Positions 1 to 41,934 of a DNA stretch of 41,934 nucleotides are shown piece after piece. The notes under the pieces are model-generated. The model searched no databases. It saw only the letters and a program-made list of their open reading frames with translations, and was not told the origin of the DNA. Numbering within the stretch: position 1 is the first letter of the stretch; the number at the start of each line of letters is the position of its first letter. The translations under genes and the position numbers were made by a program. The stretch lies in the IMG/VR virus record IMGVR_UViG_3300037483_000173; one strand, written 5' to 3'. The stretch comes from a virus.

Positions 1-127
1 CGTTGATCTTCCGCGTACTGTTGCTGCTGCGCATCGAATTCCGCCTGTTGCGCGGCTTGCTGCCGGGCGACTTCCTTCGCCGCTTCTTCCCCGGACAGCT
101 CGGCCATCGTCGGCAGGCCGATATTCT
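1..127. repeat. Terminal direct repeat, left copy, identical to 41808-41934; marks a circular or terminally redundant assembly
   Basis: Direct comparison shows bases 1-127 match 41808-41934 exactly. An ORF reads in frame across the join. Confidence 0.95.
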
Positions 128-233
128 CCGAAGTCAATCCCAGTCCCTCGGCCAATTCAGATGGGTTAAACATCTGACGGCCAACTCGGGTAACCTCCCG
201 TCCAATATCCCCCAAACTCGGTACATTGCACAT
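1..233 (-). CDS. Hypothetical protein, 5' portion of a gene that wraps the contig junction (123 aa in the circle; 3' portion at 41669-41807)
   Basis: Hand translation gives ATG at 233-231, eight nt after GGAGG and just past the GNAT stop at 236-238. The frame stays open through base 1 and rejoins the 41669..41914 ORF in frame (233+139 nt = 124 codons). Confidence 0.6.
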   Translation of the reverse strand, partial: MCNVPSLGDIGREVTRVGRQMFNPSELAEGLGLTSENIGLPTMAELSGEEAAKEVARQQAAQQAEFDAQQQQYAEDQ

Positions 234-235
234 AC

Positions 236-676
236 TCAAACCTCCATCGCGTATCCGCCACCTATGTGGCCGAATCCCAATCGCCCATACAGACTCCCTA
301 CCCGGGCCGGCTGCAAACCGGTACTCACCCCGATATGGATGTCCACCGCGCCAGCGGCCTTCGCCCGGCGCACATACTCCCGTATCAACCCGACGCCTGC
401 GCGTCCACGGCGTTCCGGGGCCACGTAGGTCAGCAAATCCCGCGCCACGATATCGCGGCCGAAGAACATGCTGTCCAATACCCCAACGAACACGCCGGTC
501 ACCTCACCGTCCTGCTCCACGAGGAATGTCAGCCCCTGCGGGATGACATGCGCCAGAACAGCGGCGTACTTCTGCGGGTCGAAGTCGAACCGCGCATACC
601 GCGACTCGAAGTGCATCCTCCGACCCAGTTCCACCAGATACGGGATGTCCGCCTCTGCCGCATCGCGTATCTGCAC
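236..676 (-). CDS. GNAT-family N-acetyltransferase
   Basis: 146-aa ORF with GTG start. It has a GNAT-like core (..YVAPERRGRGVG..L..Y...GF) and follows terL directly. Confidence 0.7.
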   Translation of the reverse strand: MQIRDAAEADIPYLVELGRRMHFESRYARFDFDPQKYAAVLAHVIPQGLTFLVEQDGEVTGVFVGVLDSMFFGRDIVARDLLTYVAPERRGRAGVGLIREYVRRAKAAGAVDIHIGVSTGLQPARVGSLYGRLGFGHIGGGYAMEV

Positions 677-681
677 GCAGG

Positions 682-2232
682 TTAGCCCCCGAACACGTCG
701 TAGTCAACGTCCCGGGCGACCGGCGCCTGTTGGCCGTGCGCCCCCCGCCCGGTGCGAAGATCCCGCCGGGCCACCCGCTTGGCAAAGGTCAGGGCCAGTG
801 CGTCGCCATCGTTCGGGGAGTCCAGCCCGCGCTTTTTCATATCGTCCTTCGACTCGAGGATGAACCCATCGCGGTTTTTGAAATACTTACGCTCGGGACC
901 CGCCAGGTCCTGCTTGAGCACCGGATCGTCGTCGACGCACCCCCCGCCCAGCCAGTCCCGCATCTGGAACCACATGTAGGTGCGCAAGTTGGCCATGGCC
1001 GGTTCCGGGGACCCCCCGCCGAACCATATCTCGTGCACTCGGTAGCCCAGCTCCTTGAGCCGGTCAATGACCCCCGTGCCCTGGCCGGCGTCCACCATCA
1101 CCCCATCGGGGTTGGTCTTGTCAATCCACTCGGCCACCTTGTAGGCCGTCTGCATGTCATCCCGGATTTTGAACCGCACCGGCGGGATGCTCCGCGCATC
1201 GCGCCCCTGGCGCCAACGCAGTACCGTGGGGTCCCCGCCGCGGCCGATGTCCACGCCCAGCACCAGCGGGGCATCGTAGTCCGGCGACAGCTCGCGCTCT
1301 GCCGCCGCCTGGATGACATCCCAGCCGATGAGCTGGTCCTCCCCGCGCATGGGGAACTGGCCCTTGACCTCCACCCGCGCCTCGTCGGAGTCCTCGCCAT
1401 ACTGGTCCACTATCTGCTGCAGCGCGTCCACGTCCACCCCCTCCACGTCGCGGGAGTCGATGTGCCGGTTGCGCCAGTATTGGCGGTTCTTGTGGAAACA
1501 CTCGAAGAAGGTGCCGGTGTTGCGGCGGGGGTTGGAGAACACGAACCAATACCTGTCCAGCACCGGTTCCGTGAAGAAGCCCTCGGATACCTTCCAGATG
1601 GCCGGTGGGATGCCGCTGGCCTCGTCGAAGATCAACATCATGCCGTTGTGGTTGTGCACCCCGGCGAACGCATCCGGATTCTCCTCGGACCACAACTGCG
1701 CCTGGGCGTAGTAGTAACCTGTATCAATTTGCAACTTGCCCTTGAGCAAGTCTTCGAACCACCCCACCGGCTTGCGGTATAGCGCCCCGCGCTCGAACCA
1801 GTGCGAATTGATACCCAGCGTTTGCCACTTTCCCAGCTCTGCCCACGTTCTGGACTTGAGCTGCATCTCGGTGTTGGCCGTGAGGATGGTCGTGCTGCCG
1901 AGGCGCGTGTCCTGCATCCACTCGGTCAGCCACCCCACCAGCGCCGATTTACCCGGGCCACGCCCGGAGGCGGTGGCTGACCGGTAAACCCGCGGGGCTT
2001 CTCCCCTGGCCATGCGCTCTTTGTTGTCCTTGATGTGCTGGGCTATCTGCCGCAGCTCATCGCGTTGCCACGCCCGCGGACCTTTGAACTTCTCCAGTGG
2101 GGTGCCCTTCTTGCCCCACGGATACTTGAACAGCACATACGCTTCCGGATCATCGGCGATGGCCGGATCCCAGAGCGCGAGCATCAGTTCGCGTTCGTCG
2201 TTCGCACTTAACGGGGAGGGTGCTTGGGCCAC
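682..2232 (-). CDS. terL: Terminase large subunit
   Basis: 516 aa with Walker A-like GRGPGKSA, Walker B-like MLIFDEASGI and a C-terminal nuclease-like region. GTG start follows GGAGA. Confidence 0.85.
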   Translation of the reverse strand: MAQAPSPLSANDERELMLALWDPAIADDPEAYVLFKYPWGKKGTPLEKFKGPRAWQRDELRQIAQHIKDNKERMARGEAPRVYRSATASGRGPGKSALVGWLTEWMQDTRLGSTTILTANTEMQLKSRTWAELGKWQTLGINSHWFERGALYRKPVGWFEDLLKGKLQIDTGYYYAQAQLWSEENPDAFAGVHNHNGMMLIFDEASGIPPAIWKVSEGFFTEPVLDRYWFVFSNPRRNTGTFFECFHKNRQYWRNRHIDSRDVEGVDVDALQQIVDQYGEDSDEARVEVKGQFPMRGEDQLIGWDVIQAAAERELSPDYDAPLVLGVDIGRGGDPTVLRWRQGRDARSIPPVRFKIRDDMQTAYKVAEWIDKTNPDGVMVDAGQGTGVIDRLKELGYRVHEIWFGGGSPEPAMANLRTYMWFQMRDWLGGGCVDDDPVLKQDLAGPERKYFKNRDGFILESKDDMKKRGLDSPNDGDALALTFAKRVARRDLRTGRGAHGQQAPVARDVDYDVFGG

Positions 2233-2526
2233 GGGGTCTCCAGGTGGTTGTCCGGCTTATTGGTGAAAAGTAGCATGCTTGTGGCGGTTGGGAAAGCGTT
2301 GCAAAAAAATTTTCGCCGGTCGCTATTCCCGTGTAAATTACAAGGTTATTCGTGTTGTGCGCCTGGGTAAAATAAAAATTGGGAGTTGGGGGTCCCCAAC
2401 ATTCTGGCGCGCCGACGGGAAAGCGGCCCCACCCCCACCCCCACCCGGGTCTTTTTGCAGCTCCCAGGGGGCCAGGTGCGCATAATTATGCGTTATGTAA
2501 AGTAAAAGCCCATGGAGATTGGCGGG

Positions 2527-3057
2527 TTATTCGAAGAGATCGAGTGCATCATCTGGTAGGGCGGGCGGCTGCTCTGCCTGGGCGTCTATCACACGGCCGC
2601 GGGCCTCCGCCAGCACACCGCGGATATCGATACTGGCGTGTAGTTGCATGTCCACCTGTACCTGTTGGCCGAAGGCGTCCCGGTCCAGGCGTTCCGCCAT
2701 CCACTTGCGCTGGTTAGCGCGGTTCTCCGCCCATCGTATCGAGCCCGGATCTATGCTCCCGTCGCCTTTGCGTTCCGGCTCTTCATCGGCTATCTGCAGG
2801 GCCTCTTCTACCAGGTGAGCGGCTCGGGCCTTTCGCGCCTGCGCGCAAGCTTGCTGGATATCGGGCCGGTCAGCGGTCATTCCACGCCAACCAGAGAAGG
2901 ACGGGAGGCCATAATGCACACCATCCACCTCGACGCCAAGCGCAAGCGCCCCAGGCAAGTCCATGGTCGCCATGCGGTCGATGACGATCGCGGCCACACG
3001 GTCGGTGTCCCACTGCTTGCCGTTGATTTTCAAGGGATGTTTTGCTCTTCCAGCCAT
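2527..3057 (-). CDS. terS: Terminase small subunit (putative)
   Basis: I place the start at ATG 3057 (MAGRAKH..). The C-terminal ..IRWAENRANQRKWMAERLDRDAFGQQ.. resembles the conserved TerS K/R-W..K..P..YG segment. It lies upstream of terL. Confidence 0.6.
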   Translation of the reverse strand: MAGRAKHPLKINGKQWDTDRVAAIVIDRMATMDLPGALALGVEVDGVHYGLPSFSGWRGMTADRPDIQQACAQARKARAAHLVEEALQIADEEPERKGDGSIDPGSIRWAENRANQRKWMAERLDRDAFGQQVQVDMQLHASIDIRGVLAEARGRVIDAQAEQPPALPDDALDLFE

Positions 3058-3101
3058 GCCCAAAATGTAAGCCCAAGGGGCTGGAAAGGCAAGCGGCCGA
3101 A

Positions 3102-3433
3102 GGTGTAGCACCCAACCCCCCAATAGAATCAAGCACTTAGCGCCCCCGCTACACCTGCTACACCAGCGCCACCGCAGGCGTAGCACCGTTTTCCCTTTGC
3201 ATATCAAGCACCTACACGATTGCTACACCTGCTACGCGGAAAACGGCCATCTATCCCACTGGGGATATACAGAACCCCCTACAGCTACCCCCTATCTAAT
3301 ACTATATATCTCATAATAATATAATAGATGTAGCAGATGTAGCAGTAAGCTTAACCTGTTGATCCTAAAGGCAAAAGGCCGCTACACCTACCCCATCCAC
3401 TAGGTGTAGCACACGTGTAGCAGGTGTAGCACG
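3102..3433. repeat. Iteron-like array of at least 12 copies of core TGTAGCA (often GGTGTAGCA[C/G]) in both orientations, flanking an AT-rich block at about 3290-3330
   Basis: Copies read at 3102-3111, 3148-3164 (two, inverted), 3178-3186, 3221-3237 (two, inverted), 3327-3345 (two), 3381-3388 (inverted) and 3403-3433 (three). The AT-rich run is ctatctaatactatatatctcataataatataata. Confidence 0.8.
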
Positions 3434-3487
3434 CGCCCCGCTGGCGATATATTACCCGCTGAATCTGCGATTATTTGCAGATAGCAC

Positions 3488-3516
3488 TTGACACCTTGTA
3501 CAAGGGCCGCTAATCT
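3488..3516 (+). promoter_or_regulatory. Sigma70-type promoter for the early plus-strand block, with the CTTGTACAAG palindrome in the spacer
   Basis: TTGACA at 3488-3493, a 17-bp spacer and TAATCT at 3511-3516. The palindrome sits at 3495-3504. An AGGAG RBS and ATG 3570 lie downstream. Confidence 0.6.
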
Positions 3517-3569
3517 CTCCCCCCATGCAGTACGCAATTATTCGCAACCAACCATAGGAGCACCAGACC

Positions 3570-4025
3570 ATGAAAACCGAATACATCAAAGCAACCCGCG
3601 CCCAGCTGATCGCAACCATGAAGGCCGGCGACATCTCACGCCGCACCGATACCATGGAGGTGTGCCAGCGATACCAGTATTTCTCGCTGGACGAGGCCAA
3701 GAAGGCAGCAGGCAGTGCCGACTACAAACGCCCCGGCACGCTGCTTGACTGCCGCGTGTACGTCACGAACAGGTCCGGCACGTACGGCCACCAGTTCCTC
3801 GCAGCCATCTGGGTCCACGTGGACGGGGAACGGTACCAGGCTAGCGGCACAATGACCGGCGGTTGTGGTTACGACAAGATCAGCACGGCGGTAGACTCCG
3901 CGTTCGGCGCCCTGGGCCTTGACGGTAGCCTGGTGGAGTATTTCAGCGGCACCGGCCAGCATGAACAGGTGCTCGATGAGCTGGCGGCAAAGCTGGCCGG
4001 GCGTAAATCGTGGTTTAAGGTATAA
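3570..4025 (+). CDS. Hypothetical early protein
   Basis: 151-aa ORF with AGGAG RBS, followed by a terminator hairpin. I recognise no family. Confidence 0.7.
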   Translation: MKTEYIKATRAQLIATMKAGDISRRTDTMEVCQRYQYFSLDEAKKAAGSADYKRPGTLLDCRVYVTNRSGTYGHQFLAAIWVHVDGERYQASGTMTGGCGYDKISTAVDSAFGALGLDGSLVEYFSGTGQHEQVLDELAAKLAGRKSWFKV

Positions 4026-4043
4026 CCCCGCAGTAAGCCAATT

Positions 4044-4073
4044 AAAGCCCCCGGCATGTTCCCAGGGGCTTTT
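4044..4073 (+). terminator. Rho-independent terminator
   Basis: aaagcccc, a 13-nt loop, then ggggctttt. Confidence 0.6.
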
Positions 4074-4102
4074 GTGGGTTTAACTGAAGAGGGGGAAAGA
4101 TC

Positions 4103-4834
4103 GTGATTGAGATTAAACACAGATATACCGGCCTTGTGCTTTACATACATGACGGGGCCAACCTGAGCTGGGCCAACCTGAGCCGGGCCAACCTGAGCTG
4201 GGCCAACCTGAGCCGGGCCAACCTGAGCGGGGCCAACCTGAGCGGGGCCGACCTGAGCTGGGCCAACCTGAGCTGGGCCAACCTGAGCCGGGCCAACCTG
4301 AGCGGGGCTGACCTGAGCTGGGCTGACCTGAGCTGGGATGACCTGAGCGGGGCTGACCTGAGCGGGGCCGACCTGAGCCGGGCCAACCTGAGCGGGGCCA
4401 ACCTGAGCGGGGCCAACCTGAGCGGGGCCAACCTGAGCCGGGCCAACCTGAGCGGGGCTGACCTGCGCGGGGCTGACCTGAGCGGGGCCGACCTGAGCCG
4501 GGCCAACCTGAGCGGGGCCAACCTGAGCGGGGCCAACCTGAGCCGGGCCAACCTGCGCCGGGCCAACCTGAGCGGGGCTGACCTGCGCGGGGCTGACCTG
4601 AGCGGGGCCAACCTGAACTGGTGTACGGGGAACGGGAGCACGATCCGATCCGCGCAATTCGAGAGGTATGATATTGTCGTCTGCGACGATTATTTGGCGA
4701 TAGGATGCCGAGCATACCGCGTGCATGAGTGGCGGGGGTTCGACAATCGCACCATTTCCGATATGGACGATGGGGCGCTTGAGTGGTTGGAAAAATACCG
4801 GGGCGCCGTGCTGGCGTTTGCAGATTGTCCATAG
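4103..4834 (+). CDS. Pentapeptide-repeat protein: 32 consecutive A(N/D)L(S/R)x units plus a roughly 70-aa C-terminal domain
   Basis: 243 aa with GTG start. The repeat block runs [15 protein letters not shown]...[10 protein letters not shown], which is the classic pentapeptide beta-helix signature. Confidence 0.9.
4154..4633. repeat. Tandem 15-bp repeat, ggccaacctgagcNg, 32 units (coding)
   Basis: The periodicity is visible at the nucleotide level, with only a few substitutions per unit. Confidence 0.95.
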
Positions 4835-4853
4835 ACGGAAGAGGAGAAAGACC

Positions 4854-5192
4854 GTGAAAAAATACTTAAAAAGCGCAACCCGAGTCGTGATCAAACGGAA
4901 TGTGAAAAATCCGTTTTCGCCCGGAAATTGGTTTGAAACAACCTGGGGAGACGCTGTTAAAAATAACGACCTGACCACCAGCTCAGGAACGGTTGACGTA
5001 ATCGTCGATCTGCACCCCAGTGAGTACGCTAATTTTGATGGGTGCGAGGACGCTATCCGGTACGACAACAGAGGTGCGTATTGCGAGGTTATCGAGACCC
5101 CAGTGCACGAAACGGTGTATGAGGATGGAAAGCGCGTTCAGTATGACATGCTGGACGATACACGCACTGAGCTGGAGCCTATTGATTACTGA
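4854..5192 (+). CDS. Hypothetical protein
   Basis: GTG at 4854 follows GAGGAG at 4841-4846. 112 aa. The upstream part of the listed ORF overlaps the preceding gene. Confidence 0.6.
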   Translation: MKKYLKSATRVVIKRNVKNPFSPGNWFETTWGDAVKNNDLTTSSGTVDVIVDLHPSEYANFDGCEDAIRYDNRGAYCEVIETPVHETVYEDGKRVQYDMLDDTRTELEPIDY

Positions 5193-5270
5193 TGGCCCTA
5201 ACCAATAACCAGAAACAGGAGGCCCCGCGTTTCCGCAGGGCCGAACGCGGGTAGAAGAGGAGGGCATGAT

Positions 5271-5453
5271 ATGAAACGCTACTACCTAATCGCCGCCGTG
5301 CTGGCCTACGTGCTCATGTGGGAGATTGCCGCCAACCTGGACCGGGAACACTGCGAGGTTCACGGCGTGAGCTACGGCGGGACCAGCCTCGGCCTAGATG
5401 GTTTTTGTGAGGTGTCAGGGGTCCGCGTACCGGCGGAATGGATTGGCCGGTAA
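5271..5453 (+). CDS. Small hypothetical protein with an N-terminal hydrophobic helix
   Basis: 60-aa ORF containing YYLIAAVLAYVLMWEIAA. Confidence 0.5.
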   Translation: MKRYYLIAAVLAYVLMWEIAANLDREHCEVHGVSYGGTSLGLDGFCEVSGVRVPAEWIGR

Positions 5454-5491
5454 TAGGGGCTTTGTTTTTAAATCGAGAAGGAGTGATACAG

Positions 5492-5677
5492 ATGAAAGTG
5501 CAAGCGGATACGATAACGGGAGTCTATGAGGTTGAGGACTTTGACGCGGGGGTTGACGTGCTCGACCAAGAGGATTTTATAAACAGCCTGGATGGCCTAG
5601 CCGATGGTGAGACTATCGCCGCCGAAATATCACAGCGGATGGAGACGCGCATATACGAACTGTATGGAATCAGGTAA
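5492..5677 (+). CDS. Small acidic hypothetical protein
   Basis: ATG at 5492 follows GAAGGAG. 61 aa. Confidence 0.5.
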   Translation: MKVQADTITGVYEVEDFDAGVDVLDQEDFINSLDGLADGETIAAEISQRMETRIYELYGIR

Positions 5678-5700
5678 TAGGGGCTTTGCCCCAGAATAGA

Positions 5701-5737
5701 AAAGCCCCAGCCGAAAGGAGGAACGGCCGGGGCTTTT
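5701..5737. terminator. Bidirectional rho-independent terminator between convergent blocks
   Basis: aaagccccagccg / cggccggggcttt stem with one mismatch. An A-run lies upstream and a T-run downstream. Confidence 0.7.
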
Positions 5738-5821
5738 GTGTGTCTGGCGTATGGGGGTCCGCCGCGCACCATCAGAGAATAGCACGCGGGCCGGGTATGT
5801 CCAGTAATAGGGGCTTTGCTT

Positions 5822-6025
5822 TCAATCCGGTTTTGTTGCCGCCCCCAACAGCCGCCGCAGCTCGGCCGCCTCCCCCAACAGCCGCCGCAGCTCGGCCACC
5901 TCCCCCAACAGCCGCCGCAGCTCGGCCACCTCCTGCCGCAGCCGCTTGTTCTCGGCCTCCAGGGCCATGACGGCCTCATAGGCATCGTCGGGTAATAGGG
6001 GCTTTGCTTTTAGTTTGTCGGTCAT
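5822..6025 (-). CDS. Small coiled-coil protein with three 10-aa repeats (AELRRLLGE[V/A])
   Basis: ATG at 6025 overlaps the upstream TGA (ATGA) and follows AAGGAG. 67 aa. Confidence 0.55.
   Translation of the reverse strand: MTDKLKAKPLLPDDAYEAVMALEAENKRLRQEVAELRRLLGEVAELRRLLGEAAELRRLLGAATKPD
5843..5932. repeat. Tandem 30-bp repeat, three units (coding)
   Basis: cccccaacagccgccgcagctcggcc(g/a)cct occurs three times, followed by a partial fourth unit. Confidence 0.9.
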
Positions 6026-7725
6026 TCGCCGTTCTCCTTTATCCATACTCGTTTTTGATGACCACCAACCCGCCTGTTCCGGTTAACGTACCCCATGCCC
6101 GTCAGGATAGCTGCCGCTCGTTTGTCCTGCAGATTGTTCTTATTTCGCACCTCGATGCCGAGCCCAGACAGCAATTCGGAGGTAGTGAATGGCCGTTCGC
6201 CGTTCGCCGCCGGACCGGTATCCGCATCGCCGAACTCAGGCGTAGCGGCCAGCCAGGTGGATATGTCCTCTTTCCAGGGGTCCACCAGCTTGTGCTTATG
6301 GTGGACATTTCGCGCCAGGCGCTCCGCCTCCTGCCACAACACATTACCTACAGCGAACCGCTCTCTAGCCTCGGCCCATAGCTGCAGCCGGTCGCGCTCG
6401 ATGGCTCGAAGATTGACGGAGGACACCACCACGGGCAGGAACCGCCGCTCGCCGGTCTCATCCCCCAGGAACTCGTTTTTGTTGGTAGTGCCTATGATCA
6501 AGCAGCGCCGGGGGAATTGCGTCGCGAACTCCTTGAACTTGGGCACCCAGTTCTCGTGGGTGCGGGTGATGTACGCCTTGATGTGTTCGATCTCCCGGCT
6601 ATGCAGGCCCTTCAGCTCCCCAACCTCGGCCACCAGCCGGCCGCGCATCTGCCGGGCCAGGTCTTCTTCCTTGCGGTTGAAATCCATCTCGAAGAAAAAG
6701 TCCTCACTGGGGACCAGGGCTGCCACACCGGTGGACTTACCCACCCCCTGCCCCCCGACGAGGATGGGCATCATGTCGGCTTTGATGCCCGGGGACATAA
6801 CCCGCCCGGCCATGGCGGTCCACATGTAGGCGCTCACTGCGCGGGTGTAGTCGCTATCCTCTGCGCCGAAATATTCTGGCAGGAAGCGGTCCAGGCGCGG
6901 CAGGCCGTCCCATTCGAGGGATTCAAGCCAGAGGATTGCGGAGTCGAACTTGTTCTTATCGACAACGAACTCCACTGCGTCCCGCGCCATGTCCTTGGAT
7001 ACCGGCTTAAAACCATGGCGCTCCATGAGGATGCGCAGGGCGGTGTAGTCGGCGTCCGTCAGAGTGCGCCAATCATCGGTGCCAGCGTGGGCCAGCATCG
7101 TGGCGTCCTTGAACTCGTCAAAAGCTACGCGATGGCGGATGAAGGCCGGGTTGCCAACCGCTTTGCTCACGTTGTCGATACTGGCGAGGATCTGACCGGC
7201 CTTATTCCGCTCGAAGGCGGGCCAATCACCCTCCCCTTTTGCGTGTTCGTCCAGCGCCTGGAACTCATCCGGGTCCAGCGGCGTGTCCGCCGTCTCCCGC
7301 CAGCCAAGCGTGGCCGTCTCAAGTTCCAGCCGCTCACACAGCCACATGGCCGCGTCCACGACGCTGCCCAGGTCCTCGCCATGCTCCTGCACCAGCTCCA
7401 GCGGCGTGCGCTTGCCTTCGCGCTCGTCCCCCTGGTCGTGCACCCCGAAGTCCACGATACCCTCCGGCTGGATGCTCAGGTCCTCCTGCAGCGCCCTACC
7501 GAGGTCACGCGAGCCCACCCGGTAGCCTTGGCGGGCCTCCTGTGCGAACGGCAGCAGGGCGGGCACCCAGGCGGCCAGGTCGGCCATCGCGTGGTCATTG
7601 ACCCGCTGGAAGAACGACTTCTCGGCGTCAGGCACCACGGCGCGGGCTGCCGGGGCCTTGGCATTGGGGAAATACTTGGCGATGAGGGGCGTCAGGTCGA
7701 TGGGGGTGGTTGGGATTGTGTTCAC
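6022..7725 (-). CDS. VirE / D5-type P-loop primase-associated helicase
   Basis: 567 aa with Walker A GGQGVGKST and a Walker B-like LVAEVGE. The GTG start overlaps the prim-pol stop (GTGA). Confidence 0.8.
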   Translation of the reverse strand: MNTIPTTPIDLTPLIAKYFPNAKAPAARAVVPDAEKSFFQRVNDHAMADLAAWVPALLPFAQEARQGYRVGSRDLGRALQEDLSIQPEGIVDFGVHDQGDEREGKRTPLELVQEHGEDLGSVVDAAMWLCERLELETATLGWRETADTPLDPDEFQALDEHAKGEGDWPAFERNKAGQILASIDNVSKAVGNPAFIRHRVAFDEFKDATMLAHAGTDDWRTLTDADYTALRILMERHGFKPVSKDMARDAVEFVVDKNKFDSAILWLESLEWDGLPRLDRFLPEYFGAEDSDYTRAVSAYMWTAMAGRVMSPGIKADMMPILVGGQGVGKSTGVAALVPSEDFFFEMDFNRKEEDLARQMRGRLVAEVGELKGLHSREIEHIKAYITRTHENWVPKFKEFATQFPRRCLIIGTTNKNEFLGDETGERRFLPVVVSSVNLRAIERDRLQLWAEARERFAVGNVLWQEAERLARNVHHKHKLVDPWKEDISTWLAATPEFGDADTGPAANGERPFTTSELLSGLGIEVRNKNNLQDKRAAAILTGMGYVNRNRRVGGHQKRVWIKENGE

Positions 7726-8207
7726 AGTGCGGCCCCCGTAATAGTGAAATACCGCCCCGAGGTGTAAATCTCCAGCCCCAGGGTGTCGTCTTTATAAGCC
7801 CGGCCGATGTCTGCCCGGGTGATGATGTGCAGCCCCTTGCCACTGGGCGACCGCTCCACGTAGCCGGGCACGGCGGCGACTATCCCCCCGGCCAGTTCGG
7901 AGAGAGTGCCATCGGCGTCCAAGCAATCATCGATGTCGATGCCCACCAGCCCGCCCCCGGCGAGGAACACAAAGCCCACGCCATCGTACTCGCTCATCAT
8001 ATAGGCCATTTCTGCATCCTCGAATGCGCCCCAGGTGCCGGGGTCCGATACGCTGGCCGGCTTCTCGGTGGCCGGGTTGAATGGCAACTTGATCCAATTC
8101 TGCCTGGCTTTATGGAAGTGGTGCTTCCACACAATCCACTGCGGCAGGTCGCGCAGCGCGGTCGGGATCCCCTCCCACCGCGGCGGGATAGCGTCAGGTC
8201 GGGCCAT
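7722..8207 (-). CDS. Bifunctional primase-polymerase (prim-pol) domain protein
   Basis: 161 aa with the GIDIDDC (DxD) and SPSGKGLH motifs typical of prim-pol N-terminal domains. Confidence 0.75.
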   Translation of the reverse strand: MARPDAIPPRWEGIPTALRDLPQWIVWKHHFHKARQNWIKLPFNPATEKPASVSDPGTWGAFEDAEMAYMMSEYDGVGFVFLAGGGLVGIDIDDCLDADGTLSELAGGIVAAVPGYVERSPSGKGLHIITRADIGRAYKDDTLGLEIYTSGRYFTITGAAL

Positions 8208-8208
8208 A

Positions 8209-8490
8209 TCAACCCCCTGCGGCGCGGTTCAGTGCAGCGGTTTCGATGTCCTGGGCCAGTCCTGACATGAGATCCGATGGCGGCACACAATTCCCGCCCG
8301 AGCGGCGCATGCAGGACAGCGTGGCCGCGGCGATGATGGCCTCGTGGTGATTCGCCGGGGCATAGCCCTGCGTCTTCCACAGGCTGATGGCTTGCTGGGT
8401 AACATGGACGTTGTGTTCGGCCAGGGCATCCCGGAGGGCGATCTGCCCCCCGGCGAAAGCGATGGCGCTGGCGATAGCGGAATCATTCAT
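8209..8490 (-). CDS. Cro/YdaS-like HTH DNA-binding protein
   Basis: I place the start at ATG 8490 after AAGGAG. The HTH-like segment is ..LAEHNVHVTQQAISLWKTQG... 93 aa. Confidence 0.6.
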   Translation of the reverse strand: MNDSAIASAIAFAGGQIALRDALAEHNVHVTQQAISLWKTQGYAPANHHEAIIAAATLSCMRRSGGNCVPPSDLMSGLAQDIETAALNRAAGG

Positions 8491-8501
8491 AAGTAGTTCT
8501 C

Positions 8502-8544
8502 CTTGTACAAGCGACAGGATAGAGAGGGCGCGCATAAAACACAA
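8502..8544 (-). promoter_or_regulatory. Putative minus-strand promoter with a CTTGTACAAG operator in the leader
   Basis: Reverse complement gives TTGTGT (8544-8539), a 17-bp spacer and TATCCT (8521-8516). The palindrome is at 8502-8511, just upstream of the RBS. Confidence 0.45.
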
Positions 8545-8611
8545 GCGAAAGAATTTTCTATGGGCCATAAGAATATTCCATGGGCTTCTTGAACTTTTTT
8601 GCGCGAAAGGA

Positions 8612-8641
8612 CTTGTACAAGTCTCCGAGAGCGACTAGAGT
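8612..8641 (+). promoter_or_regulatory. Putative plus-strand promoter for the replication block, with CTTGTACAAG overlapping the -35
   Basis: TTGTAC at 8613-8618, a 17-bp spacer and TAGAGT at 8636-8641. The palindrome is at 8612-8621. Confidence 0.45.
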
Positions 8642-8668
8642 ACGTCTCAGGCAACCGGAGAAAAGACG

Positions 8669-8887
8669 ATGGATTTTACCAATTTGACCAACGAAGAGTT
8701 GAGCCTCATCGGTGATAGCTATATCTCTACCCCACTGGAGTGGGTGCTTATGGACCGCCTCGATGCGCTGCTGGCCGGGGATCCGGAAATCGAAGAACTG
8801 GAAGCCCGCATTGCGGAACTGGAAGAAGAAAATCGCGAATTGAAGTCCAATCTCGCCGATTGTGAAGCTGAAATTGACAACAACTGA
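8669..8887 (+). CDS. Hypothetical acidic coiled-coil protein
   Basis: 72-aa ORF with GGAGA RBS. Confidence 0.6.
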   Translation: MDFTNLTNEELSLIGDSYISTPLEWVLMDRLDALLAGDPEIEELEARIAELEEENRELKSNLADCEAEIDNN

Positions 8888-8898
8888 AGGAGAAAAGC

Positions 8899-9273
8899 AT
8901 GTCCCTGGAAAAGAGCATTGAAGACCTGAACCGCAGCGTGGGTACGCTCTGTGACCTCACCAACAAGCTGGTCGAGATGGGCGGCCCTGCGGATGCCCCC
9001 GCCAGGATCGTCGAACCTGACCCTATCGCGGAGAGCATCGCCGCCGACGAAGAGCAAGCCCCCGAGCCGGAGAAGGCCGAAGAGGCGGAACCCACTGCGC
9101 CCCTCACCGCCGACGACCTCAGGGCGCAGTTCGTCGCCCTGGTCAACGCCAAGAGCAGCGCAGCGATGCACGCCATCCTCAAGCACTTTGGCGCGGCCAA
9201 GCTGTCCGGCATCCAGCCCGAGCAGTACGGTGCGGTGGCTGAGGCCATTGAGCAAGCGATGGGGGCGGAGTAA
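8899..9273 (+). CDS. Hypothetical protein
   Basis: 124-aa ORF after a GGAGA RBS. Its end abuts the next start. Confidence 0.6.
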
Positions 9274-10520
9274 TGGCTGCCCACGCAAAACTCAGCCCCA
9301 GCTCCGCCCATCGCTGGATGCGCTGCCCCGGTAGCGTGGCGATGGAAGAGGGTATCCCGGATAAAGGCAGCGTCTACGCCGACGAGGGCACCGCCGCGCA
9401 CTTCCTGGCCGAGCAGTGCCTGTCCTTCGAGGTAGATGCCGCCGCCAGTATCGGCCAGCGTATCTGCCTGTGGGTGGACGAGGACGCCGGCGAGTCCGGC
9501 ACCGACTGGGAGGACGACCTGCCCGCCAGTTGCGATGTCGCCAACGACTTCGTGGTGGACGACGAGATGGCCGAGAACGTGCAGGTCTATCTCGACGCCG
9601 TGCGCCAGTATGCCGATGGCGGTCAACTCCTGGTCGAGCAACGACTGCCGATCGGCTTTATGACCGGCGAGGACGATGCCCACGGCACCGCCGATGCCGT
9701 TATCCTGCTGGACGACGAGCTGCAGGTGCACGACCTGAAATACGGACGCGGCGAGCGTGTCAATGCTGGGAACAACAAGCAGCTGATGATGTATGCAGCC
9801 GCCGCGCTCGAGCAGTACAGCATGTTGGGCGACTTCGAGCGGGTGCGGGTATGTATCCACCAGCCGCGCAAACAGCACCTGTCCGAGTGGGATTGTTCTG
9901 TAACCGATCTCAATGGCTTCATCGGGGACGTGGCTACCGTGTCGGGTGTGATCGCCGCTGGCGAAGGGGACCTGAACCCCGGAGATGAAACCTGCCGCTG
10001 GTGCAAGGCCAAAGCCCGCGCATTGGATACGGGGGTGGTCATCTGTCCCGCCCTGCGGGCCGAGGTCGAGGCGGTAACCGGTGCCGAGTTCGATAACCTG
10101 GACCAGACCGAGTTGCCCAAGCCCGAGGCCGACGACCTGCCGGCCGTGTTCGCCAAGCTGGACCTCATCGAGAAGTGGTGTGCCGCGGTACGCGAGGCGG
10201 CCTACGAGGCGGCAGAACGCGGTCAGCTCGAGGGATATAAGCTGGTGGCCGGGCGCCGCGGCAATCGCGCATGGGGCAGCAACGAGGCCGAAGCTGAGAA
10301 GCTGCTGAAGGGCATGCGGTACAAGAAGGAGGAGATGTATTCCTTCAAGCTGCTGTCCCCCGCCCAGGTGGAGAAGCTGCTGAAAGGATCGCCACGCCGC
10401 TGGGCTAAAGTGTCCAAGCTGATCACGCAAGGGGACGGCAAGCCCACCCTGGCCCCGGCGTCAGATCCCCGGCCCGCCATTGGCGGACTGGAAAACGACT
10501 TCAACGCGCTCGACGCCTAG
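9273..10520 (+). CDS. PD-(D/E)XK / Cas4-like nuclease (DUF2800-like)
   Basis: 415 aa. The N-terminus [16 protein letters not shown] and a Cys cluster (CRWCKAKA) match my recollection of DUF2800 phage nucleases. Confidence 0.7.
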
Positions 10521-10550
10521 AAGCAATCAACCAACGAAGAGAGGCATCAA

Positions 10551-11123
10551 ATGGCTATTGTAAAACTGAAAGATGTGCGCCTGGCGTTCCCCAATCTGTT
10601 CAAACCGGAGGCAGTGGGCGGCAGTGACACCAAATACTACTCTTGTGCATTCCCTATCGTGCCGGGCGGTGAGAACGACAAAGCACTGGATGCGGCCGTC
10701 GAAGAAACGGCTAAAGCCAAATGGGGTCCGAAGGCTGCCGCCATCCTCAAGACCATCAAGGACAAGGGCGATATCGGCTACAAGCCCCGCCCGCTGACTA
10801 ATGGCGAAGGGGATGTGTACGACGGCTTTGAGGGCATGTACTCCGTTAACGCCACCCGCCGTGAGGATAAAGGCCCGCCGCTCGTAGTTGACCGCAACGC
10901 CACTCCGCTCTCGGCTAACTCCGGCCGTATTTACGGCGGCTGCTGGGTTAATGCCACGGTGGAAATCTGGGCGCAGGACAACCAATACGGCAAGAAGATC
11001 AACGTGCAACTGCGCGGGGTCCAGTTCTCCCGCGATGGCGATGCCTTCGGCGGCGGCGCCCCGTTGAGCGAAGATGAGTTCGCCGCCTTGCCGGATGACC
11101 CTGCGGACGAGCTGTTCGACTAA
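10551..11123 (+). CDS. Phage ssDNA-binding protein (DUF2815-like)
   Basis: 190 aa with N-terminus VKLKDVRLAFPNLF and an acidic tail. It occupies the usual position next to a DUF2800-like gene. Confidence 0.65.
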   Translation: MAIVKLKDVRLAFPNLFKPEAVGGSDTKYYSCAFPIVPGGENDKALDAAVEETAKAKWGPKAAAILKTIKDKGDIGYKPRPLTNGEGDVYDGFEGMYSVNATRREDKGPPLVVDRNATPLSANSGRIYGGCWVNATVEIWAQDNQYGKKINVQLRGVQFSRDGDAFGGGAPLSEDEFAALPDDPADELFD

Positions 11124-11151
11124 CCCCCTAGCCGGCCCCATCCGGCGACCT

Positions 11152-11182
11152 CCCCCTTGGCCTCTGCGCCAGGGGGCTTTTT
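11152..11182 (+). terminator. Rho-independent terminator (putative)
   Basis: cccccttgg, a loop, then ccaggggg followed by cttttt. Confidence 0.5.
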
Positions 11183-11196
11183 GCGGAGGACTGTAA

Positions 11197-11487
11197 ATGA
11201 GCAAACGGAAAGACATGATTGAGGCGCTGGCGACAAGCATGAACCGTGAAATGGTGCCGTGGTTGATTGAGTGGATACGCAACCCAAACAGGAAAGAGGC
11301 GATGCATGCCTTCACCGAAGGACCGGTGCGCCAAGTGGCGTATGCGGTCGAATACGCGTTGAAACTTGAACGCGAGACAACGCCAGTGCTGCCCCCGTTC
11401 ACGATGCGACCGGCTGCGCAATGTCCTCGGTGCGGATTCGTGCAGTACGTCACCGAGAGGCCCAACGCTGCTGGCGTTCCGCGATGA
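11197..11487 (+). CDS. Hypothetical protein
   Basis: 96-aa ORF with GGAGG RBS. Confidence 0.55.
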   Translation: MSKRKDMIEALATSMNREMVPWLIEWIRNPNRKEAMHAFTEGPVRQVAYAVEYALKLERETTPVLPPFTMRPAAQCPRCGFVQYVTERPNAAGVPR

Positions 11488-11564
11488 ACTGCTACGGCTG
11501 GCTCTGCATTCCGCCACATAACGGCTTGGGTGAGACGCGCGCGGATTAACACGAGGACCGAAAC

Positions 11565-11852
11565 ATGAGCACACAGCCGGAACGAAACCACGACACCACG
11601 GAAGAGCAACGCAGTAGCGCGTCGAACTCTACCCAATTGTTATCTGGCCGCCTCCTGCCATGCGGCACCTACACGAAAGTGGGCGCTGATTGGCAAGACT
11701 CAGAGGCAACGCAACGAGATCTGCCGCGCAATACGCGAGGCCAGATAACGGCGGGCATGAGTTGCCGCCCACCGAACTGTAATTTTAGCACCGCGTTACG
11801 CGGTCAACTCGATGCCCTGGTTAGGGGCGCTGCTGAACGGAGACGGGGATGA
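11565..11852 (+). CDS. Hypothetical protein
   Basis: 95-aa ORF with GAGGA RBS. Its stop overlaps the next ATG (ATGA). Confidence 0.4.
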   Translation: MSTQPERNHDTTEEQRSSASNSTQLLSGRLLPCGTYTKVGADWQDSEATQRDLPRNTRGQITAGMSCRPPNCNFSTALRGQLDALVRGAAERRRG

Positions 11853-12052
11853 GAGCAACAACCGATGCAATATCCATCAAACTAACTCGCGACGAGGGGA
11901 TGCAGTTGCGCAGCCAGATCATCAAGTTGGCTGGCGGCACAACGATGGAACTCCACGCTGGCGACCTGCGCGGGACACCGCTGGCGCACCTGTTCGAGCT
12001 GCTTAGCGGCAATTTCGAGAACAGCACGAAGGGCGTGAACTTCACAGAGTAA
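11849..12052 (+). CDS. Hypothetical protein
   Basis: 67-aa ORF coupled to the upstream gene. Confidence 0.5.
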   Translation: MRATTDAISIKLTRDEGMQLRSQIIKLAGGTTMELHAGDLRGTPLAHLFELLSGNFENSTKGVNFTE

Positions 12053-12107
12053 GCCCCTAACGATTAGCTGAGCGGCCCGCGACAACGAAGGCACGGAGAC
12101 ACAGACG

Positions 12108-12359
12108 ATGAGCAAAAGCACTGCACCAGAAGCCGGCGATGCTTTAGCGGGTCGCGACTCTAGCGTTTTGTTAGGCTGCCCGTTTTGCGGAGGAGAGGCC
12201 AGACCGACAGCACACCTTACCTATTCGTGGTTTGCGCCGGTCTGTAAATCATGCGGAGCGCGCGGGCCGGCTGTGCGCATCGAGCGCGGTCCGGACCCGC
12301 AAAAGATGCGAGAACTGATGAACAAGGCGGACGCCCTCTGGAACACCAGGGCGGGCTAA
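12108..12359 (+). CDS. Lar-like restriction-alleviation protein (zinc ribbon)
   Basis: 83 aa with CPFCGG...CKSCG and a C-terminal A..WN.R, as I recall for the Lar family. Confidence 0.6.
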   Translation: MSKSTAPEAGDALAGRDSSVLLGCPFCGGEARPTAHLTYSWFAPVCKSCGARGPAVRIERGPDPQKMRELMNKADALWNTRAG

Positions 12360-12398
12360 CGATTTAGTTAATTCGCCGGAGCGAAGCGGAGGTCGAAA

Positions 12399-13049
12399 TT
12401 GAACGTTTTGTTAGCTGCCCTTTTTGTTCAACGTGACGGGGCATATTTTGGCGTTCCGGGGGTTTGCCCGTGGGACGAAGACCGGGACGCGAGGAAGTAC
12501 GCCGGGCCGCACCCAGTAGTGGCGCACCCGCCGTGCCAGCGGTGGGGGAAAATGCGGGCGGGCCAACCCGCATGGATAGCGCGAACCGGAGAGCGCAAGG
12601 AGAAGGGCGACGACGGCGGATGCTTCAAGGCGGCGCTTTCCGCAGTGAGAAAATACGGCGGAGTGCTTGAACACCCGATGAGCAGTCACGCCTGGGCGCA
12701 TTTCGGTCTGACTAAGCCGCCGAGAAAAGGAGGCTGGGTAAAAGCTGACGATTTCGGCGGATGGACGTGCTGTGTAGAGCAAGGGCGATACGGGCACTAT
12801 GCGCCAAAGCCGACTTGGCTTTATGCAGTTGGCTGCGAATTACCAGAACTACGCTGGGGGAAATATGAAGTTAAAGATGAGGACTTTCCGGCATGGGCAA
12901 TGGATAAATACGGGCGCGAGAAGTGCCGCAAGGCCGGGCTATTGGCCTTCAAAGGCGGCGGCAAAGACAGTACGGCACGCATTCACACGCCGCCAGAATT
13001 TAGAGATCTGTTGCTTGGGATTGCCGCGACGGCCGGCAAGGGCAGCTAA
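12399..13049 (+). CDS. C5-methyltransferase-like protein with a PCQ motif but no recognisable SAM-binding motif I
   Basis: TTG start six nt after GGAGG. 216 aa. It contains AHPPCQRWG (motif IV-like), VLEHP (an ENV-like position) and C-terminal HTPPEFRDLL. There is no FxGxG. Confidence 0.5.
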   Translation: MNVLLAALFVQRDGAYFGVPGVCPWDEDRDARKYAGPHPVVAHPPCQRWGKMRAGQPAWIARTGERKEKGDDGGCFKAALSAVRKYGGVLEHPMSSHAWAHFGLTKPPRKGGWVKADDFGGWTCCVEQGRYGHYAPKPTWLYAVGCELPELRWGKYEVKDEDFPAWAMDKYGREKCRKAGLLAFKGGGKDSTARIHTPPEFRDLLLGIAATAGKGS

Positions 13050-13140
13050 CGCACTAACTCAGGCGACCGCTGCCGCGCCTGAGCAGCATGATAAAACTGA
13101 GACGCGACACGCGGCAGCGGGTCGCATGGAGTGACGGGTT

Positions 13141-13431
13141 ATGCACAGTTTTGACGACGACAAAGGTAGGCGCTGGACTGCCTGTTGCGAATGCAACCGA
13201 GGCGGTAACGGGAACGACGAGCACAAATGCTCCTGCGGCTGGCGCGTGACAGAGTGGAACGGAGCCGGATGCTTTCTCGGAGCTGGGATTGTTGGAGAGG
13301 TGAAAACAGTGAAGGCCAGCCGCTCCAAACAGAGGTACAGGCGGTATCTGGAATACGGGGATGGGTTTGACTCATTCATTAACTATTGCCGATGGGACGC
13401 AGATCCAGAGAGAAGCTGGAACTGTGCATAA
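13141..13431 (+). CDS. Cys-rich hypothetical protein
   Basis: 96-aa ORF containing CCECNRGGNGNDEHKCSCGW. Confidence 0.5.
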   Translation: MHSFDDDKGRRWTACCECNRGGNGNDEHKCSCGWRVTEWNGAGCFLGAGIVGEVKTVKASRSKQRYRRYLEYGDGFDSFINYCRWDADPERSWNCA

Positions 13432-13529
13432 CGTGAAAGCTGAAGCGCGCCGCACTGGCGCATGATGAAACCGCGACGCTTACCGGCGTCGCTTCGAGCG
13501 CCGGGTTAGGCGCTGCACAACCAAAGGAG

Positions 13530-13745
13530 ATGAAAGTGAAGCCACATTACTTTGAACAAGAGGCGGCGGACGCAGACGACATGATGCTTGGCATGGCGAA
13601 GATGCAAGGCTATGTGCCGCAAGGGTGCCTGCTCGGCGGAATGGTTGTGATGGCAGAAACGCAGGAAGGAAGAAACGCCTGCTGGGGCTGCAACGGGCCA
13701 CGCGAGAAATGCGGCGGCAAACCGAAGCGAGAAATGGGCGCCTAA
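13530..13745 (+). CDS. Hypothetical protein
   Basis: 71-aa ORF. GTG at 13536 has better spacing from GGAG than the ATG does. Confidence 0.5.
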   Translation: MKVKPHYFEQEAADADDMMLGMAKMQGYVPQGCLLGGMVVMAETQEGRNACWGCNGPREKCGGKPKREMGA

Positions 13746-13791
13746 CGATTAGCTGAGCGGCCCGCGGCACGAAGGCGAGGAGACACCGAGA

Positions 13792-14124
13792 ATGAACGAA
13801 GCCACAACACCTGAAACCGGCAACGCTTTAGCGGGTCGCGACTCTAGCGAATTGTTATATGGCGAATGGCAACCGATGGAAACAGCGCCGAACGACGGAA
13901 CAGAGGTTCTACTCCGCGTTGAATACAGAGCCGGTATCCCCGGGAAGTGCCTGGTGGGACACTACATGGGCGGCGGGCACTGCATCGAGGATCACCCCCC
14001 AATTGATTCTGGATGGTATTTCTGGAACGGCTGCATGTTCGACAACCGAGCGAAGCCGATTGAATGGATGCCGATACCGGAATGGCCATATAACGCCAAG
14101 TTCAGCGGAGCCGCCAATGAATAA
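13792..14124 (+). CDS. DUF551-like protein
   Basis: 110 aa. WQPMETAPNDGTEVLL and C-terminal WMPIPEWP resemble DUF551. The N-terminal 20 codons are shared with the Lar-like gene. Confidence 0.55.
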   Translation: MNEATTPETGNALAGRDSSELLYGEWQPMETAPNDGTEVLLRVEYRAGIPGKCLVGHYMGGGHCIEDHPPIDSGWYFWNGCMFDNRAKPIEWMPIPEWPYNAKFSGAANE

Positions 14125-14914
14125 CCAGATAAAACGCCCGATGTTCCCGGCTTCCGCTGAAACGCCTTGTTACACGGTTTTAGACCTCTTTTCGGGAATT
14201 GGCGGCTTCAGCCTTGGCCTCGAAAGAACCGGAGGGTTTAAGACCGTGGCATTTTGCGAGATTGACCAGGATTGCCGTGCTGTGTTGGGCAAGCATTGGC
14301 CGGGAACGCCGATATTTACGGATGTGAGAGAGGTTAAAAATGTTACAGCAGACGTTGTTTGCGGAGGTTTTCCTTGCCAGCCATTTAGCAGCATCAACAC
14401 CAGAGGGCGAAAGGGGGAGGAACATGCAGGGTATTTGTGGCCCGAAATGCTCAGAGTTATTGCCGAAACAAGACCCGCTTGGGTGCTTGGAGAAAATGTT
14501 TTGCGACTTAAACACATGGCCCTCGACACCATACAAAATGACCTTGAAGAGATCGGCTACGAAAGCAGGGCGTTTGTTGTGCCAGCTTGCGCCATTGGAT
14601 CGCCGCAACTGCGGGAAAGGGTTTTCGTGGTGGCGCACTCCCAGAGCCAGCGAAAGCCAAGAGCCGTGGAGACAGGTAAAGGAGAGGCGGCAACGGATGC
14701 GCGAAGCTGGCGACACACAGACCGGCGACCTGTACGGAACGACCCAGCAAGCGCAGATTGCGGACGGCGTGGAGAATGGCCACCTTATACCGGAGTTTGT
14801 CGAGTGGCTCCAGGGCTACCCGGAAGGGTGGACAAGGCTAGAATAAGGCAACTAGGAAATACAGTGCTGCCCGGAATTACCGAGATTTTCGGGCGGATGC
14901 TGTTGTCAGTGTAA
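14117..14914 (+). CDS. DNA (cytosine-5)-methyltransferase; the middle of the gene looks frame-disrupted (see finding)
   Basis: Motif I DLFSGIGGF, IV GGFPCQPFS, VI GENV, VIII QLRERVFVVA and X LGNTVLP are all in this frame. The ATG overlaps the end of the previous gene. Confidence 0.75.
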   Translation: MNNQIKRPMFPASAETPCYTVLDLFSGIGGFSLGLERTGGFKTVAFCEIDQDCRAVLGKHWPGTPIFTDVREVKNVTADVVCGGFPCQPFSSINTRGRKGEEHAGYLWPEMLRVIAETRPAWVLGENVLRLKHMALDTIQNDLEEIGYESRAFVVPACAIGSPQLRERVFVVAHSQSQRKPRAVETGKGEAATDARSWRHTDRRPVRNDPASADCGRRGEWPPYTGVCRVAPGLPGRVDKARIRQLGNTVLPGITEIFGRMLLSV

Positions 14915-14976
14915 CGGCAATTTAAGGGGCCGGAGCGACAGCGACGGTCCCGCTTGAAATTATTGTTATATTCCCC

Positions 14977-15005
14977 TTGACGCGGTACGCATTGCGTACT
15001 ATTAT
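14977..15005 (+). promoter_or_regulatory. Strong sigma70-type promoter with a palindromic operator in the spacer
   Basis: TTGACG at 14977-14982, a 17-bp spacer and TATTAT at 15000-15005. The spacer holds GTACGCA-T-TGCGTAC at 14985-14999. Confidence 0.6.
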
Positions 15006-15056
15006 TAACTCAACGGTAAGGGGCAGGCCCTGACCGATACCAAGGGGAACGACGAA

Positions 15057-15272
15057 ATGAAACAGCTAATTGATTTTGCAGAGAACGCATGGCATTTCAG
15101 TAACGACGAAAACACCGTCCGTGTTGATGTAGACAAGGAGCTCTACCCTGACGGTGAATACTATTTCAGGGTAACGAAAATGCACAACGATGCAGGCGGG
15201 ACAATAATTCAGACTGAGTTGCAGTTGAGCGAAGACGCGGCAAAAAACCTCGTTGAGTTGTGGACTAAATGA
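15057..15272 (+). CDS. Hypothetical protein
   Basis: 71-aa ORF downstream of the promoter. Confidence 0.55.
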   Translation: MKQLIDFAENAWHFSNDENTVRVDVDKELYPDGEYYFRVTKMHNDAGGTIIQTELQLSEDAAKNLVELWTK

Positions 15273-15490
15273 CCTGGGATGAACTGAACGAGGCCCGGCG
15301 AAAGCTGGGCCTCACTGAGGCGCAGATGGCGAGCCTGCTGCAGGTCGGGTTGAGCACCTACAAGGGATGGAGTGGAAAGGACCCTCGCCGCAAGGCGGGG
15401 CCCCCTGATTACATCGCGGCCAGCGTAGAGGCTCACATGATGTTGAATAAGCTGGCTCTCGGCAAGCTGAGGGCTGGCCGGGGAATATAA
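15269..15490 (+). CDS. XRE-type HTH protein
   Basis: 73 aa with LGLTEAQMASLLQVGLSTYKGW. ATGA coupling to the upstream gene. Confidence 0.6.
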   Translation: MTWDELNEARRKLGLTEAQMASLLQVGLSTYKGWSGKDPRRKAGPPDYIAASVEAHMMLNKLALGKLRAGRGI

Positions 15491-15509
15491 CGATTGGAGG
15501 TAAGCGGCG

Positions 15510-15737
15510 ATGCTGGAAAGAAAGGTTGAATGCGAGGACTGCGGTGAAACGTATCCGCCAGGATGGCCGCACACATGCGGATCGTCCGCTTCACCGACTT
15601 GTTCAACGGCGGACCTGAACGAAGGCGTTTGGTTTCAGTCGGCGGTTTCCGGTGGATGGTATCGGAACCACAAGGCGGCGGGAGCCGTGCGAATGGTTAT
15701 GGTCGACGGGCGCTCTTACTTTCGAGATGGCGCATAG
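15510..15737 (+). CDS. Hypothetical protein with an N-terminal CxxC..C motif
   Basis: 75-aa ORF with GGAGG RBS. Confidence 0.5.
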   Translation: MLERKVECEDCGETYPPGWPHTCGSSASPTCSTADLNEGVWFQSAVSGGWYRNHKAAGAVRMVMVDGRSYFRDGA

Positions 15738-15788
15738 CCGTTGAACACTGGACTATACGGACTGTGCAAAGTCGTGGATTGAGGATCA

Positions 15789-16091
15789 ATGACTTATAGG
15801 GTAAACAAAAAGGCAAGGAAGTTGTGGTCCGAACAGGCTAACGCCAAAAAAGAGCGCTTGCGCATGCAGCGTAGCGAGCGTGACCCGCTTGTTGACCTCG
15901 ATCCATATCTCAAAATAACAGTGGAGCGGAAGGCAACAGGAGAGATCGCTGTGTTCGAGTGCTTTGAAGGCGACAGGATCGACAACTACCGCGTCTACTG
16001 CAATGACGCGTTCCAGGGCGTGCAGAGCATAAGCACGATAACCAAGAATCTTCGCAAAGCACTGCCGAGATTCCGTAGGATGGACGAATGA
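15789..16091 (+). CDS. Hypothetical protein
   Basis: 100-aa ORF with GAGGA RBS. ATGA coupling to the polymerase gene. Confidence 0.55.
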   Translation: MTYRVNKKARKLWSEQANAKKERLRMQRSERDPLVDLDPYLKITVERKATGEIAVFECFEGDRIDNYRVYCNDAFQGVQSISTITKNLRKALPRFRRMDE

Positions 16092-17224
16092 CCGTTTTAT
16101 ACCTGGACACAGAGACCTACAACGAAACCGACCTGAAGGCCGCGGGCACGTACCGCTATGCTGAGACGGCGGAGATCATGCTGATCACCTACGCCATCGA
16201 CGATGGGCCTGTGCAGTGTTGGGACTATAGCGAAGGAGAGGCACCGCCGGATTTTGCTGCGTTTGTCGCCAGATACCCGGACCTGCAGGTGGTGGCACAC
16301 AACGCCATGTTCGACCGCAACGTGCTGCGCTTGGGGAGTATCAGCCACCAGCACATCGACATCCCCATTGAACGGTGGCAGTGCACTATGGTCCAGGCCA
16401 TGCAACACGCGCTACCAGGTAGTCTGGATGAACTGGGTCGGGTGCTGGGCTTGCCGGAGGACCAGCGCAAATTGGCCGAGGGCAAGAAGCTGATCCAACG
16501 CTTCTGCAAGCCCGCACCGAAGAACCACAAGGCTCGCCGCTACACCCGTGAGACGCACCCGGAAGAATGGCAGCGGTTCAATGAGTACGCCAAGCAGGAC
16601 GTGTCCACGATGCGCGAGGTTCACAAGCGTCTGCCCACCTGGAACTGGAAGGCCGATGACATCGCCATGTACCACCTGGACCAGCGCATCAACGACCGCG
16701 GCTTCGCGGTGGACCTAGAACTAGCGCGCGCTGGGGCCGCCGCCGCCATTGTGGAGAAAGAGGCACTGGCCGCCCGCTTCCAGGAGCTGACCGGGCTCAA
16801 TCCTACCCAGCGGGCCAAGGTGCAGGCGTTCCTCAACGACAACTATGGCCTCGGCATCGACTCCACGGCCAAGCATATAATGCAGCCCATCGCCGATGAC
16901 GAATCGCTGCCGGCGCAGTTGCGGGAAATCGCCAGCATCATGCTCTCTGCCAACAAGACCAGCACGGCCAAGTACGCGGCCATTGCCGAAGCGGTCAGCA
17001 GCGACGGGCGGTTTCGTGGCGGCTTGCAGTTCGCCGGTGCCAGTCGCACACGGCGCTGGGCGGGACGCAAATTCCAGCCACAAAATCTACCGTCTCGCGG
17101 GCTGCCGAAGGCGCACCAGATTGAGACGTATATCGCCGCGCTAAAGGCCGGGGTGCATGTGGAACTGTTTGACGATTTAATGCTGTACGGTGCCGCGGCG
17201 TTGCGCGGTGTGGTGGTTGCTTAA
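16088..17224 (+). CDS. Family A DNA polymerase, N-terminal fragment (3'-5' exonuclease and N-terminal polymerase region)
   Basis: 378 aa. LYLDTETYN (Exo I-like) and HNAMFDRNVL (Exo II-like). It stops at ..LRGVVVA, just before the expected motif A. Confidence 0.8.
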   Translation: MTVLYLDTETYNETDLKAAGTYRYAETAEIMLITYAIDDGPVQCWDYSEGEAPPDFAAFVARYPDLQVVAHNAMFDRNVLRLGSISHQHIDIPIERWQCTMVQAMQHALPGSLDELGRVLGLPEDQRKLAEGKKLIQRFCKPAPKNHKARRYTRETHPEEWQRFNEYAKQDVSTMREVHKRLPTWNWKADDIAMYHLDQRINDRGFAVDLELARAGAAAAIVEKEALAARFQELTGLNPTQRAKVQAFLNDNYGLGIDSTAKHIMQPIADDESLPAQLREIASIMLSANKTSTAKYAAIAEAVSSDGRFRGGLQFAGASRTRRWAGRKFQPQNLPSRGLPKAHQIETYIAALKAGVHVELFDDLMLYGAAALRGVVVA

Positions 17225-17236
17225 AGGAGGATGGAG

Positions 17237-17758
17237 ATGAGCAAGCGTTTTGGTAGGAATAAGAAACGGAAGATGCGGCAGCAGATCGCGGACTTGAAGT
17301 ACGCGCAAGCCATGGACCGGGGATTGGCCGAACACACGGGGCGAAAACTCAGAGCCCTCGAATCCGAGATGCGCGAATGGGAGGAGCGGGTGCGCGCCCT
17401 ACTTGGGCACGCCTCCGGCTTCACAAGAACCCCAGGGCGCATCGCCTCCGCACAGCCAATGCCGCCAGAGTTTCAGACCCCTTTGATGCGACAACTGCCA
17501 GGTCTTGGGGCCGTTGCTCCCGGAACCCCGCCCCGATCTGGAATGGACATATTCAACACGACAATGTACCGGTTGGAAACAGCCGTACATGAAGGGGCGG
17601 ATCTCGCGGCATATGTCCACCTGTATATCGGCCACAACGATAAGTTGGGGTACTACATGAGCCGGAAGATGTTGGACGCCCTCGGTCTTGGCCCGGAGGG
17701 CATGCGGTATGTCGCGGAAGATATCGCTCGTCGATTCGATGCAGAACTACGCAAATGA
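17237..17758 (+). CDS. Hypothetical protein encoded in the insertion that splits the polymerase gene
   Basis: AAGGAGG RBS at 17224-17230. Candidate starts are ATG 17231 or 17237. The N-terminus is basic (KRFGRNKKRKMRQQ). The stop overlaps the ATG of the C-terminal polymerase fragment (ATGA). I see no HEG motif. Confidence 0.6.
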   Translation: MSKRFGRNKKRKMRQQIADLKYAQAMDRGLAEHTGRKLRALESEMREWEERVRALLGHASGFTRTPGRIASAQPMPPEFQTPLMRQLPGLGAVAPGTPPRSGMDIFNTTMYRLETAVHEGADLAAYVHLYIGHNDKLGYYMSRKMLDALGLGPEGMRYVAEDIARRFDAELRK

Positions 17759-19578
17759 AACTCGTCGTCTCAGACCTCTCCAACATCGAAGGCCGGGTAC
17801 TCGCGTACCTGGCCGGCGAAGAGTGGAAGCTGGAAGCGTTCCGCGCCTATGACCGTGGTGAAGGGCCGGACCTGTACAACATCACGGCCACCAGCATCAT
17901 CGGCGGTGACCCGTGGGCGGTGGAGAAGGCCAACCGCAATGCCTTTGGTAAAGTGCCCGATCTAGCGTGCCTCGGCCCTGAAACCCAAGTGTTGACGGAT
18001 TCTGGATATAAGGCTATCGTGGCGGTGTCTGAGACCGATAAACTATGGGATGGTGACGAATGGGTGGGCCACGCAGGATTAATAGATCGCGGTGTCCGGA
18101 AGGTTGTACGTGTGGACGGCATCGTGGTAACACCGGATCATTTCATCTTAACCGGGAAAATATGGAAGCAGGCGAGGCTACTCGCTTCAAACGCAAACGA
18201 CCTCCGCCGAGCATTGGGACGCGGTTCGGAGAACTTACCGTCGTCGGCTACCAATACGGTCCCGCGGGGGGCCTACGCGGCATCATCGTTGGCTGTGATT
18301 GCGGAGCGGAACCACATGCTGTCGCACAAAGCAATTTGCTATCTGGGCGAACCACGCGGTGTAACAAATGCGCGAAAGCCGCATCAAATCGTTGGCGTAA
18401 GAATTACTACGGCTACGCGGATATTGTCCCAGATGAGGCACATCGTAGACGGCTGCTCAATCGGGTTGCGGCGTGTATTAACCGCTGTCGGAATCCACGG
18501 GACGCATCCTACGCCAACTACGGCGGACGAGGGATACACGTATTTACGGAGTGGGAGACCGACCGGCGGGCATTCCTCAGATACCTCGTTACTCTGGATG
18601 GGTGGGACCAACCGGAACTTGAACTCGACCGGATCGATGTTAATCGTGGGTATGAGCCGGGAAATCTCCGGTTCATTACCAGACGCGAAAATCGCCGGAA
18701 CCAACGAACCGTCCGCGATCTCCAGCAACACATCGCCGATCTTGAGCAGCGTCTACGACATTGCACATGCGGGGCCGCGGAGTCGATTCACAATCCGGAC
18801 GAATAACGGACACCTCATCGTTCACAACTGCGGGTACGGAGGTGGTGTCGGCGCCTTCCGCACATTCGCCAAAGCCTACCGCATCACCATGGAGGAGCAC
18901 TGGCCCACCATCCGACAGAACATCGCCGCACCGCTCATCGAGCAGGCCCGGCAGAACCTCGAGAAGTGGGGCCGTCCGCAGCTGGCGGATCTGGAAATCA
19001 GTGAACTGGAATGGGTGGCGAGCGAATCAGTGAAGCTGGCCTGGCGGGCAAGGCACCCGGCCACCCGCAAGCTGTGGTACGACTGCGAGAACGCTGCCCG
19101 CAACGCACTGCGCACCCCGAACACGACGTTCAACGCAGGGCGGCATCTGAAGTTCCGATTCGTTGAGCACGTCAGTGGCAATTGGCTGCTGGTGCGCCTG
19201 CCCAGCGGCAAGTTCCTGACGTACTTCGATCCACGTCTGACCTCCGACGATAGCATCTCCTATCTCGGATACGGGCAAGAGGGCGAGGCCACTGCGCGGG
19301 TATGGTCTCGACAGTACACATACGGCGGAAAAATCGTTGAAAATTCGGCCCAGGCGTTGGCCGGGGACGTACTGAAAGCCAACATGCCGCGCATTGAGGA
19401 AGCCGGGTATGAAATCGTACTCACCGTCCACGATGAAGCCGTCACCCAGGCCCCCGACACCGACGAGTACAACGCGGAGAAGTTGAGCGCGTTGCTGGCG
19501 GTAGCGCCGGAATGGGCGCCCGGCCTGCCGCTGGCGGCGGCTGGGTTTGAAAGTTACCGATATAAAAAGGAGGATTAA
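17755..19578 (+). CDS. Family A DNA polymerase, C-terminal fragment (motifs A-C) interrupted by a 287-aa intein
   Basis: It starts at ..VVSDLSNIEGRVLA (motif A-like). Later motifs include the ..GYGGGVGAF.. segment and ..VLTVHDEAV (motif C-like). The exteins are 17755-17967 and 18829-19578. Confidence 0.85.
   Translation: MKLVVSDLSNIEGRVLAYLAGEEWKLEAFRAYDRGEGPDLYNITATSIIGGDPWAVEKANRNAFGKVPDLACLGPETQVLTDSGYKAIVAVSETDKLWDGDEWVGHAGLIDRGVRKVVRVDGIVVTPDHFILTGKIWKQARLLASNANDLRRALGRGSENLPSSATNTVPRGAYAASSLAVIAERNHMLSHKAICYLGEPRGVTNARKPHQIVGVRITTATRILSQMRHIVDGCSIGLRRVLTAVGIHGTHPTPTTADEGYTYLRSGRPTGGHSSDTSLLWMGGTNRNLNSTGSMLIVGMSREISGSLPDAKIAGTNEPSAISSNTSPILSSVYDIAHAGPRSRFTIRTNNGHLIVHNCGYGGGVGAFRTFAKAYRITMEEHWPTIRQNIAAPLIEQARQNLEKWGRPQLADLEISELEWVASESVKLAWRARHPATRKLWYDCENAARNALRTPNTTFNAGRHLKFRFVEHVSGNWLLVRLPSGKFLTYFDPRLTSDDSISYLGYGQEGEATARVWSRQYTYGGKIVENSAQALAGDVLKANMPRIEEAGYEIVLTVHDEAVTQAPDTDEYNAEKLSALLAVAPEWAPGLPLAAAGFESYRYKKED
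17968..18828 (+). mobile_element. Intein inserted in the conserved GKV..LA|LGYGGG segment
   Basis: Cys1 with block A CLGPETQVLTDSG, block B TPDHFILT, block F VYDIAHAG..F and block G GHLIVHN, followed by a +1 Cys (CGYGGG). Confidence 0.8.
18162..18806 (+). CDS. HNH-type homing-endonuclease homologue nested in the intein but in a different reading frame
   Basis: This frame encodes FGELTVVGY..CDCG..V....L.SGRT.RC.KC...YANYGGRGI.V..EW........LDRIDVNRGYEPGNLRFITRRENRRNQ. That pattern is typical of free-standing phage HNH endonucleases. It is offset from the polymerase/intein frame. Confidence 0.65.
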   Translation: MEAGEATRFKRKRPPPSIGTRFGELTVVGYQYGPAGGLRGIIVGCDCGAEPHAVAQSNLLSGRTTRCNKCAKAASNRWRKNYYGYADIVPDEAHRRRLLNRVAACINRCRNPRDASYANYGGRGIHVFTEWETDRRAFLRYLVTLDGWDQPELELDRIDVNRGYEPGNLRFITRRENRRNQRTVRDLQQHIADLEQRLRHCTCGAAESIHNPDE

Positions 19579-19580
19579 CC

Positions 19581-19880
19581 GTGCTCGAATCGAAAGTAGA
19601 AAAATACCTGGTCAAACGCATCGAAGCCATCGGCGGTACGGCGGAGAAATTCACCTCCCCGAATCGGCGCAGCGTGCCGGACAGGTTGGTGCTGATTGAT
19701 GTTGGGGAGAATACGCCTATCGGGCCATTCGGGGTAGCTATCTTCGTAGAGCTGAAAGCCCCCGGCAAGAAGCCAACGCCCGCCCAGCAACGGGATCACG
19801 AACGGCGCAGGGCCATGGGCTTCCGGGTAGAGGTGCTGGACTCTATCGAGGCGGTGGACGAATTCGTGGAGGGGCTGTGA
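19581..19880 (+). CDS. VRR-NUC domain nuclease
   Basis: 99 aa with GTG start. It has the ..GVPDRLVL.. and ..FVELKAPGKKPTPAQ.. pattern. Confidence 0.7.
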   Translation: MLESKVEKYLVKRIEAIGGTAEKFTSPNRRSVPDRLVLIDVGENTPIGPFGVAIFVELKAPGKKPTPAQQRDHERRRAMGFRVEVLDSIEAVDEFVEGL

Positions 19881-20068
19881 TGCACGTCACCGAACTGCTG
19901 GACATACTGAAGCTGCAGGGCATACCGCACAAAGAGGCGGTGCGCCAGGCCAGGGCCATGCTCAAGGAGCAGGAGCGCATTCAGCTCGCGAATGCGGTGA
20001 AGATGCGGGCCGGGCGTAAAGCCGTCAAGCCGAAGCCATCGTATGGTGGGTGGGGGAATGGGCGTTGA
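19877..20068 (+). CDS. Hypothetical protein
   Basis: 63-aa ORF overlapping its neighbours at both ends. Confidence 0.45.
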   Translation: MMHVTELLDILKLQGIPHKEAVRQARAMLKEQERIQLANAVKMRAGRKAVKPKPSYGGWGNGR

Positions 20069-21423
20069 TATTCACCCCCCGCCCCTACCAGCGCACCGCC
20101 CTTGCCCACGCGCTCAACACACCACGCAATGCGCTGTGGCTGGGCATGGGCCTCGGCAAGACCTCCATCACGCTGGAAGCCATCTCCGTGCTGCACACGC
20201 TGGGCGCGGTGAAGAACGTGCTGGTCATCGCCCCGTTGCGCGTGGCCCGCAGCACATGGCCGAATGAGGTGGCCAAGTGGGAGAACTTCGCGCACCTCGG
20301 CGCAGTGCCCATCGTCGGCACGCCGGACCAGCGCAAGAAGGCGGTGGAGAAGAAGGCGGTGATCCACACCATCAACTACGAGAACCTGCCGTGGCTGGTG
20401 GAGCGATGGGGCGACCGGTGGCCCTATGCTATGGTGGTGCCCGACGAGGCCACCAAGCTCAAGTCCTTCCGTCTCGGAGGGGGCAAGGGCCAACGGGCAC
20501 GGGCGCTGGGCAAGGTTGCCCACACGAAGGTCCACCACTGGGGCAATCTCACTGGCACGCCGGCGCCGAACGGACTGGCGGATCTGTGGGGGCCGACGTG
20601 GTTCCTGGACAAGGGCGCACGCCTCGGCCGCACGCACACGGCCTTCACCGAACGCTGGTTCCGGCCCAGTTACAACGGCTTCGGCCTGGAGCCGATGGAC
20701 CACGCGCACGATGAGATCCACCAGCGGCTGTCCGACCTCTGCCTGTCAATGGAAGCGAAGGACCACTTCGACCTGCCGGAGCTGGTGCTCAACACCATCG
20801 AGGTGGACCTGCCCCCGTCGGCTCGCAAGCTATACACGGACATGGAGAAGCAGATGTTCATGGAGCTGGCTGGGGAGCCCGTGGAGGCGTTCAACGCCGC
20901 AGCCCGCACCATGAAACTATTACAGCTCGCTAATGGCGCGGCGTATATCTCGGAGGGCCGCTGGGCGCACGTCCACGACGCCAAACTGGACGCCCTGGAA
21001 GACATCATCGAGGAAGCCGCGGGCGCTCCGATACTGGTGGCCTACCATTTCAAGTCCGACCTGGAGCGGCTGCGCCATCGCTTCCCCAAGCTGCGGCATC
21101 TGGACGCCAATCCGCAAACAGAAGCCGACTGGAACGCCGGGCGCATTCCGCTGTTGGCGCTCCATCCCGCCAGCGCCGGCCACGGCCTAAACCTCCAACA
21201 CGGCGGCAACATCATGGTGTTCTTCGGGCTGAACTGGAATCTGGAGGAGCGGCTGCAGGTGATCGAGCGCATCGGCCCCACCCGCCAGGCGCAGAGTGGC
21301 TACGACCGGCCGGTGTTCGTCCACAACCTCGTGGCCAAGAACACAGTAGACGAACTGGTGCTCGCCCGTATTGAGACCAAACGTTCGGTGCAGGACTTAC
21401 TGATGGAGGCGATGAAGCGATGA
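20050..21423 (+). CDS. SNF2/DEAD-like superfamily 2 helicase
   Basis: 457 aa with RPYQ, GLGKT, the DEAT box and C-terminal helicase motifs (..GLNLQ.. and others). Confidence 0.8.
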   Translation: MGEWALIFTPRPYQRTALAHALNTPRNALWLGMGLGKTSITLEAISVLHTLGAVKNVLVIAPLRVARSTWPNEVAKWENFAHLGAVPIVGTPDQRKKAVEKKAVIHTINYENLPWLVERWGDRWPYAMVVPDEATKLKSFRLGGGKGQRARALGKVAHTKVHHWGNLTGTPAPNGLADLWGPTWFLDKGARLGRTHTAFTERWFRPSYNGFGLEPMDHAHDEIHQRLSDLCLSMEAKDHFDLPELVLNTIEVDLPPSARKLYTDMEKQMFMELAGEPVEAFNAAARTMKLLQLANGAAYISEGRWAHVHDAKLDALEDIIEEAAGAPILVAYHFKSDLERLRHRFPKLRHLDANPQTEADWNAGRIPLLALHPASAGHGLNLQHGGNIMVFFGLNWNLEERLQVIERIGPTRQAQSGYDRPVFVHNLVAKNTVDELVLARIETKRSVQDLLMEAMKR

Positions 21424-21635
21424 CGAAGCCCATGTGGACCAAGTATGTGACGGAACTGGTGCCGACGATCAACCGCCTGGAGCTGTTGCTTCAGCGAAAC
21501 GACCGCAAGGCGTGGTTCGCCTATCGAGATGAGAAGGAGGGATTCATCGGCCGACTGGCTGAGACGGGCCTCCCGCGCCGTGAAGCGCAGGAGGCGTGGA
21601 AGGCCAAGGTGCGGGGGTATCTGCTGGCGGGTTAA
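21420..21635 (+). CDS. Hypothetical protein
   Basis: 71-aa ORF with ATGA coupling. Confidence 0.5.
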   Translation: MTKPMWTKYVTELVPTINRLELLLQRNDRKAWFAYRDEKEGFIGRLAETGLPRREAQEAWKAKVRGYLLAG

Positions 21636-22042
21636 TCCTTCCGCATCACGTCCGTTACTTTCGGCACGAGCTTCTCCGCACTACGCCCGACGACATACCC
21701 GCCGAGGCCGATCTGCAACAGGGTCCATGCTTCCGCGGCGAGGGGGCTGGCCAGCCAGCCGAAGGAATCACACACAACGAGAGCGAGGAAGGTCAACATA
21801 GTGATCGGCCGCCACGATCTCTGCATCCAGGACGCACCCTGCGCTTCAGCCTGGATGATTTCCGCCTTGGCCTTGAGAAGCGATTGCTCATATTGCAGGA
21901 CTTGAGCCGATAGCTCCGCCTGCATTCGGAACAGCTCGTTCTTCACTGCGAGTCGTTCTTCCTCGGAGGTGTGCAGATTGTCTATCAAATCCGCAGCGGG
22001 TTTGAACACCTGCCCGATCAGTCCGAATAGTTGCCCTATCAT
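21632..22042 (-). CDS. Holin (the 3-TM holin family seen with GTAs and phages)
   Basis: I place the start at ATG 22042. DNLHTSEEERL and RSWRPITMLTFLALVV match my recollection of that family. It lies just after the endolysin gene. Confidence 0.65.
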   Translation of the reverse strand: MIGQLFGLIGQVFKPAADLIDNLHTSEEERLAVKNELFRMQAELSAQVLQYEQSLLKAKAEIIQAEAQGASWMQRSWRPITMLTFLALVVCDSFGWLASPLAAEAWTLLQIGLGGYVVGRSAEKLVPKVTDVMRKD

Positions 22043-22043
22043 G

Positions 22044-22460
22044 TCAGTCCTCCAGCATAACCGCCACTTCCGCAGCGCGTTCCGGTGTCTGTTTCGCCCA
22101 ATTGCTATCGAGCGCCTGCCTGTGCGCGTCCGCGCCATCCCCACGCTCCAGTGCGGCCAACATCTTGCGGAAGCGCAGCAAGCCGTTCACCCCAAGCTGA
22201 AAGGCCATGTTGCACAGCGCCTGTTGCTGCCGGTCGGAGAGATGGCTCCAGTACGGCAATTGCCCCGCGAGGGATTGGACGACTTTGGCGATATCGTTGT
22301 CCAGCAGATAGTCGATCTCATCATCAGACAGCCCGCCACCACGCCGCGCATCGATGAGCCGCCCAACACCGATGGTCCAGTATCCGAGATGGTCCTGGTA
22401 CGCGGACCGCTTGCAACCCTCATGCCGGATGAGCTGTTCACGTAGCGCCTGTGTGTTCAT
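22044..22460 (-). CDS. Endolysin, glycoside hydrolase 24 (T4 lysozyme-like)
   Basis: I place the start at ATG 22460. It carries the HEGCKRSAYQDHLGYWTIGVG catalytic-region signature. Confidence 0.85.
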   Translation of the reverse strand: MNTQALREQLIRHEGCKRSAYQDHLGYWTIGVGRLIDARRGGGLSDDEIDYLLDNDIAKVVQSLAGQLPYWSHLSDRQQQALCNMAFQLGVNGLLRFRKMLAALERGDGADAHRQALDSNWAKQTPERAAEVAVMLED

Positions 22461-22689
22461 TGCGGATACCTCGCCTGTCCATAAACACATGCTCCTCAAC
22501 CCGTGTCACCCTCCGGTCAAGGATTCCGATTTTACCATGCAAATCCGTCTCAATGTTGTGCATTGTTCGCGCCATGTCATCTAGTTTTCCGTAGACCTTG
22601 TTCCCTATCCATCCGAGGATTACGACGAGCAACCCGAAGAACGTGGCCACGAGGGAAAGCAAGATTGTGATGATTTGCGTTTCGTTCAT
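22438..22689 (-). CDS. Single-TM membrane protein of the lysis cassette (holin/antiholin-like)
   Basis: I place the start at ATG 22689. The TM helix is IITILLSLVATFFGLLVVILGWI, followed by a coiled-coil tail. The segment has low GC. Confidence 0.5.
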   Translation of the reverse strand: MNETQIITILLSLVATFFGLLVVILGWIGNKVYGKLDDMARTMHNIETDLHGKIGILDRRVTRVEEHVFMDRRGIRNEHTGAT

Positions 22690-22841
22690 TCTACATCGTC
22701 CATATTGTTTATTATCTGGCCATACTATCAGAAAATAATTGACATTTCTTGCGCTGTCGTTGTTGACATTATTCAGCTCCTTTATTGAGCCATTCCGTGT
22801 AATAGGTAAAGCCCTCACTACCTATCATATTGTATAAATAA

Positions 22842-22884
22842 GAAAAATCCCCCAACCAATTAAGGAAGGGGGGATTCTTTTAAT
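22842..22884 (-). terminator. Rho-independent terminator downstream of the tailspike gene
   Basis: aatccccc / gggggatt stem with T-runs on both strands. Confidence 0.6.
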
Positions 22885-22894
22885 CAGTTCTTGG

Positions 22895-25030
22895 CTATGT
22901 TTGCGCCCCAACCACTGTCCCATCCGTATCGCTGGTTGGTGCAGTTGCTTTAATACGAAAAACGCCGGTACTGTCTACCCAAAAATGATACGACCCGATC
23001 ATAAGGTGCTCTCCATCCCACGCGCTACTGGTAACTTGGAATATACCATCTGCATCTCTAATTTTAGCCGCTGTGACGTTATTACTGCTCCTGAGAAGTA
23101 AATCAGTCCCCGCCACAGCTTTTAGCCTGTTTGTAGTTACAGGACTCCCGGCTTGAACGGCGACACCACAGTTCACTTTCAGAACTGATGCTGTAATATC
23201 AATGGCATTTGATGAACCTACATTCAAATCTTGTTTAAAAACACCTGCCCCAGATATTTCCGCGCCAGATGTTTCATATAATCCACCTGAAATATAGGCA
23301 GTACCAGCGTTTGACACCAGCCCCTCTTGCTGACCCCCGCCTTTAATATTCCCAACTATGACCAATGAGCCAGAATCTACCTTTATCCCCTCTCTTCCGC
23401 TTGTGCTTGTGCCTCCAGCATAATGAGGATTAATATCAACCATCTCGAACTGAGCAAAACTAACATCGCCCCCTGTTGTGCTAGACCTGATGTGAAATGC
23501 TGGAGACTCAAAACCGCACGCTGTTACAGTGCTATTATTCACCTTTAACCTATCAACGCCTCCACAATCGATTATCTTTGAGGATTTTTGTGCGGTTGTG
23601 AAGGTGTAAGGGCTTCCGTCCTTTGCAGGGACTATGCCGTGAAACATGCAGTTATCGAAGTTTATTGCTTTTATGGTCTCGAGGTTTGTGGTTGTGTTTA
23701 TCTTATCAAACGAAAAGTGGTCTCCAAGCGCATAGATTGAAAACACATTTTCAAAATAAATATTGTTACTTGACCTATCAGAATCCCCATCGATAAGAAT
23801 TCTGAACTGGGGGTTTCCACTGTCTGCATCGCCGCAATATCTTGTCCATACGTTTCTGAATGTCCCTTCCCGCAATGAATCAGACGCTTTAAGCACTCCG
23901 TTTTTAATAGCAACAAACGAGCAGTTCTCGACAAGAAGATTGTCAAGCATAGATGTTACGAGTGCGGTTGCGGATATCGTGCGCTCCTGCCCGTCAAAAG
24001 AAATACCAGAGAATGACACGCCATATAGGCGACCTTCCCTATCCTTTACTGTATCGGCTGAGATATCGAAAATAGAAGTGGATGCGGGCGCTACAATGAG
24101 CTTCGTGGTGTAGTCCATATAATCGTGGTCTACCTCAGATGAAACAGTTTCTCCAACAATCTTGATTGGGGTATTTACAGCTATATCCCCAAAAACCCAC
24201 TGCCCTCCTGGAAAATGCAGATAATTAGACGCATTGACGGCAGCCTGTACTTCTGAACTACTGTCAGTCACACCATCACTAACAGCCCCAAACCACCGGA
24301 CATTAACCGCTCCACCATATTCCGCCACCCACGCACTACTCCCATCCCCGCCAACAGGAACAGCAACGGTGCCGCCATTCTCGGTGTAGGTGCCGGAAGC
24401 TGCGCCAGTGACGCCACGAAATACCAGTGCGCCGCCGTCACCTTCGGTGGTGTGTGCTTTGCGGTAGATTCGCGAGCCATTTACTATGGTTGTGGCGCGC
24501 AGTTCGGCGTGTGTTTTCACGGACCGGATGGCGGATTCCAATGGCACGCCCGAGTAGGTGCCCTCCGAGACCACGATAAGGCCTTCAGAGTCGAAAGCCA
24601 GATACTTAGACGCCCTATCCGCCAATTCCGGGAGCACGATGTCCGTGGCGGTATCGGTGTCCGATAGCCGCACCACGCGGTCTGTTCGGTCGGCCAATCG
24701 CTGGGCGATCATAGTCAGTTTATCGAATGCCTGCTCGCGGGTCTCGGCTGGATTGCTGTCGTTCTCCACCAGGTCGAGCAGTTGGGTTAGCGCCGGATCT
24801 CGAATGATTACGACATTACCGGTGCCCGTGGAGGGTGGCGTGACGAACGTTACTGTGCCGCCGCCTGCGACACCGGCACCGGCTACCGTGTAGTGCGTGG
24901 TGATGGTCTGCAACGTGCCATCCACATACACGGCCAGGTCGGCATCTACTAGGAAGTACGGCGTGGCGAACTCATCGGTCGTGCCGTTGCCGTTGTAGGT
25001 CTTGCGGGTTTCAACTGTACTTACGGTCAT
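22895..25030 (-). CDS. Tailspike or tail fiber with a pectate-lyase-like beta-helix (putative depolymerase)
   Basis: 711 aa. The conserved N-terminal adaptor begins TYNGNGTTDEFATPYF. VNVRWFGAVSDGVTDSSSEVQAAVNA resembles the start of a pectate-lyase-superfamily domain. Confidence 0.75.
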   Translation of the reverse strand: MTVSTVETRKTYNGNGTTDEFATPYFLVDADLAVYVDGTLQTITTHYTVAGAGVAGGGTVTFVTPPSTGTGNVVIIRDPALTQLLDLVENDSNPAETREQAFDKLTMIAQRLADRTDRVVRLSDTDTATDIVLPELADRASKYLAFDSEGLIVVSEGTYSGVPLESAIRSVKTHAELRATTIVNGSRIYRKAHTTEGDGGALVFRGVTGAASGTYTENGGTVAVPVGGDGSSAWVAEYGGAVNVRWFGAVSDGVTDSSSEVQAAVNASNYLHFPGGQWVFGDIAVNTPIKIVGETVSSEVDHDYMDYTTKLIVAPASTSIFDISADTVKDREGRLYGVSFSGISFDGQERTISATALVTSMLDNLLVENCSFVAIKNGVLKASDSLREGTFRNVWTRYCGDADSGNPQFRILIDGDSDRSSNNIYFENVFSIYALGDHFSFDKINTTTNLETIKAINFDNCMFHGIVPAKDGSPYTFTTAQKSSKIIDCGGVDRLKVNNSTVTACGFESPAFHIRSSTTGGDVSFAQFEMVDINPHYAGGTSTSGREGIKVDSGSLVIVGNIKGGGQQEGLVSNAGTAYISGGLYETSGAEISGAGVFKQDLNVGSSNAIDITASVLKVNCGVAVQAGSPVTTNRLKAVAGTDLLLRSSNNVTAAKIRDADGIFQVTSSAWDGEHLMIGSYHFWVDSTGVFRIKATAPTSDTDGTVVGAQT

Positions 25031-25042
25031 ACGACACCTCGA

Positions 25043-27541
25043 TTATTGATTCATGGCAGAGGTGGGCGGCAGCCACCACGCTACGTTCCTATCACGTTCC
25101 ACCTGCCGCTGATAGCGACGGAGGTATCCCGGATTGACTTGTTCCTGCAGTGCATGGAGGAACATGTGGTCCATCGCCAGCCGTGCGCCGAACAGGTTGT
25201 TGTACGGTACGAGCCCGATACCCAGCTTCAGTGCCTTGGCGCTTGGGTCTTCGCCCTTGGCTGCGGCGGCCATTACGCCGAACGCCTGGGACGCTTTGCC
25301 GAAGGCGGGGCCAGCCAGTGTAGCCAAGGGGTCGGTCCCGGTACGGGATAGTGTACCAAACAAGAAGTCCCCGTACAGGCCCGCGCCACCGCCCTGCATG
25401 AACGCCCCGCCAATCATCTGCGCCACATCCCACGCATCTTCCGGCTCTTTCGGCTTTTCCCCCCGGCCATATTGCTTGGCCGTCATCGAGACGAAACCCA
25501 GCGCCGTGGTGGCCGCCAGCATGTGGGCCAGCCCCATCTTATCTACCTGCCCCGCACGATGCAGCTCGCGGTTCCAGTGCTTGGTAATAAAGGTCAGAGG
25601 GAATTGTTTGAACTGCATGAACAGCGCCATCAGTTCCCCGGCCACGGTGCCGCGCTCCAGCCCGAAGCGGAGCATGGCCCGCTCCTTGGCCCCCCCGAAG
25701 GTCAGCGCCTCGCGCACTTGGTCGGAGTAGTAGGTGCCCAGCTTGGTGGCGAGGTCTTCACGGGCACGGGCTATCTGGCCTGCGGTAGCCTCCGTCTTGC
25801 CCATGTAATCCAGCACCGCGGCATCGGGCAGTTCCCGCACCAGCTCCGGCATGAGCATGGGTGCGCCATCGGCATCGAATATCTCCGACTGGCGCAGCAC
25901 GTTCCACTCGCGTTCAGTAATGCCGTATCGCTTCAGCGTGGTTTGCAGCAGCGGGGACATTTCAGCGAAGCTCTTGCCCGAGGTGGCCAGGTCACCAAGG
26001 TTACCGGCCAGGGTGATGCCGGTGGCCCGCGCCCAGCCATCCGTCCACGCGGTCAGCAGGGTGATCTTGAAGAAGCGGTTGTTGGCCTTGACCATAACAC
26101 CGTGGGCGCTGTCCGTAGCGTGGAATCGCTGGAACACGCCGCCGATGAAGCCGGTGGTCCCGGCATTCAGCAGTCGGGCCGCCTTGGCCTTATCTGCGGG
26201 GTTCTGCAGCGCGGAGAACACCCGGCCGGTGGTCTCCCCCCATGTTTCGGGTAGTGAGACCCCGTTATGGCGAAGCACGGCTGCCCGGATACCTATGTCC
26301 GGGAATGCAGACCAGGTAACCCCGCCCAGCGTGGCCATGTTCAGTGCAGACCGGACGGACCCGAACCACATGGCCAGCGTTGGGTTGCCACGCACCTGGA
26401 TGCCCCCACCTATCTCATCGAACTCGGCACGGACTTTACGGCCCTCCGTAAGCTCTCGAGCCGTATCCACGTCGCCCCGGGCTTTGGCCCGCTGGGTGAG
26501 CCGTTTCAGGTCGGCATTGAACGCCGCTTCCGGGTTCGGCCCGTAGACCCGCATCAGTGCGGTATTACGAGCGGCATATTCCAGTCCGTCCAGCACCGAC
26601 TCGAACAGGGACTTTTTACCAAATTCGTTGTTGTATTCCAGCCATGCGTTGGGGTCTTTGAAGTGCAGCACGCGCTCGGCACTGGCCCGCTTGGCCAGGC
26701 TCCCCGGACCGGTGAAGCCGCCGAGCCAGTCCGAAGACCCATTGGCTTTCTCATGGACTCCGCTGGCGAGATCGAACCATACGTTGTCCAGGAATTCATC
26801 CACGTTCTTCACGCCATCGAATGTCTGGTCGTGTAGCAGCGGGCGGACTTTCTCTTTCCAGGTCTCTTTCCCGGCGCGGTAGATGGAGATTTGATCGTGC
26901 GCCTGCCGGCTGATATACCCCTTCAGCTTGCGGATGGCAGCGCCAGACTGGTTCTGGAGATGGCGCCCGCGCTCGGTATACCGGTTGAATATCTCCGCCA
27001 TCTTGGCCGCGTGCTTGTCCCCGGTCGGTTTAATGCCGGTGTCGCCGTTCAGGCGGGCCATCTCATTGGCCACTTTCGCCTCGAATTCCTTATTCTTCAG
27101 CAGGGCCACGTCGCCAAGCCCCGCTTCGTCCAGCTCCTGCAGCATAGGGCCGATGAGCACCGAGTCCTTAATGCCGTGCATCTGGGCATCGACACTCAGG
27201 CCCGCGCCTTCTATGTTGCCCTCCATGCCCACGTTACGGGCGCGGATCACAAAGTCCTCCTTGGCCCCGCCGGCGAACATGGCCTGCTCCTGCTTGAGCC
27301 GTTGCTGCAGGGCGTACACGCGGAAGGCCCGTTGCCGCTTGGCCTGCAGCGTGGCGAGTTTCTTCTCCAGCGCCAGGGCAGCCCCGGCCTTCTGGAGGGC
27401 ATCGCCCCGTGCCAGTGCCGGGTCCTCACGTTGCAGGCGGGTGGCTTTGATATCCAGTAGGTCAAGGATTTCTTCGAGTTGGCGGTCGGTGAGGTCTTCA
27501 CCTACCAGCTTCGCCGCATTGAGGCAGTCTTGATTCGCCAT
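25043..27541 (-). CDS. Large internal virion / ejection protein (putative, assigned by position)
   Basis: 832-aa ORF in the gp15/gp16-equivalent position. I recognise no catalytic motif. Confidence 0.5.
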   Translation of the reverse strand: MANQDCLNAAKLVGEDLTDRQLEEILDLLDIKATRLQREDPALARGDALQKAGAALALEKKLATLQAKRQRAFRVYALQQRLKQEQAMFAGGAKEDFVIRARNVGMEGNIEGAGLSVDAQMHGIKDSVLIGPMLQELDEAGLGDVALLKNKEFEAKVANEMARLNGDTGIKPTGDKHAAKMAEIFNRYTERGRHLQNQSGAAIRKLKGYISRQAHDQISIYRAGKETWKEKVRPLLHDQTFDGVKNVDEFLDNVWFDLASGVHEKANGSSDWLGGFTGPGSLAKRASAERVLHFKDPNAWLEYNNEFGKKSLFESVLDGLEYAARNTALMRVYGPNPEAAFNADLKRLTQRAKARGDVDTARELTEGRKVRAEFDEIGGGIQVRGNPTLAMWFGSVRSALNMATLGGVTWSAFPDIGIRAAVLRHNGVSLPETWGETTGRVFSALQNPADKAKAARLLNAGTTGFIGGVFQRFHATDSAHGVMVKANNRFFKITLLTAWTDGWARATGITLAGNLGDLATSGKSFAEMSPLLQTTLKRYGITEREWNVLRQSEIFDADGAPMLMPELVRELPDAAVLDYMGKTEATAGQIARAREDLATKLGTYYSDQVREALTFGGAKERAMLRFGLERGTVAGELMALFMQFKQFPLTFITKHWNRELHRAGQVDKMGLAHMLAATTALGFVSMTAKQYGRGEKPKEPEDAWDVAQMIGGAFMQGGGAGLYGDFLFGTLSRTGTDPLATLAGPAFGKASQAFGVMAAAAKGEDPSAKALKLGIGLVPYNNLFGARLAMDHMFLHALQEQVNPGYLRRYQRQVERDRNVAWWLPPTSAMNQ

Positions 27542-27543
27542 CG

Positions 27544-29445
27544 CTATCTCCCGGTCAGGCAGTTGGCCGCCTGTTTGACAGCGTTCTCATAGGCCACCTG
27601 CTCCGCCTCCATGGCTTCGATATCTTTGGCGGTGGGGGTGCCTTCTTCCGGTTCGGCATCGAAGGTGGCGATATCCTCGTCCGACAATCTGGAATCGATA
27701 TCCGCCAGGTCTTCTTCGGCCGCACGTATCTCGGCATCCAAATCCTTCGGGGCGCCCGGCTCCATCTTCGCCGCTTCCGCCGCTGAGTCCATCCCAGCGC
27801 GGATCTCCGGGGCTACATAGGGCTCGGCTTGCTGCTTGGCCCAGTCGGCTCCGGTTTTTGCGGTTGCACTGTTCGGCCTCGTATTTCCTGCAGCCTGGCC
27901 TCCAGAGCCAGTGATAGTGCCGTCGGATTGTTCTCCAAATGCTGCAGCCCTAGACGCTTCAACCTCTCGTGCGATGACATCGGCTGTCCTCAATTTCTTC
28001 TGTTCAACGACCGTATCGGCTTCGGATATGATGTCCGATAGGCTCCGGTCTGCATCAATGCGGGATACCCCCCACCCCCAACGGGTCCCGGGGGGTTTCT
28101 TCCCAGGTTCTTTAGCATGGGGCAGGTCCTGTATGCCATACCGGGCTTCCATATCGGCGGTCTTACGCGGCAAAGAAGATAGCGCCCGTTCCACGGCATC
28201 AGGCCCAGCACCTACGATTATAGCACTAACTTCATCCCCGCCATGGCGGATGGGAACGACCATGCCCCCGGACTCCTGCAGCGCGGACTCAAACATCTGG
28301 GCCATCTCGCGGTATAGCTTGTTTGCCCCGGAGTTACCAAAGCGGGCGTTTAAGCCGCCGAGATTGGCAATGTCCGCCTCCACGTATACGGATGGTTGCC
28401 CGGTGGCGCGGGTATGTTCTTGCGCTCGTTCAATGGTCGGGATGCGGTCTTCAGCGCGATAGAATCCGGTTACGGGGTCCCGCACATCCGCCGGCAACAA
28501 CGCCTTGGTCTGCTCCTGGGTGAGCCCGACCTCTTGCGCCTTGTCCATGAATTGCTGCTCACGCATCTCGTGGGGACGTAAGAAGCCACGCTTGCGCTCC
28601 AGGTCCTGGATGGCCTCTTCCACCACGGGCGCGATATCCACCGGGCGCCCTTCTTCGATCTGCTGCGCCGCGGATCCGATAACCGCGGCTCTGTGCTCCG
28701 CCGGCATCTCCTCGAAAGTCTGCTGGATTGGTGGCGCCACGGCGCGGCCGGCAAAGCGGTCTCCGATATACCCAGCGCCCAGATGCAATCCGCCCCCGAT
28801 CACAGAGCCGAAGGTGATGTTCATCAGGCTATCCGCCGCCGTATAGTCCGCGGATTCCCATTCTGCCCCGGCCAAGACCAGAGGCTCCAGGGCTGCGGCG
28901 CCAACGGCCCCCTCGACAGCGCCCGTGACAAGCCGGGACACCGCCGGTCCCGCTCCGGCGGCCAGCCGTATCTCGCCAAGCCCGACGAACATGGACCCGA
29001 GGTAGAGCGGATCGCGCAGGGTGGTTACCAGTCCAGCGAGTAGATCGGCGCCAATTCCCGCCGATGACCGCCGGCGAATATCCTGGCGGATCAACTCCTC
29101 CATATTCAGCCGGTGCAACTGCTCGGCCACCGGTTCCGGGGTATCGGCGTCGAAAGTCAGTTTCCCTTCGATACCGTATCTCTCATTGGCTTCTTGCGCG
29201 GTGAGGATCGTAGATGGCACCGCCGGCGCCGAAACGACCCAGTTTCCCTCGGCGTCGAAGTCTCCGTATCCTTCATACTGCTGGCGTTCGTGCCGATTGG
29301 CGAGAGTACGGGTCGGTGTCCGGGCCAACTGGTCCTCGAAGGAGGCGTCGTATCCTTCCCCCCAAGAGGCGGGCAGCACGTCGAGCCCCAGGGCATCCGC
29401 CCGGCGATTGCGATCATAATTGACTACGAAATCACTCATCGGCAC
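27544..29445 (-). CDS. Internal virion-module protein containing a GGDEF (diguanylate-cyclase fold) domain
   Basis: 633 aa. Residues ~322-484 read DPVTGFYR..VYVEADIANLGGLNARFGNSGANKLYREMA..IRHGGDEVSAII..GWGVSRI..SEADTVVEQKK. This is collinear with canonical GGDEF domains. Confidence 0.75.
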   Translation of the reverse strand: MPMSDFVVNYDRNRRADALGLDVLPASWGEGYDASFEDQLARTPTRTLANRHERQQYEGYGDFDAEGNWVVSAPAVPSTILTAQEANERYGIEGKLTFDADTPEPVAEQLHRLNMEELIRQDIRRRSSAGIGADLLAGLVTTLRDPLYLGSMFVGLGEIRLAAGAGPAVSRLVTGAVEGAVGAAALEPLVLAGAEWESADYTAADSLMNITFGSVIGGGLHLGAGYIGDRFAGRAVAPPIQQTFEEMPAEHRAAVIGSAAQQIEEGRPVDIAPVVEEAIQDLERKRGFLRPHEMREQQFMDKAQEVGLTQEQTKALLPADVRDPVTGFYRAEDRIPTIERAQEHTRATGQPSVYVEADIANLGGLNARFGNSGANKLYREMAQMFESALQESGGMVVPIRHGGDEVSAIIVGAGPDAVERALSSLPRKTADMEARYGIQDLPHAKEPGKKPPGTRWGWGVSRIDADRSLSDIISEADTVVEQKKLRTADVIAREVEASRAAAFGEQSDGTITGSGGQAAGNTRPNSATAKTGADWAKQQAEPYVAPEIRAGMDSAAEAAKMEPGAPKDLDAEIRAAEEDLADIDSRLSDEDIATFDAEPEEGTPTAKDIEAMEAEQVAYENAVKQAANCLTGR

Positions 29446-31564
29446 GATACCCCGTGGCCGGGAACGGGGTGCCGAGCCCCTGCAATTTGGATGGCGGATT
29501 CTTACGGATAGCGGCGAACTTCACTTCCCATTGCCTGCCGTCGGCCAGTAGCACAGGAGCGTAGGTGCCCGCCGCATCGGGAGCCATGCGTATAAGGCCA
29601 TCTCCCATTTGATTGTTGACCCAGAATCCTTGATTTACCGCGTTCTCGTATGCCGCCCGCTGGAGGTATCCATCGCGCTGCGATCCGGCGATGCGCGGGT
29701 CCATCATGCGCCCCGGGGATACCGGCATGAACATGTCCGGCCTTGCGACGGATACTTCGACGTCGGTAGCCCGTTCGACCATCCCCAACTCCCCTTTCGG
29801 AGCGCGGTACGTCTCGCCGAAGTCGTAGCGGTTCCCGAGATTGCGGTTAAACGCCTCTTGCGCGGCTTCGTTTGCCGAATATCCGCCCTGTAGATACAGC
29901 CCGTAAGCCGCGATAGACATGGCCTCGCGTTCCCGGCGAAGGATGGCTTGGCCCTCCCGTCCTGCATGCTGGATCGTCCGCCCGAATTCGCGCATGCGGT
30001 CGTCTATCTTGGAATCGATATCAGTGGCGGGCAGATTGCCTACATTGGTGCGCAGCGTCTGGCGGCCTTCCTGCATCCAACCGGCCAGCTGCTTGCGCCA
30101 CCCGGCATCTTCCTTGGTGTTCAAGCGGCCCAACACTAGCAAGCTCGGGGCCACCTTGGCATCCTCCAGTTCGCGCATGGCCAGCGGCCAGTCGGCGCCA
30201 TAGCGTTGCTGCAGTTGCTCCAGCTGATCGGCAGCCTGTTCGGCGCCAAGGCCGTTTAGGGACTGGGCTATCCGCGTAGCCGCCCCGGAGCCCATGACTT
30301 CCACCGCCCAGGCCGGGGTGCCCATGTCCGTCTGGAATTGCTTGAGCATGGACATGCCTTCCCGCAATCCATCCTCATCGCCGTTCGCCTCGGCTTTCCG
30401 CATCATCGCCGCGATGCCCGGATTCGCTCGATAGGTGTAGGCCACCTTGTCACGGCCATATTCCGTCCACTTCTCCTGTACCGCCCGCTCCAGTTCAGCT
30501 AAATTCTGCGCTTTGTACGCGGCCCCCAGCCCGGATACGGACTCCCGTGCCTGCTGCAGTGTTGCCCTGTCCGACACCAGCGAAGTGCTCGCCAGGCTCT
30601 GCTTGGTGGTGTAGAGCCGCTTGGCTTCTTCGACCTGCTGGATATCCCGCTCGGCCAGCTTGGCGTCCCCCTTACGGACTTCCAATGCGCGTTGCAGAGT
30701 GATCAGCCCGGAGTCTGCTTCCGGGCCATTCACGGCGATGGCGGCCAGTGTATCCGCAAAATCTTTCCCGTACAGCGCGGTGGACTCCACCTCCAGCGAC
30801 TTCTTGCGGTTCTCCAGGCGTGTCAACGCCGCATCGAACACCGATGGCTTCACCCGGTCACGAAAGCCGAATGCCCCGCCTTTAAGCGCCTTCACGGCGG
30901 CATCCACCTGCTCAATGGGCATGGGGGTCAATTCATACTGTGTCACCCAACCATCCAGGGCGCCGGCCAGTACCTGCCGTTCGCCTTCATCCCGGAACTT
31001 GGCCCGGGTCTGGTCGTCCGGCAGCGGGGCCATTTCAGCGAATTCCTGAAACCGCTGCAGGGTAGCGTCCATCTCGGCGGGATTGGCCCGGGCATAGTTG
31101 GTCATGCCATCGAGGGCTTCTCCGGCTCGGCGGGTATCCAGCGCCGCACGGGAGGCAGCCTGGAATTGCGCGGCATTTTGCAGGATGCGGCTGCGCATCT
31201 GCTCGGTGCGCATCTGGATGCGCCGCTGGGCTTCGTGGGTAGCGGGGGCGCGATTTAGCGCCTGAGGCACCCAGTTATCGAACTGCTCCTGCACGGCATC
31301 CGTGAAGCCGTCTGCACCTTCCGGCGCCTGCTGCTTGGCCTGCTCGAACGCCTCGAGTACCTGCTTCTCGTTCTCGATGGATTGAAGCTCGGCCTCGAAC
31401 ATCTCGCGCTTGCGGTGCACGTCGAAGGCTACGCCCGCAGCTTCGGTTACCGCGCCCCCTAGCCGCTGCACCCCAGCGCCGGCGGCCTCCGCGGACATGC
31501 GCGGCTGCTGCTGCTGCGGGCCGACTGGCCGAGTCTGGTATCCAATATCCGGGATGCGTGGCAT
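29432..31564 (-). CDS. Internal virion / ejection protein (putative, assigned by position)
   Basis: 710-aa ORF that is coiled-coil rich and lies in the structural block. Confidence 0.5.
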   Translation of the reverse strand: MPRIPDIGYQTRPVGPQQQQPRMSAEAAGAGVQRLGGAVTEAAGVAFDVHRKREMFEAELQSIENEKQVLEAFEQAKQQAPEGADGFTDAVQEQFDNWVPQALNRAPATHEAQRRIQMRTEQMRSRILQNAAQFQAASRAALDTRRAGEALDGMTNYARANPAEMDATLQRFQEFAEMAPLPDDQTRAKFRDEGERQVLAGALDGWVTQYELTPMPIEQVDAAVKALKGGAFGFRDRVKPSVFDAALTRLENRKKSLEVESTALYGKDFADTLAAIAVNGPEADSGLITLQRALEVRKGDAKLAERDIQQVEEAKRLYTTKQSLASTSLVSDRATLQQARESVSGLGAAYKAQNLAELERAVQEKWTEYGRDKVAYTYRANPGIAAMMRKAEANGDEDGLREGMSMLKQFQTDMGTPAWAVEVMGSGAATRIAQSLNGLGAEQAADQLEQLQQRYGADWPLAMRELEDAKVAPSLLVLGRLNTKEDAGWRKQLAGWMQEGRQTLRTNVGNLPATDIDSKIDDRMREFGRTIQHAGREGQAILRREREAMSIAAYGLYLQGGYSANEAAQEAFNRNLGNRYDFGETYRAPKGELGMVERATDVEVSVARPDMFMPVSPGRMMDPRIAGSQRDGYLQRAAYENAVNQGFWVNNQMGDGLIRMAPDAAGTYAPVLLADGRQWEVKFAAIRKNPPSKLQGLGTPFPATGYRADE

Positions 31565-31565
31565 A

Positions 31566-32027
31566 TCAGGTTCGTCTCATCTGGTAATAGCTCGACCCGC
31601 CGCGTAGCAATTCCGCCGCGGCGGATAACTGCCCGGCTTGCTGTCCGGCACGGCCCTGCATACGCGAAAGCTGTGCTTCCTGCCGATACGCAGCTTCGGA
31701 GGCACGCCCACCCTGGCGGATGGTCAGCGCATCCAGTTCGGAGACCCGCATGCTTTCCTCCAATACGTCCATGGGGGAGCCTTCCAAGGTGACACCGGAG
31801 GCGGAATAGGCCGCCCGCATGGCCCCGAGGCGCTTGGTGGACTCGACTCGAAATCGCCGTTCTTCTTCGGCCGCTTGCTGCCGGGCGAGGATGGCGTTCT
31901 GTTCGGCGATCTGCGCGTTGTAGTCGCCGGCGGCTTCGGCGGCGTTGCCCTGCTGTATCGCGCCCATCGCCTGCATCACGCCGCCTGCAGCCGCAAGGTA
32001 GGGCAATAAGGGTGCCATGAAGGCCAT
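31566..32027 (-). CDS. Small internal virion protein (gp14-like by position)
   Basis: 153 aa with a hydrophobic N-terminus (MAFMAPLLPYLAAAGGVMQAMGAI). Confidence 0.5.
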   Translation of the reverse strand: MAFMAPLLPYLAAAGGVMQAMGAIQQGNAAEAAGDYNAQIAEQNAILARQQAAEEERRFRVESTKRLGAMRAAYSASGVTLEGSPMDVLEESMRVSELDALTIRQGGRASEAAYRQEAQLSRMQGRAGQQAGQLSAAAELLRGGSSYYQMRRT

Positions 32028-32455
32028 CAGCCGAGCCTCGCGTACAGGGAGTAGTCCCGCCCATCAGCGCCATATTGGCGCATACATGGGGCCTCCATGC
32101 GGAAACCGAGCGCCCGAAGCCAACGATGCCCCGCCCCGAAACCAGCGCCCACTACCGCCTCCACCCGGCGGAACAATCCGGCGTCCAGGATGCGGCGGGC
32201 GGCATTATGCAGCGCGAGAAAATCCCGGCGGCTAGTGGCGTCCAGTACCGCCCATGCCTCCGCCCGGCCGGGCCAGTATTCGACAAGTCCGCCACAAGCC
32301 ACCACCCGCCCGCCAACAGTGGCGGTATAACTGTGTGGTAGCGTGGCCAGTGTACGCAGCATCTCCGGGGTCAGTAGCGGCCGCAGATGCGCGGTAGCCT
32401 CCTGTTCCTGGATGCGGTCCAGATGCTCCGGCTGGAATGGTATCAAGTCGATCAT
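32027..32455 (-). CDS. GNAT-family acetyltransferase inside the structural module
   Basis: I place the start at ATG 32455, overlapping the upstream TGA (ATGA). 142 aa with a GNAT-like core. Confidence 0.6.
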   Translation of the reverse strand: MIDLIPFQPEHLDRIQEQEATAHLRPLLTPEMLRTLATLPHSYTATVGGRVVACGGLVEYWPGRAEAWAVLDATSRRDFLALHNAARRILDAGLFRRVEAVVGAGFGAGHRWLRALGFRMEAPCMRQYGADGRDYSLYARLG

Positions 32456-35049
32456 CCTCGATCCTGTGTCACAAGCTGCGGCATGAGCGCCAAGAGCGTG
32501 CCGGGGAGTGGCTGCCGCTGCAACCAGCAAAATTGATTCTCTGTGTCGTAATTGCCATCCACATTTGCCCGAAGGATACCAGAAAACAGTTCCGGCGGTG
32601 CATCGTCGATATCCGCGGAGGTACGGAAGGTGATTTCGTCCAGATGGTCGAAGTCCATCCCGATCTTCATGCCGAGGGTTCGGTGCAGAAGCATGGCCAT
32701 CTGGTGCATACGCCTGGTCTTGCCCAAGGCCGTGCCATCCCGCGCCCCCGCCTCCAGGCGAAGTATCTGCCCTTTGCTGTCGTAAGCGTAGCCGATATGC
32801 ACCCTCGAGGCTTCATAGCCCAACGTCACCGCACCACTAGCTACCGTGACATCTGGGTGTACCGCGCCATCCGCCAGCACTGCCAGCGTCTCGCCCTCCA
32901 GGTGGTCGAGCCCGGCGAAGGAATCCGTGGCGGGGCCACTATAGGACAAGCCGCAATCGACAAAATACGCATCCTCCTGGCCCATCAGGTCGTCGAACAG
33001 CTGCGTGATATATTCCACATAACGCACGTAGGCCCCATTGACCCATCGGCGCACCAGAAGCCACACATCCTCCCGAGAGCCGTCTGGAGAGGGTATCACC
33101 GCTACGCTCTCCACGGTCGGCGGGCCCCCCGCCGCGTCCCCGTCGCCGCCAAGCACGTGCCTGTGCCAGCCAACGCGCAGTGAATCCGTATCCCGTTCAT
33201 AGGTCATGGCCACCAGAGCGCCGTCGGTGCGTACCGCCCACACCAGCGACTGCGGCTCTTTTTGGTGGGCGATTTCCCGCAGCCCGCTCCCGGTTATGTG
33301 TTCGGCCAAGAGCGTAAGGTCCGGGGAGTCGAATCCGTCATCCTGGATGAAGTACCGTAGCTCCCGCAGCTTGCGGCCGGACCGCTGCACGTACAGCGCC
33401 GCTTTGCCGGCGGAGATGGCCTGCGTGTCATTGCTGCCGTAGGAGGTCGATTTCTTGGCGGAGATATTCGTCGGGGATAGCGCCTCGCCAAGGGAGGACG
33501 GTCGCACGACCCACTCCCCGCCGGAGGTGCCCACCATGAGCCCGCGTTCATCCGCCCGCATCCATCGGATCGCATTCACCGTATTCGAGTTCAGGGTGAA
33601 TGACACCGCATTGGCGTCCGTTACCGTACCATCCTCCTCGGTTGGGGAGAAGCTGGTGTAGTCACCTGATTCACTGCCATCGATGCGCTGCGGTGCGGCA
33701 GCCGACCCCGAGAACATCAGGCGGTCTTCATGGAATAGGACATTGGTGGGGTATCCCGTAGTATCCGACCATAACCCCAGCCGCCAGTCACTGGTCGCTA
33801 TTGTATTGCCGAAATTGGTGCCTACCGTAGCGGACACCACGGTAGCGGACGTGTAGGTGGCAATCGTAGCCCAGCCCCATTGGAATACACTGGTGGATAC
33901 GTACTCCCACGCTACGGTGTTGTCGGTGATCGCCGCGCTGGTTCCGGTAGGCCCGCCGGAGCCAGCGGAGGTCCCGGCAGTCGTACACCGGTAAACCCGC
34001 CCGCTGTCGTTCTGCACCACGTCCCCCACCGCGTAAGCGGTACTCGCGGCCCAGTCCTGTATCAGATGCAAGATTCGTATCGGGCGCCCCACGTCGGTGC
34101 TGGCGAAAGTAGCCGCGGAGGCGGTAAGAGTCACCGTCCCCGAAGTCCCGCTCGATGAGATCGTAGTGGCCGTGGCGTTTATGGACAGGTATGGGCCATC
34201 CAGAAAATCGATAGTATCCAGTGTCCAATCCACATGACTGGTGCGGGATAACGTTCGCGGCGCATAGTCCGGATGCACCAGGTAAAGCACGTCTGCCGAT
34301 TGGACATAACGCAATTGCGCTAGATCGCTCTCGGAATATGGCGTTACCACCTCTACCGCCGTAGCCCCCTCTGAGACTTGCAGAGATATCGCATCTACAT
34401 ATGCGTATCCGGCGGAAGGCACCAAACTCGTGAAGGATAGGTATACCGTTCCAGCAGTCGGCGTAATCGCGACGGTGTGCCTCCCCGCGGAGTATACCGC
34501 ATCCAATATGCCCCCCGTCGTGGAAGTGGTGCCGCAGCGGACCCGTACGTCGTTGACATATGTTGTGAACGTGAGGGTGTGGATGTCCCCCACCGCGGAT
34601 ATCGATACTGCCTGCTCCGCTATGCCCGGTACAGTGCCGTTGCCCTGTACGACCGCCGCTTGTAATGAGGAGGTCCATCCCACAAACCCACTGATTGTGC
34701 CCCAATCGGAGATATCGGTATCGAAGTCGCCATTGGAGATAAGCTCTGGGGCGCCCGTTACCGGGACGTAATCCTTGAATATCCGGATGGTCTGGGGGCC
34801 GAACTCGAGCATATACGCCTGCTCGACCGAAAACTCGAAGGGGATCAACCGGGCGGCACTAGCGGAATCCCCGACTTCGGCCACGAAATAGGTCCCCGGT
34901 CGGCGGGTCAACCCGCCCTGGATGGTTGGGATGTAGTTCTGGCAGAGGGCGAGGCCGGTGGTATACCGTTCAGTATCGACGCGCCCATACAACAAAGGCG
35001 AGAATTCCCCGCCATTGAAGTTGGATTGTAAGGGGGATACTTTGGCCAC
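32452..35049 (-). CDS. Tail tubular protein B (T7 gp12-like nozzle) with an inserted jelly-roll-like domain
   Basis: 865 aa. The N-terminus is SNFNGGEFSPLLYGRVDTERY...GGLTRRPGTYFV, as I recall for gp12-like proteins. Confidence 0.65.
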   Translation of the reverse strand: MAKVSPLQSNFNGGEFSPLLYGRVDTERYTTGLALCQNYIPTIQGGLTRRPGTYFVAEVGDSASAARLIPFEFSVEQAYMLEFGPQTIRIFKDYVPVTGAPELISNGDFDTDISDWGTISGFVGWTSSLQAAVVQGNGTVPGIAEQAVSISAVGDIHTLTFTTYVNDVRVRCGTTSTTGGILDAVYSAGRHTVAITPTAGTVYLSFTSLVPSAGYAYVDAISLQVSEGATAVEVVTPYSESDLAQLRYVQSADVLYLVHPDYAPRTLSRTSHVDWTLDTIDFLDGPYLSINATATTISSSGTSGTVTLTASAATFASTDVGRPIRILHLIQDWAASTAYAVGDVVQNDSGRVYRCTTAGTSAGSGGPTGTSAAITDNTVAWEYVSTSVFQWGWATIATYTSATVVSATVGTNFGNTIATSDWRLGLWSDTTGYPTNVLFHEDRLMFSGSAAAPQRIDGSESGDYTSFSPTEEDGTVTDANAVSFTLNSNTVNAIRWMRADERGLMVGTSGGEWVVRPSSLGEALSPTNISAKKSTSYGSNDTQAISAGKAALYVQRSGRKLRELRYFIQDDGFDSPDLTLLAEHITGSGLREIAHQKEPQSLVWAVRTDGALVAMTYERDTDSLRVGWHRHVLGGDGDAAGGPPTVESVAVIPSPDGSREDVWLLVRRWVNGAYVRYVEYITQLFDDLMGQEDAYFVDCGLSYSGPATDSFAGLDHLEGETLAVLADGAVHPDVTVASGAVTLGYEASRVHIGYAYDSKGQILRLEAGARDGTALGKTRRMHQMAMLLHRTLGMKIGMDFDHLDEITFRTSADIDDAPPELFSGILRANVDGNYDTENQFCWLQRQPLPGTLLALMPQLVTQDRG

Positions 35050-35050
35050 G

Positions 35051-35635
35051 TTATGCCCTCACCGTCAGCCAGGAATCCTCCGGCGGCTCGTCCGACGGCC
35101 GCTCGAAGGCGTTGGCCTTGCGTGCTTCGGTTATCGCCGTCCGGTAATCCGCATCGATGAGTTGGATCTTGGTGTTCGATTGGGTCAGCGGTTCACACAA
35201 TTCCCGGGCCATGCGCATGGCCAGCGCCTCTCGGAACAACGGGTCCATCTTGTTCGGATCGGTAACGCGATGGATATAGCGGATATTCAGCGGCGCAGCA
35301 TAGTCGGTCATGACGCAACTGGCCCCCTCGTGGTGCTCGATGCGCCAGTCCAGGTCGTTCAGGTGCTGATTCGGATCGGGGGGCAGCAGCTTCAGGAAGT
35401 CGGAAGGCAAGGGGTAGGCATAGGCCGGGCCAAAGGCCGGGGCCGTCGCGTCCGCGGCCAACTGAGCCCGCTTGATGGCGAAGCTCCAGCGGTGCGCTCG
35501 CAGTTCGGCATCCCGCAGCGTGGCATAGACGGCGTTGACCGCCCGGGCATTGACGCTGTTCTCGGTGAGGCTGGTGATGCGTGTCGCCCCGATACGGGAC
35601 AGGGCGCGATTGGCAATTTCGACTTCTGAGGCCAT
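35051..35635 (-). CDS. Tail tubular protein A / adaptor (T7 gp11-like)
   Basis: 194 aa with the EIANRALSRIGATRITSL...HRWSFA pattern. Confidence 0.6.
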   Translation of the reverse strand: MASEVEIANRALSRIGATRITSLTENSVNARAVNAVYATLRDAELRAHRWSFAIKRAQLAADATAPAFGPAYAYPLPSDFLKLLPPDPNQHLNDLDWRIEHHEGASCVMTDYAAPLNIRYIHRVTDPNKMDPLFREALAMRMARELCEPLTQSNTKIQLIDADYRTAITEARKANAFERPSDEPPEDSWLTVRA

Positions 35636-36400
35636 CTACTCGTTCTCCAGGACGCCGAACAGCGTCCCCATTATCGTCGCCGCCTTATCCGTGGTATGCA
35701 CCATTCCCACCACGTCCCCTGACTGGAGCGCTAATGGAACGTCGAACGACATAGCCACCGCGCTGTTTGACACCCCAACGGACGCCTGCGGTACTAAGAT
35801 GAGCGGGTCCGTGTATGTGTACTCCCCCAGTCTGGTGGCTACTATCCTCACCCGGCTCTGCGTCAGTGCCGTCTCGCTTATCGAGCTGGCGGCCGCGCCT
35901 GTAATCAGCAGCCGTTTTCCAGCTGGGACCATGCGCATGATGGAGGAGCAACGGACCCTGCCGGTAGCTATCTCGCTGTAAACGGTGCCGCCATTGGATG
36001 CCTGGATAACACCAGCAGCCTTCAACCCGCTTCCGACCTCAGCGACGTGCATACACTGGATAAAACGGATATCCGTAGCCACGGTTAGCGCCGGCGTTAA
36101 TCCATCAAGGGCCACGGTCTCTGTCTGTGGTTCTAAATCCGCGTCGAGGTAGCGGATGTGAACCGCCCGTATACCCGTCCCCGCTGCGGCGTCATCCGCG
36201 CTGGTGCTCGCCAGGCCCATCTGCACGCCTGCGGCGGACGGGAGAGTGAACGCGCCATCCGGCCATATAACGCGGTCGGTCTCGGACTCAAGGGTTGCCC
36301 GCTCACCGTAGGCCATGAAAAGCTCCGCCCCAGGCACCCCACCACGGGCTACATCCCGATAGTAATCGTCGTTCCGGCGGTAGCTGTACGATTCGATCAT
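35636..36400 (-). CDS. Virion-module hypothetical protein
   Basis: 254-aa ORF packed tightly against its neighbours. Confidence 0.55.
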   Translation of the reverse strand: MIESYSYRRNDDYYRDVARGGVPGAELFMAYGERATLESETDRVIWPDGAFTLPSAAGVQMGLASTSADDAAAGTGIRAVHIRYLDADLEPQTETVALDGLTPALTVATDIRFIQCMHVAEVGSGLKAAGVIQASNGGTVYSEIATGRVRCSSIMRMVPAGKRLLITGAAASSISETALTQSRVRIVATRLGEYTYTDPLILVPQASVGVSNSAVAMSFDVPLALQSGDVVGMVHTTDKAATIMGTLFGVLENE

Positions 36401-36418
36401 ACTTCCGCCTCCGGGCGA

Positions 36419-36718
36419 TTAGGTGTCGAAGTCTCCGACGGCGGTCACGGTGGCGCCAGCCCCGGTGGTCACGCTCCACGCTCCGTTACGGGAGCGAGTG
36501 TTGACTTCGATGGAGTAGGTGCCGATAGCCGTGTTTGCAGCCATTACAGGGATAGATGTGGCGCCGTCCTTGACGGATACGGTGCTGGTCGCCGCGGTGC
36601 CCACAGTAATGACCAGCCGGTGCAGCAGGTCACCGGCGCCGCCAGTAGTGCCCAGCACCTGGTCCGTTTGCGATGCTGCTACCGTTTCGTAATCGAAATA
36701 ATCTGCGCCTTGGCTCAT
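36419..36718 (-). CDS. Virion-module hypothetical protein
   Basis: 99-aa ORF. Confidence 0.5.
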   Translation of the reverse strand: MSQGADYFDYETVAASQTDQVLGTTGGAGDLLHRLVITVGTAATSTVSVKDGATSIPVMAANTAIGTYSIEVNTRSRNGAWSVTTGAGATVTAVGDFDT

Positions 36719-36726
36719 GTCACGAC

Positions 36727-36921
36727 CTACGCAATCGGGTTGGTTTCAACGGTGTCCAGATATCCCTCAATCGCCTCCAACGCCTCGCGCACGAACAGCT
36801 TCTGCGCGTAGGCAGAGTCCGAGATGCGCAGTTCGACGGCAGCGGAGGTGGTACTGGAGTCTTCGGTCACGTCAGTCGGGAGTTTGCCCCCGATGGCAAC
36901 ACCATAAAATCTGTCAGCCAT
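36727..36921 (-). CDS. Virion-module hypothetical protein
   Basis: 64-aa ORF. Confidence 0.45.
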   Translation of the reverse strand: MADRFYGVAIGGKLPTDVTEDSSTTSAAVELRISDSAYAQKLFVREALEAIEGYLDTVETNPIA

Positions 36922-36970
36922 GTCGGCCTCCTGTCAAACAGGAGCGGGGCCGAAGCCCCGCCCATGTTGG

Positions 36971-37477
36971 TTACTGGGTGTAACGCACCCGCAGAGTGAC
37001 ATCCGGGGTGGCCCCGGCGCCGTTGGCCTCCGTCAGCGTCAGCGCCACATCGTAGTCGCGCTGCGGATCGGCAGACAGGCCCAGTGCTTCCCACAGCGGC
37101 TTCTCCACGTCCTCGATGCCGAACACGCCGGACTCGTGGGTCACGGCGGTGTTGGGCAGGGCTGACGTGAGATCCACCGCCGATGCGAAGAAGTCGGCAT
37201 CCACTACTGCGCCACCATTGGCGGAGGTCTGGTAGATACCGATGTCGGACGCACCCGTGGTGTCGAAGGCGTCGCAGGACAGAATGACCTCCGAGATGCG
37301 GGCGTTCGATGGGATGCGGGCCAGTCGGTAGGTGGAACCGATACTGGCGGACGCGGATGCCTGCTTGGTGCCGATGGCCTCCTGGATAGGAGCACGGGCC
37401 ACACGGGCGTTGTTGAATACCACCGGAGTGGCGTCGGCGTTGGTGATCGCCGCAGATTTCAGAGCTTCAACAGCCAT
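36971..37477 (-). CDS. Putative head decoration / cement protein (assigned by position)
   Basis: 168-aa ORF immediately after the capsid gene. Confidence 0.45.
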   Translation of the reverse strand: MAVEALKSAAITNADATPVVFNNARVARAPIQEAIGTKQASASASIGSTYRLARIPSNARISEVILSCDAFDTTGASDIGIYQTSANGGAVVDADFFASAVDLTSALPNTAVTHESGVFGIEDVEKPLWEALGLSADPQRDYDVALTLTEANGAGATPDVTLRVRYTQ

Positions 37478-37493
37478 GGTTCATTCCTCCAGG

Positions 37494-38387
37494 TTACGAG
37501 CGGTAAGACTCGATGGCGTACACCTTGTCTTCTTCAAGACGGGTGGCACCGGCGGTCATGGTGGTGTAGAGCTGCCAGGGCTCGCCCTGCAGGTCGTTAC
37601 GCTGGGAGACGCTGTTCTTGATGTCGTCCCACAGACCCAGGTACATGCCGCTCTTGACCCACACCGGCAGAGTCACCTCGTTGGTGCCGGCCAGGACAGT
37701 CTCGATCAGCTCGCAGTGGATGAACTTGAAGCCGAGGAACTCGGTCACCTTGCCGTTCTGCAACACCGGCATGCCGCCGTTGAAGTCGGAACTGATGACC
37801 TGGATCTCGTTCAGCAGGGAAGCGTGGTCCGCCGCGGTGATGCCGATGAAGACTTCCTCCATGTCGAAATCGACGTGGTTGGCCATCATCAGTTCCTTCA
37901 CAGCCTTGATCTTCGCTACGTTCAGCTTGGAGGCCGCGCCGCCAGTGGCGACATCCACCTCGTTGGCCGCGGTGAAGCTGGTGCTGGTGCCACCTGCCTC
38001 GCCGGTCTTGGCGGTGCCGGTGAAGGCGCTGCAGATGAGGCGGTCGAACTGACGGCCCGCAGCCATGACCGCATTGGTGACGTAGGAGCTTTCCGGATCG
38101 GTGATCATGCGCAGCTTGTCGAAGCTGTCGATGAGCTGCGGCAGGTCGAAGTCGGAGGGGAACACCCAGCGACGGTCGGTAGCCGCGTCCACACGGCCCA
38201 TCGGGGCGAAGCGTGAGGATACCGCCTGCATCTCCACGGCGCCGAACTGGTCCACAGGCGATGCCTGTTTACCGGTGTGCGAGCCCATGGTTACCGCGTT
38301 GCGGAGCTTGGAGCCCTTCTGCTGGAGCAGCAGGGAGATGTTGGTGCTGTATTCCTGGATATAATGAGTAGGCAGATTGATGGACAT
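37494..38387 (-). CDS. Major capsid protein
   Basis: ATG at 38387 follows GGAGGG. 297 aa. It lies after the scaffold gene and its composition is typical of a capsid protein. Confidence 0.7.
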   Translation of the reverse strand: MSINLPTHYIQEYSTNISLLLQQKGSKLRNAVTMGSHTGKQASPVDQFGAVEMQAVSSRFAPMGRVDAATDRRWVFPSDFDLPQLIDSFDKLRMITDPESSYVTNAVMAAGRQFDRLICSAFTGTAKTGEAGGTSTSFTAANEVDVATGGAASKLNVAKIKAVKELMMANHVDFDMEEVFIGITAADHASLLNEIQVISSDFNGGMPVLQNGKVTEFLGFKFIHCELIETVLAGTNEVTLPVWVKSGMYLGLWDDIKNSVSQRNDLQGEPWQLYTTMTAGATRLEEDKVYAIESYRS

Positions 38388-38509
38388 AGCGCCCTCCAAA
38401 AGTCGTTAAAGTGATCACGATTTCCGAAGTGCTTGTCCGCCAATGGCAGGGCCATCTTCACGCCCATACCCAGGGCTGGGGTGCCGTCTGTCCGGCGGTC
38501 TTGCGGCTC

Positions 38510-38698
38510 TTACGAGTTCCCGCGTCGTAGGTGCTTCGGCGGCAGCTTCAGGGTTTTATCCCCCGCAGGCGCCGCTTTGGCTGTTTCGCCCAGCACGTAT
38601 GTCTCGAGTACCTTCGCTCGCTCCACGGCTTCCGAGGATTCCCGACCGTGGGAGTAGGTGAGCTTCAGCAACTCTAGACGCAATTCTTGACTGGCCAT
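38510..38698 (-). CDS. Small hypothetical protein
   Basis: 62-aa ORF. Confidence 0.35.
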   Translation of the reverse strand: MASQELRLELLKLTYSHGRESSEAVERAKVLETYVLGETAKAAPAGDKTLKLPPKHLRRGNS

Positions 38699-38733
38699 AG
38701 TGGGTAAGATACCTCAGTTTCTGTAAATTGCAA

Positions 38734-38907
38734 CTATTTGCCCAGCAACACTTTGCGGGCCTTGCCGCCACGATACCCACTGGTGTGGGCCGCCCGCCCC
38801 TGAGCCTCCGCCTTTTCCTCGGCATCCTCCCCGCGATAGACCTTACCGGAGCTACCCCATTGGTAGCCCACGATACGGCCGTTCTCGCGGACAGGATGTA
38901 CGGGCAT
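38734..38907 (-). CDS. Small hypothetical protein (57 aa, below the ORF-track cutoff)
   Basis: Hand translation gives MPVHPVRENGRIVGYQWGSSGKVYRGEDAEEKAEAQGRAAHTSGYRGGKARKVLLGK. The ATG lies three nt after the scaffold stop. Confidence 0.4.
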   Translation of the reverse strand: MPVHPVRENGRIVGYQWGSSGKVYRGEDAEEKAEAQGRAAHTSGYRGGKARKVLLGK

Positions 38908-38910
38908 GGC

Positions 38911-39774
38911 CTACTCCGGATACGCCCACTTGTGCAGCTTGGACATCTCTTCCCGCGCCGCACGGTCGCCGGACAGGTAGCGGTGGGTCCACTCCTTATC
39001 CGCCTTCAGCTCGGCGATCTTGCTGCGAGCGGCCTCCGGTGACAGGGCTCCGAAACCGGCATTGCTGCCGTTGCTTACGAAATCGCTCTCCCCCATCTTG
39101 CTGCCGAGATTGTGGAACAGCTCCATGACCTTGGCGAAGCCCATGCTGGACTCGAGCGCATCGATAGTGTCCGCGTCGAGGCCGAGGTTCTGCGCGGCCT
39201 GCGCCGCCATACGGGTGTTCTGGTCATGGGCCGCCCCCCATTTGAGCTTGAGCGCAGCTGCTTCGGATTCCACCTTGGCCGCTTGTGCCTCCTGGGCCTG
39301 CTGCTGCATGGCCGCGCCGAACTCGTCGTATTTTGCGGCCAGCTGCTCCGCCATGGCCTTGGGCATGCCCAGCTCGTGGAAGGTCTTGCCCGCCCATTCG
39401 CTGAATGACGGATCGCCCCCCTCCGGGGCCTTGAAGCCATACCCGCTCGGGTCTTCAGGTCGGCCCAGTTTCGTCCACACGTCGTTCCACGCCTCGGGCG
39501 GCGCGTCGGACTTTGGCAGCTTCAGTACCTGATCCGCCGGTACGCCCAGCAGCTTCTCGGCGTTGCGATAGCTGTCCACCACCGCGGCGGGGTCTTTCCA
39601 GCCCTTGTTCTGGACATAGCCTTTCAGGTCGTCGCCGAATCCGTCGAACCAGTTGGCGTTCGCCGCCGGTGCGGATACCGCCGGGGCCTGTACTTCAGGT
39701 GCGGCGGCCGGAGCTTCCGGTGCCGCAGTTGTGCCCGGCTCGACGGCCGGCGCTGCGGGTGCTGCTTCGCTCAT
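38911..39774 (-). CDS. Scaffolding protein (putative)
   Basis: ATG at 39774 overlaps the upstream TGA (ATGA). The N-terminus is Ala/Pro-rich and the body is helical. It lies between the portal and capsid genes. Confidence 0.6.
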   Translation of the reverse strand: MSEAAPAAPAVEPGTTAAPEAPAAAPEVQAPAVSAPAANANWFDGFGDDLKGYVQNKGWKDPAAVVDSYRNAEKLLGVPADQVLKLPKSDAPPEAWNDVWTKLGRPEDPSGYGFKAPEGGDPSFSEWAGKTFHELGMPKAMAEQLAAKYDEFGAAMQQQAQEAQAAKVESEAAALKLKWGAAHDQNTRMAAQAAQNLGLDADTIDALESSMGFAKVMELFHNLGSKMGESDFVSNGSNAGFGALSPEAARSKIAELKADKEWTHRYLSGDRAAREEMSKLHKWAYPE

Positions 39775-40037
39775 TGCTTCATCCTCTCGTTGAGTAGAGA
39801 CCACAAATCCTGTTCACTGAGATTGAGGTGCTGCTGAATGCGCAGCCACACCTCGCGCCGGCCGTCCAGATTGGCGGCCGCCCTCGGGTCCGGGTGGAAC
39901 GTGCTGTCCGCCGCCCGACAGAATCGCGCTAGATCGGTTAACACTCGCCCCCCTTCCGGGTTGTCAAAAATTGCGTGATAGGCCCGCTTGCGGCGGAATA
40001 CCAGTTCTTTTACCTTGTCCAGTAGGGTATCGGTCAT
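39771..40037 (-). CDS. Small conserved phage protein (possibly Bbp19-like)
   Basis: 88 aa with ATGA coupling to the portal gene. The family assignment is from memory only. Confidence 0.4.
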   Translation of the reverse strand: MTDTLLDKVKELVFRRKRAYHAIFDNPEGGRVLTDLARFCRAADSTFHPDPRAAANLDGRREVWLRIQQHLNLSEQDLWSLLNERMKQ

Positions 40038-41665
40038 TGCCCCGCCTTCTCCGCTACCGCCTGGGCCTTGGTCATCGCCGCCACGCCGGGCATGGCATTA
40101 ACCGCCTGCTGCTGCTCGGCCTGCTGCTGCCGCCCCTGGCGGAGGGCCTGCACCTGATCCATCGCCCGCATCCACCGCTGCGGCACCGCCTGGATCTCGG
40201 CGATTTCCGGCACGATAACGTCCCAGTCGAAGTGGTCCAGCGGCTCCGGGTTCTGCGTGACATTGACCACGCCGAGTGTCGTCTCGATGGTGCGCATGAT
40301 GCCCGCCACCTCTTCGGCACGCTGGGCGCGGGACAGCGGGGAATCGTATTCCACCCGGTACTCGCCCTGGGCCTCCAGCAGTGCCGGCGGCGGCGGTGGC
40401 ATCAGGCCCTGACGCACCAGCAGGTCCACCTCGCGCTCGATGAGCGGCCCCAGGTACTCGGACTGTTGCCGGCCGATGGTCGGGGCCAGCAGGATCCCCT
40501 TCTCGCGGGTGCGCTCCATGACCTCAGTTGCGGTCATCTGCGGCGTCTCGACCAGGATCTGGAACAGGGTCACAAGGAAAGCGTCGTTGATGATGGCCCG
40601 CTCGTCGTCCATCATCTCCTTACCCACGGCAAGGTTGCCGGTCGGCAGGGTGTGCACCAGAGGTCTACCCTGTGCGTCCACGCCGCCGTAATTCAGCGCC
40701 CCGGGCTTCATGCTGAAGTTGCTCAGTACGCCGTCGTCGTGCATCAGCAGCACCGGGTCTACCGCCCGGTGGCCCTGCTTGAGGATCGTCTTCTTCTCCT
40801 CGTTCAGCGTCTTGATCGCAGGCAGCACGTCCATCGCCGGAGACCGGCCATACACCTCGCCGGGCGCCTGCTCGTAGCGGCTGATGGCATAGGGGAACGT
40901 GGTGAAGCCCTCCTCGGCCAGCAGGACTTGCCCTTCCTCCGCCACGTAGTAAGACGCCACCGGCATCCCCCGAGCATCCATCCTGTTGCCGTCGTAGTCT
41001 TCCCGTGGCTTGGTGCAGTGCACGAACCAGAACTTCTGATTCTTGTTCTTGTACTCGGCGATGTTCTTCGGCAGCGCATCGCCCCATTGCTGCTGCGCCT
41101 GGCGGGCGGTCAGCTCGAAGCGGCGATACGCGGTGTCCACCAGGCCCTGGTGGTTCTCTTTCAGGTAGATTTCACCCAGTCCGATGGCCCTGTACCTCAG
41201 GCCCGGCTCCTTGCGCAGCTGGTCGATGAACACGCAGCCGGTGCCAAACGCCCCAAGGCTCAAGTAGTTCTGCTGGTTCTGGCTGGCGAAGTTGGCGTTC
41301 GGTGCATACCGATGGCGGAACAGGATGCGGGTGGCCTCCTCGAACCACAGCTTCACGGACCGGTCTTTTGCCAAATACGGATCGCTGGGCAGCATCCGGT
41401 GCCAGGTGGCGTTGCGTGGAGTTAGCAGCGAATCGAGGATGGCCCCGAACCGTTTCAAGGCCACGCTGGCGGTGGAGTCGAAGATGTACTCGGTGCGCTT
41501 CTCGCCTGGAGATCGAAAGGAGTTGGTGTGAAAGGTGTTGACGTAGGCGGGCAATACCCGCTGGGCGATCTCATTCCAATGGCCCTCAAAATTGCCTCTA
41601 TCGCCAGTTAGCTGGCCGAGTTCTTCGAGGATATCCTGTGCGGTGCTGTCCCCGCCGGCGGCCAT
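40034..41665 (-). CDS. Portal (head-tail connector, podovirus type)
   Basis: 543-aa ORF in the expected position upstream of the scaffold and capsid genes. Confidence 0.75.
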   Translation of the reverse strand: MAAGGDSTAQDILEELGQLTGDRGNFEGHWNEIAQRVLPAYVNTFHTNSFRSPGEKRTEYIFDSTASVALKRFGAILDSLLTPRNATWHRMLPSDPYLAKDRSVKLWFEEATRILFRHRYAPNANFASQNQQNYLSLGAFGTGCVFIDQLRKEPGLRYRAIGLGEIYLKENHQGLVDTAYRRFELTARQAQQQWGDALPKNIAEYKNKNQKFWFVHCTKPREDYDGNRMDARGMPVASYYVAEEGQVLLAEEGFTTFPYAISRYEQAPGEVYGRSPAMDVLPAIKTLNEEKKTILKQGHRAVDPVLLMHDDGVLSNFSMKPGALNYGGVDAQGRPLVHTLPTGNLAVGKEMMDDERAIINDAFLVTLFQILVETPQMTATEVMERTREKGILLAPTIGRQQSEYLGPLIEREVDLLVRQGLMPPPPPALLEAQGEYRVEYDSPLSRAQRAEEVAGIMRTIETTLGVVNVTQNPEPLDHFDWDVIVPEIAEIQAVPQRWMRAMDQVQALRQGRQQQAEQQQAVNAMPGVAAMTKAQAVAEKAGQ

Positions 41666-41668
41666 GCC

Positions 41669-41934
41669 CTATTGCCCCAGCAGAGTGCGGGACGCAGCCG
41701 GCCCGGAGTCAAGGACCCCCTGCGACCCGGTGAGCAGGGTTGAGGCCCGGCCACGTGCCTGCCGTCCGCCAACGGCGACGTTCCGGCTGCGCCGGATCTG
41801 CGCGTTTCGTTGATCTTCCGCGTACTGTTGCTGCTGCGCATCGAATTCCGCCTGTTGCGCGGCTTGCTGCCGGGCGACTTCCTTCGCCGCTTCTTCCCCG
41901 GACAGCTCGGCCATCGTCGGCAGGCCGATATTCT
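41669..41934 (-). CDS. Hypothetical protein, 3' portion of the junction-spanning gene (5' portion at 128-233)
   Basis: TAG at 41669-41671. The frame is open to the window edge and continuous with the 1-233 segment through the 127-bp overlap. Confidence 0.6.
   Translation of the reverse strand, partial: NIGLPTMAELSGEEAAKEVARQQAAQQAEFDAQQQQYAEDQRNAQIRRSRNVAVGGRQARGRASTLLTGSQGVLDSGPAASRTLLGQ
41808..41934. repeat. Terminal direct repeat, right copy, identical to 1-127
   Basis: Same 127-nt string as the window start. Confidence 0.95.

Follow-up and report, generated by a model that had tools for sequence, protein, structure and literature searches.

Organization of the polymerase locus

The window, i.e., the whole analyzed stretch of 41,934 nucleotides from the viral record IMGVR_UViG_3300037483_000173, carries three consecutive genes on the same strand, namely a DNA polymerase N-terminal fragment (N-fragment), a small open reading frame (ORF), and a polymerase C-terminal fragment (C-fragment), as seen in the ORF list and by direct reading of the sequence (Table 1). 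An original prediction, made from the sequence alone, had proposed a polymerase in two cistrons with a small ORF between them, and this layout is confirmed by the ORF list, the sequence, and the PHROG and Pfam matches given below. The two translation signals that it named, an AAGGAGG ribosome-binding site and an ATGA overlap, are likewise present. Upstream of the C-fragment ATG the sequence reads ..gcagaactacgcaaATGA, where no Shine-Dalgarno sequence was recognized by sequence reading.

Table 1. Features of the split polymerase locus (positions in the window)
Feature	Position	Strand	Remarks
Polymerase N-terminal cistron	16088..17224	+	378 aa; 3'-5' exonuclease, thumb, and first part of the palm; from the ORF list
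Shine-Dalgarno AAGGAGG of the small ORF	17224..17230	+	From sequence reading; overlaps the last base of the N-fragment TAA (17222-17224)
ORF173	17237..17758	+	173 aa; 175 aa if the start is 17231
ATGA overlap of the ORF173 stop and the C-fragment start	17755..17758	+	From sequence reading
Polymerase C-terminal cistron	17755..19578	+	607 aa; motif A, intein-interrupted motif B, motif C
Intein in motif B	17968..18828	+	287 aa, C72..N358; absent from L004 and L098
HNH endonuclease ORF inside the intein region	18060..18806	+	248 aa; +2 frame; phrog_374

The small ORF, predicted to encode 175 aa, is real, but its product is probably two residues shorter. Its start is most likely ATG 17237, which lies 6 nt downstream of AAGGAGG and gives a product of 173 aa (ORF173) beginning MSKRFG, because no spacer separates ATG 17231 from the Shine-Dalgarno sequence and because the alignments of all 83 HMMER homologues begin at query residue 3. 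The insert is, as had been claimed, almost wholly one ORF: only 12 nt lie outside the 173-aa reading frame, and ~98% of the insert is coding sequence. The same three genes recur on a public contig that was assembled separately (Logan SRR12684493, 16.8 kb) and matches the window at 100% identity over positions 14237-20758. Moreover, the order of the genes in the neighborhood, running from a C5 methylase to the polymerase, a small 99-aa gene, and an SNF2 helicase, resembles that of Bordetella phage BPP-1.

Identity of the polymerase and position of the break

The N-fragment matches the phrog_17 DNA polymerase (E=2.6e-60), and its match to Pfam DNA_pol_A_exo1 is weak. The C-fragment matches the DNA polymerases phrog_7766 (E=7.6e-53), phrog_10285, and phrog_17, and its residues 2-63 match Pfam DNA_pol_A at E=1.9e-6, which is below the gathering score. 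The translations contain DTET, motif A as DLSNIEGR, and motif C as VHDE. By these family criteria, the polymerase of the window is a family A (Pol I/Klenow-like) enzyme with a 3'-5' exonuclease.

The N-fragment aligns with residues 1-385 of intact homologues, and its C terminus, ..AALRGVVVA*, corresponds to the loop preceding motif A. In an alignment with BPP-1 Bbp42, Caulobacter phage RW, coliphage ZCEC10, and the uncultured relative L004, the break falls between ..RG(V/C)xxA and (K)KLVV(S/A)DLSNIEG, and only 4-5 residues, 'P(E/G)GK', are missing, such that the halves together keep all conserved motifs. This bears out the view that the gene is cleanly broken just before motif A. At the same site, the intact allele of the L004/L106 type reads ..GCGCCnGGnGGCAAnAAnCTGGT...

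Searches of PDB sequences with the polymerase fragments gave no match, the clade being too divergent, and we therefore modeled an intact homologue, P0264, and compared its fold. The AlphaFold model (pLDDT 89, pTM 0.87) has the Klenow fragment 1kfs as its best PDB fold match, over the whole length (E=4e-19, TM 0.62-0.66). In this model the junction, A373 | SPGK, falls in a loop (residues 373-376) that leads from strand 371-372 to strand 377-384, and the latter strand bears the motif A residue Asp383. An alternative split site ~16 residues upstream, used by some relatives, also lies in a loop, between helices. We take the 'ALRGVVVA' segment and the start of the C-fragment to correspond to E. coli Pol I 'RIRQAFIA / PEDYVIVSADYSQIELR'; if so, the active site would be built from both chains.

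Occurrence of the split among relatives

The cultured phages in INPHARED share at most 47% identity with the N-fragment, and the polymerase is intact in the cultured INPHARED phages that were inspected. Among uncultured relatives the picture is different. Most of the 120 best homologue clusters of the N-fragment, which range from 90% down to ~45% identity, are 355-390 aa long and not ~650 aa: ~60 end at the same junction, ..ALRGxxx(A/V)*, ~27 end ~16 aa earlier, and ~24 are intact, at ~610-660 aa. The same split architecture recurs in many samples, across ENA, JGI, and Logan assemblies, at 54-90% identity. When '..AALRGVV(V/I)A-stop' was searched as a degenerate DNA pattern, a single IMG/VR contig matched, and this contig was already among the known relatives.

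Intact polymerase genes also occur at a similar distance from the window, namely L004 (70% identity) and L106 (72%). In a bootstrapped neighbor-joining (NJ) tree, the group of the window, including these two intact genes, forms one clade with 100% support, and the split pair L102/L108 stands beside the intact L109/L110 in another clade with 100% support. The tree thus points to two or more independent events of breakage, or of re-fusion, in the pre-motif-A loop, since each of these separate clades contains intact genes. Branching within the clade of the window is weak (supports of 23-71%), so the NJ tree does not fix the order of split, re-fusion, and insertion.

A hypervariable slot between the two halves

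The genomic context of 13 split relatives revealed that the space between the two cistrons, hereafter the slot, varies widely in content. It is empty in five relatives (L098/99, L100/101, L102/103, L104, and L108), where the halves overlap: by a single base (TGATG) in L098/99, which is 69% identical to the window; by an ATGA overlap in L100/101 and in L102/103; and by 11 nt in L104. Homologues of this kind, with separate fragments and no insert, had been named in advance as an observation that would count against the original prediction. In these insert-free relatives the N-fragment still ends in a stop codon at the junction, and the C-fragment begins with its own ATG in a shifted frame.

In the other relatives, the slot holds a variety of genes. 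L094, the closest relative with context (88% aa identity), carries two ORFans of 103 and 105 aa; L186 (78%) carries an 84-aa ORF and more; L095-97 (75%) carry a 60-aa ORF with an ATGA overlap at both ends; L188 and L112 carry ORFs of 69 and 99 aa, respectively; L189 carries three ORFs; and L070 carries a promoter-like site and a 76-aa ORF that matches phrog_25603, a family of unknown function. Two further relatives have endonuclease-type genes at this position, namely (i) L187 (72%), with a 163-aa PF13392 HNH_3 endonuclease gene whose stop codon overlaps the C-fragment ATG as ATGA, and (ii) L105 (69%), with a zinc-finger HNH/EndoVII-like ORF (phrog_2340, E=4e-10). These two ORFs are not homologous to each other, the remaining slot ORFans, except for that of L070, gave no matches, and none of the slot genes of the sampled relatives is related to ORF173. 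Moreover, the slot of the window itself contains no endonuclease remnant.

The ATGA at the C-fragment start is shared by the window, L187, L095, and L100. At the DNA level, the window and L094 are 86% identical up to the N-fragment stop and 90% identical from the C-fragment start, and their inserts are unrelated, which amounts to a clean cassette difference. Judged by these comparisons, the boundary between the two cistrons looks to be a hypervariable slot that behaves as an exchangeable cassette site.

ORF173 and the PHROG 20923 family

An exhaustive HMMER search of a library of 1.84 billion proteins returned 83 full-length homologues of ORF173 (160-210 aa, E<=1e-3), and a profile search returned 263 family members; with these homologues, ORF173 qualifies as a genuine gene rather than an ORF that arose by chance. 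The family surfaced only in these exhaustive HMMER and profile searches: a word-indexed protein search returned no protein other than ORF173, tblastn against 50,697 phage records yielded two partial hits of marginal quality, and a single-protein scan of IMG/VR gave nothing. Among 40 aligned sequences (ORF173 and 39 relatives), 37 match phrog_20923, with a best E value of 3e-13, and ORF173 itself matches at E=1e-5 over its N terminus only. These matches place ORF173, as far as profiles can tell, in PHROG 20923, an uncharacterized phage family of more than 260 members.

The very basic N terminus ascribed to the ORF proved to be an invariant motif of the family, MS(K/R)R(F/Y)GRNQKRRxR. The structure model of ORF173 (pLDDT 79) has a helix at residues 7-56, with pLDDT above 90 for residues 11-50, and the power of its hydrophobic periodicity is 55 at 3.5 residues versus 1-6 at 3, 4, 5, and 7 residues. 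The C terminus forms a small alpha/beta domain in which His128 and Tyr139 are nearly invariant. ORF173 is thus predicted to consist of (i) an N-terminal basic motif, (ii) a long coiled-coil-type helix, and (iii) a small C-terminal domain. A basic segment that runs into a predicted helix with heptad periodicity is reminiscent of bZIP-like binders, a resemblance that carries no claim of membership.

In agreement with the reported lack of GIY-YIG, HNH, and LAGLIDADG motifs, ORF173 has no nuclease match in Pfam, PHROG, NCBIfam, PADLOC, PDB, or BFVD. It belongs to no family in Pfam, NCBIfam, or PADLOC, its only Pfam match being to the coiled-coil ZapB below the threshold; a PDB profile search gave only a match at E=1.1, and the best Foldseek matches of its model in PDB and BFVD have E>1. 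Furthermore, no nuclease family is found among its PHROG matches, and no homing endonuclease motif or fold, whether of the HNH, GIY-YIG, LAGLIDADG, PD-(D/E)XK, or Vsr-like type, was recognized in it.

We located 53 viral loci in IMG/VR that encode relatives of ORF173 and mapped the neighbors at 52 of them. These neighbors differ almost everywhere, yet they are replication or nucleotide-metabolism genes, including DnaB-like and SNF2 helicases, ThyA, Pol III alpha, ligase, primase, and HNH genes; in one case the neighbor is an intact phrog_1252 polymerase. The relatives are often joined to the upstream gene by an ATGA overlap, and at none of the 53 other viral loci does one lie between polymerase halves. 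Since the neighbors vary but are replication genes, and none of the relatives sits between polymerase halves, the family seems to behave as a floating accessory gene of replication modules in unrelated phages. A relative in L042 directly follows an intact polymerase and one in L047 lies one gene after Pol III alpha; because relatives recur in this way beside DNA polymerase genes of different types, ORF173 may have a polymerase-related role. As to its activity, we tentatively suggest, with low confidence, a dimeric nucleic-acid-binding protein of the basic-region/coiled-coil type, with an accessory or regulatory role in phage DNA replication.

The intein and an out-of-frame HNH ORF

The original prediction also placed an intein in the polymerase gene, and one is found in the C-fragment (Table 1). 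Its insertion point is in motif B, at ..KVPDLA|C...HN|CGYGGG; it is contiguous, begins 71 residues into the C-fragment, and is separate from the split junction. Residues 90-380 of the C-fragment match the phrog_93 endonuclease. The intein is absent from the intact L004 and from the 318-aa C-fragment of L098, whereas L187 and L102 carry it at an identical position.

Within the intein region, a second ORF runs in the +2 frame relative to the intein and matches the phrog_374 HNH endonuclease (E=5.9e-37), making this a dual-coding region. L187 and L102 both retain this out-of-frame ORF, with 63% aa identity in the HNH frame versus 37-39% in the intein frame. We found no description in the literature of an out-of-frame HNH gene inside an intein, and this ORF may merit more attention than the split site.

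A two-piece polymerase with ORF173 as a probable passenger

We favor, at a probability of roughly 75%, the explanation that the window encodes a natural two-piece family A polymerase and that ORF173 is a passenger in a pre-existing hypervariable slot, rather than the agent of the split or an assembly factor. Under this explanation, the N-half, with the exonuclease, the thumb, and the '..ALRGxxxA' segment, would be translated first, and ORF173 would follow from its own strong Shine-Dalgarno sequence. Ribosomes that finish ORF173 would then probably re-initiate on the C-fragment by termination-reinitiation, because the two genes share the ATGA overlap and the C-fragment start has no Shine-Dalgarno sequence. 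The intein (residues 72-358 of the C-half) would splice out, and the two polymerase chains would presumably associate as a non-covalent heterodimer, an assembly that the maintenance of both halves in many genomes supports indirectly.

As to origins, the split most likely began when a free-standing homing endonuclease gene invaded the conserved site that codes for motif A, given that HNH genes occupy the same slot in relatives. Such an invader would supply the upstream stop codon and the downstream Met, and the endonuclease gene would later have been lost or replaced. ORF173 would have arrived by cassette replacement or by insertion at the existing cistron junction; it is not likely to be the agent of the split because relatives share the split with an empty slot or with unrelated genes. 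A further reading, which we regard as speculative and rather doubtful, is that PHROG 20923 comprises selfish, 'slot-hopping' genes of replication modules, i.e., basic-region/coiled-coil DNA binders that pass from phage to phage, occupy junctions opened by endonucleases, and capture the coupling of an essential downstream gene; such proteins might, in addition, modulate the split polymerase.

Alternative explanations

Two alternatives, both raised by the original prediction, give ORF173 itself a part in the split. One holds that it is a new gene-splitting mobile element, with a non-canonical homing or mobility protein, that broke the polymerase gene. In keeping with this, the family is sporadic, its neighbors differ from one phage lineage to another, and its ATGA joins to upstream genes are like those of free-standing homing endonuclease genes; HNH genes are among the neighbors of its members, and the nearly invariant His128 and Tyr139 have no assigned role. 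Against it, at least 13 sampled relatives, among them L094 as the closest with context, and ~60 homologue clusters show the split without ORF173. Nor did Pfam, PHROGs, NCBIfam, PADLOC, PDB sequences and folds, or BFVD folds supply a nuclease family, motif, or fold for ORF173, and at the 53 viral loci no family member lay between polymerase halves and no examined neighbor resembled a broken gene. We therefore consider this explanation quite improbable, and the relatives with an empty slot or unrelated genes argue against ORF173 as the splitter. The other alternative, that ORF173 is an accessory subunit (for assembly, tethering, or processivity) that the two-piece polymerase needs, would suit the position of the gene between the halves, its putative translational coupling to the C-fragment, the occurrence of family members next to polymerases or helicases in other phages, and the predicted coiled coil, which could be a protein-protein interface. 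It seems unlikely, since relatives whose N-fragments are 54-88% identical have the same split and no ORF173-type gene in the slot, no second copy of ORF173 exists elsewhere in the window, and in other phages the family accompanies unsplit, unrelated polymerases; the claim of a required assembly factor thus fails on the split relatives that lack such a gene.

The remaining explanations would dispense with two separate polymerase chains or with a working gene. Group I introns are known from phage polymerase genes (discussed in PMC10580990), and by arithmetic the removal of 17222-17754 would fuse both polymerase ORFs in frame, as it would if the 530-bp insert were a self-splicing intron, or were otherwise excised from RNA together with its ORF, and a single polymerase were made. 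A permissive Rfam scan of 16000-19800 (E<=10) returned no intron family, however, and ~98% of the insert codes for a family that is found elsewhere between ordinary genes, which leaves no room for a ribozyme core; furthermore, the stop codon and the separate frame-shifted ATG kept by insert-free relatives argue that two polypeptides are the norm of the clade. Excision is thus very improbable, and the earlier view that three proteins are made rather than one from a spliced RNA appears to hold, given the lack of an Rfam intron and the conserved coding sequence of the insert. It is just as hard to credit that the layout is a mis-assembly, or a decaying pseudogene for a dead polymerase in a defective prophage. 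The sequence is probably metagenomic and its sole other copy, the identical contig, may derive from the same reads, but all catalytic motifs are kept in the two halves, the reading frame stays open through the 287-aa intein, the junction signals (the Shine-Dalgarno sequence and the ATGA overlaps) are orderly, and the architecture recurs in the three assembly collections at 54-90% identity. Finally, the halves could be rejoined by a split intein through protein trans-splicing: phage replication enzymes encoded by fractured genes, in which an endonuclease gene separates the two halves of a split intein, have been described (PMC2677866), and the polymerase gene of the window is intein-prone. This is extremely improbable here, as the end of the N-fragment is 0-1 residue away from the junction, 4-5 residues separate the junction from the start of the C-fragment, and the junction has neither the extra intein halves of ~100 and ~35 aa nor a Cys/Ser/Thr nucleophile context. 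Programmed frameshifting that fuses the halves was also considered and rejected: no slippery site is evident, and such a fusion is impossible in the insert-bearing variants.

Comparison with known split genes

Precedents for split phage polymerases and other split phage genes are on record (PMC2988022, PMC2677866, PMC10580990). In the T4-related Aeromonas phages 25 and 44RR, the family B polymerase gene 43 is divided into two cistrons, 43A and 43B, and the gap holds a seg homing endonuclease gene in one phage and a different, non-coding spacer in another; the split may have predated the arrival of the endonuclease, and the products of 43A and 43B co-purify and are active (PMC2988022). The window is similar in that a polymerase contiguous in relatives is encoded in two same-strand cistrons. 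It differs in that its polymerase belongs to family A, gene 43 being of family B with another break site, in that its occupant, ORF173, is not a recognizable endonuclease, and in that its clade is known here from genes alone, whereas the gene 43 products have been co-purified.

The gene-breaking model of Dassa et al. (2009, PMC2677866) includes a route, Ia, in which a free-standing homing endonuclease gene enters a conserved and critical part of its target, provides the upstream stop codon, and overlaps with its 3' end the new downstream initiator Met. L187, with its HNH_3 gene and ATGA overlap, is an exact match to route Ia, and this ATGA architecture is retained in the window. The fractured genes with split inteins described in the same work share with the window a broken phage replication enzyme, a free-standing gene between the parts, and an overlapping stop and start; unlike them, the junction of the window has no split-intein halves and no trans-splicing. 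In phage Aeh1, the ribonucleotide reductase gene nrdA is split by mobE, a 'genes-in-pieces' case (Friedrich et al. 2007, as cited in PMC2988022). As in genes-in-pieces, a gene that is contiguous elsewhere (in L004, L106, BPP-1, and others) is broken in the window; an endonuclease gene between the halves is found in L187 and L105 and not in the window. In contrast to nrdA/mobE, the slot gene of the window has no nuclease signature, many relatives are free of an insert, and the slot behaves as an exchangeable cassette site.

Among family A enzymes, MEP401/MEP402 resemble the window in having a phage polymerase in two ORFs with an ORF of unknown function between them and a split conserved within the lineage; they differ in belonging to a phage lineage related to Zobellviridae. 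T7-like cyanophages of clade B also have a split DNAP (PMC12695635), in which, unlike in the window, the split sets the exonuclease domain apart. We found no description in the literature of this particular split-polymerase clade. The novelty here lies in the clade, in where precisely the chain is broken, in how widely the slot varies, and in the family of the occupant; split polymerases and genes-in-pieces of a comparable kind were on record before, and current understanding is not overturned.

Implications

In this uncultured clade related to BPP-1, a two-cistron family A polymerase is the rule and not a defect, and the halves ought to be joined in annotation pipelines and in polymerase phylogenies instead of being labeled as fragments or pseudogenes. 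The pre-motif-A loop tolerates breakage of the chain, which makes it useful for engineering split Pol I-type enzymes. The ORF173 family, with more than 260 sequences, a link to replication, an invariant N-terminal motif, and no known fold, is a reasonable target for functional study. Furthermore, the clade offers a natural system for studying how essential genes come to be broken by free-standing endonuclease genes, and how these later disappear or give way to other cargo.

Interruption sites in the polymerase family

The loop just before motif A, where the window's polymerase is divided, is not the only position at which this family is interrupted. A second recurrent split site lies ∼16 residues upstream, where the N-half terminates in ..KAGxHxxxF(G)* and the C-half starts with MAYGSAALRGVV; it is carried by four relatives' loci (L115, L117, L118, and L184) and by ∼27 protein clusters (e.g., P0261, P0265, and P0270). 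In the predicted model of the intact homolog P0264, this upstream site too falls in an inter-helix loop. Two more distant polymerases (L008 and L009, ∼31% identity) contain an insertion near polymerase residues 290-332, which constitutes a third interruption site, distinct from the other two. Further, the annotated, intact polymerase of Caulobacter phage RW (L002) bears an intein at ..TYSGKL|C...HN|CENVVQA, upstream of motif C. Because this site differs from that of the window's intein, the family is subject to intein invasion at two or more positions.

Genes in the slot between the polymerase halves

The slot that houses the window's ORF173 is the exact position of homing-endonuclease-type genes in the split polymerases of L187 and L105, and these two genes are mutually unrelated. 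In the split polymerase of L070, the slot DNA is AT-richer than its flank (GC 0.50 versus 0.64) and starts with a near-consensus sigma-70-like promoter, which together suggest a cassette with its own transcription signal. Members of the ORF173 family (PHROG 20923) are repeatedly found close to polymerases of unrelated types (L042 and L047), which hints at a replication-linked role.

Coordinates of features in the window and in related loci
Locus	Position	Strand	Feature	Details
Window	18060-18806	+	HNH endonuclease ORF, 248 aa	inside intein 17968-18828; phrog_374, E=6e-37
Window	17992-18020	+	sigma-70-like site	TTGACG, 17 nt, TATCGT; 40 nt upstream of HNH ORF start
L187	4081-4839		out-of-frame HNH ORF	
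L102	6466-7230		out-of-frame HNH ORF	
L187	3303-3794		slot gene	HNH_3 (PF13392); C-terminus AP2-like
L105	7125 to contig end		slot ORF	CxxC...CxxC zinc finger; repeated 'AAYNAANKEK' units
L070	700-745		sigma-70-like promoter	TTGACA, 17 nt, TATAGT; at slot start; 1-kb metagenome contig
L042	2111-3985		polymerase followed by ORF173-family gene	gene lies directly 3' of intact 625-aa DNA polymerase (phrog_1252)
L047	808-3711		polymerase followed by ORF173-family gene	gene lies after Pol III alpha-like gene, one small gene between
L008, L009	about 6005-6798		insertion, ∼790 bp	
L002	1629-4508		intein-bearing polymerase	

An out-of-frame HNH ORF within the intein

Within the window's intein, an HNH endonuclease ORF is read in frame +2 when the frame of the intein and polymerase is taken as the reference; the ORF is conserved, again out of frame, in two divergent relatives (L187 and L102). 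In the comparison with these relatives, the HNH frame shows 63% amino acid identity, versus 37-39% for the intein frame across the same stretch of DNA. In the window, neither the HNH nor the intein frame has a stop in 248 codons, versus 14 in the third frame. A sigma-70-like site precedes the ORF, and such sites are not above chance there (scan count of 1 versus 1.8 in shuffles). The ORF looks like a homing endonuclease gene of the free-standing type that has been overprinted on a mini-intein's linker. Our literature search for an HNH ORF overprinted out of frame in an intein found no description of one. The arrangement could be an intermediate on the route by which an endonuclease becomes an intein domain (cf. 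the model in PMC2677866).

Follow-up and report, generated by a model that had tools for sequence, protein, structure and literature searches.

The homing endonucleases of inteins are thought to derive from free-standing genes that entered mini-inteins, and nesting of the invader out of frame is the intermediate that this route predicts, first reported in 2025. Gorbalenya is said to have described, in 1998, non-canonical inteins with a LAGLIDADG ORF in antisense orientation. Canonical inteins carry the endonuclease in frame, either a LAGLIDADG enzyme or an HNH enzyme as in Dalgaard 1997. Inteins with out-of-frame endonuclease genes have been described in actinophages, where the architecture is called rare (Gosselin, Arsenault & Gogarten, bioRxiv 10.1101/2025.01.02.630785). 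In a mycobacteriophage DNA methylase, the ShiLan domain is a further case of an HNH endonuclease hidden out of frame (Arsenault et al. 2025, PMC11855218), and in fractured genes a free-standing endonuclease gene lies between the halves of a split intein (Dassa et al. 2009, PMC2677866).

Here we analyse a locus in viral DNA of 41,934 nucleotides (IMG/VR record IMGVR_UViG_3300037483_000173; this whole stretch is called the window), which we consider very likely to be a composite mobile element, a class-1 intein with a probable homing-endonuclease gene nested out of frame (-1) in its endonuclease loop. An earlier reading of the letters alone (the sequence-only reading) had drawn attention to it.

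An intein in polymerase motif B

The plus-strand ORF at 17755 to 19578, taken from the ORF list, encodes a 607-aa precursor that comprises the C-terminal piece of a family A DNA polymerase (motifs A to C) and the intein. Its match to Pfam DNA_pol_A falls below the cut-off, PHROG DNA polymerase families match at 7.6e-53, and its AF2 model matches Taq and T7 PolA in Foldseek with a probability of 0.95. The intein, 287 codons on the same strand (17968 to 18828), is inserted in PolA motif B and is read in the polymerase frame (positions = 1 mod 3). We counted no stop codon across it, and the frame is open from 17644 to 19578, in agreement with the sequence-only reading, which had also claimed an endonuclease homologue in an offset frame. 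That second frame (positions = 0 mod 3) stays open between 18057 and 18806. It holds an ORF for a putative HNH-like (His-Me finger type) endonuclease of 248 aa at 18060 to 18806, also on the plus strand and in the -1 frame relative to the polymerase. Its product matches the PHROG 'HNH endonuclease' family phrog_374 at 2.9e-36 and further families of that name at 1.9e-21 and 2.4e-21. The third frame has many stops across 17968-18828, 10 of them inside the HNH ORF. Annotation pipelines for genomes routinely overlook the nested HNH gene or mark the insert as an intron.

The splicing blocks previously assigned to 17968-18828 were located there in the polymerase frame, with Cys1 at 17968, TPDH at 18130-18141, HN at 18823-18828 and the +1 Cys at 18829-18831, so that the intein ends ...LIVHN/C at 18828/18829. 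The residues expected of a class-1 intein (N-terminal Cys, block B TxxH, C-terminal His-Asn and +1 Cys) are thus all present, and they are invariant in the relatives. The insertion point within motif B is KVPDLA/CGYGGG; an intein-free allele, contig L095, has the contiguous motif KVPDLA/CGYEGG and reads KVPDLACGYEGG, and more than 10 further relatives free of the intein were found.

The predicted N-terminal Hint lobe (17968 to 18252, plus strand; blocks A and B, including TPDH) corresponds to residues 72-166 of the 607-aa model, where pLDDT is about 70-90 and beta strands and helices are seen, and residues C1, T6, T10, W27, G29, W32, T55, D57, H58 and W66 are invariant in the relatives. The predicted C-terminal lobe (18739 to 18828, plus strand; blocks F and G, VYDIAHAGPRSRFTIRTNNGHLIVHN) corresponds to residues 329-358, modelled as beta strands with pLDDT 69-78, and in the mini-Hint alignment D104, F114, H126 and N127 do not vary. 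Foldseek returned the gp41-1 intein and the Ssp DnaB mini-intein with a probability of 1.00 and weak E-values (6e-3 to 2.5e-2). With a Hint profile, E values were 9.1e-5 for the Spl DnaX mini-intein and 2e-4 for the Neq split intein, and the Pfam Hint models reached only 0.006-0.11. As modelled, the two lobes would adopt the Hint fold, and the essentiality of the polymerase together with the conservation of the motifs suggests that the precursor undergoes protein splicing.

The predicted protein of the nested frame

The AF2 model of the 248-aa protein has a mean pLDDT of 82.9, with residues 45-235 confident. The protein would begin with a disordered extension, followed by a zinc ribbon and an HNH-like nuclease core, and end in a coiled coil. 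The zinc-ribbon-like CxC...CxxC motif (C79, C81, C101 and C104; 18294 to 18371, plus strand) occupies columns that are invariant in 45 sequences, and beta strands are predicted in this region at residues 59-88. The predicted beta-beta-alpha nuclease core, ELDRIDVNRGYEPGNLRFITRRENRRN, lies at 18621 to 18701 on the plus strand, with strands at residues 188-191 and 203-206, a helix at 208-213, and D190, R191, N202, N211 and N214 invariant. The three Asn would correspond to the structural and metal-binding asparagines of an HNH motif. At the end of strand 1, where the beta-beta-alpha finger of canonical HNH enzymes has the general-base His, there is Arg instead (D190-R191), invariant in the 45 nested sequences and in four free-standing homologues.

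The nuclease assignment is based on PHROG family names and on resemblance in motif and secondary structure. The 248-aa protein has no Pfam or NCBIfam match that would give it a curated nuclease domain, a PDB profile search gave no significant sequence match, and Foldseek with its model returned nothing significant, the top matches being the HNH enzymes 4h9d and 3ldy at E = 0.84-1.9 (best Gme HNH, 0.84). Our literature search found no biochemical data on the 'DRID' family, and the motif 'YGGRGI' retrieved irrelevant papers only. Homologues occur as free-standing genes and inside the annotated intron of the Vibrio phage ICP2 polymerase.

Comparison with relatives of the element gave, for the central region, an amino acid identity of 52% when read in the HNH frame; the polymerase frame gave 28% and the third frame 25%. 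Nucleotide identity at HNH codon positions 1/2/3 was.60/.66/.38. This pattern indicates that the HNH frame, and the HNH frame only, is under purifying selection at the protein level, and over the central ~160 codons protein-like evolution appears to be confined to it.

Evidence for mobility of the element

From 17947 to 18913 the window is nearly identical to metagenome contig L087, with one substitution, at 18344, and we take this stretch as a putative homing and co-conversion tract. The two sequences are 96.8% identical over 1937 nt, without gaps, and differ at 1/861 positions in the intein and at 61/963 (6.3%) in the exteins (binomial P = 2e-23, Fisher P = 3e-16). We infer from this contrast that homing was recent and that lateral movement is centered on the element.

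Full, empty and internally deleted alleles are found among polymerases of similar relatedness. Extein identity of the intein-free alleles is 59-66%, and deletion derivatives of the intein are 141-220 aa long, the linker between the lobes being shortened by in-frame deletions in contigs L093 and L094. In 98% of pairs, the HNH proteins have higher identity to each other than the flanking exteins do (means 54% vs 32%). A test for co-evolution of Hint, HNH and extein yielded weak, uninformative Spearman correlations of pairwise identities, one reason being the shortness of the Hint segment outside the overlap. Ordinary phage mosaic recombination is another process that could in principle produce an identical tract.

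The element thus appears to have the attributes of a homing-endonuclease gene: a link to a self-splicing element, a sporadic distribution that includes empty sites, decay variants, and lateral transfer with co-conversion of flanks. Cleavage of the target site would presumably fall to the HNH-like protein.

It could be argued that the HNH-like ORF is a relic or encodes a non-nuclease, for example a DNA-binding protein, in an intein that is now inherited vertically, and that it persists since dual-coded DNA gains stops with difficulty, or through another role. The Arg in place of the general-base His, the lack of Pfam and PDB nuclease matches and the existence of decayed alleles all speak for this. 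We nevertheless regard it as unlikely. The codon-position pattern and the 52% identity point to selection on amino acids, beyond the keeping of an open frame; the D-R pair is a trait of the whole family, free-standing and intron-borne members included; and the contrast with L087 indicates recent lateral movement.

Putative expression signals of the nested frame

The sequence-only reading had begun the HNH ORF at 18162. The most likely start is instead ATG 18060, 34 codons upstream, where an open frame and a Shine-Dalgarno-like site are found. In all 74 distinct sequences the open HNH frame extends 34 codons or more upstream of 18162; the region from Trp32 to Trp66 of the Hint domain has no HNH-frame stops against 74.5 expected, and control codons 1-30 have 150 against 88 expected. 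The Shine-Dalgarno-like GGGATGGTGA (18047 to 18056, plus strand), formed by the Hint W-D-G codons, ends 3 nt upstream of ATG 18060. The energy of its anti-Shine-Dalgarno duplex averages -6.96 kcal/mol and is at or below -6 in 99% of the 74 sequences, compared with a background mean of -2.7 and 11% at or below -6. A canonical start codon is absent from the Trp32 site in 4/74 sequences, which have another start at about -39 or -32.

As a main start, ATG 18162 was rejected in favor of the Trp32 site. The aligned codon overlaps Hint Trp66 and is TTG in 29, GTG in 21, ATG in 16 and CTG in 8 of the relatives, CTG being the codon in Salmonella phages, and Shine-Dalgarno-like pairing there is weak (mean -3.5 kcal/mol). 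ATG 18162 remains an alternative internal start of the HNH ORF.

Further upstream, a motif scan found a sigma-70-like promoter in the Hint-N coding sequence (17992 to 18020, plus strand; -35 TTGACG, 17-nt spacer, -10 TATCGT), the sole match of its kind in 15500-20100. The Leu9 codon is TTG in 41/50 relatives, compared with 12% TTG among extein Leu codons (P = 2e-29), and Ile17 is the rare codon ATA in 25/56. Promoter-like matches occur in 34/62 relatives, where synonymous resampling expects 3.0. Both the Shine-Dalgarno-like and the -35 elements overlap conserved Hint residues (W-D-G and V-L-T), so their conservation is partly forced by the protein. With this in mind, the sequences suggest that the HNH gene probably has its own sigma-70-type promoter.

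A bolder proposal, which we put forward tentatively and with somewhat more doubt than belief, is that the Hint-N codons form a full expression cassette for the nuclease, with the promoter in V-L-T and I-V, the Shine-Dalgarno sequence in W-D-G and the start in E-W; that transcription and translation of the nuclease would not depend on those of the polymerase; and that the nuclease may come from a large His-Me-finger-like family able to act with no general-base His. If true, about 100 nt would serve as protein code, promoter and ribosome-binding site at once.

The position of the HNH frame, -1 relative to the polymerase and free of stops through at least 34 codons before the conserved HNH core, would also suit programmed -1 ribosomal frameshifting, which would yield a fusion of N-extein, Hint-N and HNH. 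We rejected this mechanism as very unlikely, since no conserved X XXY YYZ slippery heptamer was found (any heptamer is present in 17/74 sequences, at scattered positions) and a start codon with a strong Shine-Dalgarno-like site lies exactly where the open frame begins.

Conservation of the two-frame layout

The relatives of the element number 172 GenBank phage records and 415 IMG/VR sequences, with hosts mainly among Proteobacteria, and include Salmonella and E. coli phages (Jerseyvirus, Dhillonvirus); megablast found no near-identical DNA in GenBank phages. We checked 85 related sequences, namely five GenBank phages (EBPR siphovirus 2, Salmonella vB_SenS-Ent1, Sodalis SO-1, Vibrio 97.13 and Pseudomonas MR14) and 80 IMG/VR contigs, of which 74 are distinct, all from independent assemblies. 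In 85/85 the offset was the same +2 (-1), the polymerase frame was open and the HNH ORF was intact. Hint-N lies about 194 nt (194 or 191, mod 3 = 2) upstream of the HNH ORF and in the +1 frame relative to it, and the polymerase frame has no stops, with 3-28 in the third frame. The sequences thus indicate that the out-of-frame arrangement is old, stable and widespread, and that it is kept over deep divergence (about 50% amino acid identity).

These counts bear on a possibility that the sequence-only reading had itself named as fatal to its claim, that two compensating indels displaced an HNH intein that is really in frame. Apart from the generic risk of a single metagenomic assembly, nothing specific favors such an artifact. 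It is contradicted by the same offset in isolate phage genomes and 80 independent contigs, by the gapless alignment to L087 and by the absence of in-frame HNH sequence from all 120 related polymerase-frame proteins, and we consider it already effectively refuted, with a negligible chance of being right.

In the polymerase frame, the Hint lobes are separated by a stop-free linker of 162 codons (18253 to 18738, plus strand; residues 167-328 of the precursor model), predicted to be disordered, with pLDDT about 25 and no secondary structure, as expected of a wrong-frame read-through of the HNH gene. The featureless center that had been noted before therefore exists, though at about 162 codons, by the AF2 model, rather than ~190. 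Nor does this center show the other contrary sign that had been named, a Hint or endonuclease domain: Pfam has no match to it in the polymerase frame, and its 28% identity hardly exceeds the 25% of the third frame. An 'endonuclease' match to phrog_93 spans the polymerase-frame intein, and phrog_93 also matches a separate ORF at 19581-19880. This match looks like a by-product of a composite family that probably includes polymerase-frame translations of the same element.

Might the polymerase frame be open by chance? The window has about 58-62% G+C and many long spurious ORFs, and the longest open run in the +1 frame of its 16 genes analysed is 183 codons. The stop frequency in that frame, guessed at ~0.03 per codon in the sequence-only reading, was measured at 0.032, from which P for a run of 215 open codons is about 1e-3. 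When the HNH ORF was resampled synonymously, the probability of zero polymerase-frame stops in the window sequence was 0.0007-0.0027, and for the linker alone 3.6-5.7 stops are expected and none is seen. Over nine deeply diverged sequences, 2-7 stops are expected in each and none was seen in 9/9, with P of 0.0007-0.03 per sequence. P values throughout this analysis are overstated, since the sequences compared are related by descent. With zero stops also in all 85 sequences scanned, and stops throughout the third frames, chance is next to impossible as an explanation.

The two frames look like a dual-coding pair: both are open across relatives, and stops are depleted beyond the expectation from codon usage. 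The dual coding proposed earlier is therefore under selection, with depletion in every sequence. We found no selection on linker composition (hydrophobic residues 0.274 vs 0.252 expected; S/T/A/P/G 0.48 vs 0.53), and the absence of stops appears to be the only detectable polymerase-frame constraint in the linker.

A group I intron with an HNH ORF, suggested by the 'type I self-splicing intron' of the Sodalis phage SO-1 record and by the nuclease homologues in the annotated ICP2 intron, or a split intein of the known fractured-gene type (Dassa 2009, PMC2677866), with a free-standing endonuclease between the halves, has virtually no probability, since neither the window nor the related contigs L087 and L088 have an Rfam intron match at the gathering threshold, Hint splicing motifs lie exactly at the insert boundaries, and the frame stays open through the insert from 17644 to 19578, with no stop after Hint-N and no separate start before Hint-C, here and in all relatives.

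A model for splicing and homing

We propose that ribosomes on the polymerase frame read through the whole insert and make a precursor in which Hint lobes of 95 and 30 residues are joined by the 162-residue disordered linker. The Hint domain would then excise itself, restoring the motif KVPDLA-CGYGGG. The -1 frame of the same DNA would be translated separately from ATG 18060 into the 248-aa protein, using the Shine-Dalgarno-like site, and probably the promoter, embedded in Hint-N codons. In a mixed infection, the nuclease would cut or nick an intein-less polymerase allele at the insertion site, and recombinational repair would copy the intein, the nuclease gene and short flanks into the cut allele.

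The sequence-only reading had taken the arrangement for a mini-intein that a free-standing homing endonuclease gene had invaded. As an origin this is plausible, because free-standing and intron-borne homologues exist, but the age, stability and spread of the arrangement argue against any recent accident.

Because the family is present in easily cultured Salmonella and E. coli phages, expression of the hidden endonuclease, tolerance of the Hint domain for a 160-residue disordered linker, and joint homing are directly testable.

Comparison with known systems

As in canonical inteins, a conserved catalytic motif is the site of insertion, an inserted endonuclease divides the Hint lobes at the same topological loop, and the homing life cycle appears to include empty, full and decayed alleles. 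Unlike in those inteins, the endonuclease is outside the intein polypeptide and needs its own initiation, and a long disordered linker takes its place. With antisense-ORF inteins and fractured genes the element shares a separately translated endonuclease gene nested in or between intein halves; it differs from the former in having the nested gene on the same strand and from the latter in that the intein is contiguous. The ShiLan domain is similar in that an HNH gene lies out of frame in a stop-free host gene and the in-frame product is a predicted loop. ShiLan, however, has no splicing domain and its insert stays in the host protein, whereas here the flanking Hint lobes could remove it.

The same element is present at the same site in gp37 of vB_SenS-Ent1, one of the Jersey-like Salmonella phages, and in gp38/gp39 of Sodalis phage SO-1, with identities to the window of 32% in the polymerase frame and 47-48% in the HNH frame. 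The Ent1 record lists only 'splicing domains', and the SO-1 record annotates the overlapping HNH CDS and names the insert a group I intron. We found no paper on the dual-frame arrangement in this PolA intein family.

The actinophage inteins are also of the class-1 type. [quoted passage not shown] For them, too, the proposed origin is a free-standing endonuclease gene that invaded an intein, with signs of continuing transfer. The differences are several. The host gene is terminase, minor capsid, ThyX or Pol III alpha in the actinophage inteins and PolA, at motif B, here; the hosts are Actinobacteria there and here mainly those of Proteobacteria phages; and the endonuclease VII-like nuclease is replaced by a 248-aa Zn-ribbon protein with a 'YGGRGI...DRID...N...N' core. 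No expression signals were identified in the actinophage preprint, whereas this family has Shine-Dalgarno-like and promoter-like candidates, and an architecture that is rare in actinophages is represented here by hundreds of records. Out-of-frame endonuclease inteins are therefore already known as a kind, and what is new is a very widespread member in PolA motif B, a family showing that the supposed intermediate can be stable, very successful and still moving.

Two reading frames within the predicted intein

Three-frame forward translation of 17968-18828 gave no stop in the polymerase frame, as the sequence-only reading had claimed; this frame is open from 17644 to 19578. A second frame is open over 18057-18806, and the third has many stops, of which 10 fall within the HNH ORF. 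In the polymerase frame the product starts with CLGPETQVLT, contains TPDH and ends with VYDIAHAGPRSRFTIRTNNGHLIVHN followed by CGYGGG, and the insert is a predicted intein in motif B of a family A polymerase. The second-frame protein matches PHROG families named HNH endonuclease (E = 2.9e-36), which together with the translation bears out the placement of this ORF out of frame inside the intein. The window, a ~42-kb genome of a podovirus-like phage, has genes for terminase, head-tail adaptor, tail proteins, primase-helicase, methyltransferase and a split PolA.

At the stop density found in the +1 frame of 16 window genes, 0.032 per codon, 215 open codons have a probability of ~1e-3, so the earlier chance estimate for the open polymerase frame holds; the longest open +1-frame run among these genes is 183. 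Synonymous-codon resampling of the HNH ORF gave 3.6-5.7 expected polymerase-frame stops, with P(0) = 0.0007-0.0027. The dual-frame finding is genuine, and its earlier interpretation as dual coding is supported.

The polymerase-frame intein is also spanned by a match to the phrog_93 family ('endonuclease', family positions 2-281). This would be best explained by translations of the same element within that family, because phrog_93 also matches, at positions 352-440 (7e-28), an unrelated 99-aa ORF directly downstream of the polymerase (19581-19880) and thus looks like a composite family.

The polymerase gene itself is split just before motif A (16088-17224, 17231-17758 and 17755-19578). Its N part ends in ...LRGVVVA and a stop and its C part begins with MKLVVSDLSNIEGR, where unsplit relatives read RG.I.APPGKKLVVADLSNIEGR. 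A 175-aa ORF lies between the halves, its stop overlapping the C-part start (ATGA) and its sole match being a weak one to phrog_20923 over the first 33 aa. At the same place, L087, a metagenome contig nearly identical across the intein, has an unrelated 257-nt filler without an ORF, and L088 has two small ORFs; no Rfam intron match was found at the split.

Selection and predicted structure

Nine deeply diverged members were aligned by codon. Over 172 ungapped core codons, amino-acid identity was 52% in the HNH frame, 28% in the polymerase frame and 25% in the third frame; by HNH codon position, nucleotide identity was 0.60 (first), 0.66 (second) and 0.38 (third). These values indicate protein-level purifying selection on the HNH frame. 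The central polymerase frame is conserved only at the level of a non-coding translation, yet never has a stop (0 per sequence against 2-7 expected, in 9/9 sequences).

An AlphaFold2 model of the 607-aa precursor, built on an alignment of 48 sequences, has a folded polymerase body and folded Hint N (residues 72-166) and C (residues 329-358) lobes, joined by a linker (residues 167-328; 18253-18738) with a pLDDT of ~25 and without secondary structure. With the identity of 28% versus 25% in the third frame, this agrees with the earlier description of the segment as featureless. For the Hint lobes the structural matches are the gp41-1 and Ssp DnaB mini-inteins (prob 1.00), for the polymerase body Taq and T7 polymerases, and a profile of 'mini' versions matches the Spl DnaX mini-intein at 9e-5. 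Selection for a hydrophilic linker was looked for and not found. Over 18252-18740 and in relatives, third-position G is lower in the HNH core than in the exteins (0.225 versus 0.338) and A/T is enriched, perhaps because the mobile element has foreign codon usage or because xTG-A stops are avoided.

Proposed start codon and expression signals of the HNH-like gene

The sequence-only reading had started the HNH ORF at ATG 18162. We revise this to 18060 (ORF 18060-18806, 248 aa), given the stronger anti-Shine-Dalgarno (SD) pairing there and a frame that stays open over 34 or more codons before 18162 in 74/74 distinct sequences. The minimum is exactly 34, at an NTG codon overlapping the invariant Hint Trp32 (ATG 18060 in the window; ATG in 48 sequences, GTG in 15, TTG in 7). 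When Hint codons Trp32-Trp66 were resampled, 74.5 HNH-frame stops were expected in total and 0 observed; in control intein codons 1-30 (17968-18057 and 74 relatives) such stops were over-represented, 150 versus 88 expected. GGGAYGG(TGA), built of W-D-G codons, precedes the Trp32 site, and mean anti-SD pairing is -6.96 kcal/mol there, -3.5 at the Trp66 site and -2.7 in the background. A stop stands directly before the proposed start in 22/74 sequences; the window's own stop there is the TGA within the GGTGA SD-like motif.

A sigma-70-like promoter (TTGACG, 17-nt spacer, TATCGT; 17992-18020), the sole promoter-like match in 4.6 kb, lies ~40 nt upstream of 18060. Synonymous sites in relatives are biased to the promoter consensus, with Leu9 as TTG in 41/50 against 12% of extein Leu codons and Ile17 as the rare ATA in 25/56. 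By our criteria 34/62 relatives score as promoter-like at this site against 3.0 expected with synonymous resampling (Wilcoxon 6e-10), a P value that, like others here, is overstated since the sequences compared for promoter, SD and start are related, and the motifs are partly fixed by conserved residues. No conserved frameshift heptamer was found. Together with the open-frame, SD-pairing and promoter statistics, this suggests that the putative nuclease gene carries a promoter, a ribosome-binding site and a start codon of its own inside the Hint-N coding sequence.

Identity of the 248-aa protein

That this protein is a nuclease is uncertain. Its PHROG names are HNH endonuclease and, weakly, endonuclease VII, and there was no significant match in Pfam, NCBIfam, a PDB profile search or Foldseek. 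Residues 45 to ~235 were confidently modelled (mean pLDDT 82.9), with a beta-rich zinc ribbon (C79, C81, C101 and C104 invariant), helices, a beta-beta-alpha element at 188-213 and a C-terminal coiled coil; the first 40 residues are disordered.

The motif ELDRIDVNRGYEPGNLRFITRRENRRN resembles an I-HmuI-type HNH core, but an invariant Arg (in the D-R pair, 18627-18632) stands at the general-base His position of HNH enzymes. The same D-R occurs in free-standing homologues annotated HNH endonuclease (Staphylococcus Kayvirus G1, an Enterococcus phage and a Vibrio phage) and in gene 51 of Vibrio phage ICP2, within an annotated DNA polymerase intron. Because free-standing and intron-borne homologues share it, D-R is a family trait and not decay. 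Arg replaces the catalytic His throughout the 'YGGRGI...DRID...N' family (the window and homologues L089-L092), of which no biochemically characterised member was found. The genomic contexts of the 'DRID' family are those of homing endonucleases.

The same layout in related phages

By tblastn, the 287-aa polymerase-frame sequence matched 172 GenBank phage records at 100% coverage and 32-40% identity, and the HNH-frame protein matched GenBank phages at 47-54% identity at the same place inside DNA polymerase genes. Records with the element include EBPR siphovirus 2, Vibrio phage 97.13, Pseudomonas phage MR14, E. coli phages, Sodalis phage SO-1 and ~145 Jersey-like Salmonella phages. Five GenBank and three IMG/VR loci have intein and exteins in frame 2, HNH in frame 1 and no polymerase-frame stop. 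In IMG/VR, a scan guided by a profile identified 415 HNH-protein relatives. In all of the best 80 loci Hint-N lies ~194 nt upstream in the +1 frame, and each locus has 0 polymerase-frame stops and 3-28 third-frame stops.

The comparison with related phage polymerases proposed earlier thus gave the same out-of-frame layout in all of these loci. An assembly artefact, with the HNH domain truly in frame, is ruled out by the identical layout in GenBank phages and these 80 loci, and by 0/120 related polymerase proteins having HNH sequence in frame.

Mobility of the element

L087, from a different metagenome assembly, aligned gap-free to 17753-19689. The exteins differ at 61/963 nt (6.3%) and the intein at 1/861; this sole difference, 18344 T>C, is synonymous for the HNH protein and replaces Leu by Pro in the polymerase frame. 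Near-identity extends over 17947-18913, from 21 nt before the intein to 85 nt after it (binomial P = 2e-23), and is direct sequence evidence for recent transfer.

Related polymerases include intein-free alleles with an intact motif (KVPDLACGYEGG), full intein alleles of 282-294 aa, and in-frame deletion derivatives of 141, 148, 165, 171, 187 and 220 aa that keep both Hint lobes but from which the zinc ribbon, the nuclease core or both have been deleted. When 68 loci were compared pairwise, similarity was higher for HNH than for the polymerase around it in 98% of pairs (means 54% versus 32%). This allele series and contrast are the pattern that a homing cycle would leave.

In the IMG/VR contig L004, a second Hint-N-like match (1199-1393; 34% identity across 65 aa, E = 4e-6) lies upstream in the same polymerase gene, so that a second intein may be present at a different site. 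The relatives P0202, P0209, P0234 and P0228 have Hint matches without an insertion at the motif B site.

Comparison with known systems

The GenBank record of Salmonella phage vB_SenS-Ent1 annotates the element as 'intein encoding splicing domains'. That of SO-1 (NC_013600; 1094-4282, 2578-3336) has an overlapping HNH CDS and labels the insert 'type I self-splicing intron' (group I), probably wrongly, because the insert is bounded by Hint motifs and the polymerase frame runs open through it. In Jersey-like phages the helicase gene near the polymerase has a canonical intein with an in-frame LAGLIDADG endonuclease (Ent1 4852-5897), so both intein architectures coexist in one genome.

We found no paper describing the dual-frame arrangement for this family of elements. 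Actinophage inteins have been described with an endonuclease VII-like gene 'in reading frame 3 relative to the intein', as have antisense LAGLIDADG and VSR-like genes, with invading free-standing endonuclease genes as the proposed origin (Gosselin, Arsenault, Gogarten; bioRxiv 10.1101/2025.01.02.630785). A methylase without a splicing domain holds an out-of-frame HNH, and the route by which such hidden genes are translated was posed as a question (Arsenault et al. 2025, PMC11855218). Beyond the sequence-only reading, our analysis adds the start at 18060, the apparent expression signals embedded in Hint-N and the evidence of recent transfer. The PolA element has the same kind of arrangement, but with another host gene, a different nuclease family and a different group of phages, and is a very abundant further case of this recently recognised arrangement.

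Follow-up and report, generated by a model that had tools for sequence, protein, structure and literature searches.

A GGDEF-fold domain of a rare and divergent subfamily is carried within a 633-aa protein, probably an internal virion (ejection) protein of a short-tailed phage, encoded in the 41,934-nucleotide stretch of viral DNA analysed here (IMG/VR record IMGVR_UViG_3300037483_000173; hereafter, the window). Pfam, predicted fold and conserved catalytic residues all agree on the presence of a GGDEF domain within an ejection-block protein, as proposed in the first-pass annotation. By sequence alignment, an N-terminal scaffold and a C-terminal tail, both conserved, flank a variable middle cargo slot, which here holds the GGDEF variant; since this unusual domain is also found in giant polyvalent phage proteins, the combination resembles an injected enzyme of uncharacterised type more than it does an ordinary signalling protein.

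The gene lies in a module encoding five internal proteins, in the order nozzle, two small internal proteins, a protein of ~700 aa, the 633-aa gene, a protein of ~830 aa and the fibre (Table 1), and the same order is found in relatives with and without GGDEF, as well as in the cultured phages Ab31 and HTVC024P. An earlier description of this region as a T7-order module stands as far as the position of the gene within an ejection block running from nozzle to fibre is concerned, although the module is epsilon15/Ab31/Ralstonia RpY1-like and not strictly that of T7; homology to T7 is barely detectable, being confined to the small gp14-like protein and its sub-threshold match to Pfam T7_gp14 (E=0.0049). 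The 710-aa protein has no recognisable domain in Pfam or PHROG searches; the 832-aa protein occupies the position of epsilon15 gp17, phiV10 p20 and Ab31 ORF16, with full-length tblastn matches of 28-31% identity; and the tail fibre/depolymerase has a weak pectate-lyase-like match. In one related locus (L057) the upstream internal protein bears an SLT transglycosylase, and neighbouring internal proteins of relatives bear SLT, GH108 or LPD38. Neither a phage RNA polymerase nor a tRNA was seen in this phage.

Junctions within the block are tight or overlapping, with a 2-nt gap separating the 633-aa gene from the next. Translation of this gene probably begins at the ATG at 29439, for a product of 631 aa, because a homologue (P0001; 631 aa, 98% identical) starts with MSDF and this ATG overlaps the upstream gene's stop codon. 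The TTG start listed at 32530 for the ~142-aa protein is probably too far upstream, since its matches to the 'internal virion protein' families phrog_4177 and phrog_308 begin at residue ~30 and its counterparts measure 142-159 aa.

Table 1. Positions of the ejection block and of the parts of the 633-aa protein in the window
Feature	Coordinates	Strand	Basis or remark
Nozzle / tail tubular protein B, upstream block boundary	32452..35049	(-)	Phage_nozzle E=2.6e-7, phrog_376 E=1.6e-214
Small internal virion protein, ~142 aa, acetyltransferase-like type	32027..32455	(-)	phrog_4177, phrog_308
gp14-like small internal virion protein, 153 aa	31566..32027	(-)	phrog_418 E=2.3e-25
Upstream 710-aa internal virion protein, epsilon15 gp15 / Ab31 ORF14 position	29432..31564	(-)	synteny
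Internal virion protein gene, 633 aa, GGDEF-variant cargo	27544..29445	(-)	ORF
N-terminal scaffold, residues 1-280	28606..29445	(-)	common to podoviral internal virion proteins
Gly/Ala-rich, moderately hydrophobic region, residues 125-235	28741..29073	(-)	most conserved part of the scaffold
Helical linker/stalk preceding the GGDEF domain, residues 291-320	28486..28575	(-)	helices 291-306 and 310-315, pLDDT ~80
GGDEF-fold domain, residues 321-486, cargo in variable middle slot	27988..28485	(-)	profile and fold matches
D-I-A-N-L-G-G-L-N, residues 358-366	28348..28374	(-)	metal-binding Asp358, base-contacting Asn366
Asn375, guanine-specifying Asp position (PleD D344, GacA Ser348)	28321..28323	(-)	
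R-H-G-G-D-E-V, residues 400-406, signature catalytic hairpin	28228..28248	(-)	
D-L-P-H-A-K, residues 440-445, subfamily-specific insertion	28111..28128	(-)	His443 and Lys445
Lys484, phosphate-binding Lys of A-D-x-x-x-x-x-A-K (PleD K442)	27994..27996	(-)	
Acidic conserved C-terminal tail, residues 540-633	27547..27828	(-)	aligns in members with and without GGDEF
Downstream 832-aa large internal/virion structural protein	25043..27541	(-)	phrog_684 E=3.5e-165
Tail fibre / depolymerase, downstream block boundary	22895..25030	(-)	PHROG tail families match N-terminus

Profile searches and structure prediction together confirm that residues ~321-486 are predicted to adopt the GGDEF fold. The domain had been located at residues 322-484, which correspond exactly to nt 27994-28482, with GGDEV (residues 402-406) at nt 28228-28242, and the four sequence blocks on which that location was based (DPVTGFYR, EADIANLGGLNARFGNSGANKLY, IRHGGDEVSAII and SEADTVVEQKK) are all found in the translation. 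The proposed profile search returned PF00990 at the Pfam threshold, a marginal match (24.3 bits against a gathering cutoff of 23.8; E=2.9e-5) spanning residues 323-486 and profile positions 4-157 of 161; TIGR00254 of NCBIfam scored 25.5 bits, under its cutoff of 37.4, and single-sequence phmmer against the PDB reached E~2e-3. A profile of 10 homologous domains matched 50 solved GGDEF structures, with a best E of 1.9e-15 (DosC) that is inflated by two canonical-like members (P0006 and P0010) in the profile; a subfamily-only profile was weaker (E=1.7e-6), yet matched GGDEF structures exclusively. As solved GGDEFs are reached by the latter only at E~1e-6, the domain is judged from these profiles to be far removed from characterised GGDEF enzymes, a distance that weighs against the cyclase reading, as do the marginal Pfam score and the missed NCBIfam cutoff. 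The AlphaFold model of the domain alone (pLDDT 87.5, pTM 0.83) superposes on PleD, WspR and DosC, the outcome anticipated for a true GGDEF domain; in a Foldseek search of the PDB the top 50 matches were all GGDEF, diguanylate cyclases (E down to 1.8e-10; TM 0.75-0.79 on isolated domains; rmsd 3.1 Å to WspR 9t28), and included the stalk-plus-GGDEF structures SiaD and DgcB.

At the residue level, earlier assignments are upheld by the alignments: the metal-binding Asp (D358) and D404-E405 of the signature are retained, the motif Phe is replaced by Val, Gly stands at the PleD K332 position and Asn375 at that of PleD D344, and the RxxD I-site upstream of the motif is missing (residues 393-396 are G-G-M-V, and E-A-G-G or similar in homologues). 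Among homologues only 40-58% identical overall, D358, N366, G403, D404 and E405 are invariant, with R400 and K484 nearly so. Across 25 copies of the subfamily, the metal Asp is found in 23 and the base-contacting Asn in all 25; the signature Arg is kept in 24 and GGDE in 22-25, with GGEE never seen and the final motif residue aliphatic (V/I/L) more often than Phe. The acidic set of an active cyclase, comprising the GGDEV hairpin and D358, is thus present in the window protein, whereas guanine recognition of the PleD type is only half kept, as N366 is retained and the Asp replaced by Asn375; at this specificity position, the role of which has been described (PMC6456294), Asn is found in 22 of the 25 copies and Asp in three.

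More pronounced departures concern the basic residues. Within residues 358-366 a Gly-Gly phosphate loop replaces the canonical F-K. Positions equivalent to PleD K332, K442 and R446, which we take to be the phosphate-contacting basic residues, were mapped onto the domain: the first is Gly in 23/25 copies and Ser in 2/25, the second (Lys484) is kept in 22/25, and the third is variable, with no Arg in the window protein. Loss at the K332 and R446 positions counts against the cyclase reading, and the inserted H443 and K445 might compensate for it. Each of these two residues occurs in 24/25 subfamily copies; the H-x-K insertion is absent from the canonical-like P0006 and P0010, gapped against DosC and not found in canonical GGDEFs. 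The catalytic residues appear to be under selection, as they are invariant in distant homologues and kept across phage, giant-protein and bacterial copies, while the Asp to Asn change, the Lys to Gly change in the loop and the conserved His-x-Lys insertion suggest that the product may differ from c-di-GMP.

The carrier of this domain is recognisable in its own right. The scaffold matches phrog_3003 (E=8e-26) and phrog_342, 'internal virion protein with endolysin domain' (E=2.9e-9), and by hhalign both Pseudomonas phage Ab31 ORF15 (E=2e-44) and Pelagibacter phage HTVC024P gp46, a 'putative internal virion protein' (E=5e-40). Its Gly/Ala-rich region (G+A = 35%) contains columns invariant in two homologue alignments, and no classical transmembrane helix was found in the scaffold (maximum KD19 = 1.41, under the usual threshold). 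No homology to the scaffold was detectable in phiV10 p19, equivalent to epsilon15 gp16, and the counterpart proteins of MW202898 and RpY1, the nearest relatives judged by the portal, are not homologous to it. ORF16 of phage YA3, encoded in the same slot, is present in virions (41 peptides by MS); it was rejected as a true homologue, being equivalent by position alone with an N-terminus not detectably homologous to the scaffold, and has a 150-aa module in common with Ab31 ORF15.

Alignment of relatives separates conserved N and C parts from a variable middle, the C-terminal tail ending A-A-x-C-x-x-R/G with Cys629 invariant. The identical slot holds no domain, a canonical-like GGDEF (P0006) or ddrB-ParB plus the GGDEF variant (P0175 and P0214), and a weak GNAT match was obtained for P0013. 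With the domain in only one of 27 IMG/VR scaffold loci, most scaffold homologues lack GGDEF, which argues that it is dispensable for ejection. A conserved scaffold with a swappable middle suggests a natural protein-delivery chassis.

The GGDEF variant itself defines a distinct, rare subfamily (243 of 1.84 billion cluster representatives), characterised by Asn at the guanine-specifying position, Gly at the K332 position, the inserted His-x-Lys and no I-site, with a signature, VTGFY / YVEADIANLGGLN / A-N / RxGGDE / DIPHxK, common to the window protein and the giant-protein copies. Most of the subfamily resides in giant polyvalent proteins. The giant carriers, which range from 3,000 aa to beyond 7,000 aa, combine the variant with ART-PolyVal, PBECR5, InPase and LPD1/5/23/38/39, and half of the top subfamily representatives (75/150) reach 1,400 aa or more. 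The variant often occurs as a tandem pair, and in many pairs one copy without catalytic residues is still retained. InPase (inorganic pyrophosphatase) and NUDIX are among the neighbouring domains, InPase adjoining GGDEF in L021 and L040 and being encoded by a neighbouring gene in P0034; when the pairing was sought in cultured phages, Bacillus phage Dartukuta gp57 and Sinorhizobium phage PBC5 gp22 were found to have InPase alone. Whole-protein tblastn and megablast of half the window found nothing in GenBank phages, nor did tblastn with a polyvalent-type domain copy in 50,697 GenBank phage records, so that no cultured phage with the domain was identified; a plasmid search likewise returned nothing. 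Bacterial loci with the domain do not resemble prophages of this type, there being no structural-protein matches. Segments of the other internal proteins of the window were not found in the giant carriers, and an NJ tree, without support values, is only suggestive.

On these observations, it is about an even prospect that a podovirus ejection protein delivers a divergent, unregulated, dinucleotide-forming GGDEF nucleotidyl cyclase at infection; packaging, ejection, cytoplasmic exposure, dimerisation, catalysis, product and benefit to the phage are each steps that we infer. The 633-aa protein would be made late with the other internal proteins and packaged in the capsid, and as infection starts it would pass through the tail alongside the other ejection proteins. 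The cyclase domain would then reach cytoplasmic NTPs, oligomerisation of the ejection protein would pair two GGDEF domains, and two nucleoside triphosphates would be condensed to a (cyclic) dinucleotide. Because the I-site is absent, the cyclase would be free of product feedback, and for that reason a few injected molecules could suffice to change the nucleotide second-messenger state of the host before phage gene expression. Tandem copies, the adjoining InPase and a GGDE motif with a mostly non-Asp specificity residue are consistent with dinucleotide synthesis, and the tandem copies of many relatives and the helical stalk preceding the domain bear indirectly on dimerisation. Experimental support for packaging is indirect and comes from the virion detection of YA3 ORF16, with the module it has in common with Ab31 ORF15, and of the polyvalent ejection protein phi24B gp47. 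Counting against delivery to the cytoplasm, part of the podoviral ejection proteins stays in the periplasm, where there is no NTP (PMC8954989), and the small subfamily members P0045 and P0051 have N-termini resembling a signal peptide or lipobox, which is hard to square with an NTP-dependent cytoplasmic enzyme. Nor is a phage-side receiver for a cyclic dinucleotide evident, with no Rfam match at E<=1, no cyclic-dinucleotide riboswitch and no PilZ, EAL or HD-GYP among the 33 other ORFs.

A more far-reaching version, which we regard as rather doubtful, would make the subfamily a dedicated 'first-strike' phage effector, injected pre-formed and making a non-c-di-GMP signal that, within seconds after the DNA enters, jams, pre-empts or hijacks the immunity or cyclic-nucleotide signalling of the host. 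Its product would be, for instance, a cyclic dinucleotide that contains adenine or is of mixed type, or else a linear molecule, as the Asn specificity residue, Gly-Gly loop and His-x-Lys insertion would permit. If so, the scaffold would be a general cargo vehicle whose payloads, GGDEF, ddrB-ParB and perhaps GNAT, could be exchanged for one another.

Among the alternatives to an injected cyclase, the best surviving, though unlikely, is that the GGDEF-fold domain is non-catalytic and gives the ejection protein a module for binding nucleotides or for oligomerisation, which might, for example, sense GTP in the cytoplasm and trigger a step in channel assembly or DNA entry, or might aid core packing. 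Degenerate GGDEFs that bind nucleotides without making them exist, and FimX is among the best matches; the losses at the PleD K332 and R446 positions and the catalytically empty copies retained in many tandem pairs are also as expected of such a module, and ejection proteins are known to change conformation greatly (PMC8954989). Against this, the metal Asp, GGDE, Arg, Lys and base-contacting Asn are kept in 22-25 of 25 copies in very different carriers, a full catalytic set that is more than binding alone would need; most scaffold homologues work without the domain, which thus forms no part of the ejection mechanism; and the association with pyrophosphatase points to a PPi-releasing reaction.

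Quite unlikely, in our estimation, is an active cyclase working in the producing cell late in infection, where fusion to the ejection protein would only provide late, abundant expression and host physiology would be altered during virion production, not in the next host. Placement in a late structural operon with overlapping junctions would keep the enzyme in the cytoplasm for the whole late period, and stand-alone phage GGDEF genes, which were also among the BFVD matches, have been tied to host phenotypes such as lysogen hyper-biofilm (PMC8471281). The domain is, however, inserted between two conserved protein parts and not appended; the subfamily is concentrated among proteins with ART, RNase and ddrB-ParB domains, for which action after injection is predicted; and a change of second messenger minutes before lysis has no obvious benefit.

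It is very improbable that the subfamily has left nucleotide cyclisation for another substrate, or for an NTP-free compartment such as the periplasm or cell envelope, as the N-termini of P0045 and P0051, the replacement of the loop Lys by Gly together with a new conserved His-x-Lys insertion, and the distance of the subfamily profile from every solved GGDEF could suggest; set against these are the base-contacting Asn (25/25), the retained two-metal acidic residues, the nucleotide-centred neighbouring domains (InPase and NUDIX) and an unchanged predicted fold including the substrate-binding helices. A chance resemblance or decaying, functionless relic, for which only the marginal single-sequence scores in Pfam and PDB phmmer speak, is effectively refuted by collinear, full-length profile coverage, confident prediction of the GGDEF fold, catalytic residues invariant in homologues down to 40% identity and the coherence of the subfamily over its 243 cluster representatives.

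The usual view of ejection proteins in short-tailed phages is that they build a channel and carry, at most, a cell-wall enzyme. Were a second-messenger synthase among them, as the injected-cyclase reading holds, a phage could rewrite host signalling with a pre-made enzyme before any gene expression; the window protein would also offer a compact, tractable example (~630 aa, one cargo domain) of the otherwise unwieldy giant polyvalent proteins, and a rare GGDEF subfamily with altered active-site residues is now defined.

The closest parallel is with the phage 'polyvalent proteins' of Iyer et al. (2017), in which GGDEF domains were predicted to be injected with the DNA (PMC5512222); the domain subfamily is the same, as is the predicted logic of a head-packaged enzyme entering the cell with the genome. 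The passages of that work dealing with GGDEF mention it briefly as 'not very widespread' and describe neither the active-site peculiarities nor the tandem copies nor the InPase adjacency (PMC5512222). An earlier view that a cyclase in an ejection protein is undescribed accordingly needs narrowing: GGDEF in injected polyvalent proteins was already predicted, while no report was found of the domain in a podoviral ejection-protein scaffold, or of its distinctive active-site features. In contrast to the polyvalent giants, the window protein is of ~630 aa, sits in a fixed slot of the ejection block and has one recognisable enzymatic domain; it carries a domain of the polyvalent repertoire, is encoded with the virion genes and lacks the two or more disparate domains of a polyvalent protein, which P0175 and P0214 (ddrB-ParB plus GGDEF) possess.

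The fold, metal Asp, base-contacting Asn, RxGGDE hairpin and A-D...K helix are shared with PleD, WspR, DosC and DgcZ, from which the domain differs in having Asn for the guanine-binding Asp, Gly-Gly for F-K, no Arg equivalent to R446, a His-x-Lys insertion of ~12 residues, no I-site and no sensory or receiver domain. The Hypr GGDEF cGAMP synthases GacA and Bd0367 also combine a non-Asp specificity residue with GGDE (PMC6456294), and the GGDE with mostly non-Asp residues of intact subfamily copies fits the pattern reported by Hallberg et al. for Ser/Thr variants (PMC6456294), although the residue here is Asn, not Ser/Thr, and the proteins of this subfamily are not receiver-domain signalling proteins. 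Stand-alone phage GGDEF-fold proteins, as in Bordetella phages LK3/CN1 and Bacillus phages G and SP-15, are small and soluble, are encoded away from the virion module and are taken to serve in lysogenic conversion or host interaction; they fall outside this subfamily, since tblastn with the subfamily domain finds nothing in GenBank phages.

Among virion proteins, the nearest counterparts in architecture are T7 gp16, with its N-terminal lytic transglycosylase, and phi24B gp47 (LPD5/LPD1/LPD38 plus a MuF-C peptidase), the latter detected by proteomics in virions of a podovirus and suggested to be an ejection protein (bioRxiv 10.64898/2026.04.10.717836); the GGDEF-bearing L040 has the same LPD set (LPD5/LPD1/LPD38). 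Both are likewise internal capsid proteins with a catalytic module beside channel-forming parts, encoded, like the window protein, between tail tube/nozzle and fibre, yet their modules attack the cell wall or process their own protein, whereas the cyclase would act on cytoplasmic signalling. Pre-made enzymes delivered with the genome also include the T4 Alt ADP-ribosyltransferase, the N4 virion RNA polymerase and P1 DarB/DdrB, as cited in the discussion of such systems by Iyer et al. (PMC5512222); in these the principle of delivery is the same, while chemistry, carriers and virion types all differ.

The 633-aa minus-strand open reading frame carries a domain whose GGDEF fold is close to certain, seated in the variable middle of what is very probably an internal virion protein. 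The first-pass annotation had placed a GGDEF cyclase domain here, and every sequence block that it quoted is present in the translation, the domain and GGDEV mapping exactly to the positions listed in the table. Profile and structure searches uphold that assignment: PF00990 matches residues 323-486 (profile positions 4-157 of 161) at 24.3 bits, a marginal score against a cutoff of 23.8 (E=2.9e-5), and NCBIfam TIGR00254 reaches 25.5 bits, below its cutoff of 37.4. Searches of the PDB with the single domain sequence gave only GGDEF structures as top matches, weakly (E~2e-3); a profile of ten homologous domains reached 50 solved GGDEF structures (DosC, E=1.9e-15; PleD, E=1.7e-11 over residues 288-449), its E-values being partly driven by two canonical-like members, and a profile of the divergent subfamily alone matched GGDEFs only (best E=1.7e-6). 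AlphaFold2 models residues ~290-486 of the full-length protein at pLDDT 80-90 and the isolated domain at a mean pLDDT of 87.5 (pTM 0.83); in each of two Foldseek searches the top 50 PDB matches were all GGDEF (E down to 1.8e-10), with TM-scores of 0.75-0.79 normalised on isolated domains and an rmsd of 3.1 A to WspR. By sequence, the subfamily is remote from every characterised enzyme.

In the active site, D358, N366, G403, D404 and E405 are invariant among eleven homologs (28-98% identical overall), and R400 and K484 nearly so. Alignment to DosC and PleD equates D358 with the metal-binding Asp, N366 with the base-contacting Asn, R400-x-G-G-D-E with the catalytic hairpin, and K484 with the Lys of the A-D...A-K helix. 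The deviations previously listed are all correct, namely Val for the signature Phe, Gly for the F-K lysine, absence of an RxxD I-site and Asn375 in place of the guanine-specifying Asp; to these are added a ~12-residue insertion bearing a conserved D-I/L-P-H-x-K motif (H443, K445) and the absence of the Arg matching PleD R446. Chemically, Asn375 could pair with either Watson-Crick face, and it might favour guanine, adenine or both. In natural GGDEFs whose specificity residue is Ser/Thr, the motif is GGDE[F/Y] only (Hallberg et al. 2019, PMC6456294), and intact subfamily copies are all GGDE, with GGEE in none. Catalytic activity of the domain is reasonably likely.

Over its first ~250 residues the 633-aa protein shows homology to Ab31 ORF15 (hhalign E=2e-44) and to the 'putative internal virion protein' gp46 of Pelagibacter phage HTVC024P (E=5e-40), and these two hold the matching position in an identical gene order. 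About ten proteins in a large protein database share the whole architecture including GGDEF, and about twenty share the N-terminal ~42% only; when both kinds are aligned, the N-terminal region is conserved, the middle variable, and the acidic C-terminal tail conserved with an invariant Cys. Synteny on metagenomic contigs is identical with a GGDEF middle (P0009, L001) or without one (P0018, L003). Other middles include a more canonical GGDEF, with the F-K lysine and without the His-x-Lys insertion (P0006), a ddrB-like ParB domain ahead of the GGDEF variant (P0175, P0214), a weak, sub-threshold GNAT signal (P0013) and, in many other members, coiled-coil-like filler only. With such varied middles within a conserved scaffold and synteny, this region behaves as a cargo slot, which GGDEF has entered more than once; a neighbour-joining tree, which carries no support values, agrees with repeated entry. 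Most scaffold homologs have no GGDEF domain, so the domain is accessory. The slot is mosaic in cultured phages too, since Ab31 ORF15 and YA3 ORF16 have in common a 150-aa middle module (40% identity) and unrelated N-termini. GC3 is lower in the GGDEF part (0.63) than in the N-terminal scaffold (0.72), weak evidence that fits a mosaic origin. Hydrophobicity of the scaffold's Gly/Ala-rich region is only moderate.

The start of the reading frame is probably the internal ATG given in the table, because the 98% identical homolog P0001 (631 aa) begins at MSDF; this ATG overlaps the upstream gene's stop codon, and the downstream gene begins 2 nt past the stop of the 633-aa frame. No domain could be recognised in the 710-aa protein directly upstream; a cell-wall enzyme is present in proteins at the equivalent position, as in Ab31 ORF14 (annotated endolysin), RpY1_044 (Glyco_hydro_108) and the 944-aa upstream internal protein of locus L057, whose SLT lytic transglycosylase is the enzymatic domain characteristic of T7 gp16 (PMC8954989).

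Structural genes on the minus strand run terminase, portal, scaffold, capsid, tube A and nozzle, followed by a ~142-aa acetyltransferase-like internal protein, a 153-aa gp14-like protein, the 710-aa, 633-aa and 832-aa proteins and the tail fibre. Homology along the whole 832-aa protein connects it to an annotated virion structural protein of phiV10, SPN1S and Ab31, and phages of Pelagibacter, Vibrio and Liberibacter gave additional matches. In portal similarity an uncultured phage from freshwater (68%) and the Ralstonia phages RpY1, DU_RP_II and C22 (54%) come closest; the nearest relatives infect Ralstonia and Stenotrophomonas. The module, described at first pass as being in T7 order, is on these relatives epsilon15/Ab31/RpY1-like and not strictly T7-like, while the classical podoviral internal-virion-protein block stands. 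This podovirus genome encodes a replication module of its own (primase/helicase, exonuclease, interrupted DNA polymerase, SNF2-type helicase), and no phage RNA polymerase was found among the window genes scanned. Its identical ends are consistent with a circularly assembled complete genome of ~41.8 kb, and could be an assembler k-mer overlap instead of a biological terminal repeat. The polymerase interruption looks, from its sequence, like one of homing-endonuclease or intein type, and the GC dip at the tail fibre suggests recent exchange of a receptor-binding or depolymerase module. Pentapeptide-repeat proteins can mimic DNA, and an anti-restriction or anti-gyrase-inhibitor function is possible for the one encoded here.

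Coordinates of features in the window and in compared loci
Feature	Location	Strand	Remark
Identical ends	1-127 and 41808-41934		127 bp
Pentapeptide-repeat protein	4103-4834	+	243 aa, early region; Pfam Pentapeptide E=1.5e-72; counterpart in Ralstonia phage RpY1
C-5 cytosine DNA methyltransferase	13859-14914	+	In lower-GC stretch (0.54 at 14001-16000)
Split DNA polymerase	16088-19578	+
First polymerase ORF	16088-17224	+	Matches exonuclease/N-terminal part
Intervening ORF	17231-17758		175 aa, between the two polymerase ORFs
Second polymerase ORF	17755-19578	+	Endonuclease-like segment (residues 90-380, phrog_93), then polymerase C-terminal part
Low-GC stretch	22001-24000		GC 0.48 vs ~0.60 elsewhere; spans C-terminal pectate-lyase-like half of tail fibre gene
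Tail fibre gene	22895-25030
633-aa ORF	27544-29445	-
GGDEF domain	27994-28482	-	Residues 322-484
GGDEV	28228-28242	-
Probable start ATG	29439	-
710-aa protein	29432-31564	-
Nozzle	32452-35049	-	Weak carbohydrate-binding module 5/12 match at residues 333-363 (E=7.4e-5, below threshold), inside insertion relative to phrog_376
Ab31 ORF15	L005 7229-8968
YA3 ORF16	L008 3600-5522
MW202898.1 internal protein	L052 11018-14860		1,280 aa
InPase + DarA_N gene	L051 4388-7999		Directly upstream of P0034
Stand-alone variant P0034	L051 8001-8714
Members P0045, P0051	L049 8001-8747		~240 aa
InPase, GGDEF variant in L021	Residues 631-767 and 801-989
InPase, GGDEF variant in L040	Residues 641-790 and 823-1023

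Beyond this scaffold, when 1.84 billion cluster representatives were scanned exhaustively with HMMER, there were 332,725 matches at E <= 1e-3 (GGDEFs at large), 15,598 at E <= 1e-10 and 243 at E <= 1e-30, the last being the divergent subfamily. Half of the best 150 of these 243 representatives are giants of at least 1,400 aa (75; median 2,352); the others are tandem two-copy proteins below that size (43), further single-copy proteins of 400-1,400 aa (16), podoviral scaffold carriers (9) and small proteins under 400 aa (7). Family-specific patterns, run against public genomes and viral contigs, located the variant (VTGFY / YVEADIANLGGLN / A-N / RxGGDE / DIPHxK) inside proteins of 3,000 to more than 7,000 aa in IMG/VR contigs and in Variovorax, Nocardia and Pseudomonas genomes; at tblastn sensitivity it was absent from GenBank phages and PLSDB plasmids. 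Two viral giants carry InPase, ART-PolyVal, PBECR5 and LPD1/5/23/38/39, families that define the 'polyvalent proteins' of Iyer et al. 2017 (PMC5512222), and sampled giants bear LPD37, a RadC-like JAB domain or NUDIX.

Tandem copies are common (for example in L010, L011, L013-L016 and P0019, and in a 555-aa Nocardia protein): besides the 43 shorter proteins, they occur in 25 of the 75 giants among the best 150 of 243, and catalytic residues of such pairs are often lost in one copy (HMANLGG/GGKEL, GNGGRM, LEGPRL). InPase (PF18823) lies directly upstream of the variant in L021/22 and L040, and in the preceding gene in L051, a pairing not pointed out in the passages of Iyer et al. 2017 consulted. 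Tandem duplication and InPase adjacency are both consistent with two nucleotides being joined and pyrophosphate released. A different substrate or compartment for the subfamily is a possibility raised by P0045 and P0051, which lie in ordinary-looking chromosomal neighbourhoods and have signal-peptide or lipobox-like N-termini (e.g. MIKTPMRTLFVFALLLGLWGC...), an odd start for an NTP-dependent enzyme.

Packaging and injection of the 633-aa protein are supported indirectly, first by its place in the internal-protein block and its scaffold homology to internal virion proteins. YA3 ORF16, which fills this slot in an Ab31-like phage, was identified in purified virions by 41 peptides (27% coverage; PMC7326022 supplement); its N-terminus has no homology to the present scaffold, but its 150-aa middle module is the one it shares with Ab31 ORF15, which is homologous. 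Phage polyvalent proteins were argued from architectures and contexts to be packaged and injected, with GGDEF and InPase listed explicitly among their domains, by Iyer et al. (PMC5512222). Proteomics has placed the polyvalent phi24B gp47 (LPD5, LPD1, LPD38, MuF-C) in podovirus virions, and it was proposed to be an encapsidated ejection protein (bioRxiv 10.64898/2026.04.10.717836). In MW202898.1, the closest record by portal, the large internal protein annotated 'type I restriction enzyme methylase' in fact has LPD38, a domain that, through its presence in this protein, in gp47 and in the L040 protein, links podoviral large internal proteins with polyvalent proteins.

The protein would be made late alongside the other internal proteins, packaged, and expelled via the tail at infection, whereupon the cargo could meet NTPs and two nucleotides be joined by paired domains. 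Even a small number of molecules could raise a dinucleotide signal ahead of phage transcription, because the reaction would proceed without restraint by an I-site or sensory domain. Podoviral ejection proteins remain partly in the periplasm (PMC8954989), and whether the domain acts after injection is evenly balanced; the composite of a packaged, injected and unrestrained dinucleotide-forming enzyme acting at infection has about an even chance of being right. Any target is probably in the host, since no riboswitch, PilZ, EAL or HD-GYP was found in the phage. Speculatively, the phage might benefit from an immobilised or reprogrammed host, from exclusion of rivals, or from interference with nucleotide-based immunity.

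The first-pass view that this was not known as a described ejection-protein function needs narrowing. Stand-alone phage GGDEF genes were already known (PMC8471281), and Iyer et al. 2017 (PMC5512222) contains a computational prediction of GGDEF in a phage-injected protein; our literature search found no GGDEF in a podoviral ejection-protein scaffold, no account of the cargo-slot organisation, no definition of the subfamily's altered active site and no experimental test. The interest of the 633-aa protein is that it presents a compact and directly testable case of GGDEF cargo. Compared with known systems, the LPD5/LPD1/LPD38 set of the GGDEF-bearing L040 protein is also that of phi24B gp47, and the tandem pairs with one degenerate copy are reminiscent of the pseudo-heterodimers of class III cyclases.
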